Positions 1 to 61,549 of a stretch of DNA of 61,549 nucleotides are shown here, one piece after another. The translations under genes and the position numbers were made by a program. The notes beneath the pieces are model-generated. The model did no database searches and was not told the DNA's origin. It saw only the letters and a program-made list of their open reading frames with translations. Source of the DNA: Chara braunii (lineage: Eukaryota; Plantae; Charophyceae); contig BFEA01000006.1 in NCBI GenBank assembly GCA_003427395.1, positions 5,673,143-5,734,691 on the forward strand, in the 5' to 3' direction. The number at the start of each line of letters is the position of its first letter. The stretch's first letter is position 1.

Positions 1-1041
1 CAGAAGAAGCTCCAACCCACAAGAAGAAGTACGTAATGAAGGTGATGATTCTCTTTGCGCAGTGATATCGACTGCGGTTTTGATTTGAATGACCTAATGA
101 TGTAGATGGGTACTCCATCATTCGTGGAACAGAAAGAGTAACTATTACCAAGGNGGACAAAGCGACCAACAAAATTTTGATTCGCTAGATAATACTTTCC
201 TCCGAGCAAGTTGCATATAGTACAGAGATGTGGTCGAACCGAGAGTTCAAACTTCGACTAGGAGCGAGATCACTTGTTGATCTGCATGGTAGCAATGCAG
301 AAGTCATTTCTGACAGGGTTTAATAGGTGTCGACAGACCCAACCGTAAGTTAAAGGTTAGGTTGTCTTTCCTAATCTTTCGTTGATATTGAGCCTCCGCC
401 TTGGAAGTGGCGGAATAATAGTATCTTCAGTCATATAGGCCGGGAAGATTAACTTTGGCATATCATCCCATCAAGTCTAAACCATATCTTGTGCGATTTG
501 ATAAGAGTGTATTGATTTATTCTGTAATCAAAGAATTATAGAGGGACTAGGATTATATTGTGGGTTTCACGTTTCATCGAGACCGTCCTAGTCGACCGAC
601 GTTCGTTCGTACCTAGGAGATCAGCGCCCTAGGGGACGGACAACGTTCGAGTCCACTTGGCATTAACCAAGCGTACCTATACTCCAGCGAGCGAGCAAAC
701 GCCCTCGGATGACCTACCTCTGCAATTGCATATAAAAGTTTTCGCACGTGGGTCAGTAGTTCGGTAGGGATACGCCCCTGAGGGTGGTGACAGCCCCTTA
801 GGGAAGGTAAGATGTGGCCCACGAAAACCTATCCTGTCGTCGGGGACCGTGGGATGTACAGTTGGCGCACCCGGCTAGAGCTGTGAAGGGACGATGCAAC
901 CGCGTCCGTCTCGGCGGTTCGCGGGATTATTTATCATCGTCCTAAGTTGTCTCTGGTTTTGTTTTTGTTTTAACTCCTGCGTGACATAGCTAAGAGGGCT
1001 CCCGTGCTTTGCAAAAAAGGCGGGGGCCGATGCGTTCGACA
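1..1041 (+). mobile_element. 3' portion of a family-A-related giant LTR, inserted into a gag-like ORF
   Basis: 755-1041 aligns with 9031-9224+38380-38430 and 48622-48866 (GGGATACGCCC...GGTGACA...CCTATCCTGTCG...AACTCCTGCGTGAC...CCGATGCG.TCGACA). It ends in CGACA at 1041. No PBS follows, and the gag frame (one TGA at 1048-1050) runs back to this junction. The left boundary is not visible. Confidence 0.7.
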
Positions 1042-2673
1042 CCGACTTGATATGAGTCGGCTGAAGGGCCACGAGGCCCTGAGCCAGAGACTGGGTTGCG
1101 TGAGCCAGAAAAGCCACAGGTTGAGGAGATTATTACCGTTGGGGACGATACTCCTCCTCATACCCCGGTCTCGACGCAGGTACAGCAGCCGTGGCCAGAG
1201 GGGATACTCGAGCTAGAAAGTGAAGAGACTCCAGTACCCCTTCCGGAGACTATCACTTCGCCCCCGAGGATGGTAGAGGACGAGGGAGTGGGGGCGTGTA
1301 CGACCGTCGACTCCCGGTTAGCCGAACATGCGGCCGAGCACCCGAATATTGAGATACCTGCATCGAATAAGCCATCGTCAGGCTTGCCGCATGTAGGTGG
1401 AGGAGTGAGTGTTGAGGCTCCGGCGCGAGAGACCCACGAGGCGCGGGCGAGGAGATCATCAGGGGAAACGGCTGAGGAGAAGTCTGCCAGGGTGCAAGCT
1501 CGCCTCACAGAGATATATGAGACAAAGGTCAGGATGGAGGCCGTAGGAGTGGCGCCAGCGCCGCCGATCGATCCCAGGACGAGTGAGCAGAGGATCGATG
1601 AGATGTGGGCTAGGTACGAGAGCAAGAGGGATGCCGCCCGCCTGAGGTCGCGAGAGACAGGACAGGAATACGAGAGGGCGGACGAGATGAGAGAGACTGG
1701 AGACGTCGGATTTTCGACCGCCAGGATGGCGATCGAGCGAGTGGAGAGAAGGATACGCCAGGCAGCGACCACGTCATTCCATCGATATACCCTGCTCAGT
1801 GATGAGCGGGTGGTTGCAAGGTTGGAGGTGGAGCAATTGTCTACTCAGCTAGCGGAGGAGAAGGCGGAGAATCAAGAATGGAGGACTCGTATAGAAGCTA
1901 AGGAAGTTGAGTGGGAAAAAAAGCTCAAAGATATGGTGGCAGCGGTAGAGAGGCTTTCAGCCACCAAGGTGGTCGATTGGACAGAGCAGAGCAGGTATGG
2001 TATTCAGGGTGAGAGGATGCACGGACTCCTTGGTCAGGGAGGAACGGTAGAGCCCCCTCAACAGAAGAAAATAAAGAAGGTGTTCCTGGATCCAGCAGAA
2101 GCGGAGGCGAAGAGGATAACCGAAGGGAAGAGTTTTAGTTTCAAGGCCCCCACATGGTTAGCCACGCAGCAGGCGACCCCTATGTCGGTTGAGGCCCCTG
2201 CGGGGGAGCCAACTCAGAGGCCCCAATCTCCACCTGCAGAAGAGGGTTCCGCAAAAGAGTTTCATACAATCCTTTTGGAGGTACGGGGAGGTACCCTTAC
2301 GGGGGCAGTAGCGCCCACTGAGCCTGAGACGGTGGAGGAGGAAACATCTCGCCTGGATGAGCTAGTAACAGCCATGGAAATAGACATGCCGCTGGACAGA
2401 CCTCAGAGGCTGGATACGCTTGAGTATAGGCCAGAGAGCGTAGGCGCGCAGAGTAGTGAGGGCGCCAGGGTCGCGGAGTCTGAACCTCAGGGTTGCATGG
2501 GATTGCCATTATGTTGCGAGGGGGCCGCTGAGGCTGAGGGGACACCATCGATTTCAAACCCCTAGGGGAAGAGGAAACCCAAAAAGTGGTTTGACTCGTC
2601 ATGTTTTTTTTGCAAGGAGGAAGGGCATCGGGCTCTGCAGTGCACGGGGTTTCTCAAAGACAAAGCAGCAGGG
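1042..2673 (+). pseudogene. gag: Gag-like retrotransposon ORF remnant with C-terminal CCHC zinc knuckle
   Basis: 489-aa Glu/Pro-rich, coiled-coil-like ORF 1096-2565. Reading through the TAG at 2563-2565 in frame gives GKRKPKKWFDSS-CFFCKEEGHRALQC (CX2CX4HX4C, 2602-2643). No pol follows. Confidence 0.7.
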
Positions 2674-4697
2674 CGAGGACCTGGGTTTCGAAAGTTGAGT
2701 TGGGCTTCGGTAGCCGGTCTAACATATCTTCAGTTTGCAGGCATTTGGGAGGCGAGATAGTCAGGCTGATCGAGCATGAGGGGGTGGGCGCCCGCTATTC
2801 CGTGCGTTTCAGAACGCTGTCATATCCGCAGATGCGAGTACAGGCGCTGGGCGCCATGGCCATCTTACGGAAGCCCATATCCGAGCTGTGACTGAAGGTG
2901 CCATACAGTTCAACATCGAGTTGTGAGGGTCGGGCGCCGTAGCCACCTGAATTGAGTTATAATCGGTCTGTATTTCTATCATCCACATCTCTGAGTGGTG
3001 TTGGGGGCTGGTCGCTGGTTGGATGCATCTCCCATTTGTAAACATGAGAAGCGAGGGAGTGCGCAAGTTGGATTGCACTGGTATCGGAGCTGGTACCCAC
3101 TACCCCACGCGCCGTAGGGCGCCGGAGTGGGGGAGCGCCGTCGTGAAAGAAGCCTGCCTTAGCTGCGCTGTGGAGAGTGTGTATCTGCGCACTGTACGAC
3201 GAACGAGAGAGAGAATGTATGAGAGAGAGGAAAGAATACACTTACCTCGCTGACTGCAGCCGTAGAGGGCGTGGTGTCGGGGTACAGCGTGTCTGGCCGC
3301 TTCCTAACAGGGGAGTTACTCGCCTTGCACGATTGGAGGATGGTAGGAGCCGACGGTCTGCGAGGCTCGATGGTGGTGTGAGTGATCATGTGGCACGTTG
3401 CTCCGAGATGGGTGTGTGAACGCCCTCGTCTGTGCTCCACCGCTGCCCTATTGTTTCGTTTGTTTCGTGTGAGAGTCTTGGCTCGTTGGTGTGCCCGATA
3501 GTTGGTGTAAGGGTATGCGGTCGTTCCGTCAACCCAGGTGGTGAGCGCACGTACCTAGTGTTGACAATGACCTGAAGGAGCCAACGCTCTCGTTCGCTGG
3601 GGATCTGCACGCCGAGGTGTACGTGCTGGGAGGAAGCAGCGAAGTGGCAGTGTCCCGCAATAAAAAGGGGGGGGCAGCGGCTCTGATTGCGCTGGAATCT
3701 GAGCTGGCCGGCCGCTATCCCAAGTGTCGTTGGGTGCTGTTACATCCGCGGAGGCTGAGTTTAGGCACCGGGGGCCAGGATTACCTAACATGGAGTTGTG
3801 CTCGAGTTGTGCCCCGGGCAGCCATACCGACGAGCTTTGAGTTTGGACTCTGTGCTTCGGGACCGCCCTACCTCAAACTATGGGGGTAGGCTGTTAGGTG
3901 CTGTCGTTACGGGGCGCGAACCTGAACTTGGACTGTCTTCAAAGTTGTCAAGTCTTCGAACTGGGGGTCTGGGCGCCGAGGTGGAGAGGCACCTTAACTG
4001 AGGGGAATTTGTTATAGTTGTACTACGAAGGAGGTGGTCTGTACCTACGCACAAAGCAACGACAGAAGGTGAGGAGTGAGTGGGGGTGGCGGTGATTTGC
4101 AGAGTTAGCGGTCTGTCAACTGGGGGGGGACTGTAGAGTTATCAGTCTCCAGAACTAGTGTCAGCAGGTGCGGCTGGTGTAGCCGTTACTTCAACTGTTG
4201 CTTCCGGTGCTACTGCCGCTGCTGCTGCTGGGATTGCCGTTGCCGCTACTACTATTGCTGTTGCGGTTGGGGCTAGCTTTCTAGAGGGCAGCGGCGTGGC
4301 TGATGCGGGACTTGCTGAGGACAGAGTTGTGGTGCGAAGAGAGGGGAGTGCTGGGAACTGAGAGATTATCAAGCCAGCTGAATCAGCAGTTGACAGAAAG
4401 TGGTCCAAGCAGGTTACTTGGCCACCATTAAGGGGCCCTCAGGCGATTCAAGGCAACAAGGCCCTCTCCAGGGAGTTGAGTTTGTCCCCTCCTTGTATCT
4501 CGAGAGTCTCAAACCCCTCTTTCTGCCTTTCTAAATCTAAGTCTAATTGTTCAGAGAGGAAGGCGGCAGGCAAGATTGCAACCCGTAGGACCGCAGCAAG
4601 ACTCTGTGGGGAGTGAGCCCGCCGATTGCGGGAGCTCTGCCGGAACTTAGGGAGAGTTCGGAGGCAGGGACCTGGGAGGTAACCATTGCTTCTCCTC

Positions 4698-4703
4698 TAT
4701 AAA
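4698..4703 (+). promoter_or_regulatory. Candidate TATA box of family-A LTR
   Basis: CTATAAACCC is conserved at the orthologous site 45483-45492 in a diverged copy and lies just upstream of the hairpin array. Function is inferred. Confidence 0.35.
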
Positions 4704-4929
4704 CCCAATTATAGCCTCTATCTATATTCCTTTTTATACTTTGATTGAATATATTGCATGTCTTTTACTCTGACTTTATGCTTGACTTTCAAGACATAAC
4801 CAGACTAAATAAAGGAATGTATACTTAATGTCAGTTTCGGTTAATTGTTTGATTGAAAAAAGATTGTGAGGTTGCATCTGGGAGAAGGATGGGAGGAAGG
4901 CAGTATTGCATGAGTTTTGACTGGGTCAT

Positions 4930-6890
4930 TAAAGCTGGGAAGTCCCCATAAGTTTAGGGAGACTCGGTGCTGTGTTTATTTTGGATTGCTCGGAGCATCA
5001 GACCATTCCATAAGCTTAGGTGGTCTGGTGGCTCTGGTGGTTGAGAAGTCCCCGTAAGTTTGGGGAGACCCAGTGTCGGGAGATTCTACGATAGACAGGG
5101 TAAAGTAGTATAGCGGACTGCAGATGAGGGTAGGGCTCGGTTATATAGGCAGAACCAGCAGAAGATGAATTAGTAGGGACTGGGTTGTCTATAGGCCAGC
5201 AGGACTCTTATGCATTGAAGGTAGGATGAACATGTACGTATTGTGGGTTAAACATGTATGTCCTGTCTACTCGTACATATGTAGGTTGTGGCATTTGAGA
5301 TTTTTTTTTTTTGATTCTTGCCATGACTTAGGAGATAGGATTAGTTGTGTGATATGTATGAGTATTTAGTCATGCTCTAGTCTTAGTGTTTGCGTTATTT
5401 ACGTTTTTTTTGTTGTTGAGTGTGGTTCGAAGGTTCACAATATTTAGGACATGAGTTTTACTCAGCAGAGCGGGGCAGTGGGCTGCGTATCTATGTTGTT
5501 TTAAGAGAGACATTTCATTTTCCTGAGTGTATTTTGAGTCGAGACCTTATGAGACTTATTCTTGTGGCGATCACTACCAGTCTCGCATGTGTGGCTTTAT
5601 CCTGTTGTACAATGGATTTGTGTGAGAGATGTGTAGGATACATCTCATGTGCTTTGTATTGTGCAAATGTGATTGTTGTCTACTCTTCGGTATACTCGTG
5701 CGATCTGCCTACGGGCGAGTGATGGGGTCGAGTATAAAGAGAGGTAGTACAGTTTGTCTTGTGACAGAAGTGTAAGAATCCTAAGGGATTTTGCGAGTCT
5801 ATGAGACTCGAATGCTTACCATGCCGAGTGTTTTATGGTTGAGCTGTGAAGAGGACCAGATAAGTTGGTCTCTCAGTTTGAGTTGTTTTATGGTTGAGAC
5901 CCGTCCAGATTCAGGAAGGTGGTAATGTTGTTTATTGGAAGACTCATCTTTAAAAAGGGCGGTGTTTTAACGGGTCACGTAATAGTTCATCCTGGAAAGA
6001 GAGGGATGGCTGGGAGACCCATTAAGAAAAACTTCCTTCGTGTGAAAGGTGGTTAATAGATTTAAGGGCATGGTAAGCAAAATTTGAGTTGATAAAGTCT
6101 AACGAGAAGGACCAGAAAGACTGTTTTGGATGAAATGGAATTGCATGGAGAGTCGGACCGTTCTATAAGTTTAGGTGGTCTGGTTGCTCTGACTTGTGAA
6201 GGTTAACTGCGATCGACTTTTCAGGAGCCAAACACATTTTGTAAGTTCAGGTGGCTTGGTTGCCTTGTTTACTTGGGCGTTCTTTGTTTTTTTTGGTTCT
6301 GAACGAGGAGGTCTGAGCCATTCTATAAGTTTAAGTGGCTCGGCCTCTTCCTGCTTTTATTCTGAGGGAGTAACTTGGAAGGGAGTCAGGCTATTCCATA
6401 AGTTTGGATGACTTCGACTTCATGCCACGCACAGATTGGATCAGAGATAAACGAATCCGGCGGAGGACCGGACATGTCCCATAAGTTTGGGTGGTCTGAC
6501 CCAATGCCTCGCACATGTTGGAACCCGAAGACTATAATTTCGTTATACTCTACTACTATTTTTATCTATGAACATGCTAGTCAGGCAGGGTCCCATAAGT
6601 TTGGGTGACCTGACCATAGCCCTATCACGAACTGAAGAGAGTACGAACTAAGAATAAACTGATGGTAAGAAGGGGCAAGCTGGACCTTGAACTAAGTTGA
6701 TCGATTCAGTCATATGTTGCCTTATAAGACTAAGTCTAGATAATTATATAAAGTTGGGATATTTAAGCAGCTTAGGGCGACTAGGGTGGTCTACTCATGT
6801 GCCTAAAAGAAGAGATAAGTAGTTGTGTCCTTTGTTTGTGTATATCTTGGTTAAGTTAGGCATGTCCCATAAGTTTGGGTGACCTGACTT
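4930..6890 (+). repeat. Dispersed hairpin array, loop motif ~TYCCATAAGTTTRGGTG (11 units, one degenerate)
   Basis: TAAG cores at 4949, 5011, 5055, 6166, 6242, 6326, 6399, 6482, 6596, 6693 and 6870. Each has different self-complementary arms, e.g. ATCAGAC-CATTCCATAAGCTTAGGTG-GTCTGGT. Confidence 0.85.
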
Positions 6891-7199
6891 TATGCCTTAT
6901 GTAAGATGGGTATAAAGGGGCAGATCATTGAAAGACTACGAGGTATTGTTTGATAAGGTCAACTTGGGATGGTGAAACTACTTACCTTTGTGGTTTGGCC
7001 TGCCTGTGGCTGCCTCTACTAAGTCTGAGTTTCAGTTTGACAGGTATTTGCTTTAGTTGCTTGCCACGTGATAGAGCGATAGGAGTTAGTTCAATTTCGA
7101 CATTTTCTGCGCTAACTTTATTTTACTTAGATCAATTTCTCATATTTTTCTGGGATCCTTTGTTATACTTGGCTTTGTATAAATTTTGATAAGCTACTT

Positions 7200-7480
7200 T
7201 CTCTACGGGAAGCACTGCCGAAATTTTTGCAGATCCAAGGAGTTAGTCAAATTTTAACTTTTCAAACTTCAATTTGTGTAAATTGTATATATGGCTTAGT
7301 ATAAATCTAGGAAGCCTCCATTTGTAAAGGGAGTGCTGCCCAAATTTTTGCTAATTCAGGGACTTAGACAAAAATTGGACTTTGTAAAGTTGAAGACTAT
7401 TCCTGTTTTCATATTTGGGCTAATATAAATTATGAAAAGACACTTTTTCTACGAGAAGCGCTGCCGAAATTTTCTTAGTT
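7200..7480 (+). repeat. Three ~120-bp-period units containing the motif GCRCTGCCGAAATTTT / GTGCTGCCCAAATTTT
   Basis: Motif near 7211, 7333 and 7458; the same triplet is at ~46883, 47006 and 47130 in the solo LTR. Confidence 0.7.
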
Positions 7481-10400
7481 TAAAGGAGTCAGATTATATT
7501 TTGATAGGTAGTGATTTTGACAACCAACCCTTAATAGGGGAGGTTTTGCCATGAGTCTACCCATGCTTGAGCACGGGCATGGACCTATATTTAATTGCAG
7601 GTGAATTTATGTGGGAAAGTGCTATGAAGATTCACTCCCCATACACCGATGATGTAGCTTGGGGGTTGACCTGTCGTATGATATAGGTCTTCTTTGCACT
7701 TGCGATTCAAGATCAGGACTAGATTCATCTTGATCCTACAAGGATCACCTTCTGTTATCACTGATAACATGTCGATTGTCGATTCGTTGGTTTACGACTC
7801 AACTCCAATTCACCCCCAATACTCAACCTAAAAAGCCTTAACCCTGGTGATTTCATTGTTTTGTTAAGGTTTCACCCAGACTTTTATTAAATGGCCTTTT
7901 AACAAAGGTACTGAGTATTTAATCATGGTTGGTTGGATACGAGGTTGGGGCTTGCATGGCTAAAGCAAGGGGTATGAGTATAGAGATTGGTTGGAGTTGA
8001 CTCCGTGTAGTGCATGGCTTTTTGATTGAATCTTTGATGTGATTGCAGGTATGTTTAGTGATTCAGACTTTGGATTTGACTGTCTGCGCTCACATACATA
8101 TATATATGGTTGTGGGGAATCCCACTGTGATTGTGAGAAGTGATGGTCGTATACTTATTCCCCTACCCCTATATATACGTGTACCTGTGTTGGGAATTCG
8201 CGTGGCCTGAGAGACCCGCATATTAAGGATTTAATTAGGGGTTGAGATTGAGAAAAGAGAGGAAACCCCTTTATTCTGTTGAATATTTTTTAATGATTTT
8301 CTTAGTCGGACGTTGGTCCTGAGCCTGGATTCGAAATCCTTGTCCAGGACATCCCAGACCCTAGACTCTACATAGAAGGGATTACCCCTCGGGCAGAGCC
8401 TACTTGCCTTGCCTGCCAAGACACTCAGGCCAAAGGCCGGAGGTCTCACGGCGGCCTCACAGTTATTTATTCAGTCGTGCAATGTCGTGAGGGAGTAGAC
8501 TCTCACGATACTTCGAGTCTGACACATGAGTGTCATAAGCGGTACTCGGATCCACGAGGGGCCGCGTGATTATGGGCACTACATAGTACGTCGTCATTGT
8601 GAGTGCTTGCGTACACTGGCATTGCGAGTTGACATGGGTAGGTCCTGCGTCCGCGCTGCTTTATACTATGTCTCGCGCGTGACGCTTATCCGATTTCCGC
8701 ATCAGAAAGTTATGGGTTAGTTACCGAGGGACTAGGACCATTGCTGCATTGCTTGTTCAGTGTCATTCTGTCTATGTGTATGTAGGTGCGTATGTGTGTG
8801 TGTTTTTATTTTTATGTTCCTTGTAGTGGTGTGCTCGTAACGTGTGGGATGCGTCCTGGTCGACCGACGACGAGTCGTGCTTGGGACCTCAACCCCCCAA
8901 GATGTCGGTTCGCGTGCGGGTCCGATAGAGAGGTATTACCGCGCGTACCCCCTATGCTACGACGAACGAGAAACACGTCGGCTAATCCACCTCTGCGATT
9001 GCACCTGATCAACTTTCGTACTGTGGACTAGTAGCTCGGCAGGGATACGCCCACCGAAGGGAGGTGACAACACCCGTAAGGTGGAGGTAGGTCGTGCCTC
9101 GCGTAGGCCCTATCCTATCGTAGAGGCTGGTGAGAGGTATGGTTGGCGCACTCGGCCAGAGCGGCTTGAGGAAGCTCTATGTATATTCACGACTAGGATT
9201 TAGATCAACTCCTGCGTGACGCGGTGTCGGAGGGTGTGGTGTCCCGGCCCTCCTCCGTGTACCAAGCTCCTATTTGGTACCACTCTTTGTTTACATGTTG
9301 TGGTCATGTGGTGGTTCCCATACCACTAAGATCCTTAGTACCAGAGTCATATCGTGATATGGACCGACCCTATTGATGCCTGCTTCTGCAAAAGGTGCGC
9401 CACAGGGCCTTCCACTAGTCCACGCAGGTTCGGTGCCCTGCTGTACAGCAGAGCATGACCGACATGTAGCCGTGGTAGTCTCCGGGTTCACTATGGGATG
9501 CGGGGGTGAGAGGACTGGCTCATTCTTTTCAACCGCATACCTGTACTGAGTTATGGGATAGGTGCATGGGACAGAAATCGATGCCAAGAGAGAAAAGAGA
9601 AAAGGAAAAATAAAATGTCAGACTTAAGCTCACCTTTTGTAAGGGAAAAATCCAGTGGCCTCAGGCCACTGTGATGCTACGATTTCCATTCTATTTTTTT
9701 GGGGAGAACATATTATTCAATGGTCGTTCTGTCACTTCGTAGGGGAGGCCGCCGATTCAGGTTTTGAACTGCAACTGTGGTCTCATGGTTTGGGTCTTAC
9801 CGACCTCTTGTATGTCGCCTGTACCAGACGTGCGTATTCAGGACCGCGCGGACCCCGGTGGCCGGGTTAAGGGGCAGATACGGTAAGAACTAAAAAGGGA
9901 AAAATAAGAGAAGAAATAAAAGGAAAGGAAGAGAATGAAAATCAGGTTATAAACGTGTGCGGGAACGTGGGTCGTTGTTCAGGCAAGACTGCTGCACAAA
10001 GAGATCCTGGGACTTCAACCTTTTTTTTCTTCCGTCTCCTTTTTTTTTCCCACGGTTATTATTATTATTTTTTTTTTTATAATTATTACTACTTAGTTTT
10101 TCTAAGTTTGGTTTTCTACCTGTTGGCTTGTCCTTTCGCGGGAAGCCAACAGTTCGAATTTCGAAGTCAACAGTCCGTGGCCTAAGTAGGCCAATCTTGC
10201 ATTTACTGTCTGCGGGTGAGCCCCGATCTGGTGCTATGTTGTAAGACCCCAAAAGGAGAGCGACCCTCGACCGCATCGGTAGGAAGCCTATCACCCCCCA
10301 CGGAGGGTCATAGGCCTCCTTCTTGCCATCGAGCACGGGCACCCGATAGAAGTAGGCTGAAGGCATATCTTGAAGAAAGACGGAGATCCGTCGGTATCCT

Positions 10401-10648
10401 GTTATGGGACCGCCGGGTCGGATCCTTAAGTCGCTTTTAATGCCAGAAGAGTTTTAGTGGCCGGAAACAGAAGTAGATACGGTGACCGTTGAGTTCTGAA
10501 CTCATACACCTCCTAAATTGTCTAGTTTTAATTATTTTATTAATTTTATTTTTTTTTAATTATCTTTAAATCAAAAAGAGACGCAGGTTGAAAAGGACTG
10601 TTTCGAGTCTGTCAATTAGAACGCAGAGACCGCTGCCACCTTGAGCCC

Positions 10649-10655
10649 TATAAAA
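10649..10655 (+). promoter_or_regulatory. Candidate TATA box in LTR B (copy at 31193-31199)
   Basis: CCCTATAAAATAG in both LTRs, ~170 nt before the ATG at 10822. Confidence 0.35.
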
Positions 10656-10821
10656 TAGAAACTGTTACCTATGAGGGGCATGTTATTGCTCCGTGGGTGT
10701 GAGCGGCAATACACGTTGTGGCTTCGATTTTTCGATAGTCAGGACTGTCTGTTCAGTAGACTCGCGTGCTGGTTAGTACAGACTGAGCACTTGGCGTTGG
10801 CTACGGAGGGAGAGAGTGGCT

Positions 10822-11244
10822 ATGGAAGATCGGAACGGCTTGCGCGGCTATCGACCGCGGTATATGAAGTACTCCTGGATGTGGGAGCGGGAAGATGAGA
10901 AGGGTACTGTGGTGGAGACTATACTGACTTTTGGTAAACCTGACGGGGAGGTGAGGCTAAAGATTAACGTGTGCGGTGGTAAAGAACAGGAGATGAGGAG
11001 GGATGAAAAGGCGCAGGCCGCGGTTACCGAGGCCCGTAACAGGGCCGAACGAAGGTGCAGGCGGGATGGAGTAACTGCGAGCATGCGGGTAACGGTCACT
11101 TACCACGAAGATGATTCATCAACCGGGACCATGACGAGGGAGGAGCAGCACAATGACCGGGACTCAGAGGGTGAGTCAGAGATGAGTGACACAAATGCTG
11201 CTCAGGCCTGGCACGACCAGGAGCGGTATGAGGCTGGGCCCTAG
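10822..11244 (+). CDS. LTR-encoded hypothetical protein (140 aa, MEDRNGLRGYRPRY...)
   Basis: ATG-started ORF with protein-like composition downstream of a TATA-like motif. The copy at 31366-31788 is identical, but this block may be assembly-collapsed. Confidence 0.45.
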   Translation: MEDRNGLRGYRPRYMKYSWMWEREDEKGTVVETILTFGKPDGEVRLKINVCGGKEQEMRRDEKAQAAVTEARNRAERRCRRDGVTASMRVTVTYHEDDSSTGTMTREEQHNDRDSEGESEMSDTNAAQAWHDQERYEAGP

Positions 11245-11444
11245 GCACAAAAGGGGGCTGTCAACAGAGCGGGGAAAAAGAAAATACCGCGAGGGCAGCA
11301 CACTGAGGCAGGGGTTCGGATGAGACGCGCGTAAAATCTANGAGTGAAATACGAACTAGAGACGGGTACCTCGCGCGCGAAAAAAAAGGACACAAGGCTT
11401 ATGCGAGCAGAGGTCAGCGGGAGCACAAAAAAGGTTGTTGNTGT

Positions 11445-12104
11445 TGACGTCAACCTCGTCTCTTGGCTTGCCACGAGAGGTTTGAGTGAACACGAGTACG
11501 TGTGAGGGCGAGCAAGAGACAATAAATTAGTAGGGGTCATAGAGAGCAGAGAGACATGTTTCTCGAACGTGTAAGCTCACTAGTGAGAATTGGACAAAGG
11601 CTGCGGAGGATCTTTTAGTTGACGTCATCAGTAACAAGGGAGAGAGAAGAGGCTAGTGAGAGAGTAAAAGAGGCGGAACCTTAGATATAGAGAGATCGTG
11701 CGTAGTAGAGACCAGTTCGAATGTGGCGAGTGGGGGCTAACACGGGCCGGGAGAGATTGGTGATATCAACCCCGTCCTCGATCTGGTCACAAAGGTTTTG
11801 AGCAAGCACGAGTAGTGGAGGAAGGGTAGCCGTGAGTATGATTTTCGTGGCGTGGGCGTACGGACACTGAAGCTTTCAATCTTGTTGGTTTCACGTACTT
11901 GAGACAGTAGAGCGAAAGAGAGTTGATTAGGCGGATATGTCTCAAGATTGGGATCAGGAGTCAAAGGGACTACGCGAGGATGTGTGACTCTCGGGCAGGA
12001 CAATACGATACGCGCAGGAGGACAAAGAGAGGGGAGGGTGTCAACGAGGTGTGTTCTCGAACACATGCGTATCTGGTACTTGCTGATTAGATTAGTTGAC
12101 GTCA
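11445..12104. promoter_or_regulatory. Three GTTGACGTCA palindromic (bZIP C-box/CRE-like) motifs
   Basis: TGACGTCA at 11445, 11620 and 12097, mirrored in the 3' LTR. Binding is not demonstrated. Confidence 0.3.
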
Positions 12105-15100
12105 GCAACGATCTTCGTATACGCGTGTGAGGTTTGCTCTGGACAGCGTATCTATGGGTTTTTCGGCTCAACAGTGAGAGTACAAGACTATTGCCTACGA
12201 GGGAAAGAAAGGAAGGGTCTGGGAGTGTGCGTGTTGAGTAGTTGGAGGCAATTTAGTGGCAATTTTGACTTCCGGGTGAAAGAAACGTGCGCGAGTGAAC
12301 CAGCAGGGAGGAGCGTATGGATGCAAAAGAAGGGCTTCGCTAATACTTATCGTGTTACGAGCGTGTACTCCTCACCCAATTCTGAAGACTAGCCACCCGT
12401 GCGGGACTCATTCTCTTTTGTAGGCCACAGTGATCGTGGTCAATGTCTAGCGGCCTGTCTGTGTTTAGAGCTTCAGATGAGTGGGAGAACGCGTGATCGA
12501 GGTCCGAGTGTGATCGAGAGCCATGGAAAGGAGATTAGACTATGAGCCATGATGTGGATCAAACTAAGCGCAGTTTAACTTCAAAGTTGACATCAACTTC
12601 TTGCCACGACTCCTGTTTTTGACATAGCGAAGCAAACATAACGGGGAAGACCAGTACTTGAAAGCGCTAAATGAATCACGGGGAGGAGGCTGGGAGACCA
12701 AAATAAGAGTGACGCGATCCAATGTGGGGAATGAATGTAGGTGAACAGTGAGCATGACGCACTGGGATAACTTGTGAGGTATGGGTGATCAGGTGTCGTC
12801 AGCCTTTGTTCTGGTTGGTTACTGTTCGTAGACGTCCCTGTGCCTCATAACTGTGTCCATGGCTCGGATTTAGGGAAGAGTGACGAAGTGGCTAACAAAA
12901 CCAGAGTGATAAACTCTGTTTGATTAGTTCCTTTCCAGTGCGGAACAGGCAAGCATGTGATCTAACTGCTGACTCTCTCTCAAAGGTGATCGACCTTTGC
13001 AACTGCGTTGTTTCTTTGGTCCTTTATCTTCAGAGTCAATCTTGGGCAAACACTCATTCCTTCTTTGGCGACTATCATCTGTTTCTTCTTCGTGCTGATG
13101 AGGCTATGGAAAGGTATGAATCTGAGATACTTTGTTCAGGCTGAACAGACGGTCGTTGTTTGAAGTGGAAATCATCCTTCCAAATTGTGATCTGGTCTTG
13201 AGGGTGGTCTTGATATACAAGATTGTTGTTCTGAAAGTTTTCTCTCCTCCACTCGGACTTGCTCACTGGCGACCCTTTTTCTTTGTTAATAATTTTCTTT
13301 CTCCCTGTTGAGGGATAGGTACTAACTAATTTACTGTTACTTGATGGTCAACTAGTACGATCTAACTAATTCTGAATTTCTCAGTGTGGTCTTACCGTTA
13401 GCCCTCCTTTATTCCGTAAAGACGAAGGGTAAAACTGAGGGGGAATCTCTCATATTGATGACCGAGTTTCAGGGAAAATCTAAGGGGAGATGTGAAGTCA
13501 GATAATGAGGCCCTGATATATTCAATAATTACTATTTGCACCCCTCATCAAAAAGAAAAGCCGTGCAAAATGGTGTTGGCCGAACCAGGAGAGGTTCTTG
13601 ATTAGTATCTGGTGCCCTCTGAATAGGGTTCTGCTAAATGAGATGATCGAGAGTAGCAGCATTTTCGGTTTGTGTGATTGTTCACGCTTGCCAAATGGAA
13701 AAAAAACGTGCTATATTCAGAAAAATTGCATACGTGCTTGCGAAGCGCCTGCTTGATGGTGATTGACCGTCTGTCCCAACCGTGTTTTGTTGAGTGTCAA
13801 TTCAAAGAAGAGAGATGTGAGTTCTCTTGCTATGCCTTGGGGAATCTGTCTTCGTTCATTCTGAGAGGGTGAGCTAGCTTGTCCTTCTTCCTGGGAAGGA
13901 TGTCTACGCCACATTTAAGAATGGAGAGCAACAAGCTTGTCCTAACAGATCCCCTGTAATAAGTGTCAGCAGTAGTAAGCTCCTATGTGCCCCAAAATGC
14001 TCGAGGCAATTGGCCAAAGTCCCTATCTCTACGGACTAGATAAAACAAACTAGAGATGTGAGCTGCGAACTGATTAAGGATGTTAGTAAACTACTCCCAG
14101 TGCTTTTTGTACCATATCGAAACTGATAAGCTAAGAACGACAGGGCAGCGTACTTTCATCCCTGCCTCTAAACGTTAACGAACTAAGCCTGAGAGGTGTT
14201 CTTCTGAAGGTTCTAGCTATATCACAATCGGTGTAAATGTCTCAACTAATTATGTCCGTGAGTGAGGACTCAGATTATCTCATTCAATGACTTTTTGTTA
14301 CTCGTTGAGACTGAGGTTACCCCATCTGCATGTGCGGATGGGTAATTTTCAGTCGTTTTTCTGAACACTGAGCCTAGTCGAGGGGACTTAAGGGTCCCAT
14401 TGACTAAGGCTTAATGTTGATGGTTTTTAGTGCAGCCGGATCTGGAAATTACAGACTACCTGAATTAGGATACCAATCCAACGCGCCCTGAGCTTTGGAA
14501 GTTACAATTTTCTCGTCTGCCTTGTAAACGGGGATTACTCATCGCCTAGCACTTGGTTAGTTCACACCTTAGCGTGTGCTACGCGTGTAACACAATTAGA
14601 GGTTGGCTGGTCTGGGGAAATCAATAAAGTTTCTCGTGAAAGAGTGGCCCTAAGTGAAGGCCAAACTCATCATCGTGTCGCTAAGCATAGCAACTACGAA
14701 AACAATCCCTCGGATCTATACTGTAGTCAAGTTTTGGTGTTTTGAACCCAGTTAATCTGATCTGTACCTGGCGGTTAATATCCCGAGAGAACTGGGCTAT
14801 GTAAATGAAGGCCCTACTTGGTAGCTTTTGAATTGCAGTCAGCCTTTACCTGATTGCTTCCAGTTTCAGAGTCTTGTTTTTCTGACCCTGGGTCTTACAC
14901 GGTTGGGCTGGAACAGGGAAATGAGGGGTAAAGCTATTGTACGGGTGATCTGTTTGTCGTGCTAAGGTTTAACCAGATATTGAGGAGGAGGACAATCAAC
15001 GAGCTTTTAGGAGGACAGTCAATGAGCGTTTGTGAGAGGAGCTGGCTATCTGTTTTGTCTTGAGGTTAAGTCTGATTGAATGCCCAGTGAAGCATCGGAG

Positions 15101-15403
15101 GAACAACAGTAATTGCCCTCAGTCTGCAACCTCTCGAAGCTTAGTATAGTGATCGGTTAGCAAATGGCCGCCATTTGCTAGCCTGTAGTTGAATTTCTCA
15201 TGAACAGTGCTCACGTGATTGTCTAGAACAACAACTAATAGGAAAATGATACTCAATGTGAAAACAGGCGAGTTAATTCATTAGAGAATTTATTCTGATT
15301 GAGGACGCTTGAAGCTTGTACTATCTATCCCTTTTGACAGGGTTATTCAGCAAAGAGATATTCATATACTGGCCTCGCTTTTACTCATCGACCCAGCTGA
15401 GAA

Positions 15404-15655
15404 ATGGGGGACGAGGATACAGTGAGAGTAACCTGCTCTCTGCGCCAAGGCACGTCTGAAGATCGGAGAGAGACGGCCATCGAGGAATATAATTTGCAAA
15501 CAACCATGATGATGGAGCACGAGCTGACATTAGTAAGACACCAAACTAAAATTGAGTACATCTATTATTTGCACGACAAAAACGGAAGATTCTGTGTCAC
15601 CATCTTATTAGTGGGCTCGGTCGAGGATGCAAGGAGAACTGTCTATGGGCGTTAA
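15404..15655 (+). CDS. Accessory protein family 2, member a (83 aa, within LTR)
   Basis: Open in both LTRs (also 35948-36199). SEDRRETAIEEY...LTLVRHQTKIEYIYYLHDKNG aligns with ORF 20377 SEDDERELIEGY...LPLITTQSVIAYTLYIQDSQG. Confidence 0.6.
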   Translation: MGDEDTVRVTCSLRQGTSEDRRETAIEEYNLQTTMMMEHELTLVRHQTKIEYIYYLHDKNGRFCVTILLVGSVEDARRTVYGR

Positions 15656-15760
15656 TGAGATGAGACGTCATCAGACTAAAGCGGAGTAGGGAAAGCTGAG
15701 TCATTCCCAAAACTGGATTCAGTCGAATGTATGGTAAAACTACTAAAGCATAGAGGCGGC

Positions 15761-15955
15761 CAGCAATCAGTTCATTCAGCAATCAGTCGAGAAAACAGTT
15801 CGGTAACGAGTTCAGCAATCAGTTCATTCAGCAATCAGTCAAGTAAACAGTTCAGTAATCAGATTTGCAATCAGTTTAGCGATCAATTCAGCAATCAGTA
15901 TAGCAATTAGTTCATCAAATCAGCAATTAAATCAGCAGACAACCAGCAGGCAACA
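15761..15955 (+). repeat. CAGCAATCAGTT-type degenerate tandem repeat just before the family-1 genes
   Basis: Repeated TTCAGCAATCAGT units; the 3' LTR copy (36304-36545) has one extra ~45-bp unit. Confidence 0.8.
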
Positions 15956-15968
15956 ACCATCATCATAC

Positions 15969-16585
15969 ATGAGTGCATTCCGCTACTATTCAGTTAGCGA
16001 TTCAGTGCTGGCCAACTTCAATAGGATCTCCCTCAAGGAGTCATTCGGTACCGATATGTCAGTGCCACATGTTTCAAGAGAGGGGACCTGTCGGTCTTTG
16101 TTGTGCTCACCAGTTTTGCAGGAGGCACTATTCATGACCTGAGACTTTACCTGAAGGAAGGAAAGGAGGATCATGAGCACTTTGACTCATTCTGGATCCC
16201 AGCAATCAGCTATCTCAGTCGGAGGGAGCGTGAGTACGATGAGAGAGGAGACACGTTGATCTGTAGTTTTGGACCAAAGCTGTACTCTGACTACCCCAAA
16301 CCCCCGGTACCATGTCTGCTTACTGATGGGACCTGTTGGGGAGATTTAGTTGATTTGGCAAAGAGATACATCTCTCTCTCTGTGATAGGTCACGAGGACT
16401 CATCGGAGCATCAGCCTACGCGCTGGGATGAGTTTTGTTCCATGGTCAACTATCGGATCATGTGTGAGGGTTGGGATTGCTCCAGGCTCGTTGGATACAG
16501 ATGACTCTATGGCCCGATTTCCCGATCTCAGAGGACACGTAGACACGTATCGAGGCAGAGGAGGGGGACAGATGTGACATATTGA
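15969..16585 (+). pseudogene. Accessory protein family 1, member a (5' LTR copy, disrupted)
   Basis: Copy of the intact ORF 36564-37181 with a 1-bp deletion near 16040 and TGG>TGA at 16502-16504. Confidence 0.8.
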
Positions 16586-16634
16586 GGGTAAGATCCAGCA
16601 GAGTCTGGCGAACGACCAACCGTCATTTAAGCAC

Positions 16635-17312
16635 ATGTCAGAGATCAAGCCCATCACGATTGACCAGTTGGTTTTTGACAAACTCAACCGGCTGTCTTCA
16701 AGAGAGAGCTTTCCTTACAAGTATGTCAAGATCGATGGTTTCCAGGTGGAAGATCTGTCAATCTTCGTTGCTCTCACTGAGTTCGCAGAAGGCACGATCA
16801 AAGACCTACGGATTTATCTGAAGAAGGGTAAAGAGAACCATACACATTTTGATGCGTTGTGGGCTGCTGCAGTCGGATTCGTACGGCGGAAAGTGGATCA
16901 GCTGGAGGGTGGCACGAGGCTAGCTTATAGCTTCGGTCCCAAACTTTTTTCTGACAATCCTAAACTTCTAGTTCCATACTATCTTATAGACGGATCCTGC
17001 AGGGAAGGTTTGGTGGATTTTGCTAAGAAGTATCTTTCTCTTGCAGCAATTGACTATGAGGCACTGACAGAGCCTTCTGAGTTTCCTCATCTCAGACGAG
17101 GGGTCTTCTCATGGTCGTATCTTCCCTCTGCATGAGAAGAATTTTGTATCGTCCTGGACTTACACATGAGTCATGGATGTGATTCTCTAAAGATAGCGAG
17201 CTTCAGGTGGGGTTTCATTGAAAAGCCTCAGCCTCAGGAAGTGCAGAGACGTGACCGAAAGCATGAGAGATAGCCAGCCAGACGAGAGAGACAGAGATGT
17301 TTAGAGGGATGA
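16635..17312 (+). pseudogene. Accessory protein family 1, member b (5' LTR copy, premature stops)
   Basis: Copy of the intact ORF 37231-37908 with TGG>TGA at 17133-17135 and a TAG at 17271-17273. Confidence 0.8.
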
Positions 17313-17666
17313 GTGAGGACTCTTGACTAGTGCTGGTCACTCTCTTTTCATATGTACTTTCTGAAACTATTAGGAGTTATCACTTTTCCCTCATTCACCC
17401 TGTTTTTGCCTTGAGTCAGTCAGTCTAGGTGTTCCCTTCTGGCGTTTGATTGATGATTGCACTTCATTGCTGATTATGTCGAAGTTCTCAATCCTCTAAA
17501 TTGGCATCTTAATGCACATATAAGACATTTAATTTAAATTTTATTATCTGCATTATCATTGTTGTTCCAAATCACAATTAAAGATTCCTAAGACCGGGGT
17601 CCGGCGAAGACCGTAATTGAAGGGTCTCGCTCGAAGCCAGACGCACACAACAGGAAGGGATTTGCA

Positions 17667-17762
17667 TTATTTTATTTATTTTATTTATTTTATTTATTTT
17701 ATTTATTTTATTTATTTTATTTATTTTATTTATTTTATTTATTTTATTTATTTTATTTATTG
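17667..17762 (+). repeat. (ATTTTATTT)n microsatellite near the LTR end
   Basis: About 10 units here against about 3 in the 3' LTR (38265-38293). Confidence 0.9.
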
Positions 17763-17846
17763 AGAGCACAACCAAAATCCTGTGTGACATCCTGTTGGCT
17801 TTCCGGTCGCCTAAACTGGCTCGACTGGGAAAAAGTGCGACAAGAA

Positions 17847-17864
17847 TGGCGCCGTTGCCGGGGA
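17847..17864 (+). promoter_or_regulatory. Primer binding site complementary to tRNA-Asp
   Basis: TGGCGCCGTTGCCGGGGA, 4 nt after the LTR end, is the reverse complement of the 3' 18 nt of plant cytosolic tRNA-Asp(GUC) including CCA. Confidence 0.9.
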
Positions 17865-18183
17865 CATGAAAAGATTTTTGTGTCCGAAACGAACCTGGGT
17901 CATCATCATCATCGTCTTGAGTTTTGATTAGAACGTGAGAACTGTTGACATTTCTGTGAGCTTTATGTTAATTTTATTATTCTCATTTAAGTCCTGAATT
18001 TCTTGAAAATCACGACTGCTAACTATGATTTATGTCTTCCTTGTGTGAGGTACCACACTGGATCGGGAAAAGGAGATTGATATTATTGACGGGAGAGAAT
18101 CGAGCTTGACACCAGATATGCCCAATTATCGCTCAACACGCTGAAAGGAATCGAAAGGAAGAGAGTGAGACGGATCGAGACAA

Positions 18184-18597
18184 ATGCTGGTCAACGGTGT
18201 TCTGAAAGAATTGTCTAAATTTACGACAAGAAGGATATTTCCTTACAGGTATGAGGCTTGTTGGGGCTATCATTCTTGTGGCTCAACCATCTGCGTAGTG
18301 CTGACTCATTTCTTGGAGGGAGATGTCTATGATATCCGCCCATATGTCAAGGAAGGAGGCAACAATGATGGTGAGAATTTTAATTGGTTATGGGAGATCG
18401 TGATTCAATTTATCTATGACGAAAAGGAAGACTTGATTAAGCAAAAGAAGAAAGTGGAATGGGGTATAATGCCAGTAACATACAAGACTGTTCTGATTCC
18501 TCCTATACCTGACAACTATTGTGATGGGACTAATTGGCTGCCGATAATCAACGTGGTATTGACAAGGGGGAAAAGAAACGGTGGTCATGAGAGCTGA
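18184..18597 (+). CDS. Accessory protein family 1, member c (137 aa)
   Basis: LSKFTTRRIFPYRY...VVLTHFLEGDVYDIRPYVKEG...FNWLW...PPIP...DGTNWLPII matches the motif order of members a and b (LNRLSSRESFPYKY...VALTEF..G.I.DLRIYLK.G...FD.LW...PPVP...DG.CW). Confidence 0.7.
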   Translation: MLVNGVLKELSKFTTRRIFPYRYEACWGYHSCGSTICVVLTHFLEGDVYDIRPYVKEGGNNDGENFNWLWEIVIQFIYDEKEDLIKQKKKVEWGIMPVTYKTVLIPPIPDNYCDGTNWLPIINVVLTRGKRNGGHES

Positions 18598-19078
18598 AGA
18601 GATTTCAGCAGAAGTAATCAGATAAAGAAGGTCAAATTTTGGCAGAGGTTCGGGTCCAAATCAAGAGAAGGTCGAATGTCTCCTAAAGTCGTTGAACACT
18701 CTAAGCAAGAGAGAGACGTTTTCATATGAAGTTGTCAGGTATGAGATGGTCGAGAGCGGATGGGAGCAGGAACGATTAAATGTACTGACATTCTATTTCA
18801 CAGACCTGGATGTGTATGACGTAAGAATGTATGTTCCAAAGGAAAGAAGTGTTGATGCGGTATATGGGAGATGTTGGGGGTTTGCTGGATCTACTCGATT
18901 TACTGTCTTCGAGAGAGAGAGGCTTGAGAGAGAGAACAAGTATTTCACTAGATCTACTCGATTTACTGTCTTCGACAGATTTTCAGCTCCTCCCTTGCCT
19001 GATATAAATTTATTAAAAGATAATTGGTTTGCGGTGATTGAGTTTGCCCAGAAAGTGAGAAGAGGTCAAAGAGTCTGA
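18587..19078 (+). pseudogene. Accessory protein family 1, member d
   Basis: In-frame ATG at 18587 overlaps the end of member c; one in-frame TAA at 18623-18625; open frame 18692-19078 with LNTLSKRETFSYEVVRYE...YDVRMYVPK...CW...APPLP...NWFAVIEF. Confidence 0.65.
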
Positions 19079-19554
19079 TGAGCCGATGCTATATACCCTT
19101 GAAGGAGAGGTCTAAGCTTAGACTCATAAGAGGCCATGAAGGGCTGAGTAAGGCTGAGTCAGACAAGCTATTGAATTTTCTTAATTCTATAGCATGTAAG
19201 GTTGTAATTCCTTATGAAATCGTGAGGTATGAAACCATAAAGAGGTCAGGACAAGAACAAGACAGTCTGTATGTTCTTACATGCTATTTTATTGATCTTG
19301 ATGAATATGATATTGGGATTTATATGCCGAAGCAAAGATTTGATGAAAGCCGAAAAGGTGCGTGTTGGCAACGAGCGTCAAATTTTGTGCATGATAAGAA
19401 GAGAAGATTAGAGCGAGAGGGAAGAAATTTTTCCTTTAGCACCTATGTCAGACCTTTTGTTGGAATAGCGTCTCCACCTGTTGAGGGACTCATATTCCCA
19501 AGATACAATTGGTATGCCATGATAAAGTTTACATGGAAAGTGAAGAGAGCCTAA
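19078..19554 (+). CDS. Accessory protein family 1, member e (158 aa)
   Basis: Start overlaps the previous stop as TGATG (19076-19080). Closest to member d (YEIVRYE, DLDEYDIGIYMPK, CW, RLERE, SPP, NWYAMIKF). Confidence 0.7.
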   Translation: MSRCYIPLKERSKLRLIRGHEGLSKAESDKLLNFLNSIACKVVIPYEIVRYETIKRSGQEQDSLYVLTCYFIDLDEYDIGIYMPKQRFDESRKGACWQRASNFVHDKKRRLEREGRNFSFSTYVRPFVGIASPPVEGLIFPRYNWYAMIKFTWKVKRA

Positions 19555-19960
19555 GAAGAATACTCTCAGTAGCCAGGATAACTACTGTGAGGGGTAAACT
19601 TTATGAGGTGATAGAGTGTGATAATCCTTTTGTGATCCTGAGATATGAGACTTGTGAGAGAGGATTCATAATATTTCACATTTCAGTGGTCAAATTTCTG
19701 AGTACGGGCAGTCTGGACGTAAGGATTTATGTACCGACAGGTCTAGAAAAGGAAGATGACTACTTGAAGTGTCAGACAAGTGCTTATATTAGTCTCATAA
19801 GAACCAAAGAGTGGCTTGAAAAGTTAAAAAGAAAAGTAACATGAGGGAAATAAGTAAGACAATTGGAGAGGCTCCCTTAGTTCTCGATTGCTAAGGGATT
19901 TGAAGACAGGAGAGATTGGATGCCTCTGTTGGAAGCTATTGCTGAGATTGGTAGAGCAAG
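19509..19960 (+). pseudogene. Accessory protein family 1, member f
   Basis: ILRYE...LDVRIYVP. Reading through in-frame stops after 19844 gives KVT*GK...DRRDWMPLLEAI, matching member c KVEWG...DGTNWLPIINV. End coordinate is approximate. Confidence 0.55.
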
Positions 19961-20088
19961 AGAAAAAGACTCCACTGTGATGATAAAATCTCTACTTTTC
20001 AGTAACTTTGAATACATATTCGATCTCCCCAATTACAGCCAGCCCGAGATTTACCTTTCTTGATTCTGTCTGTGATGCCAAAGTAAGG

Positions 20089-20373
20089 ATGCCTGGCCCT
20101 AGAAACCGATTCACCTTCAGGGTCGTGGTAGAAGAGGGGGTAGTAAAAACCGGAGGTACCCTCGAAATTCCTAATATAGATCTCTTTGGGTTTGAAGAGC
20201 AGGAACTTGTGCAACCTTATATAGATCGGATGAGAGAAGCCGCTTTGAGGGTTGTTACTGGCCAGACTTAAATCAGTTATTTGCTGAAGGTGGTAAGAGT
20301 AGGAGTCTCTGAGTATTATGTTTCTACTATAGAACAAGTATCCCTTGCTAGGGAAATTAGTAACAGATCGTAA
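20089..20373 (+). pseudogene. Accessory protein family 2, member b
   Basis: EEQELVQPYIDRMREAALRVVTGQT*ISYLLKV...VSLAREI (stop at 20269-20271) aligns with member c. Confidence 0.6.
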
Positions 20374-20376
20374 GTC

Positions 20377-20643
20377 ATGCAGTTTGATTATGAGATAATA
20401 GATTTAACTCGTTACTTTATGAACAGAGGAACTATTAAAGGGTACAATAGAAGATTGAGTGAGGATGATGAGAGGGAACTGATTGAGGGTTATGTTGGGA
20501 GGTTGAGAAGGATTGCCTTACCCTTGATTACTACTCAATCCGTTATCGCCTATACTCTTTATATACAAGACTCTCAAGGGGTGAAACAGACAAGGGAAGG
20601 GAGAAACGAGTTCGTATCCCTTGCAAGGAAAGTGAGGGACTAA
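20377..20643 (+). CDS. Accessory protein family 2, member c (88 aa), directly upstream of gag
   Basis: DERELIEGYVGRLRRIALPLITTQSVIAYTLYI...VSLARKV; starts 3 nt after the stop of member b. Confidence 0.65.
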   Translation: MQFDYEIIDLTRYFMNRGTIKGYNRRLSEDDERELIEGYVGRLRRIALPLITTQSVIAYTLYIQDSQGVKQTREGRNEFVSLARKVRD

Positions 20644-20706
20644 AGAAAAGAGAGAAAGAGCAGGAGGGAAAAAACTAAGAGTGATAAACGAAAAAGAGAG
20701 TAATTA

Positions 20707-22419
20707 TTGAGAAAATTTATGGTTAAGATGGCGGGTCGTTCGAAGCCTACTTCTTCAACAGGGACTAATGAAGAAGCCTTGATCGGTGTCATACGGGAGT
20801 TGGTCGAGAGAGTTGATACCATCAAAAGCGGGTCAGACATTGCAAGGGCAAAGAGACCTGATGAGAGAATTCCCTGTTTCAGAGGTCCTCAAGTGAATGA
20901 TTTCCTAGACGAGTATGAGCTGTTTGGTCTCAGTTATGGTTGGACAGAAAAGCAACGACTGAAGCACCTCTTATCTTATTGTGATACTGACTCAAGATTG
21001 GCAGTTCAAAAGTTGATGGAAGGTGCCACAACATGCGAGGAAGTTAAAGAAAGAATTTGAGAAGGATTCGGTTCCAACTACAACTAAAGACTTACTCAAC
21101 ATCAGAAGAGCTAAGTACGACACTTTCAATTTTTTCTTCAGACCTTTATCCGGACAGCAAGAACAATTTCATATTTGAACGAAGCTCAGAGATGCCGTAT
21201 ATTTTTGACAAATTTTACTGATACCGAAAGGCAAACAGTTCTTAATCAAGTTCAGCACTATCCTCTCAGGTGGGATGAAATGCTTGCAATCATAAGAACT
21301 CTACCTACTGTCTCCCATGAGAAATGGTCACTTGATCAGATCAGTACTTTGGCCAAGGATTGGAAGACTGAGAATGAAATGAATAGAGGAAGCAATCTAA
21401 CAGCTGAGAATATTCTTCAAAAAGTGATGGCTAACTTTATGCCTGCAAGGCCTGCAACGCATGCTCTGGATAACAGGGGAAAGAAAAAGGTTGAAAGTGA
21501 GGAAGATGACGACTATGATGATGACGATGAAAATCATGGTAAGAAGGGGGATTCGTTCAGAACCAAAAGGAATGGGAAGAATGGTGATGGAGGACACAGA
21601 GAGAGAAGAAAATATGATGAGCGTCCTAAGAGGAGTTTTATTTGCTACTATTGTGGCGAAAGTGAACATACTACCACCTATTGCAAGTCTCTTGAGGAGG
21701 ATGTAAGGAGTGGGGTGGCAAAAAAAGATGCAATGGGTCATGTCTGTGATAGCTAATGGAATAAGTTGGACCCCAGACATCCGGGAGGTATGAGGCTTCT
21801 TGCTCTTAAACATGATGAAAAGATGAAGATTAAGCAGAAGAGAAAGGCCAATATGAATGTTCATTTCCTCACTGGAGACTTGCCTAATGAACTAGTACAA
21901 AGAGCAGATGACCCTTATACCACGATTGAGTTGTCTCTGCAGTCCTTAACATTGACAGAGTGTGGGCCTACCGAGGCATCTACAAGTGAGTCTCCACTTG
22001 GAGGGAATCCTACTTCTCATAATCTTTCTGAATTAGTAGAGTCCTCTCCCAATGAAATGGCTCGTCTCCTGGCTAATATGATGTCATTCCATGGTGATCT
22101 ACCCCCAGAACTTATCATGGAACCCAGTGTCAGGGTCGGTGAAGTAAGAAACCATCAGACCCGTATGACACCTCAAATGATAGAAGCAAAGAAAAGAAAG
22201 AAGGTTGAGGAGTCACTTATTAACATCCTTGATAACCCTAAACCGGAACGTTCACCGAAAAAAAATGAACAAGGGAGAAAGATAAAATTTATTCTCAATA
22301 GTGATTTGGATGATGGGACTGTGATTTCTGATGTAATTGCTAAGATGCTGGAAGAAACGGAAGTGACACTGTCTTTCAAGGAAACAAAGACACTAGCACC
22401 CAAACCGAAGAAGAGTTGA
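20707..22419 (+). pseudogene. gag: Gag (capsid-like region, CCHC knuckle, linker) with in-frame stops
   Basis: ORF pieces 20707, 21175 and 21766 share one frame; IPCFRGPQVNDFLDEYE...WTEKQ gag-like motif; CYYCGESEHTTTYC zinc knuckle. Confidence 0.85.
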
Positions 22420-23177
22420 AGAGGTTAATTGAGAAGAAGAAAATGGAAGTTAATTTTTTGGGGTCAATCTTTCTCAACCAAGTGAAGAGATCTCCACCAG
22501 GTTGCAAGATGAGATTTGCAACCATGGGTTGTGGGCATCTTACAATTCGCATTAATCAAGTGAAGATTCTAGCCCTAGTAGATTCTAGGGCAAAGATGAT
22601 ACTTCTTTCATGAAGAACGATGGAAGCATGTAATTTATCTATAGTCAGACTTGTACAAAATGTACTGAGTAATATTGCAGGCGAGCTGTTCGTGGCAGGA
22701 TTCATTGATAATTTGCCTATCAAGGTAGGGACAATGACTGTGGAGTTATTGGGTTTTGTAGTACCGGATCTGGATCATGACTTCATCTTGGAAACTTCAT
22801 TCTTGCATAAGATGGAAGCGGTCCAATTTTTCAGTCATAAGGGGTCGTCCTGGATCAGTTTACAGGATTCTGAGACTGCTCAAGAGCAGACCTTTACGGT
22901 CGGTACGAAAAATGATTTCAAGCATCAACTATCTGTTAATTCGATCAGGAGAGAGGAATCTGCTGAAAGGGTTAGGAGACTAAAGGAGGAAGGAAAACGA
23001 GAAGCAAAAGAAGAGATTTCAGTGGGGATCAACCAAGTTTTGAAAATGATGAAAGTCCTTGGTAAACTCGAGGATGAGGACGGGCAAATTGAAGCCTTCA
23101 AGAAAGTTGTAGAAACTGCTAAGGGAGGAAAGATGAAATTGAGATTTGCATTGACTCACCCTTTTTTAGGAAAATAG
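22416..23177 (+). pseudogene. pol: Aspartic protease (degenerate)
   Basis: ILALVDSRA (D-S-G motif mutated) and downstream FVV...DFILET; in-frame stop at 22611-22613. Confidence 0.8.
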
Positions 23178-23212
23178 TCACTGGGTCAAAAAGAAAATAC
23201 AAGCCCAAGGGG

Positions 23213-24355
23213 GTGAAGAAAAACCCAGTGACAGTCTTAATAGAGAAATATTATGATGAAGCATTGAAAAAGGAAAGACAAATTATAAGAGCATTGAGGA
23301 AATCAACAAAATTGGAGAATAGAGTCACCAAAGAGAGATTCGACACAATGAAGATAGGCTCGGATCAATTTATCCTGCCTAAAGAGAAAAAATATGTCTT
23401 CAAAGTGTGTCAAGAATTCTCTGGTGCTTTCTCCTTTAATGATGAAGAGAGAGGGCGGTTGGGCGTGAACATGATCAAGATGGTTAATATCTGGACAGTT
23501 GATCATGTTCCATGGAATGATAGACCAACCAAGTATGCCCTAAAGGAAGAAGCGGAAGTAGTAAAGTACCTTGACAAGAAGATTGCATCTAATGTTGCTG
23601 AACCTGCTGATGGACCGTATGCTAACCACTGGTTTTGTTTCTGGAAACCAGGGGGCGGACTAAGATGGATACAGAATCTTCAGAAACTCAATTCTGTGAC
23701 GGTACATGATGCAGGGAGTCTTCCTAATGCTGATCTCCTCGCTGAATCCTTTGCTGGTCGATGTATTTATTCTCTAGTTGACCTGTATTCTGGCTATGAT
23801 CAGTTCCCTATTAATCCCACTAGCCGGCCAATGACTGTCATGCACATGCCAAGGGGGCTTGTTCAGATGTGCGTGGTACCTCAGGGCTGGACTAAAGGAG
23901 TGGCAGTGGTTCAAAAGGATATGATCAAAGTCATGCAGGATATTTCCCCTGAAATAACAAGTCTCTACATTAATGATAATCCTGTAAAAGGACCCTTGGT
24001 AAGAGATGAAACTTTGGTCGCAGGGGGAGTCAGGAAGTTTGTCTGGGAACATGCTGAAGGAGTAAAGATGGTCCTAGAAAAACTTTGGAAGTATAATCTG
24101 ACCGCCAGTGGGCCAAAGTCCCTTCTCTTCCAACCAGAAGTGATAATCTTGGGCTTCAGATGCTTCTCCAAGGGTAGGAGCTCAGATCCCAAGAAGATAG
24201 ACAAAATCTTTAACTGGCCTCTGCCTCACAAAACAGTAACAGATGTCAAGAGCTTTTTGAGAGTCTGTGGATTCTGGAGGATTTTTACTCCTCATTTTGC
24301 TGCCCTTGCAGAGCCTCTGAGAAAAATGGTAAGACAAGGGGCTAACTTAGCATGA
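23213..24355 (+). pseudogene. pol: Reverse transcriptase (catalytic YxDD degraded to YIND)
   Basis: LRWIQNLQKLN, YSLVDLYSGYDQ, VVPQGWT, YINDNPVKGP, VRKFVWEH, ILGF, VKSFL..CGFWRIF; the frame continues into RNase H past a probable TGG>TGA stop. Confidence 0.92.
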
Positions 24356-24385
24356 AATGATAAGAGACAGGCTGCAGCAGAAACG

Positions 24386-24946
24386 TTGAAAGAAAAACTA
24401 AGAGATGGCGGTGTAGTGCTGGGAGTACCATATTATGATGATGAGGAGACAAAACCTTTCATCATTGAGGCGGATGAAGGACCAGTTGCTCTGGGTGGAG
24501 TACTTATTCAGAAAGATGAAAATGGGAGAGAAAAACCTCTAAGATTTGAAAGCAGAACCCTCAATTCTACTGAAAGAGGCTACACCCAATTCAGGAAAGA
24601 GCTACTGTCAATCATCCATAGCCTCGGGTGCTTCAGGCACTACGTTTTGGGAAGGAGATTCATCATGAGGACTGATGCATCTGTTGTGATAGGTGTCATT
24701 AAAAAGCATCAACAGGTAGATCCAACAGTCAGCAGGTGGATCGCTTTCATCAGGACATATGATTTTAAATTGGAAAAGATTCCCACTGAGAAGAACAGAG
24801 CAAATGGCTTAAGCCGGATTGAGTGGCGAGAAGAAGAAGAAGATGTGAATGAAACAATTGAAGAATCTGCCTATGTTGATAATTTCCTTAATGAAAANGA
24901 TGATGAGGATTATGAGGCAGCATGCTCCTACAAGTGGAGTCTGTGA
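24386..24946 (+). pseudogene. pol: Ty3/gypsy RNase H
   Basis: FIIEAD...LGGVLIQ...PLRFESRTLNSTERGYTQ..KEL...FIMRTD...ANGLSR. Confidence 0.9.
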
Positions 24947-25269
24947 CCTGAAGAGAGAGATAGTTGGGGTAAAATCCCAAGTGCATACATTTATGAATCG
25001 ATTTTTGGGAAAGAGGAAGAAGATGAACCGAACGATTGGTATGCCAGAGTTAATGCAGCAGCAGTGACTGCTCATGAGATTGGGGAAAAGTTCAGGTTCA
25101 AAGGAAGAAGAAGAGAGTGAAAAGAAGGAAGAAGAGATATTTTTCTTCTTTGAAGAATATGATGAAGATCATCAAGAGATTGGTAGAAAGATAGAAAGGG
25201 AGCAGCTAAAAGAATATTATTGTAAAGATTCAAGGAAAAAATTTCAGGCTAAAAAGAGGACATCTCTTT

Positions 25270-26457
25270 GTGGATGGTAAGGGAGGCCTACCTCCACTAA
25301 GAGTGGTCTGTGGTAAAGAGAGGCAGTTAGACATAATTGCTGCTCTACATGAAGGGGTTGTCGGTGGCCACAGGGCTGCTGAGGCTACCTACTCCAAGAC
25401 TGGTAAACTCTACTCTTGGTTTGACATGAGAGATATGATTTTCAGATACTGTAAATCATGTGTCTTATGTTAGAAGAGGTGTACCACAAGGATGATTGAG
25501 CCCCTATTTCCTACAATCCTGGTAGAGTCAGGTAGTAGAGTTTATCTGGATCTCATCACTATGCCTTCAGGCAAGGGTGGGATGAGATACATACTAAACA
25601 TGAGAGATAATTTATCTGGATACGTTGAGGCAAAAACTCTGAAAAGAAAGACAGTCGAGCAAGTGGCTGATTGGATAGAGGAAGTTTATCTCAGGTATCC
25701 TTTTATCAGAAAATTTGTCTCAGACAGAGGATCAGAATTCAGAAATGAGGTTGTCAGAAGAATTACACTCAGATTGGGTGTCAGAATTCGATATGTGACT
25801 ACTTACCATCCTCAAGCGAATGCACCTGTTGAAAGAGGCCACAAAACTCTGAAAGATTCATTGGTCAAGTGGTGTGAAGGGAAACTCAGTAACTGACCAA
25901 AGGTGTTAAGAGTTGTTGTATATGCTGATAATATCACAGTCAAGAGGACTACTGGTTATGCACATTTTACTCTGTGGTACGGCCGATATGCTACATTGTC
26001 TATTGAAAGTATTGTCAAGACATGGTCAAGTCAAGAAAATGACAGGCATTATTCTATTTCAGAACTCCTTCAGATCAGAATGAGAGAGATATCTGAAGTC
26101 GATCAGGCAGTGATGGATGCAGCAGAGAGAATGGCATCCAGCAGGCTATCAGATCAAGAAAGATGGAACAAGAAAAGATATATAAGAAAAGAGAATTTGA
26201 AGATTGGAGATGTTGTTCTTCTGTTTGACAGTCCCTTTGAGACACAATGGACTAAAAGATTGGAGCCTGGATGACTTGGTCCTTACAAAATCACAGGAGA
26301 GGCAGAGGGCAAGGTTTATGAGATCTCATAAATGGATGGATTCAGGGTTCATGACATGGTATCAAGATCAAGACTTCGTAAGTTCATCTTTAGAGACCCT
26401 GACTTCATCCCAACAGTGACTCCAAAGAGAGGAAAGAGAAGTCAACCATCCAAGTAA
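25270..26457 (+). pseudogene. pol: Integrase (HHCC, DDE core, GPY/F), no chromodomain evident
   Basis: LHEGVVGGH...CKSCVLC; VYLDL...DNLSGYVEA...VSDRGSEF...YHPQANAPVERGH; *LGPYKI; several in-frame stops; ends TAA 26455-26457. Confidence 0.9.
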
Positions 26458-27060
26458 GAGAACGGTCATAAAGGACTGAGAAAGAGTACAGAAAGACACT
26501 GAGACAGTGAGGTTCAATTATCAGCAGATAATGATCATTCTTGCATAGTCAATTCAATATTTCAGTTTCAGTGTTTCAGTTTCAGCATCCTCGTTACAAT
26601 ATTCCAGTTTTCAGCAAGTCATTTCATTATCTATTTCAGCAAGCAACTAAATTAATGAGACTATATCTTGGATGCGGTGCTGCAGTCGTTCCATGAGTGT
26701 CAAGTCCTGAGAGTGGAAAGTAACTATGAGTACAGTTCTTGGAGCATTGACATAGTATCAAGATCTGAGAAACTCACGGTTGTGGCACATCAAATGATAT
26801 AAGCGGTATTATTCTTATCACAAAGAAAAAGCATGATGGGCGTAAAGAAGTTCAGTTCTGTCTGATTGAAAGTTATCAGCAGAAGGACTTCGTGTCTCTA
26901 ACTAAGTTGTTCATCCAAGAGATTCAGACAAAAGCAGGCATAAAAAAGTTCAGCTTTATTTGACTGAGAGTGGTCAGTAGAGGAACTTCGTGCTTCTTGG
27001 CTAAGGGTCTGTCTTCACTCGGATGAGGAAAGCGACCTCTCTGAGATTATTGTTTCAGTA

Positions 27061-27242
27061 TTTCCTTGAGACTGACGGGACGTCTCTCGGAAAAGAAATC
27101 CCAGTTGAGAGAAGAGACCTCTCTTGGGCTAACACTAAGTTTTTTTTGCTTGAGGCTGGAAGGAGGTCTCTTGCGAATCCTTAGTGTTGGCTAGCATGTT
27201 ATTGTTCAGTGCCTCTCGAGACTGAAGGGAGGTCTCTTGAGA
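27061..27242 (+). repeat. Three hairpins GAGRC-TGNNRGGAS-GTCTC with different outer stems
   Basis: At 27068, 27152 and 27218; related copies at ~27923 and ~28114. Confidence 0.65.
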
Positions 27243-27596
27243 ATGTTTGTCCTGTTATGGGGCGTGGGTAGTCTGCTTGTATGTTATGTTATGCTTGCCT
27301 GATTGTCTGTGTCTGGGGTTTTCTTCTCTAACCTAAGGGTGCGTTGATTGTCGGGGCCAGCCAGAGCCTTACCGCAGTAGGTTGCAATTTGGTGGAGTCA
27401 GCAGGTCCCCAAAGCGAGTGTCGAATTCCGTAGTCAGTTGAGGCTAAGACTCTTGGAGTCTGGCCCATGAGGCTGAAAGGGGTCTGCTGGAACCCTACCG
27501 TAGTAAGAGGATGCAATCCAGTGAGGTTAGCCAGAGTCTGGAACTGTGGTTAGACCGGGTCCCACGTTCGAAAATCTGGGCGGGGTAGCCAGTGCC

Positions 27597-28356
27597 CTTT
27601 CAAGTAAATATTTGTATACCTGCAAAACCAGCGAGTCCCACAAACAACAAACATGCCCCAGCAAGCAGACCCTCTGACAACAAGCAGTTAAACATAAACA
27701 AATTAAAATAAAACCCATAAATAAAATAAAAAATAAAAAATAATAATTAATACACAACAACTCTTCGTACCCAAGATTTATTGATTGCCTTGGTTTCGGC
27801 CCACCACTGGCCAGGAATGTCAGACGTCTCGTCAGTCTAACGTACCTCATTTGACCCGCCTCAGGCCAGGACTAGTCAGACCATCTGTCTTGACAGCCCC
27901 TTTGACCAGATTCGGGACAGTCGGACTGACGGGACGTCTACTGTCATAGGGTGACCAGACCCGCAATAGTCTGGGTGTCCTGGCGAGAGTGTCAAAGGGC
28001 TGTCATACTCAAGTAGTGGGTATGATTGGTCCTGACCTGGAGGTAGATCAAAGGGGTTGTCAAGACAGATGGTCTGACTAGTCCTGGCCTGAGGCGGGCC
28101 AAATGAGGTATGTTAGACTGACGAGACGTCTGACATTCCTGGCCAGTGGTGGGCCGAAACCAAGGCAATCAATAAATCTTGGGTACGAAGAGTTGTTGTG
28201 TATTAATTATTATTTTTTATTTTTTATTTTATTTATGGGTTTTATTTTAATTTGTTTATGTTTAACTGCTTGTTGTCAGAGGGTCTGCTTGCTGGGGCAT
28301 GTTTGTTGTTTGTGGGACTCGCTGGTTTTGCAGGTATACAAATATTTACTTGAAAG
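27597..28356. repeat. Long inverted repeat: 309-bp arms (27597-27905 / 28048-28356), 142-nt loop
   Basis: Arms are reverse complements without indels and with about 3 mismatches by eye. This explains the twin ORFs 27527-27850(-) and 28103-28417(+). Confidence 0.95.
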
Positions 28357-28875
28357 TTCCCAGGCGAGAGGAAATGAAAAGGGTTTGGTATCCCCTCCCT
28401 TTTATCTGAGAAGTTGATAAGATGTCTCACTCAGACCGGAGAAAGAAAACAAGGGTTTGGTATCCCCATCAGGTGCTCGAGAGGCTGAGACATTTCACTC
28501 GGACCAGAGAACAGAAAAGAGGGTTTGGTATACCTTATTCCCAGCATAGCGGACAGAGTGAGTACCCTCGTTACTAGGGTCATCCTTGGCGTAAATGCCT
28601 GATCAAGAGCTGAGGTAACCTCCATGTGAAGAGCCAACAGTTGAACAAGTCAAACATTCAGACAAAATCCTTCTTAAAATTTTATTTTGTGGCCGACAAG
28701 CGGCCTGGTTCACGAGGAACCTGCATCCCTGGCCTTAAAGAAGCCAAACTCTCAGGCCTGGGACACTATGGAATGGACAGTGAACTGAAAAAAAAAAAAT
28801 TAACCGAAATCATATTCAAAAAGCTGAGAAGAAATCATGCTTATATAAGACATAGAAGATGGCCAAGAGCTCAAG

Positions 28876-29286
28876 CTAGAAAAGAAAGAGAAGGAAGAAA
28901 ATGTTAAGGAGAATGCAGTGGTTAGGGTGATGAGGTGGCGAGACAATGCATGGAACAGAGGACGGCGGAGATGGCACTATGGCCTTACTCACGGAAGGGG
29001 TGGAAGAAGACCTAGCGATATAAGGGGGAAAAGAAGCATTAGGTGTGGTGTAGCGCGCATCAAACTTCTTTCGGAGGTATTCCATCCTGTCTGGTGATGG
29101 AGTTTTCTCGTACCACCCTGATGATGGATAACGCGGATAGGGTCTTGGATGCGCGTAGCTTCTTAGTTCTTCTTCCTCCTCCTCTTCTAAACTATAAGCG
29201 CGCCGTGCCCTAACTGGCGGCTCCTCCTTAGCCTTCCCTGTCCTTCCTCCTCTTCCTCTACCCTGTCCGCGGCGTGCCTCACGCAT
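28876..29286 (-). CDS. Antisense hypothetical protein in the 3' internal region (136 aa)
   Basis: ATG-started ORF with RG-rich, acidic and Pro/Ser-rich blocks; no recognisable domain. Confidence 0.35.
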   Translation of the reverse strand: MREARRGQGRGRGGRTGKAKEEPPVRARRAYSLEEEEEEELRSYAHPRPYPRYPSSGWYEKTPSPDRMEYLRKKFDARYTTPNASFPPYIARSSSTPSVSKAIVPSPPSSVPCIVSPPHHPNHCILLNIFFLLFLF

Positions 29287-29635
29287 GATGCACGTGAGGT
29301 GGCTAAAGGCTATGACTGAGAGGGATGTGTGATTGAAGTTTACAATGATGAGATGGATCCTGAGAGCGAGAGCGAGAGACCACTAACCACGCCGACCTCG
29401 GGAGACTATGGCATGCTATGTGAGAGAGAAGATAAGCGCTAGAAGAAAACTCAAGCGCAGAGAGAAGACGAACGCTAAGGGAAGAATGAACATTAAAGAG
29501 GAAGACGGGAGACTAATAATGCAAGGCCGCAATGCGGATACCACAACAAAACACGAGTGAAAATGAATAAGAAAGTTGTCTGCTGTGCTGGTTTAATACT
29601 CAAAATGTAATGTGTTTCGACCCAGCGGGGATGCT

Positions 29636-29654
29636 GGGTGGGGGTTTGGTATTA
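29636..29654 (+). promoter_or_regulatory. Putative atypical polypurine tract
   Basis: GGGTGGGGGTTTGGTATTA abuts the 3' LTR start; G-rich but not purine-only. Confidence 0.4.
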
Positions 29655-30533
29655 TGTCGGAGGGCGTGGTGTCCCAGCCCTCCTCTGTATACCAAGTTCC
29701 TATTTGGTACCACTCTTTGTTTCAATGTTGTGGTCCTGTGGTGGTTCCCAGACCACTAAGATCCTTAGTACCAGGGTCATATCGTGATATGGACCGACCC
29801 TGTTGATGCCTGCTTTTGCAAAAGGTGCGCCACAAGGCCTTCCACTGGTCCACGCAGGTTCGGTGCCCTGCTGTACAGCAGAGCATGACCGGCCTGTAGC
29901 CATGGTAGTCTCCGGGTCCACTCTGGGACGCAGGGGTGAAAGGACTAGCTCAGTCTTTTCAACCTCGCACCTGTATTGAGTTATGGGATAGGTGCACGGG
30001 ACAGAAATCGATGCCAAGAGAGAAAAGAGAAAAGGAAAAATAAAATGCCAGACTTAAGCTCACCTTTTGTACAGGAAAAATCCAGTGGCCTCAGGCCACT
30101 GTGATGCTACGATTTCCATTCTATTTTTTTTTGGGGAAGATATTATTAGTATGATTATTATTGTTATTTACCTAATTTTCTTACTTCCGGTTTCTCAATG
30201 GTCGTTCTGTCACTTCGTAGGGGAGGCCGCCGATTCAGGTTTTGGACTGCAACTGTGGTCTCATGGTCAGGGTCTTACCGACCTCTTGTATGTCGCCTGT
30301 ACCAGACCTGTGTGTTCAGGACCGCGCGGACCCCGGTGGCCGGGTTAAGGGGCAGATACGGTAATAACTAAAAAGGAAAAAATAAGAGAAGAAATAAAAG
30401 GAAGGGAAGAGAATGAAAATCGGGTTATAAACGTGTGCGTGAACGTGGGTTGTTGTTCAGGCAAGACTGCTGCACGAAGAGATCCTTCGACTTCAACCTT
30501 TTTTTTTTTTCCGTCTCCTTTTTTTTTCCTACA

Positions 30534-30623
<90 letters not shown>

Positions 30624-31365
30624 TATTTATTACTACTAAGTTTTTCTAAGTTTGGTTTTCTACCTGTTGGCTTGTCCTTTCGCGGGAAGGCAACGGTTCG
30701 AATTTCGAAGTCAACAGTCGGTGGCCTAAGTAGGCCAATCTTGCATATACTGTCTGCAGGTGGGCCCCGATCTGGTGCTATGCTGTAAGACCCCAAAAGG
30801 AGAGCGACCCGCGACCGCATCGGTAGGAAGCATATCGCCCCCCACGGAGGGTCATAAGCCTCCTCCTTGCCATCGAGCACGGGCACCCGATAGAAGTAGG
30901 TTGAAGGCATATCTTGAAGAAAGACGGAGATCCGTCGGTATCCCGTTATGGGACCGCCGCGTCGGATCCTTAAGTCGCTTTTCAGGCCAGAAGAGTTTTA
31001 GTGGCCGGAAACAGAAGTAGATGCGGTGACCGTTGAGTTCTGAACTCGTACACCTCCTAAATTGTCTAGTTTTAATTATTTTATTAATTTTTTTTTTTTT
31101 TAATTATCTTCAAATCAAAAAGAGAAGGGGGTTGAAAAGGACTGTTTGGAGTCTGTCAATTAGAACGCAGAGACCGCTGTCACCTTGAGCCCTATAAAAT
31201 AGGGGTTGTTACCTATGAGGGGCATGTTATTGCTCTGCGGGTGTGAGCGGCAATACACGTTGTGGCTTCGATTTTTCGATAGTCAGGACTGTCTGTTCAG
31301 TAGACTCGCGTGCTGGTTAGTACAGACTGAGCACTTGGCGTTGGCTACGGAGGGAGAGAGNGGCT

Positions 31366-31788
31366 ATGGAAGATCGGAACGGCTTGCGCGGCTATCGACC
31401 GCGGTATATGAAGTACTCCTGGATGTGGGAGCGGGAAGATGAGAAGGGTACTGTGGTGGAGACTATACTGACTTTTGGTAAACCTGACGGGGAGGTGAGG
31501 CTAAAGATTAACGTGTGCGGTGGTAAAGAACAGGAGATGAGGAGGGATGAAAAGGCGCAGGCCGCGGTTACCGAGGCCCGTAACAGGGCCGAACGAAGGT
31601 GCAGGCGGGATGGAGTAACTGCGAGCATGCGGGTAACGGTCACTTACCACGAAGATGATTCATCAACCGGGACCATGACGAGGGAGGAGCAGCACAATGA
31701 CCGGGACTCAGAGGGTGAGTCAGAGATGAGTGACACAAATGCTGCTCAGGCCTGGCACGACCAGGAGCGGTATGAGGCTGGGCCCTAG
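31366..31788 (+). CDS. LTR-encoded hypothetical protein (copy of 10822-11244)
   Basis: Identical translation to the 5' LTR copy. Confidence 0.45.
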   Translation: MEDRNGLRGYRPRYMKYSWMWEREDEKGTVVETILTFGKPDGEVRLKINVCGGKEQEMRRDEKAQAAVTEARNRAERRCRRDGVTASMRVTVTYHEDDSSTGTMTREEQHNDRDSEGESEMSDTNAAQAWHDQERYEAGP

Positions 31789-34700
31789 GCACAAAAGGGG
31801 GCTGTCAACAGAGCGGGGAAAAAGAAAATACCGCGAGGGCAGCACACTGAGGCAGGGGTTCGGATGAGACGCGCGTAAAATCTANGAGTGAAATACGAAC
31901 TAGAGACGGGTACCTCGCGCGCGAAAAAAAAGGACACAAGGCTTATGCGAGCAGAGGTCAGCGGGAGCACAAAAAAGGTTGTTGNTGTTGACGTCAACCT
32001 CGTCTCTTGGCTTGCCACGAGAGGTTTGAGTGAACACGAGTACGTGTGAGGGCGAGCAAGAGACAATAAATTAGTAGGGGTCATAGAGAGCAGAGAGACA
32101 TGTTTCTCGAACGTGTAAGCTCACTAGTGAGAATTGGACAAAGGCTGCGGAGGATCTTTTAGTTGACGTCATCAGTAACAAGGGAGAGAGAAGAGGCTAG
32201 TGAGAGAGTAAAAGAGGCGGAACCTTAGATATAGAGAGATCGTGCGTAGTAGAGACCAGTTCGAATGTGGCGAGTGGGGGCTAACACGGGCCGGGAGAGA
32301 TTGGTGATATCAACCCCGTCCTCGATCTGGTCACAAAGGTTTTGAGCAAGCACGAGTAGTGGAGGAAGGGTAGCCGTGAGTATGATTTTCGTGGCGTGGG
32401 CGTACGGACACTGAAGCTTTCAATCTTGTTGGTTTCACGTACTTGAGACAGTAGAGCGAAAGAGAGTTGATTAGGCGGATATGTCTCAAGATTGGGATCA
32501 GGAGTCAAAGGGACTACGCGAGGATGTGTGACTCTCGGGCAGGACAATACGATACGCGCAGGAGGACAAAGAGAGGGGAGGGTGTCAACGAGGTGTGTTC
32601 TCGAACACATGCGTATCTGGTACTTGCTGATTAGATTAGTTGACGTCAGCAACGATCTTCGTATACGCGTGTGAGGTTTGCTCTGGACAGCGTATCTATG
32701 GGTTTTTCGGCTCAACAGTGAGAGTACAAGACTATTGCCTACGAGGGAAAGAAAGGAAGGGTCTGGGAGTGTGCGTGTTGAGTAGTTGGAGGCAATTTAG
32801 TGGCAATTTTGACTTCCGGGTGAAAGAAACGTGCGCGAGTGAACCAGCAGGGAGGAGCGTATGGATGCAAAAGAAGGGCTTCGCTAATACTTATCGTGTT
32901 ACGAGCGTGTACTCCTCACCCAATTCTGAAGACTAGCCACCCGTGCGGGACTCATTCTCTTTTGTAGGCCACAGTGATCGTGGTCAATGTCTAGCGGCCT
33001 GTCTGTGTTTAGAGCTTCAGATGAGTGGGAGAACGCGTGATCGAGGTCCGAGTGTGATCGAGAGCCATGGAAAGGAGATTAGACTATGAGCCATGATGTG
33101 GATCAAACTAAGCGCAGTTTAACTTCAAAGTTGACATCAACTTCTTGCCACGACTCCTGTTTTTGACATAGCGAAGCAAACATAACGGGGAAGACCAGTA
33201 CTTGAAAGCGCTAAATGAATCACGGGGAGGAGGCTGGGAGACCAAAATAAGAGTGACGCGATCCAATGTGGGGAATGAATGTAGGTGAACAGTGAGCATG
33301 ACGCACTGGGATAACTTGTGAGGTATGGGTGATCAGGTGTCGTCAGCCTTTGTTCTGGTTGGTTACTGTTCGTAGACGTCCCTGTGCCTCATAACTGTGT
33401 CCATGGCTCGGATTTAGGGAAGAGTGACGAAGTGGCTAACAAAACCAGAGTGATAAACTCTGTTTGATTAGTTCCTTTCCAGTGCGGAACAGGCAAGCAT
33501 GTGATCTAACTGCTGACTCTCTCTCAAAGGTGATCGACCTTTGCAACTGCGTTGTTTCTTTGGTCCTTTATCTTCAGAGTCAATCTTGGGCAAACACTCA
33601 TTCCTTCTTTGGCGACTATCATCTGTTTCTTCTTCGTGCTGATGAGGCTATGGAAAGGTATGAATCTGAGATACTTTGTTCAGGCTGAACAGACGGTCGT
33701 TGTTTGAAGTGGAAATCATCCTTCCAAATTGTGATCTGGTCTTGAGGGTGGTCTTGATATACAAGATTGTTGTTCTGAAAGTTTTCTCTCCTCCACTCGG
33801 ACTTGCTCACTGGCGACCCTTTTTCTTTGTTAATAATTTTCTTTCTCCCTGTTGAGGGATAGGTACTAACTAATTTACTGTTACTTGATGGTCAACTAGT
33901 ACGATCTAACTAATTCTGAATTTCTCAGTGTGGTCTTACCGTTAGCCCTCCTTTATTCCGTAAAGACGAAGGGTAAAACTGAGGGGGAATCTCTCATATT
34001 GATGACCGAGTTTCAGGGAAAATCTAAGGGGAGATGTGAAGTCAGATAATGAGGCCCTGATATATTCAATAATTACTATTTGCACCCCTCATCAAAAAGA
34101 AAAGCCGTGCAAAATGGTGTTGGCCGAACCAGGAGAGGTTCTTGATTAGTATCTGGTGCCCTCTGAATAGGGTTCTGCTAAATGAGATGATCGAGAGTAG
34201 CAGCATTTTCGGTTTGTGTGATTGTTCACGCTTGCCAAATGGAAAAAAAACGTGCTATATTCAGAAAAATTGCATACGTGCTTGCGAAGCGCCTGCTTGA
34301 TGGTGATTGACCGTCTGTCCCAACCGTGTTTTGTTGAGTGTCAATTCAAAGAAGAGAGATGTGAGTTCTCTTGCTATGCCTTGGGGAATCTGTCTTCGTT
34401 CATTCTGAGAGGGTGAGCTAGCTTGTCCTTCTTCCTGGGAAGGATGTCTACGCCACATTTAAGAATGGAGAGCAACAAGCTTGTCCTAACAGATCCCCTG
34501 TAATAAGTGTCAGCAGTAGTAAGCTCCTATGTGCCCCAAAATGCTCGAGGCAATTGGCCAAAGTCCCTATCTCTACGGACTAGATAAAACAAACTAGAGA
34601 TGTGAGCTGCGAACTGATTAAGGATGTTAGTAAACTACTCCCAGTGCTTTTTGTACCATATCGAAACTGATAAGCTAAGAACGACAGGGCAGCGTACTTT

Positions 34701-35947
34701 CATCCCTGCCTCTAAACGTTAACGAACTAAGCCTGAGAGGTGTTCTTCTGAAGGTTCTAGCTATATCACAATCGGTGTAAATGTCTCAACTAATTATGTC
34801 CGTGAGTGAGGACTCAGATTATCTCATTCAATGACTTTTTGTTACTCGTTGAGACTGAGGTTACCCCATCTGCATGTGCGGATGGGTAATTTCCAGTCGT
34901 TTTTCTGAACACTGAGCCTAGTCGAGGGGACTTAAGGGTCTCATTGACTAAGGCTTAATGTTGATGGCTTTTAGTGCAGCCGGATCTGGAAATTACAGAN
35001 TACCTGAATTAGGATACCAATCCANNGCGCCNTGAGCTTTGGANGTTACAATTNTCTCGTNTGCCTTGTAAACGGGGATTACTCATCGCCTAGCACNTGG
35101 TTAGTTCACACCTTANCNTGTGCTACGNGTGNNACACAATTAGAGGTTGGCTGGTCTGGGGAAATCAGTAAAGTTNCTCGTGAAAGAGTGGCCCTAAGTG
35201 AAGGNCAAACTCATCATCGTGTCGCTAAGCATAGCANCTNCGAAAACAATCCCTCGGATCTATACNGTAGTCAAGTTTTGGTGTTTTGAACCCAGTTAAT
35301 NTGATNTGTACCTGGCGGTTAATANCCCGAGAGAACTGGGCTATGTAAATNAAGGCCCTACTTGGTAGCTTTTGAATTGCAGTCAGCCTTTACCTGATTG
35401 CTTCCAGTTTCAGAGTCTTGTTTTTCTGACCCTGGGTCTTACACGGTTGGGCTGGAACAGGGAAATGAGGGCTAAAACTACTGTACGGGTGATCTGTTTG
35501 TCGTGCTGAGGTTTAACCAGGTATTGAGGAGGAGGACAATCAATGAGCTTTTAGGAGGACAGTCAATGAGCGTTTGTAAGAGGAGCTGACTATCTGTTCT
35601 GTCTTGAGGTTAAGTCTGATTGAATGCCCAGTGAAGCATCGGAGGAACAATAGTAATCGCCCTCAGTTTGCAACCTCTCGATGCTCAGTATAGTGATCGG
35701 TTAGCAAATGGCCGCCATTTGCTAGCCCTTAGTTGAATTTCTCATGAACAGTGCTCAAGTGATTGTCTCGAACAACAACTAATAGGAAAATGATACTCAA
35801 TGTGAAAACGGGCGAGTTAGTTCGTTAGAGAATTTATTATGATTGGGGATGCTTGAAGCTTGTACTATCTATCCCTTTTGACAGGGTTATTCAGCAAAGA
35901 GATATTCATATACTGGCCTCGCTTTTACTCATCGACCTAGCTGAGAA

Positions 35948-36199
35948 ATGGGGGATGAGGATACAGTGAGAGTAACCTGCTCTCTTCGCCAAGGCACGTC
36001 TGAAGATTGGAGAGAGACGGCCATCGAGGAATATAATTTGCAAACAACCATGATGATGGAGCACACGCTGACATTAGTAAGATACCACACTAAAATTGAG
36101 TACATCTATTATTTGCACGACAAAAACGGAAGATTCTGTGCTACCATCTCATCAGTGGGCTCGGTCGCGGATGCAAGGAGAACTGTCTATGGGCGTTAA
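35948..36199 (+). CDS. Accessory protein family 2, member a (3' LTR copy)
   Basis: 83 aa, open, a few substitutions relative to 15404-15655. Confidence 0.6.
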   Translation: MGDEDTVRVTCSLRQGTSEDWRETAIEEYNLQTTMMMEHTLTLVRYHTKIEYIYYLHDKNGRFCATISSVGSVADARRTVYGR

Positions 36200-36563
36200 T
36201 GAGATGACACGTCATCAGACTAAAGCAGATAGGGAAAGTTGAGTCATTCCCAAAACTGGATTCAATCGAATGCATGGTAAAGCTACTAAAGCATAGAGGC
36301 GGCTAGCAATCAGTTCATTCAGCAATCAGTCCAAAAAACAGTTCGATAACGAGTTCAGCAATCAGTTCATTCAGCAATCACTCTAGAAAACAGTTCGGTA
36401 ACGAGTTCCGCAATCAGTTCATTCAGCAATCAGTCCAGTAAACAGTTCGGTAATCAGATCTGCAATCAGTTTAGCGATCAATTAAGCAATCAGTATAGCA
36501 ATTAGTTCATCAAATCAGCAATTAAATCAGCAGACAACCAGCAAGCAACAACCATCATCATAC

Positions 36564-37181
36564 ATGAGTGCATTCCACTACTATTCAGTTAGCGATTCAG
36601 TGTTGGCCAACCTCAATAGGATCTCCATCAAGGAGGCTATTCGGTACCGATATGTTAGTGCCACATGTTTCAAGAGAGGGGACCTGTCGGTCTTCGTTAT
36701 GCTCACCAGTTTTGTAGGAGGCACTATCCATGACCTGAGACTCTACCTGAAGGAGGGAAAGGAGGATCATGAGCACTTTGACTCATTCTGGATCCCGGCA
36801 AGCAGCTATCTCAGTCAGAGGGAGCGTGAGTACGATGAGAGAGGAGACATGTTGATCCGTAGTTTTGGACCAAAGCTCTACTCTGACTACCCCAAACCCC
36901 CGGTACCATGTCTGCTCACTGATGGGACCTGCTGGGTAGATTTAGTTGATTTGGCAAAGAGATATGTCTCTCCCTCTTTGATATGTCACGAGGACTCATC
37001 GGAGCATCAGCCTACGCGCTGGGACGAGTTCTTTTCCATGGTCAACTATCGGATCATGTGTGGGGGTTGGGATTGCTCCAGGCTCGTTGGATACAGATGG
37101 CTCTATGGCCCGATGCCTCGATCTCAGAGGACACGTAGACACGTGTCGAGGCAGAGGAGGGGGACAGTTGTGACAGATTGA
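36564..37181 (+). CDS. Accessory protein family 1, member a (intact, 205 aa)
   Basis: Full ATG-to-stop ORF; paralogous to member b along its length (DLSVFV.LT.F..G.I.DLR.YLK.GKE.H.HFD..W, SFGPKL.SD.PKPPVP..LTDG.C...LVD.AK.Y.SP). Confidence 0.8.
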   Translation: MSAFHYYSVSDSVLANLNRISIKEAIRYRYVSATCFKRGDLSVFVMLTSFVGGTIHDLRLYLKEGKEDHEHFDSFWIPASSYLSQREREYDERGDMLIRSFGPKLYSDYPKPPVPCLLTDGTCWVDLVDLAKRYVSPSLICHEDSSEHQPTRWDEFFSMVNYRIMCGGWDCSRLVGYRWLYGPMPRSQRTRRHVSRQRRGTVVTD

Positions 37182-37230
37182 GGGTAAGATCCAGCAGAGT
37201 CTGGTGAACGACCAACAGTGATTTAAGCAC

Positions 37231-37908
37231 ATGTCAGAGATCAAGCCCATCACGATTGACCAGTTGGTTTTTGACAAACTCAACCGGTTGTCTTCAAGAG
37301 AGAGCTTTCCTTACAAGTATGTCAGGATTGATGGTTTCAAGCTGGAAGATCTGTCAATCTTCGTTGCTCTCACTGAGTTCGCAGAAGGCATGATCAAAGA
37401 CCTACGGATTTATCTAAAAAATGGTAAAGAGAACCATACACATTTTGATGCGTTGTGGGCTGCTGCAGTCGGATTCGTGCGGCGGAAAGTGGATCAGCTG
37501 GAGGGTGGCACGAGGCTAGCTTATAGCTTCGGTCCCAAACTTTTTTCTGACAATCCTAAACCTCCAGTTCCATACTGTCTTACAGACGGATCCTGCTGTG
37601 AAGGTTTGGTGGATTTTGCTAAGAAGTATCTTTCTCCTGCAACAATTGACTATGAGGCACTGACAGAGCTTTCCGAGTTCCCTCATTTCAGACGAAGGGT
37701 CTTCTCACGGCCGTATCTTCCCTCTACATGGGAAGAATTTTGTATCTTCCTGGACTTACACATGAGTCATGGATGTGATTATCTAAAGATAGCAAGCTTC
37801 AGGTGGTGTTTCATTGAAAAGCCTCAGCCTCAGGAAGTGCAGAGAAGTGACCAAAAGCATGAGAGACAACCAGCTAGACGAGAGAGACAGAGATGTTTAG
37901 AGGGATGA
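37231..37908 (+). CDS. Accessory protein family 1, member b (intact, 225 aa)
   Basis: Full ATG-to-stop ORF; tandem paralog of member a. Confidence 0.8.
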   Translation: MSEIKPITIDQLVFDKLNRLSSRESFPYKYVRIDGFKLEDLSIFVALTEFAEGMIKDLRIYLKNGKENHTHFDALWAAAVGFVRRKVDQLEGGTRLAYSFGPKLFSDNPKPPVPYCLTDGSCCEGLVDFAKKYLSPATIDYEALTELSEFPHFRRRVFSRPYLPSTWEEFCIFLDLHMSHGCDYLKIASFRWCFIEKPQPQEVQRSDQKHERQPARRERQRCLEG

Positions 37909-38379
37909 GTGAGGACTCTTGACTAGTGCTGGTCACTCTCTTTTCATATGTACTTTCTGAAACTATTAGGAGTTCTCACTTTTCCCTCATTCACCCTGTC
38001 TTTGCCTTGAGTCAGTCAGTCTGGGTGTTCCCTTCTGGCGTTTGATTGATGATTGCACTTCATTGCTGATTATGTCGCAGTTCTCAATCCCCTAAATTGG
38101 CATCTTAATGCACATATGGCACATTTAATTTAAATTTTATTATCTGCATTATCATTGCTGTTCCAAATCACAATTAAAGATTCCTAAGACCGGGGTCCGG
38201 TGAAGACCGTAATTGAAAGGTCTCGCTCGAAGCCGGATGCACACAACAGGAAGGGATTTGCACTATTTTATTTATTTTATTTATTTTATTTATTGAGAGC
38301 ACAACCAAAATCCTGCGTGACAACCTGTTGGCTTTCCGGCCGCCTAAAGTGGCTCGACTGGGAAAAAGTGCGACAGCGG

Positions 38380-38430
38380 CCGGGAAGGTCCCGCGCTGCA
38401 TCGTGCGGTGTCAGACCGATGCGCTCGACA
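38380..38430 (+). mobile_element. Displaced terminal ~50 bp of family-A LTR copy 1
   Basis: CCGGGAAGGTCCCGCGCTGC...ACCGATGCGCTCGACA matches 48816-48866. Confidence 0.85.
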
Positions 38431-39114
38431 CCGTTGTATTTCGGTTGCATGGGGCCTTGGTTTTTCTCGATTTTCTCTGCAAAATCAAGAGAAAATCAAG
38501 GTCCTTTGCAACCGCCATGTTCCAGAATGTATCTGGTCACGGATGTATCCCCCCAAGTAACCGTTTTTTACTTTTTTTTTTTTTGTTTTTTTTTTTTTTT
38601 TTTCTTTTTCTTTTTCCTCATTTCTTGGACAGTAGGGACCTGCCAGTCCCTACTTGTTGCAGTCCCTACTGACGACCAACTCACTCACTCTCTCTCATTC
38701 TTTTTATCTTATTCTCCTTTTTTTTTTTTTTTTTTTTTTTTCTAGCATGTCAAGTGTCAAGTGGTCGTTAAGGTCCTTTTCTAGGTCTTTCCTCTTAGTT
38801 TTGACCCTCCCTATGCCCATGGTGCAGCCCGTTATATCTCGGACTGCAATAATGGCTCCCTCATGCCCATGGGAGTTTCCTTTTACCTCTATTTCTCTCA
38901 CATAGTATCCCCTCTTACTCTGAGTTTTTTCGGGAGGCCTATTTTTCACATGGAGTCTCTTTTGACTCTATTTTCTTAAGGGAGGCTGATTCGAGATTTT
39001 TCGGATTGCTCCCATGCCTCCAACTTCATGTTTCTTTACTTTTTTCTTTTCGTTTTGGCTTTCCCATTTGCTACCACTAATGGTGCTAATATTTTTGGCC
39101 GTAAAGATCGAGAT

Positions 39115-39512
39115 CTTGACGGTGCATCTTGTTTTAATTGTTTTCTCCTCATGCCGCTCCGCCGTTTCTCTTGGGACCTCCACATGTCCCCGCCACTTGT
39201 CTCACCGATGGTCCCTGATACTTGTCCCGTCGGCGGTCCCCGACACTTTGTCCCGTCGGTGGTCCCCGACACTTATCCCGTCAGTGCTCCCCGACTCTTT
39301 GTCGGTGCATCTTGTTTTAATTGTTTTCTCCTCATGCAGCTTCGCTGTTTCTCTTGGGACCTTCACATGTCCCCGCCACTTGTCCCGCCAGAGGTCCCTG
39401 ATACTTGTCCCTTCGGTGGTCCGCGACACTTTGTCCCGTCGGTGGTCCCCGACACTTGTCCCGTCGGTGGTCCCCGACTCTTTGTCCCGTCGATGGTCCC
39501 CGACACTTGTCC
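39115..39512 (+). repeat. Minisatellite, ~25-26-bp unit TGTCCCGTCGGTGGTCCCCGACACT within a ~183-bp higher-order duplication
   Basis: Repeated units with internal GTCGG...CCGAC dyad; block CGGTGCATCTTGTTTTAATTG at 39120 and 39303. Confidence 0.85.
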
Positions 39513-40199
39513 GAAATACCATTATTCTAACTTAGTCTCACGTCGTTCCCGGTGCCCTCCCTCAAGGTGTCCTATGTTCCTTTGGCGTCTACCGCCCTCT
39601 GGTGGCCCTTTTCCCTTGTCTCTTCTTGGGCCTTCCACGCGCCAGTTTCTCCAGCCGTGGAGCCTCCAAATTTGTGGTTTCCGTTAATTGTCATAGGCGG
39701 CCCCTATGTTGGGCCCTTATTTTCTAGCATCCCACAGCCACCGGGATCGTCCACCTCTCGGCTTCCCTATTCTCTTGTCGTTCGCCTTGCCGCATTTGCA
39801 AAGTTAATGACCCATTGACCTTTATCATGCTGAATTTCAATGGCCCTCCTGGCGTCATGCTATGCTCCTATGCGCCCATGTCCTGGCGCTTACTTACTTG
39901 TCATCGCCGGTTCTTTTTCACTGCAGTTCTTAACCCAGGGCATCATTCCTCCCGACGCTCCCGTCTTAGTCCTTTGTCTTTTCTCTCTCTTGTCTCCTTA
40001 CTCTGGATTTCTCTGTCGTGCACAACTTGGCGATATACAAGCTCTCGAGTGTCGGGATGTTATTCGGGACCCACCGGTCCTGACACCGGTTCCTGTGGAA
40101 ACCAACAACAAAACAGTTAGAGGGCTTTCTGGTGAAAGTAGTGTGGGAAACGCTGACCTTCCCAAAGGAAAAAAGGAGACTTGGACTGATGGACATGGA

Positions 40200-41297
40200 A
40201 TTCATGAATCAAGCTCAATTGCGGACGTGGCTATGTAAAGTGGTAATGGCGGACTCAAGGCAACACTGACTACTACTGGCAGAGAGGCTGCTGATAGCAG
40301 AATAGGAGCTGGAACGTCCTGAAGATGTGTGGGCGTGCTTCTTCATGAAATCCTTCTGTAAGAAAAAACCGAAGTCGGGCTTCTGGGATGGGTTGCGGAA
40401 GGCATGGAAAAAACAGCCTTCAAAAACCCGAGAGAAACTGTAGACAAAAGAAAAAGCACTGGCGCAGATACTATTTGTAGTATTTGACAATTCCATTTAT
40501 AACCCACCAAGATGGTACACCCCTTGCAGCAGATGGATTAGCTGCAACGTTTGGCCTCGCATGGGTCCGTAGAGGGGTAACAAGAGTAAAGGGTCTTTGG
40601 TCTCTGCTGTTGGGAGGCTGAAAACCGCGGGCAAAGGTGAAACAAAAACTTAGTGGACTTCACAGTGTAGAGGACAACTGAAGATTGGTGAACTGAGGAA
40701 TGGCTGGAGCTGTTAGGACCAGAAGGGGTGGACCCACCAGGTAGGTGGTACGTGGCACCACAGGAAGAAGACCTAGTAGTTGTCTGGAAGGTGCAGGGGA
40801 TCGAACCGAGCGGATTTAGACGGGTAGAGTGGTGGAAAGCAACAAATCACACAAACATGTTGGAGAAAGTGGGGGAAGAAGTAATCATGGCATGGAACAA
40901 CCCCCCACAGGTTTGGGTGGTGGAAGCAGCAGGCAAGGGGCCGAGAACCAGGAGGCTTACATGGGTTGGCAGAGCCTCATTAAGAGAGCTCAACATAGAC
41001 CCATTGGCTTGGGCCTGGAACAGAGAACCAAAAGGATATAAGGACCTGTCTCTGTATGCTCACTCGGTGAAAACAGGGTACGCAATCACTGGGAGAAAGA
41101 GAAAAACTCCAACGGCGATAGCAACAAGAAGGTGGTAGGCTCTACTAGGAGAGAAACTCCAAGACTCAGAGGAACAGTTTTACAGACTATGGGAAATGTT
41201 AAGCACATTACCAAATGGGAAACAAATAAGTATGTTATGACTCCTTTCCCTATTGGTCACACCTTCAGCAGTTTGGCTATAGAGCAGAGGAATGACT
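40200..41297 (+). mobile_element. Degenerate non-LTR (LINE-like) ORF2 C-terminal fragment
   Basis: Trp-rich broken frames (FWDGLRKAWKK; WAWN...HSVKTGY...RRW*...FYRLWEML..LP) resemble the post-RT region of L1-type ORF2. No RT core is seen. Confidence 0.45.
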
Positions 41298-41423
41298 ATT
41301 GATTTTCGCTGCAGACAGTGTAACTGACCTTTCGAATATACCCATCACCTTTGGTGGGAATGTCCTGCCTCCAAATGAATTTGGAAGTTATGGGAATGCC
41401 ACTGGAACACAAGCGGTTATCGG

Positions 41424-44400
41424 TGTCGGCGCGAATACCCTTACGAGGGTATCCGCCCTGGTTTTTGCAAGTGACAGAAAATAGTTTTGGTTTACAGTTT
41501 AAGTATACCGCGCTAGGCGCGGCTGCGTCTGCAATTTACGTTGACTGGATGGTTGACTCGAGTAAAGAGTGTGTGGGCGCGCAGGTTCGAGGCGCGCGTG
41601 ATTCCGTTTCTATCGTTGGTTATAAAGCCGGCGCGGACGCCGGTCGGTTTGTTTTTAATTTATCTTTATTTTTATTTTTATTTATTCTTGGTTAGATTAG
41701 GATTTAAAGATATTTGTCTTTGGTCGGTATGTTTGACTAAGTTACACGTGCGTACGGAAGACGACCTTGACGGCGGCGACGACAGCGACAGTGTGACTGC
41801 GGCAGGTCCTGGCACGCGGAGCGGCGCGAGTGGCGGTCGTGGTATAGCTTGGTAAGTCAGCGCAGGCGCTGGGCGGCCGCGCGCACGGTCGTAGGCTGAG
41901 ATGAGGCTCAGGCCGATTTCCTTGGCCCTGAGCACAGCGCCGCACCGCCTTATATGGCACTCCGCGGATGGTGGTCTCAGGCTTGGGCTTAACCCTATAG
42001 GTTACGGCATTGGACTGATACTACGGAGGTTCGGGGATTGAGGTCGGCGGGCGTCAGCGCAGCAGTTGCAGCGGAGCGGCATGAAGAGGATCGAGGAGTC
42101 GAGGGCCCGACGGGGCTATCCTCCTTCGTTTTTGTTTACAGGCGTGGAGGAGGGGGCCGATACGTAAAACCGCCTGTTGAAATTCCCCGTTTTAAGTTTT
42201 ATTAGTTTTATTTTTTGTCTAACCCCTTTTTTTATTTTTGTTTTACTCACGTCCCGTTCTAGGACGTGATATCGGGTCTGATGCAGGGTCACGTGGTGTG
42301 TGTTGTATTCGCTGGGCTGCCTGAAGTGCAATTACAAACTGCTTTCGCGGCTGCGCCGAAGCCGCGCCCCATTTTGCCTTGGGACGTGGTGTCGTGGGTG
42401 GAATGCGGGGCCGTGGTTACTTTTAGGGCCTATGGGCCTGGCTCAGCGGTACACCCATTGAAATACAGGCCTGAGCTCCAGCCCAACTGGTTTTGTTTTG
42501 GGCCCGGTCAGGCGCTGGCAGTGCCGTGAGGTGCCTGCCACTGGGAGGAGTCCGTCGGGACACCCGTTGGAATTGGAACGATACAGAGATGATTAGCGTG
42601 GTCCCTGCGCGAGAATGGCTCGCGTAAGTAAAAGAGGTGAGCCCGTACGCCTGGGCTTTCATTTTTTTTCCTTCCTGTCTTCTCTTTTTTTTCTACCTTT
42701 CGATTGTATGCGCTCAATGGAATCGGCCGTCGGAGTAGGTATAGGGGCGAAAGACTAATCGAACTGTCTTGTCTAGTAGTTGGGTTCCTCCGAGGTTTCC
42801 CCTGCTAACGCCAGATGGGCCGGGTGCTGAGGCTGCGCTGGGAGCCGCGGGGCCGCTACGGCCAGGTTGTTGCGCCGGTCGTTGGAGAGGCAAGGCCGAC
42901 AGGGGCGGTGGGAGTGAAAGGAGTGAACCGGGATGGGAAGCCGGGACAGGTGCGTGCGGCGCAGGGGGATCAAAGTTGACGGGGTACTGGGTTCGGGCGG
43001 CAGGGAGGAAAGCGCAAAATCACGGGAGAGGCGCTTAGATAGGCTGCAGCGGGTAGGCAGAAGGGGGCCGACCGGGAAGCGACGGGCTGGTAGAGAGAGG
43101 GGATGAACCCGGGTGGGAAGATGCGTCGGGTGCAGACGGAGGTGGCAGGGAGTAGAAGGGAGGGAAGGTAAGAGAAGAGGTAGTGGGGTGATAGCATGAC
43201 GGGTGATGGGCTGCGGGCAGAAGGGGAGGTAGCGGTGTGGCCACGCTAAAGTGAGGATCGCAGCTAAGGCGGAGGGAAAACGAACCCTGACATGGGCCTG
43301 GCTAGGTGCATGAGGGAGCATAGCGGGCGATGGCTGAGCCGAGCACGGTCAAGAGAAGGTAACTCTCTCGATCTTTAGCGGAATCGAGAGAGGGAGGATG
43401 CGTTTCCAGGGTTTTAACCCCCTGTGAGTTGAATGTTGTAGTCGGACTGAGTGATACGTTAGTAGAAGGAGAGTTAATAAGAAAAGAGTGTGCGTTGGGC
43501 TATGGCGGAGGGGAGAAAGATAAAGGGTGAAAATGCTACAGTTCGGTCGTTTCTCGACCGTTTACAGCAATCGAAGATGCGAAATCGGGGTTTTGAGGGA
43601 AGGCGAGTTCAGCCATGACGTTAGTTTTTGGGATAGGTGAGTAGAACAGGAGGTATGAGGGAAGGAGCTCCGCGGAGATATGGCGAAGGGGAGAGGAGAT
43701 GAAGTAGGAATAGGTGATAGCCCACCCGAGGGTGAACAGAGCGGGTAGGGGGCAGGACTCTACGGCAGGAGCGGCGCAAGGCAGGGGCGACGAGCTAGCA
43801 GCGAGCAGGCAACGGGGAGACGAAGCAGCGGACATAGGGCAGAGGTAGAGCTGGACCGGGTGAACCTGGCCTGGGTCCCCGCCCAGGTACATTCGGAGAT
43901 GGCGGGGAGATGACCAAGGCGGTGCGTGGCAGAAGATCGGGCCAACGGGTACGTACGACGGGGGAGGACAAGCACTGCAGCGCCAGGTAAGGGCGGACTG
44001 CGCAGAGGGAATGCTCGAGAGCAAAGATGTATCTTTCCGCATTATAGCGGAAGATTCATTTTCTGTTTCTTCGTGCATGTTCATATGAGGCATGGCCATT
44101 TGCAATAAGCGCACGTACAGAGAGAGGGGGAGAGAGGACGTACCTCGAAAAGTCGAACTGGCGAAACAGGATGAACTGAAGTTGGCGGCAATGCGGCGAG
44201 CTTACCATCTGGGCAGCACGTAATGGCTGGAGATCCCTGCCAACCCATTGCACTTTGACTGGGCGAGGGGGCTGCCCACTCAGTCGGGCGAAGCAGCAGG
44301 AGACGGTAAGAAGGTAGGAGATCTGCTGGTTAGTTGGGGGACTGTCTGTGCCATCGATCAAGCTAGCAAGGGTTGAGAACTGGGGGCCGGTGAGCTTACC

Positions 44401-47400
44401 TATTGGCCCTTACGTGCCTATCCGGCCATGGGGCCGAAATAGCAAGGCTCGTAAGGAGGAGGGCATTGGCGCAGGCAAGAGACCACACAAGGGGGGTTAT
44501 GGCCAGGCTTGCGAGCCCATGCAGTGCTCAACGGGAGTAGTGAGGTGGTGGTGAGCGTCCGACAGGGCTATAGTTGCTGGAGAAGGGTTTTAAGTGGGTG
44601 CCTGCCCAACTGTGGACTGCTCAAAGCTGGGAACTTGTAGCACAACTATGCTGTGCTCATGAAGTATGCTGCGGCTAGGCTGCTGCTACTGTGCTTTCGC
44701 TATTTTGTCTTTATGCTTGTTGTCTACCGCTGAGCATCCGCTGCTGGGTCGTCGGTAGTTAGCGTTGTGCAAGCTATTGCTATTGGCAGAGTCGGTTGCT
44801 GTGTGGGTAAACATCGGTGCCACCACCGGGTATTCTGATATTACTGTTAGGGCTGACCTACGGCTGAGGTTGGAAAGGCAAGGGTTGTTGCACCTTGTCT
44901 CCCTGCGGGCATAGCTAGAAAGGTGGTGTATGGGACCATACACGCGGCGTGGCTTATCCTAACTATCAGAGTGGCGTGAGGTGGGCAGGGAGAGTGAGGG
45001 CTTGTCTGTTAGTCATGCGTTGTCCTTCTTATTAATGGTGGTATAATGAAGCTAGCTATGAGAGTGAAGGATTACCTACCTGCCGGGGCGCTGCTCATTC
45101 TACCGCGCGGGATAGCGAGGAGAGAGGGTTCACTGCTGCGACTTGGAGGTTCGCGGGGAGGGATCGCTTGACTTCGGTTTGACCTGCGGCCATGCGTTTT
45201 GGCCACCATTGCGGGGCCCTCAGGCGCCGAAGATCTCAAGGCCCTCTCATGCGAGTCTGAGAGCACCTCTCTTGGATCTGAGAGTCTCAAATCTACCTTC
45301 CTCTGCCCATCTTACTTTAGGTCTAGTCTATTGGTTCTGAGAGGAAGGCGGCAGGCGGGATTGCAACCCGTAATCCGCGCCAAGGCCTCTATGGGAGGTT
45401 CACCCCACCGATTGCTGGAGCCCTGCCGGAACTCAAGAGGAGTTCTGGAGGCAGGGAACTCAGAGGTTATCATTGCCTTCCCCTATAAACCCGGTATAAC
45501 CCTTATCTACACTCCTCCCTATGTATCGGTTGACTATGCTGAGTGCAACCCTTACTTTGACTTTTTTGATTGACTTCAGGACACAAATCAGACCAACTAA
45601 AGGAATGCATGTAAAATAGCAGTTTCAGTTTCTTTGGTTGCCTGAAAGCAGATTGTCGCAAAGGGATGTATTAGTGGGAAGGTTGGAAGGAAGGCGGTTT
45701 TGCTTGTGGTTGAATGGGTCTTATAGGGTCAGGCATTGTTTCTAAGATGAATGGTCTGACTGTTGTGTTTTGTTCTGTTTTCTGAAAAACCAAGCATTGT
45801 TTCTAAGATGAATGGCTTGGTTGCTGTGTTTCTTTAATTTTGCCAGACATTGTTTCTAAGATGAATGGTCTGGCTACTTATTTCTGAGGGGGTATTGATC
45901 GCTTGACTTTTGAGGGTCAGACATTGTTTATAAGTTGAATGGTTTGGCCGCTGTTTCACTTGGGTGGTTTCTGAAAAGTTTCTTGGTCAAGCCCAAGGTA
46001 CTCTGTTTTTTTTATGTTGAAAAAGGGAAAGCTGAGCATTGTTTCTAAGGTGAATGGCTCAATCTCTCCTTGATTGTTTTTATTCTGAGATAGGATTTAG
46101 GGCCAAAGGACTAGACATTGTTTCTAAGATGAATGGTCTAAGTCTGAGGCCTCAGGACTATAATGAGAACAAAGAAATAGGATTTTCTATAATGTAGTGT
46201 GTATATGTACTTATATACAAACAAGGCTAGTCAGGCATTGTTTCTAAGATGAATGGCCTGACTATAGCCTTATCACAAGCGAAGACAGTATAATCAAGAG
46301 TTATAACTTAAGGTAACTTGGGCAAGCTGGGCATTGTTTCTAAGATGAATGACCCAACCCTATGCCCTCTTCTTAAGGACTAAGGTGTTGAAAGGTATAT
46401 ATAACTTGGCTATTTAAATAGTTCAGGGCGACTAAGCATAGTTTCTAAGATGAATGGCTTGGTCTGGTGCCCTAATGAAGAGAAAAGTAGTTGTGCAGCC
46501 TGTTCGTGTATAATTAAGGCAGAGGGCTGGCATTGTTTCTAAGATGAATGACCAATCCCAATGCCCTATGTAAGCCGAGAGTAAAGGGTTAAATAATTGA
46601 AAGACTATGAATTATTGTTTGTTAAATTGACTCGGGGTGACGAGAGTACTTACCTTTGTAGTTTGGCCTGCATGTGGCTGAGTGAGGTTACTACTTGGTC
46701 TGAGTTTTAGTTGACAGGTAGTTGCTTTAGAGGCTCGCCACGTGCTAGAGCGATAGGAGTTAGCTCAATTTCTGCATTTTTCGGGCTAAGTTTTTTTTAC
46801 TTAGATCAGTTCTCGCATTTTCTGAGATCTTTTGTTATACTTGGCTTTGTATAAATCTTGGTAAGCTATTTTCCCTACGGGAAGCGCTGCCGAATTTTTT
46901 GTAAATCCAAGGAGTTAGTCAAATTTCTGACTTGTCAAAGTTCAACTTGTCTAAAGTTTATATATGACTTAGTAAAAATATGGAAAGTCCCCTTTTCTAA
47001 AGAGAGTGCTGCCCAAATTTTTGCTAATTCAGGGAGTTAGACAAAATTGAACTTTGGAAAGTCAAAGACCATTTCTGGTTTCATGTTCAGGCTTATATAA
47101 ATTCTGAAAATACATTTTTCCTACGGGAAGCGCTGCCAAAAGTTTTCTAATTTAGAGGAGATAGATTATACAGGTGGCGATTCTGGCGATCTACCCTGAA
47201 TAGGGGAGATTTTGCCATTGGTCTACCTTGCCTTGGACACTGCTTGAGGGTAGACTTAGGCTTAGTTAATTAGGATGTTTTGAGTGGGATCATGATATGG
47301 GGATTATTTTCCATGAACTTATAGATCTAGCCGTGGGTATTGACTTGTCTTGTGTTACAGGTCCTCTTGATCGTGTTGATTCAGGATTTGGACTAGTTTC

Positions 47401-48866
47401 ATCTTGATCCTACGAGGATGATCTTCTGTTAGCACTGATAACAGGTCGGTTGTCGATTCGTCGGTTTACGATTCAACTCCAATTCACTCCTGCCACTCAA
47501 CCTAAAGACTTTAGCCTTGAGATTTGAACTGTTTTGTTGTGTTTTTACCCGGACTTTATTGAATGGTCATCCAACAAAAGTACTTAGTATTTATTTAAGA
47601 GTTGCACGAGTGAGGCTTGTATGGCTAAAGCGAGGGGTATGAGTGTGAGGAATGGTTGAAGTTGACCCCGTGTAGTGCATGGACTTCTGGTTGAATCTTT
47701 GATGTGACTGCAGGTATGGTTGTGGTTTGGACTCTGGATGTGACTGCTTGCGATTACATACATATATGGCTGAGAGGAGTCCCACAGTGACTGTGAGAAG
47801 TGGTCGTCCTATATAAATAAGCCTTATATATATATGCCTTGGGTATGTGCACGGCTTATTGAGATCGTGCGCAAGGGTTAGCCAGATTATGGCTCGAGAG
47901 AAAAAGGGAGATCCATTTTCATCCTTTGTTTTTTAGAGATTTTTTATAGTTGGACGTTATAGTCCGTGGCAGCCGTCAAAGTCAAACTCCTTGATGTTCG
48001 ACCGCCACGACAGCTTAAAAGTTGTCTACTCCACCCCTCTGCACAGGGTGCAGAAGAGGGTGTGGTCTTCAACCGCACATGGCGGTTGTCTTGCGTCGAG
48101 AGATTAACCCTCAAGGCGCATGTCAGTCGACACTTGAGTGTCGAATGCGACCCTCGTGATTAATGGGGACTGTGTGAGTATGGGTACTACATAGTACGCC
48201 ATCATTGCGACTGCTTGCGTACGCTTGCATTGTGAGTCGATATGAGTTAGCCCTGCGTCCGCGCGGTTTTATACTNAGACTCACGCGCGAAGCCTATCCG
48301 ATTTCCGCCTCGGGAAGTTATGGGTTGGCTACCGAGGGGCTAGGAGCGTTGTCGCGTTGTTTGTGTTGTGTCGTGTTGTGTGTGCGTGTGTGTGTGTTTT
48401 ATTTTTGCGTTCGTAAAGTGGTGTGTGTGTGGTGTGTGGGATGCGTCCTAGTCGACCGACGTTGAGCCGCGCTTGGGACTTCAGCCCCCCAAGATGTCGG
48501 TTCGCGTGCGGGCCCAATAAGCGTATTACCGCGCGTGCCCCCTATGCTACAGCGAACGAGAAACGCCCTCGGCTGATCCACCTGTGCGATTGCAACAGAG
48601 TAGCTTTCGTACTGTGGATTGGTAGCTCGGCGGGGATACGCCCACCGAAGGGAGGTGACAGCTCTCGTAAGGTGGAGGTAAGTTGTGCCTCGCGTAGGCC
48701 CTATCCTGTCGTAGGGGTTCGCGAGAGGTATGGCTGGTGCACTCGGCCGGAGCGGCCTATGGAAGCTCCATTTGTGTGTTCGTGGCAAGGTAAGTCCAAC
48801 TCCTGCGTGACGCGGCCGAGAGGGTCCCGCGCTGCCACTTGAGGTGCCGGACCGATGCGCCCGACA
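41424..48866 (+). mobile_element. Family-A giant solo LTR (7,443 bp)
   Basis: Starts TGTCGGCGC and ends GCGCCCGACA; TSD TCGG at 41420-41423 and 48867-48870; right 3.6 kb colinear with 4420-9224; no gag/pol inside. Confidence 0.88.
45726..46556 (+). repeat. Dispersed hairpin array, 10 units of CATTGTTTCTAAGATGAATG
   Basis: Units start at 45734, 45795, 45848, 45922, 46037, 46116, 46236, 46332, 46437 and 46531, each with its own complementary arms. Confidence 0.92.
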
Positions 48867-49199
48867 TCGGGTAGCTGAAAATTCAGGAATGGAAATTCTG
48901 AAGTGAGAGTTTTAGGCAGTCTGAAAATCCTGAATGGTCCTGAAGTGGTGAAACGTCCGAAGACCCTGAAACCCACATGTTTAGGTAGGCTGCATCCTGA
49001 AGTGGTGAAGGGGATACTCACACTACCTTCTTAGCCCGAAAAAAATGTACGTAAGTTCTATTCGAATTACCTCTGGAAATCGGGTTTTCAGAAATTGCTT
49101 TTNAAGGGGATACTCACACTACCTTCTTAGCCCGAAAAAAATGTACGTAAGTTCTATTCGAATTACCTCTGGAAATCGGGTTTTCAGAAATTGCTTTTT

Positions 49200-51275
49200 T
49201 TTCCCCGAATAGAACGTACGTTCGAATATAACGTACGTACGTTGTATTCGAATACGTATGTTTTATTCAAATTTTTCGAACTTTGAATTTTCAAAAATAA
49301 TCAAAAAAATTCGAAAAAAATAAAATGTTATACAACAATGCAATACAAACAACGTTTGCCTGAGGGTCTTATTGAAATTCAGGGGCGAGGTCCCATTAGC
49401 AGTCGGATAGGAGTGTGGCCAATCCAGTGTGACACTAAGTGGCAGNGGCCAGACAAGTTCATTACGAATTTCTGGGCTGAGAAAACAGGAAAAAGGCAAA
49501 AAAACTAAGGAAGAAACAAAGACCTCCCACCGGAAATCACAGCATTGTGCTTCCCAGCCATCAGATCACAAATGATCTGATGGTGGTGGTTGCAAAAACA
49601 GTGAACAAAGTAACCGCCACATTTTATGGAATAAACTCGACTTCTGACAGCAGTGATCCTGACACCCTCCATATACTCCGTGATTGAAGGAGGGCTCCAC
49701 CCAATGAGATAATCGCACAACAACAAGTAAAACGCTGAAAATCTTATATCCAGTGGGCTAAGGCCGACCCCAACCTCGTTTGGGGTTGGCCACACCCCCA
49801 ACCGATTGAAAAGATTCTGGCGGGAAGTTGTCTTTGCACGGACATGCCCAGTGTTAAACCACCAGTACCTGCCGGTTGTTAAGGCCCGTGGCTCAGCCTA
49901 CCGGTAGGCCGGTCGTTCCCGAGCCTCGGACTTTATTGTCGAGCCCTGGACAACCGGTAGGACATCACGGAAAACAAAAAAAACAAAAAAAAACAAAAAA
50001 AANNNNNNNNNNNNNNNNNNNNNNNNNNNNNNNNNNNNNNNNNNNNNNNNNNNNNNNNNNNNNNNNNNNNNNNNNNNNNNNNNNNNNNNNNNNNNNNNNN
50101 NNNNNNNNNNNNNNNNNNNNNNNNNNNNNNNNNNNNNNNNNNNNNNNNNNNNNNNNNNNNNNNNNNNNNNNNNNNNNNNNNNNNNNNNNNNNNNNNNNNN
50201 NNNNNNNNNNNNNNNNNNNNNNNNNNNNNNNNNNNNNNNNNNNNNNNNNNNNNNNNNNNNNNNNNNNNNNNNNNNNNNNNNNNNNNNNNNNNNNNNNNNN
50301 NNNNNNNNNNNNNNNNNNNNNNNNNNNNNNNNNNNNNNNNNNNNNNNNNNNNNNNNNNNNNNNNNNNNNNNNNNNNNNNNNNNNNNNNNNNNNNNNNNNN
50401 NNNNNNNNNNNNNNNNNNNNNNNNNNNNNNNNNNNNNNNNNNNNNNNNNNNNNNNNNNNNNNNNNNNNNNNNNNNNNNNNNNNNNNNNNNNNNNNNNNNN
50501 NNNNNNNNNNNNNNNNNNNNNNNNNNNNNNNNNNNNNNNNNNNNNNNNNNNNNNNNNNNNNNNNNNNNNNNNNNNNNNNNNNNNNNNNNNNNNNNNNNNN
50601 NNNNNNNNNNNNNNNNNNNNNNNNNNNNNNNNNNNNNNNNNNNNNNNNNNNNNNNNNNNNNNNNNNNNNNNNNTTTTCATTTTTTTATTGGCCCCATTTT
50701 TTGGGGACTGCCGGTCGCCGGTGGGTACCCCGCGCGACGCGGCGCGTTAACGGCCGCGTCGATTTCCTCAAGCAGGGAGAGGTACTGGTGGCTTAAGGAG
50801 AGGAGGAGGGGAACGAAGATCTCCTTATTTTTTCGGGTAATACATGTAAATTACTGACGGTGGGATCACGAGTAGTGCACCGCAGGATTTGGGTCACTCA
50901 ACTGCCCCACAAACTCGTTTCTATCCTATCCCGTTGCTAGTGGGACCTCGCCCCAGGAGGAAATTCGAGAAAAAAATAAAAAACGAGGATGAAAATGTGT
51001 TTTACTGATTTTTTGTTTTTTTTTCAGAATTTTGATTAAAAAAAAAAACTTCAGTAAGAAGTCTGGAAAAAAAGTATGTTGTACAACACTGCAGTGAAAC
51101 AACTTTTGCCTGAGGGTCTTGGCGAAATTCCCAACCAAATTTGAGATAAAAATAAAAACAATGGCGGTACTACAGACTTCTGAAAAGTTGTACCGTAAAA
51201 CTCGCTCTATAACGTACGTACGTTGTATTCGAATACAACGTACCCCATACGTTGTATTCGTATACAAGGTACGGA
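49200..51275. mobile_element. Probable non-autonomous DNA element with subterminal repeats (spans N gap 50003-50673)
   Basis: AACGTACGTACGTTGTATTCGAATAC at both ends; inverted pair ~49382-49412 / ~50924-50953; direct pair TTTGCCTGAGGGTCTT. Termini and TSD not resolved. Confidence 0.35.
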
Positions 51276-51409
51276 TGTGTGTGCGCTAAGTAAGCAACTC
51301 CTGTAGTTATCGGAAACACCTGTAGTTTCCGGAAGGTCTCGCGCAGTCTGGTAGCGCATCTGTGAACACCTCCATCGCAGATTGTGCTTACTGCGTTTAT
51401 TACCCGAGA

Positions 51410-51622
51410 AGGCAACTCCCAAGTACTTCTTAGCTGAATCAACCTGTGCGCTTACCGTCTATTTTAACTGGAAAGCCAACTCCACGTGCTTGGCTCAATC
51501 GACTTGAGTGTTGACCGTCTATGTTAACTGAAAAGCCACCCTGAGTGCTTGGCTGAATCAACTTGAGTGTTGACTACTTAGCGTTCATTACCTGAAAGGC
51601 AACTCCAAGTGCTTAGCTGAGA
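51410..51622 (+). repeat. ~57-bp degenerate tandem repeat (about 4 units) upstream of the hydrolase gene
   Basis: Recurring AAGCCAACTCCA.GTGCTT.GCTGAATCAAC. Confidence 0.7.
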
Positions 51623-51831
51623 CCTGAGCAATTGTGGTAATACTGTTAAGTAGCTAAATGAACACAGTTATTGCGGTTAGATGCAGGCGATGAGGTGTAG
51701 CTAAACGCATACCCACAGTAATTGCGGTTAGGTTCAGGCGATGAGATGTGAGTGCGCGCTTAAAACTGTTGTACTCAGTCGGCGGGAGTCTGAACACTTG
51801 AACGGCAGTGGACTCTGATCGAGATCCGGCC

Positions 51832-52171
51832 ATGTCGTGCTGCAAGCATCCCGGTGCAGCCTTCTGGGCATTTGGGAGGGAGGAGGGGGGCGTGGGGGCG
51901 GCGGCTTCCTCGCGTGCATCCAGGAGCGCCACCTCTAACAGTATGCTTTCGTCGGTTTTCTGGTCGCTCCTGCCGTGTATAGTGACGGGCGCACTGTTGA
52001 TGAGCTTATGCTGCGCTCCAGGTTGGGATCTCCTGCGGCCGCCGTATGCCTGTGGAACATGGAAACGGGTGAGCTCGCTCGTCGGAGGGGAAAGGCGCGT
52101 TCATGCTGTTCGCGATGCTGAAGCAGTGGGCTGTCAACAAGGCAATGACTGCGGCGGGCTGGACCGTGAGC

Positions 52172-52202
<31 letters not shown>

Positions 52203-53006
52203 CGAGGGGAATTGGCGGGAGGACGAGGGGAATTGGCGGCGGGAGTATCTGGGGGAAGAAGGGAGGAGCGGGAAACAACAACGGCGATTTTGGGATAACA
52301 AGTACGAAAGTTGGCAGCGGTTGAGAGGAGTTAAAAGAGGAAGAGGAGGAGGGGGAGGAGAAGGAGGAGGGGGAGGAGGAGGAGGAGGAGGAGGAGGAGA
52401 AGGTGGTGGCTACTCCGACCGTTTCCAGGATGTGGCTGGTTTGTCGTGGAAGGGCGTTAATACCCGCCGACCTTCTGGACAAGGGGCTGATGGAGGAAGA
52501 GTTGTCAGTGGGGAGAAATGGCATCAAGGTGAGGAGGAGGAGGAGGAGGGGGAGGGAGAAGAAGGAATCGTGCGGTCGGAAGAAGGGAAGGAAGAGAGTT
52601 CAACGAAATATCCTTATGAGCGGAATGGTCCCTTCCACGTCGGCTCCGCAACACAGATTGGTGTCGCGATGAACGACTCAACTGCAGAGTGCTTCACTCC
52701 CTTCGTGAATCTCTGCTACGTGTCAGTTGATGTTTACTACCCCATTGCAGCCAATCACTCGGGGATCTCGAGATCGAAAGGCGACCTAGCAGCGGCGCCA
52801 GGATGGAGGAGAGGAGGCGGAGGAGGAGGAGGCGGTGGAGGAGGAGGAGGGTATGAAGGAGGGTACCCTTTGGCCATCTTCTCTCCCGGGTTCGGGTTGG
52901 GCACTGATAGCTATTCCAGTTTTGGCAGTCGGCTGGCTTCCTGGGGATACGTCACGCTCCTGTGGGCGCCCACCGTCGAGAACGCCTTCTTCTATCTGTC
53001 ACACAG
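51832..53006 (+). CDS. First coding exon of a chlorophyllase-like alpha/beta hydrolase
   Basis: YERNGPFHV...VDVYYP...YPLAIFSPGFGLGTDSYSSFGSRLASWGYV resembles the N-terminal part of chlorophyllase/PET-hydrolase-like enzymes. A hydrophobic N-terminal segment and poly-G/poly-E inserts are present. The exon ends at the donor CAG|GTGAGT (53006/53007). The GxSxG exon was not found in the window. Confidence 0.75.
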
Positions 53007-53014
53007 GTGAGTGG

Positions 53015-53063
<49 letters not shown>

Positions 53064-53334
53064 CTAATGGGTAATGGCTTTGAGGCATCATCATCGAGCT
53101 GACCGGCGCTAGGTAACTCAGAGGGAATGTAGTCTTTTGCTCATCTGCTTCCACAGCAGTTCGAACTCAGGTAGGTCTGTATTTCAACAGTTCAGGTCAG
53201 GGGTGTTTGTACCAACTGAGCTAAGCCAGTTGGTGGTGAGGGGTCCGATCGGGTCGCGGCTTTTTTCGTCTCTTTTCTTTTTGAGAATTTCTTGTGCTGG
53301 CCCCGAATAAATCGCACCCTTAGTCTCAAGGAAT

Positions 53335-53890
53335 GAATACAAGTGATCTTTCCAGTCCGATGCAGCCACGGTGTGGGTGCGTTATTTTGGGGGCAAGACG
53401 GTGGGGGGTTGCGACCGTCTTCCCCCGAACAGAAAACGTACCCTCATCGTCAATGCATACAATTGATCTCTCCAGTCAGATACAGTCAAGATGAGGGTGC
53501 GGGGTTGCCACCGTTTTGCCCCGCACACAACGTACCGTTGGCGTCCATGCATACAAGCGATCTTTCCAGTCAGATACAGTCAAGGTGAGGGTGCGGAGTG
53601 TTCGGGGGAACACGGTTGGGGTTTGCTGCCGTCTTCCCCGGAACAGAACGTGCAGCCCTCATCGTCAATGTATACAAGCGATCTTTCCAGTCCGATGCAG
53701 TCAAGATGAGGGTGCTTTGTTTTCGGGGTAAGACGGTAGAGTCTATCGAATGCATTTATCCGTTGCAGCAAAAGGCCAGAGGAGCGATCATTCAATCAGA
53801 AGGAAACGTTTCCACCGAAGTCCCCGAGCACGACGTGCCCTCGTCGTCAATACAAGCGATCTTTCCAGTCCAATACGTTCAAGATGATTG
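53335..53890 (+). repeat. ~95-125-bp tandem repeat (5 units), probably intronic
   Basis: Recurring TACAAGCGATCTTTCCAGTC.GAT.CAGTCAAGATGAGGGTGC. Confidence 0.85.
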
Positions 53891-54094
53891 AACTGTACGA
53901 ATTGTGTACGATCAATCAATCGAGCAATCAATCAATCGAGCTATCGATCAATCGATCGACTCATCGGTTGATTGATTGATGACGGGAGACCTCGAAGCGT
54001 CGAGAACGCAGTATCATCGAGGGTTGGCAGGTCTGAGTGCAGTTTTCTGTTTGCGATTGTGTATCACAGTATAGTCTAATCTGATCGCAGTACT

Positions 54095-54159
54095 TGCTTT
54101 CCGGATCGTCTCGGCACTGTACCCTTTATGCTGTTAACTGAATCAGTTACACGCGCTCG

Positions 54160-54241
<82 letters not shown>

Positions 54242-54335
54242 ACTTCTTTCTTTCTGGATCGTCTTGGCATTGTATCCTTAATGCTGTTAACTGAATCAGT
54301 TACGCGCGCGGGCGTGTGTGCGTGTGTGTGCGTGT

Positions 54336-54396
<61 letters not shown>
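54095..54396 (+). repeat. Duplicated unit carrying (GT)n(GA)n microsatellites
   Basis: GGATCGTCT.GGCA.TGTA.C.TT.ATGCTGTTAACTGAATCAGTTAC occurs twice, each followed by GT/GA runs. Confidence 0.9.
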
Positions 54397-55369
54397 NNNN
54401 NNNNNNNNNNNNNNNNNNNNNNNNNNNNNNNTGCAATATTTGGACAACACGTGGGAGGTTTTACTATCACAGCAAACACGTCCTGTCCATGATGGGACTA
54501 TTTCAGCATTGTCAATTATGAACTCTTGGTGTGTTCTTATTTGGTGAAACTCGTGATGCAATTCTGCTGTTGGTTCGAAGTCACCACTATCTGGACTCAT
54601 ATGTATGATGCTGTTTGATTGCTGAAGTTCGCTATTGCTCATCTTCCTTGCATAAGGTTATATGTGCGCACTAACAAGGATTTACATGACAACATGGACT
54701 ACTGATATCGAGTGCAGCGACGGATGAAGGGGAGATCTGCAAGGGAGAGGGGTTGAGAGGACGAAGTATTTGGACCAATAGGGTATAAATATATGATGAT
54801 AATGGCTGTGAAGATTACCTAAGCAGTGAGGTAGAACGGTAATCTAGAACGGTAATCGCGACTGGTTTAGTCGAGTGAGAGAGAACCCTCGCTTAAGAGA
54901 GCACTATAGCCTTGACGGAACGGCAAGGAGCGAGAGGCACGGGCCAAAGAACAGCGACGTGCCAGCTGGAGCAAGAGGGGAGTGTGGAGCAGGAGAAGAG
55001 AATCAAGCAGGAGGCAAGCAAGGGAAGGGGTAAGGAAAGGGAGGGGCAAGATTGGTCCCTCACTTTCCCTCTCTCACCCTTTCTCCTAACCCTCATCATC
55101 TCTTCTCTCTCTTCTCTCTCTCTTCTCTCTTTCCCTCCTCCTTTCAACCGCCTCTGTGGGCTAAGTACGTGCCGTATTTGATCTGTGCGCACTATGCATG
55201 AGCTCTGTTGATTGGTCATAAATCATGCGCTCTCCCGCTGTATCTGAGGGTTGACCTTGAACTGAACACTGGAGAACATTGCACCTGATGACTGGCTATG
55301 AGCCCTGCACTCAAGTGCTGTATTTGAGAGTTGGATTCTGAGATGAGCGTCAGCAAGCAATCAAATTGA

Positions 55370-55750
55370 GTCGGCTGTGCCGAGAGGCACTTGAACTGAG
55401 CATGCCGCTTTATAGTCTGCAGATCGACTGTGCCGAGAGGCACTTGAAATGAGCATGCCGATTTATAGTCCGCTGGTCGACTGTGCCAAGAGGCACTTGA
55501 ACTGAGCATGCCGATTTATAGTTTGCTGATCGACTGTGCCAAGAGGCACTTGAACTGATCATGCCGCTTTATAGTCTGCTGATCGGTTGTGCCGAGAGGC
55601 ACTTAAACTGAGCATGCCGATTTATAGTCTGCTGATTGGCTGTGCCGAGAGGCACTTGAACTGAGTATGTCGCTTTATAGTCCGTTGATTGATTATGCCA
55701 AATTATAGTCCGCTGATTGACTGTGCCAAGAGGCACTCGAACTGAATATG
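55370..55750 (+). repeat. 52-bp minisatellite
   Basis: TGTGCCGAGAGGCACTTGAACTGAGCATGCCGATTTATAGTCTGCTGATCGAC, about 7 units. Confidence 0.9.
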
Positions 55751-56219
55751 TCAATTGTGGGCACCCAGTGCTTCTGCGAGTGTGCGCATTCGGATGCGAC
55801 ACTGCGCAAATAATGACTTTTAAGTGCGGTTTTGAATAATAGATCCGTAGAGTTCTGCCAAAGTGACCCTGAGGGACTGCAACTGTGCGCACTTAAATTG
55901 CGACATTGCGCGTCCGACCAACAAATTGCGCCTGAACGATCTCAAGGAAATGCGACTGTGCGCAGTTCACTTCAAGTGTGACGCTGCGCTTTCTGAATAG
56001 GGATGGTGATTTTGAGACTGTACTTGCCGCTTTTTGGATTGTGCTTGCTCAGCCACTTCGAGTAACAAGTCGATTTTGAGCACAATCTCACCGAGTACCA
56101 AGCTGATTTTGAGACCACTTGTGCAGTCATTTTGTTTGCGAAGTCACACCAGGTCGATTGCGCAGTTACACTGAGCATTTCGTTGAGGGCCACGTCCGAG
56201 TTGGCAACTGCGCATATCG

Positions 56220-57015
56220 CACTTGAGGGCCATATCAGGGCCATATCTGAACAGTGCGCCGTTCGCACCATGCTGTGCGCTGTTCACACCATACTTGAGG
56301 GCCATATCAAGGCCATATCTGAACAGTGCGCCGTTCGCACCATGCTTGAGGGCCACATCTGAGTATTTCGCAGCTGGTCACTGTGAGCGGTGTGTGTCGT
56401 ACTCAAGGGCCATATTTGAGTATTTTGCAATAGTGCGCAGAGAGCGCACCGTACCTAAGAACCATATCTGAGTATTTCCGCAACTGTGCAGAGAACGCAC
56501 CATACCATTTTTTGATTAATGTGCTATTCGCAAGGGCCATTTCTTAGCATTGTGTTATTCATCAGGGCCATTTCTGAGCATTGTGCTATTCGTCAAGGCC
56601 ATTTCTAAGCATTGTGCTATTCGTCAGGGTCATTCGTCAGGGCCACTTCTGAGCATTGTGCTACTCGTCAGGGCCATTTCTGAGCATTGTGCTATTCGCA
56701 GGACCATTTCTGAGCATTGTGCTATTTATCAGGGCTATTTCTGAGCATTGTGCTATTCGCCAGGGCCATTTCTGAGCATTGTGCTATTCGCCAGCGCTGT
56801 TCATTTCTGAACAGTGCTATTCGCAAAAAGCCATTTCTGAACAGTGCTATTCGGTGGTATTTGCAAGAGCCATTTTTTTTGGACAGTGCTATTCGCAAGT
56901 GCTATTTCTGAACAATGCCATTTTCGCAAGAGCCATTTCTGAATAGTGCTATTTCTGAACAGTGCCATCATCGCAAGAGCCTTTTCTGAGCATTGGGCCA
57001 TTAGCAAGGGACATT
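56220..57015 (+). repeat. Minisatellite, ~31-bp unit GGGCCATTTCTGAGCATTGTGCTATTCGTCA and variants
   Basis: Visible tandem units. Confidence 0.9.
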
Positions 57016-57295
57016 TCATAATATTTTGCTATTCTCAACTGTGCGCAGTCGCGTACCGTGCCTGAGAAACATCTCTGCTGTTCGCGGCTATGTGTGTGTT
57101 GTTGTGCACCGTGACTGAAGAGCACTGGTGTCCATTTCGACTGGGTATTTAGTCTGCACATACTCTGTTGACCAGCTGTCATTTGATGACGATAGTAGTC
57201 TGGCCCTAAGAAAAAGCCAAGTTTGGCGAGCAGTACCCTGTCGCAAACAATTGTATATTAGTCCCAACCAAAGATTGAATTTTGATTATAATTTT

Positions 57296-58135
57296 CAGTG
57301 CGCGCCCGCGCGCGCCCAGACCTATTATTGTTTTTAAGTACGCGCTCGCGCGCGCCCAGATCAGATAATTATTTTCAGTGCGCGCCCGCACGCGCCCAGA
57401 CCAGACCATGCGCGCCCAAGCTTGAGAGTGCGCACCCGTGCGCGCCCAAGCTTGGCATTGCAGTTAGAGTGCGCGCCCATGCGCACCAAAGCTTGAGAGT
57501 GCGTGCCCATGCGCACCAAAGCTTGAGAGTGCGTGCCCATGCTTGGCATTGCAGTTAGAGTGCGCGCCCATGCGCGCCCAAGCTTGAGAGTGCGCACCCA
57601 TGCGAGCCCAAGCTCGATATTGTTGTTAGAGTGCGCGCCCATGCACGCCCAAGCTTGGCATTGCAATTAGAGTGCGCGCCCATGTGCGCCCAAGCTTGAG
57701 AGCGCGCGCCCATGCGCGCCCAAGCTTGAGAGCGCACCCATGCACGCCCAAGCTCGATATTGCTGGTAGGGTGCGCGCCCATGCGCGCCCAAGCTTGAGA
57801 GTGCACGCCCATGCTCGCCCACACTTGGCATTGCAGTTAGAGTGCGCGCCCATGCGCGCTCATGCGCGCCCAAGCTTGGCATTGCAGTTAGAGTGCATGC
57901 CCATGCGCGCCCAAGCTTGAGAGTGGCGCCCATGCGCGCCCAAGCTTGGCATTGCAGTTAGAGTGCGTGCCCATGTGCCCCCAGGCTGGATATAGTTATT
58001 TGAGTGTGCGCCCATGTACACTTGCGCTGGATATGTGTGCGTCCAGGCTGGATATTGCCATTTGAGTACATTTGAGTTCGCGCCTATGTGCGCCCAGGCT
58101 GGATATTGTTAATTGAGTGCACGGCCGTGTGCACC
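57296..58135 (+). repeat. GC-rich minisatellite AGAGTGCGCGCCCATGCGCGCCCAAGCTTG(GCATTGCAGTT)
   Basis: Visible tandem units; the source of several spurious ORFs. Confidence 0.9.
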
Positions 58136-58339
58136 CGAGCCTATGATTACTATGGGATGATTTGCCTTCACGCACCCGTTGATTTATTTCCTTGCTGATC
58201 AGCATCACCTCATGCACGTGATATTCTTCATCGCGCAGAGAGCATTGGCAGTTTAGTCCCTGCATAGATGACCTGGCACAGTCTAGCCCCAGTACATTCA
58301 GCATTTGTGACTGGTCCCTGTGCATGAGATGTTCTATTG

Positions 58340-59000
58340 ATCAGTTGTTGTTCAGCCGGGCCCTTCAGGCGGGCCTACTTGAGATTGTTGCTGTTCAGGC
58401 GGGCCTACTTGAGATTGTTGCTGTTCAGCCAGACCCTTCAGGCGGGCCTACTTGAGATTGTTGCTGTTCAGCCGGGCCCCTTCAGGCGGGCCCACTTTTC
58501 GAGATTGAGTTGCTGACTCAGTCAGGCCCCTTCAGGCGGGTCCACTTCTCGAGATNNNNNNNNNNNNNNNNNNNNNNNNNNNNNNNNNNNNNNNNNNNNN
58601 NNNNNNNNNNNNNNNNNNNNNNNNNNNNNNNNNNNNNNNNNNNNNNNNNNNNNNNNNNNNNNNNNNNNNNNNNNNNNNNNNNNNNNNNNNNNNNNNNNNN
58701 NNNNNNNNNNCGTTCAGCCGGACCCTTCACGCGGGCCTACTTAAGATTATTGCTGTTCAGCCGGGCCCCTTCAGGCGGGCCCACTTTTCGAGATTGAGTT
58801 GCTGATTCAGTCAGGCCCCTTCAGGCGGGTCCACTTCTCGAGATCGTCGCAGTCTTCAGCCAACCACCTTCAGGCGGGCCCTTTCTTATGAGATAGCTGT
58901 TGCTCAGCCGGGCCCATCCAGGCGGGCTCTATATTGAGTTGCTGTTCAGCCGGACCCATTCAGGCGGGCCCTATATCGAGTTGCAGTCAAGCCATTCAGA
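58340..59000 (+). repeat. ~42-bp minisatellite GTTGCTGTTCAGCCGGGCCCTTCAGGCGGGCCTACTTGAGATT (spans N gap)
   Basis: Visible tandem units. Confidence 0.9.
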
Positions 59001-59042
59001 CAGGCTTTTACATTGAGTTGTTGACTACTGTTCGGCCAGGTC

Positions 59043-60130
59043 TTGGAGACAGTACCCGTACTAGAGAGGGTGTGCTTTCTGTCCAAGCTGGCCCGTCGTC
59101 GTGAGACTACCCCTACGCGGGGTAGATTGATTGAGAGGTTCTGTTACAGACATGTGGGACATCAGAGTTTCACTATCAGGGCCAATGAGTCCTCAACCTC
59201 AAGACACACGCTCGTGATCACCTACTAGGTGAAGGGGGCAGAGACGGGGGTGAAGGGCACCACGTACGACAGGATTGCTGATTACATATTTCGCAGGGAG
59301 AGCTATTGGAGGGACAACTGGCTGCACGTGGTGTTTCCCCGAGTACTTTCGGCTCCTGGGGGTGTGCTCTTCGATTTTGATGGATGCAACCCCAAGCCCC
59401 TTAGTGAGTCTCGCAGCAATGACAAGAGGCGGAAGGACGACCGGATTAGGAGAGAGATAGCCAGATCCGGGGTCCCAATCGCTACATGCGTCCAGAGATC
59501 AGAGACGGACGAGTCGGACTTGGAGCCTTGCTCTGTGAGTGATGTTGATCTTGGCGATTATTTCGATTGGGACACTCACAGAGATTGAGTTTGTGGACAG
59601 TGAGGGGAGCGTTGGAGACCAGCAACAGAGACGTCGGAGGGTGATATTGAGGAGGATCGCACATCTTCTTGCACGGTATCTTCTTGAGGGTGATTGACTC
59701 CTACATGTCAGACGACCCTGGGTCTGAGACAGTTATTGGTCCCCCAAGAGAGGAGGGTCAGGTCCCATACCTTGGAGATGGCTATAGTCATTTGGTCGGG
59801 ACAGACTTTGCTATGCAGGCTTAACGAAAGCCTCTTTACGAAGATCGCTTTCTCGAGGTTTCCTACATTTACTCTGGTGGGAGAGGACGTATTGAGATAT
59901 TGATTGGAGCTTCAGGCGACATCAGTCTTGCGGAAGAGTTTTACCTCAGGAGCGTCGCAGATGAGGAGATGGCCAGATGCATGGCCTATATCTGCAAGAT
60001 TGAACCAGCAGCGCCTCTCGAGGTCAGCTATGTGGTTCCAGAGTCTATAGCCACACGAGTTCTCAATGACGAAGAGTCCCAGACGGCAACACTCACTCAC
60101 GAGGGGGTACCGCTTATTATCATTGATTGA
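59043..60130 (+). pseudogene. Cluster of short, partly broken hypothetical ORFs
   Basis: 59043-59228 and 59229-59588 share a frame, split by one TAG; further abutting ORFs 59694-59903 and 59900-60130. No known domain recognised. Confidence 0.3.
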
Positions 60131-60575
60131 GGTTCCCTCTTTTCAATCACTATGATGTATTACAACATTATTATTTATTAGTGACTGCAGCCCTCCGATG
60201 GCTGCTCCCTGCATATTTTGTGTACTACTCCTCAGTCTCCTTTCTCTGGTCATACTCTTGCAGAGTCTGGTTTCTGGTCTTCTCATTTTGTTAGTGTCAA
60301 TTGCTCTATGATGCATGTTATTTTTTTCCTCCTTATTTTATGCAGGTTACACTCAAGGCAGCTTAAAGGACTCCTGAATGATAGGGACTCTGCTGACCTT
60401 GAGTCTATCCTTTATACGGGGTCAGGTGCAGGCGATAAACCCGAACGCCTCACTCTAAGCCGTGTCGCCGCTGGTAGGAGGGATAACCCTGACTACTCGG
60501 CTGTATGATAAAGTGTGACTGCCTCTGAACACACCTCAATTTTCATACCTATCAAAATTCCTGCGTGACAGCCTG

Positions 60576-61076
60576 CTAGTCCTCCAACCCACTGAGCTCG
60601 GTCTCGGGGAAGGACATCTCACCGGACCCTTGGAGCAATGGGGGCGCGACACCGTAGGCACAGATGGGACATTCTGCATCTGGATGCAGAGGATGTTCAC
60701 AATCCGGATACAGGTGGCATCCCTGCCGACAGCGGGCCCGAAAAATTATATGGTTGTAGTGATGTCGACAAAATCGATGCTTTCCACAACCAAGTGTAAC
60801 TGTGTCAGTGATCTCACAAAAAAGGAGGTCACAAGGTGTTAGTGCAGCATGCGGGGGAATGAAGACTAAAGCAGGCACGGTGACAGACATGGAGGTAGGC
60901 ACGGAGACAGACACAGAAACAGGCATGGAGACAGACACAGAAACGGTCATGGAGACAGACACAGAAACGGGCATGGAGACAGGTGTGGAGGCAAGCACAG
61001 AAACAGATGCATCGTCGGGGACTGAAGTATATATATATATATATATCGGTGAAGCTCCGACGAAACAGTTTGTCAT
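60576..61076 (-). CDS. RING-like Cys/His zinc-finger protein (start uncertain)
   Basis: CDLLFC-x9-CGKHRFCRHH-x29-CPIC, preceded by SVSVSMPV repeats. Confidence 0.45.
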   Translation of the reverse strand: MTNCFVGASPIYIYIYTSVPDDASVSVLASTPVSMPVSVSVSMTVSVSVSMPVSVSVSVPTSMSVTVPALVFIPPHAALTPCDLLFCEITDTVTLGCGKHRFCRHHYNHIIFRARCRQGCHLYPDCEHPLHPDAECPICAYGVAPPLLQGSGEMSFPETELSGLED

Positions 61077-61220
61077 AGCCCCTCGTTTGTTGTCCTCTTC
61101 TCTCTCTCTGCCTACGGTTTACTGGGCAGTTCTGTTTGTGACGATATATATCGTCACAGATAAAACTGCCGGGTAAACAGTAGGCAGAGAGAGAGAAGAG
61201 GACAACAAACGAGGGACTAT
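61075..61220. repeat. 146-bp near-perfect loopless palindrome
   Basis: Centre GTGACGATAT|ATATCGTCAC (61147/61148); arms ATAGCCCCTCGTTTGTTGTCCTCTTCTCTC... / ...GAGAGAAGAGGACAACAAACGAGGGACTAT. Confidence 0.9.
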
Positions 61221-61549
61221 ATATATATATATCGTCACAAACAGAACTATTGACTAAGAGCATGAGCACGTGAAGTAGAAGAAGAAATAAGACGAGCAAA
61301 GAGAAGAAAAATGAAAGGACAGACAGACAAAGAGACAGACAAACCAGAATGACACTTCGTTTCACAGTATTATTATTTCTTTCAATGTTTTACAAAAAAT
61401 ATTTACACTGAATCAAAGGATAAAAATAAAAAACAAAGACACATTGAAATCATTCAGTTTCTCAGTCTTCTTAACGCCTCCTCNATTGTGCCTCTAACGT
61501 ATAAGGCTCGCCACGTTGATGAAGTTGAGCGCGAGCTGCCCCCATCCCC

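Follow-up and report, generated by a model that had tools for sequence, protein, structure and literature searches.

A Ty3/gypsy LTR retrotransposon of Chara braunii carries ten accessory genes, six of which are paralogs of one small protein family, F1; we put at roughly 0.35 the probability that these six paralogs bind different host proteins, blunting silencing or bending the cell to replication. The element lies in a 61,549-nucleotide stretch of contig BFEA01000006.1 (the window; Table 1), measures 29.15 kb with LTRs of 8.6 kb by self-BLAST, has TG...CA ends on both LTRs, and is flanked by a 4-bp target duplication (GCGG). Its pol region matches PF00078, PF00665, and PF17917, in the order RT, RNase H, integrase, as in Ty3/gypsy; no Pfam match was obtained for the gag region or the protease-position ORF of pol, and no chromodomain was seen in the element. 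The RT is nearest to C. braunii gene models (of 20 RT matches, those bearing names are 13 from Chara and one from a basidiomycete), and the putative primer binding site (PBS) is presumably of the tRNA-Asp type. The array lies within this element, which supports the claim of the original prediction that it is element borne. The two LTRs show no differences over approximately 10725 to 14200 and a distance of about 5% elsewhere; because they are partly collapsed in the assembly, the whole-LTR distance of 0.029 is unreliable, and the dN/dS values between their gene copies (F1b, 0.8; F2a, 0.9; F1a, 0.3) come from the same partly collapsed LTRs.

TABLE 1 Features of the element and its accessory genes (window coordinates)
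Feature	Position	Strand	Remarks
5' LTR	9225..17842	+	8.6 kb, TG...CA; from self-BLAST, ends, and GCGG duplication
ORF X	10822..11244	+	Inside LTR; copy at 31366-31788; tenth conserved ORF
F2a	15404..15655	+	83 aa, open in both LTRs; 3' copy 35948-36199
Tandem repeat, 12/52 bp	15761..15923	+	In ATG-free, A-rich, weakly folded spacer preceding F1a (3' LTR spacer, -15.0 kcal/mol versus -29.5 ± 4.3 in shuffles)
F1a	15969..16582 (start approximate)	+	5' LTR copy broken; open 3' copy 36564-37181, 205 aa
F1b	16635..17312	+	5' LTR copy has stops at 17133 and 17271; open 3' copy 37231-37908, 225 aa
PBS (putative)	17847..17864	+	TGG-starting 18-mer, 4 nt past LTR end 17842
F1c	18184..18597	+	137 aa, open; relative P0025 at 41%
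F1d	18587..19078	+	ATG overlaps F1c end; P0021 aligns from 18587
F1e	19078..19554	+	158 aa, open; begins in TGATG stop-start overlap with F1d
F1f	19533..20063	+	In-frame stops at 19842, 19851, and 19878 in this copy
F2b	20089..20373	+	In-frame stop at 20269 in this copy
F2c	20377..20643	+	88 aa, open
gag region	20719..22419	+	ATG at 20719; broken; CCHC zinc knuckle within 21115-21756
pol	22614..26274	+	Protease-position ORF, RT, RNase H, integrase; stops and frameshifts
3' LTR	29655..38375	+	Second copies of ORF X, F2a, F1a, and F1b

The gene order and coordinates first proposed from F2a to gag, all on the forward strand, hold. All nine genes then listed are present, but only four of the nine frames (F2a, F1c, F1e, and F2c) are open in 15404 to 20643, the other five being broken, and ORF X had been overlooked. 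This copy of the element is decaying: in addition to the stops in Table 1, F1a of the 5' LTR is frameshifted near 16040 and interrupted by a stop at 16502, and F1d has one early stop (18623) and a 63-nt-spaced internal duplication. Nonsynonymous changes make up 9 of 13 listed variant sites in F1c, F1d, and F1f, similar to 15 of 21 in gag-pol; these classes mostly reflect the decay of this copy and are otherwise uninformative.

The six F1 paralogs are 13 to 49% identical, and they align with scores well above those of shuffled sequences, as their reported common ancestry would have it: taking F1a and F1b from the 3' LTR, the scores of 12 of 15 pairs were reached by none of 300 shuffles, and those of the other three, all involving F1f, by 1, 1, and 7. 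The F1 profile finds eight sites in the window (the six members and the two LTR duplicates) and nothing further under iE 5; as the profile was built with the window members, it is circular for them and shows only the absence of an extra copy. F2b and F2c are clear paralogs (z 13.8; 0/1,000 shuffles), to which F2a is weakly linked: the 5' copy aligns with F2c at z 4.4 (1/1,000 shuffles) and the 3' copy at 13/1,000, pairwise alignments of F2a with F2b are not significant (60 and 128 of 1,000 shuffles), and the F2a profile matches F2b/c at E 0.004 (0/40 column shuffles). ORF X, which resembles the N terminus of P0023 (53% identity over 117 aa; E 3e-22), is possibly a remote F1 relative, given a gapless 54-column profile match (E 0.039; 1/40 shuffles). 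Profile comparison detected no relation of F2 to F1 (E 0.46 and 0.65) or of ORF X to F2.

Synonymous sites are saturated between F1 paralogs, and pS/pN is 0.80/0.36 for F1a-F1b and 0.81/0.39 for F1d-F1e; in neutral simulations of matching identity (100 runs each), the gap between pS and pN did not exceed 0.27 and only 1 or 2 runs in 100 stayed free of stops. A diverged relative, L001, keeps the F2a-F1a order, and its F1a gives a dN/dS of about 0.14 (dN 0.24, dS 1.73, 128 codons, p 4e-16), F2a giving a dN of 0.23 with saturated dS over 72 codons; this outside comparison is based on two genes of one 3.4-kb contig, and two shifted frames showed no such synonymous excess. Because of the saturation between paralogs and the low dN/dS with L001, the array members are protein genes under purifying selection. 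The outside relatives join separate positional F1 subgroups, and a tree uniting the six paralogs of the window as one clade is rejected (p-AU 3e-6); the F1 duplications are therefore old. The suggestion of old duplication under purifying selection is thus borne out by the subgroup tree and by dN/dS values far below 1.

F1 is predicted to be a compact, soluble alpha/beta domain (pLDDT 79; core, 87 to 96). Its invariant residues are F, D, and Y, plus R, W, and a Pro-rich tract, with no conserved Cys or His. No hydrophobic span was found (maximum 19-residue hydropathy, 1.47), and an env-like test of 12 proteins gave maxima of 0.28 to 1.47 and no transmembrane segment; the extra ORFs sit 5' of gag or within the LTR, not in the env position between pol and the 3' LTR. 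The pI ranges from 6.3 to 9.4 and the net charge from -1 to +7; a shared nucleic-acid-binding role is not favored by these charges. None of the 10 array and ORF X proteins matched Pfam at the curated cutoff, nor did any of 13 F1 members match a Pfam family (PMD, Transposase_28, and the Athila ORF-1 domains were likewise without a match in array proteins); F1 matched no PDB sequence at E 10, and Foldseek against PDB and viral libraries returned nothing at E 0.001. In the fold search, no F1 match rose above Z 5.6, the tool's bar being Z 8; gelsolin/villin domains were top or tied for top with both F1 models (Z 5.0 to 5.6, rmsd 3.3 to 6.0), below that bar, and a MAIN/PMD-like fold is absent from the structural matches listed. 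A possible likeness to PC4/Sub1 and dsRBD folds appears in no fold-search listing. ESM Atlas gave no usable feature match, its EEP nuclease structures (TM 0.46 to 0.59, on a model with pLDDT 0.56) all falling below the tool's bar. The earlier remark that F1 has no known domain stands, with no family match and no clear fold match in Pfam, PDB, and structure searches.

Seven credible F1 relatives were found among 1.84 billion proteins; an eighth profile match (P0028; E 4e-4) is repeat-like and was discarded as chance. Word-based searches gave none among 120 candidates for F1b and none among 63 for F2, and Pfam, PHROGs, PDB sequences, phage records, viral contigs, and Rfam yielded no credible match. 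Three Chara gene models contain F1, and since their RT is only ~25% identical to that of the 29-kb element, they are likely chimeric and leave linkage to this RT clade unproven. Positions 18015 to 20129 are common to many element copies (median summed contig depth of 6,553, versus 12,261 over gag-pol); 20130 to 20834 is scarcely common to other copies at 88% identity (depth 74 to 434).

The six internal genes are packed stop to start ahead of gag (98.9% coding), with starts at -11, -1, -22, +25, and +3 nt from the previous stop (5/5 junctions within -22 to +25) and gag starting +75 from the F2c stop. ATGs between the LTR end and gag are not depleted (66; expected, 66.6 ± 7.5), a count that speaks against leaky scanning, and the packing suggests ribosome reinitiation. 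Motif 1 of the calicivirus TURBS lies upstream of one of five internal junctions, at chance level (6 in 2,876 nt). F1b and F1c are separated by about 530 noncoding, T-rich bases with ATTAAA at 17577, followed by the PBS leader, and the LTR genes and the six internal genes therefore probably form two blocks rather than one operon. Of the "operon-like" array proposed across the LTR/PBS boundary, the order is real and the internal six are tightly packed, but a single operon is weakened by this gap and leader. We picture ribosomes reaching the internal genes by termination-reinitiation in the 5' part of the element RNA; the LTR block, probably in U3, would be expressed from a promoter of the LTR itself or from the RNA 3' end. 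A putative branch-point/polypyrimidine/AG run at 18019 to 18049 keeps splicing possible; a bacterial promoter scan was at chance level and is not relevant here. In three poly(A) runs, of which 6 to 12% each was sampled, no signal of sense-strand expression of the internal block was seen: 17 reads fell there in X5, 30 in X7, and 918 in X6, the last being likely DNA, since they are strand balanced (168 versus 173) and follow DNA depth (rho 0.67).

Protein binding and counter-defense, in which a conserved core would carry surfaces that have diverged toward different targets, is our guess for the F1 paralogs because of precedent and because catalytic, membrane, or shared basic features are lacking. 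VANC anti-silencing proteins are described as diversifying together with their targets (PMC5735166), and accessory transposable-element proteins as having more predicted host contacts than enzymes (PMC13547354). It is less likely that the proteins act on the RNA of the element itself, as a caulimovirus-type transactivator that would let ribosomes reinitiate past the six ORFs as far as gag or as a Rev/CERV-type exporter of a very long RNA: six ORFs and 66 ATGs do precede gag, in a packing like that of cauliflower mosaic virus (CaMV) RNA, whose ORFs are reported to follow closely on one another, to overlap slightly, and to require a viral factor (PMC5972666), Cer1 CERV is reported as an export factor of an LTR element (PMC10309623), and F1d to F1f are mildly basic (pI 8.5 to 9.4), but F1a to F1c are neutral (pI 6.3 to 6.7), no RNA-binding family was matched, and a single factor would do, leaving six paralogs of such divergence unexplained. 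We consider it quite unlikely that they are VANC-like, sequence-specific DNA binders of the 12/52-bp repeat that keep the LTR unmethylated; the repeat does lie directly 5' of F1a in both LTRs, VANC targets are described as forming tandem repeats (PMC5735166), and CpG o/e amounts to 0.64 to 0.80 in the LTR, above the 0.35 of gag-pol, yet L001 has F2a-F1a with one motif copy, F1a and F1b are without net positive charge, and neither PMD nor another DNA-binding family was matched.

Less probable still are gelsolin-like or particle-associated modules that would serve transport within giant algal cells by tying the particle to actin cables or adding an outer layer to it. The two models do align with gelsolin/villin (Z 5.6, rmsd 3.4, 78 aligned; Z 5.5, rmsd 4.0, 80 aligned), and the internal genes directly precede gag, as if cotranslated; however, a Z under 8 points to a common arrangement only, identity is 4 to 18%, Crl scores similarly (Z 4.9 to 5.4, rmsd 2.7 to 2.9), and the searches of Pfam with 13 members and of PDB sequences at E 10 gave no gelsolin match. 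Least probable, and largely refuted, is that the array is a passenger without use to the element, derived from a host gene that was captured, then duplicated, and is now decaying. The five broken frames, the lack of RNA signal, and the segment scarcely common to other copies fit such a history, but gag-pol is broken to the same degree, neutral evolution cannot yield saturated dS together with a conserved protein and open frames, and none of the seven credible relatives is annotated as a host gene.

Among other long elements whose LTRs are long, Ogre, TatII, Tekay, Retrosat2 (ORF0), and Athila (ORF-1) likewise have orphan sense ORFs before gag, and the extra 5' ORFs of plant Ty3/gypsy elements are described as fast diverging and of unknown function (PMC6317226, PMC3485330). 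The main plant survey, as reported, counts extra ORFs only from at least 250 codons; here there are ten of 83 to 225 aa, six of one family and four in the LTR, in an element of 29.15 kb with 8.6-kb LTRs versus survey maxima of 24.1 kb and about 5 kb, and with a 4-bp duplication versus the 5 bp given for Athila, Ogre, and Retand (PMC6317226). The Phygy non-chromoviruses of moss share a 4-bp NCGN-type duplication (one site here) and the absence of a visible chromodomain, but are described as 7.7 to 10 kb long, without extra ORFs and mostly with a tRNA-Trp PBS. VANC proteins of VANDAL elements are likewise element encoded and diversified, with tandem repeats nearby, but belong to DNA transposons and are reported to have a MAIN-like fold (PMC13547354), whereas no such match is listed for F1, a family known from sequence and a model. 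Close ORF spacing, slight overlaps, and a UGAUG junction within a retroelement RNA are also described for the CaMV TAV, SART1, and calicivirus systems; the array has neither a TAV relative nor a consistent TURBS motif. The retroviral genes nef and MMTV sag lie inside an LTR and so are duplicated per provirus; the likeness meant is one of placement, and each LTR here holds four genes, related to internal ones. The term "novel system" thus claimed too much: LTR elements with extra ORFs are a known kind, though the number, paralogy, and LTR placement of the ORFs here are unusual; no match to a described accessory or host gene family occurred, and the literature searched held no multiparalog accessory array of this type.

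A bolder reading, which we regard as doubtful, is of a giant algal LTR lineage with a virus-like arsenal of as many as ten genes. Some of these, perhaps seven, would share a single new small fold (F1 and ORF X); the genes would be divided between a ribosome-coupled polycistron preceding gag and an LTR cassette, each paralog disarming a different host defense factor. If this is true, each solo LTR would carry the cassette along. What extra ORFs do in plant LTR retrotransposons is described as an open question (PMC7264820), and one element with six paralogs of a compact, well-modeled domain, several of them open, makes function and divergence testable side by side. The element widens the range of LTR elements: it is longer than all those of a broad plant survey, holds genes in its LTR, and has six ORFs before gag, an arrangement that calls for unusual translation. 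In one charophyte study, the settings excluded LTRs longer than 6 kb and duplications had to be 5 bp; since such short ORFs, long LTRs, and 4-bp duplications fall outside common settings, similar elements may be overlooked elsewhere.

All nine ORFs of the array (F1a to F1f in family 1; F2a to F2c in family 2) were present in the order claimed by the original prediction. Four of the nine frames are open at the array's own coordinates, and the 3' LTR carries open copies of F1a and F1b. Paralogy within family 1 was significant, with 12 of 15 pairs scoring above all 300 shuffles and the three weakest pairs all including F1f; pairwise identities range from 13 to 49%. The proposed two-family division held for the six F1 members and for F2b and F2c, whose score was reached in 0 of 1,000 shuffles, but F2a is tied in weakly: its link to F2c was matched in 1 and 13 of 1,000 shuffles, its profile E value is 0.004, and its similarity to F2b was not significant by shuffles. 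The prediction overlooked ORF X, which shares 53% identity with the beginning of a Chara gene model in which an F1 domain is also present, and which may, judging by sequence, be distantly related to F1 (E = 0.039; 1 of 40 shuffles).

Features of the window, with positions and descriptions
Feature	Position	Description
LTR retrotransposon carrying the array	9225-38375	29,151 bp
5' LTR	9225-17842	starts TG, ends CA
3' LTR	29655-38375	starts TG, ends CA
ORF X	10822-11244	
Identical LTR stretch	10725-14200 and 3' counterpart	N at matching places; probably assembly collapse
Segment of sharp depth drop	20130-20834	F2b end, F2c, gag start
Inverted repeat	27588-28365	318 nt, 98% complementary, 142-nt loop; non-coding, between integrase and 3' LTR
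Antisense frame	28876-29382 (- strand)	168 codons, Arg-/Pro-rich, immediately before 3' LTR
Older repeat hosting the element	4418-9224 and 38376-38433	73-80% identical relative at 45199-48870
Charged, coiled-coil-like ORF	1051-2565	504 codons, no Pfam match; probably a piece of another retroelement
Putative host gene	51832-53010	weak PAF-AH/chlorophyllase matches at end (E = 0.002 and 0.18), Gly/Glu low-complexity tracts; likely first exon of an alpha/beta-hydrolase gene
Tandem arrays	55318-58990	several; units 31, 41-44, 53 bp

Substitution patterns indicate that the array ORFs are genes under purifying selection, as predicted. Between paralogs, synonymous sites are saturated and the protein is kept (pS 0.80 to 0.81; pN 0.36 to 0.39), whereas in neutral simulations matched for identity the pS-pN gap never exceeded 0.27 (100 runs each) and stops almost always arose. 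The sole related locus recovered, one of 146 pattern matches, was L001, an outside contig on which F2a precedes F1a, both frameshifted. Against it, F1a gave a dN/dS of 0.14 and F2a a saturated dS; shifted frames showed no excess. L001 also holds, at 420-1154 on the same strand and 1.5 kb upstream of this pair, a Ulp1/SUMO-protease ORF (PF02902, E = 9e-25) with His/Asp/Cys motifs; it has no counterpart in the window's LTR and may belong to a related element as a further accessory gene or be part of a neighboring transposon. A search of 1.84 billion proteins with the F1 profile gave 8 matches, 7 of them credible: three Chara gene models, probably chimeric, and four stand-alone proteins of 121 to 161 aa on short contigs. 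In the F1 tree these relatives fall in separate subgroups (support 100% for a/b and d/e, 94/90 for c), and grouping all six window paralogs in one clade was rejected (p-AU = 3e-6); the paralogs were therefore distinct before related elements diverged, in agreement with the old duplication proposed.

The host element has a 4-bp target-site duplication (GCGG) on both sides of the LTR pair, a PBS-type 18-mer 4 nt downstream of the 5' LTR, plus pol domains in gypsy order: RT (PF00078), RNase H (PF17917), and integrase (PF00665). With several stops and frameshifts in its gag-pol, the element is dead in this copy. On either side of the one zero-difference stretch its LTRs are ~5% apart, and the sequences flanking the element fit together as a portion of an older repeat. 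Chara braunii gene models made up 13 of 20 RT matches (42 to 63% identical), and one of the 20 was basidiomycete. These matches point to a host of the Chara type. The inverted repeat could fold into a long RNA hairpin and be a source of small RNAs. Antisense ORFs in the position of the pre-3'-LTR frame are known from other plant elements. DNA-contig depth, which by the tool's own warning is not copy number, was about half as high over F1c-F1f as over gag-pol and dropped sharply to only 74 to 434 over the segment spanning F2c. The F1 block is thus common to many copies and the F2b/F2c part variable; from the sharp drop, that segment is fast-changing or exchanged.

The single operon envisaged across the LTR/PBS boundary is made less likely. 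The LTR genes stop ~530 nt short of the LTR end; T-rich DNA containing ATTAAA at 17577 comes after them, and they would lie in U3 as a second block apart from the internal genes. Positions 18184-20643 are 98.9% coding, with starts offset from the preceding stop by -11, -1 (TGATG), -22, +25, and +3 nt and gag beginning 75 nt downstream of F2c; with this packing, neither promoters nor poly(A) sites fit into the gaps separating the internal genes. The 66 ATGs ahead of gag are not depleted, making leaky scanning unlikely, and reinitiation or splicing remain as the candidate routes to gag; a TURBS motif occurred at one of five junctions, the chance level. Over 17780-24800, with 6 to 12% of each run covered, three poly(A) RNA runs gave no RNA support: X5 had 17 reads, X7 had 30, and the 918 of X6 were strand-balanced and tracked DNA depth. 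Tightly packed polycistrons have precedents in CaMV RNA and SART1 (PMC5972666).

AlphaFold2 gave a weak model of F1b (pLDDT 57) and a good one of P0024, an outside F1 relative, from an alignment of 13 members (pLDDT 79; core 87 to 96): helix, three-strand meander, long helix, fourth strand, Pro-rich tract, and helix. Conserved positions are F in strand 2, D-x-R-x-Y in strand 3, W in the long helix, and PxPPxP. As the prediction had stated, no known domain was recognized: Pfam, PHROG, and PDB sequence searches gave no match, nor did Foldseek at E 0.001. The best VIA-align rows were gelsolin/villin domains (Z 5.0 to 5.6) and Crl (Z 4.9 to 5.4), none at Z 8; at these cutoffs the F1 fold is left without assignment and is not called new.

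It is very likely that the array ORFs are functional accessory genes at all; that they are passenger sequence is highly improbable. F1 proteins have no membrane span, conserved Cys/His, or shared charge. Because signs of an enzyme, a membrane protein, or a common nucleic acid binder are absent, and because six diverged copies suit several targets, they would act as binding modules, and the reading we favor, at a probability of roughly 0.35, is that they may bind host factors in counter-defense. A role in handling the RNA of the element or in its translation is somewhat unlikely, and VANC-like DNA binding is unlikely. Attachment to actin or to the particle, which the gelsolin/villin rows recall at scores short of Z 8, is unlikely to nearly the same degree.

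The Chara braunii genome paper reportedly describes Chara-specific gypsy elements of 20 to 30 kb with long LTRs; the element family is thus probably known in outline, and that paper's supplements may mention the array's ORFs. In a plant LTR-element survey, sizes reach 24.1 kb and LTRs ~5 kb, the extra ORFs reported, 250 codons or longer, are heterogeneous, and 4-bp sites of the NCGN type are given only for Phygy, a short group without extra ORFs (PMC6317226). The function of such ORFs is given as unknown in a review (PMC7264820). Also compared were Retrosat2 ORF0, bdelloid ORF3s, VANC, and CERV, with PMC13547354 and 10.1101/835561 as further sources. Our literature search did not find the array described; the PMC6317226 supplements may list relevant elements. 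The original interpretation thus stands in part, its single operon made less likely and its conserved, diversified, element-borne small proteins upheld. What stands out in this giant LTR element is its putative accessory gene set, unusual in size and rich in paralogs.
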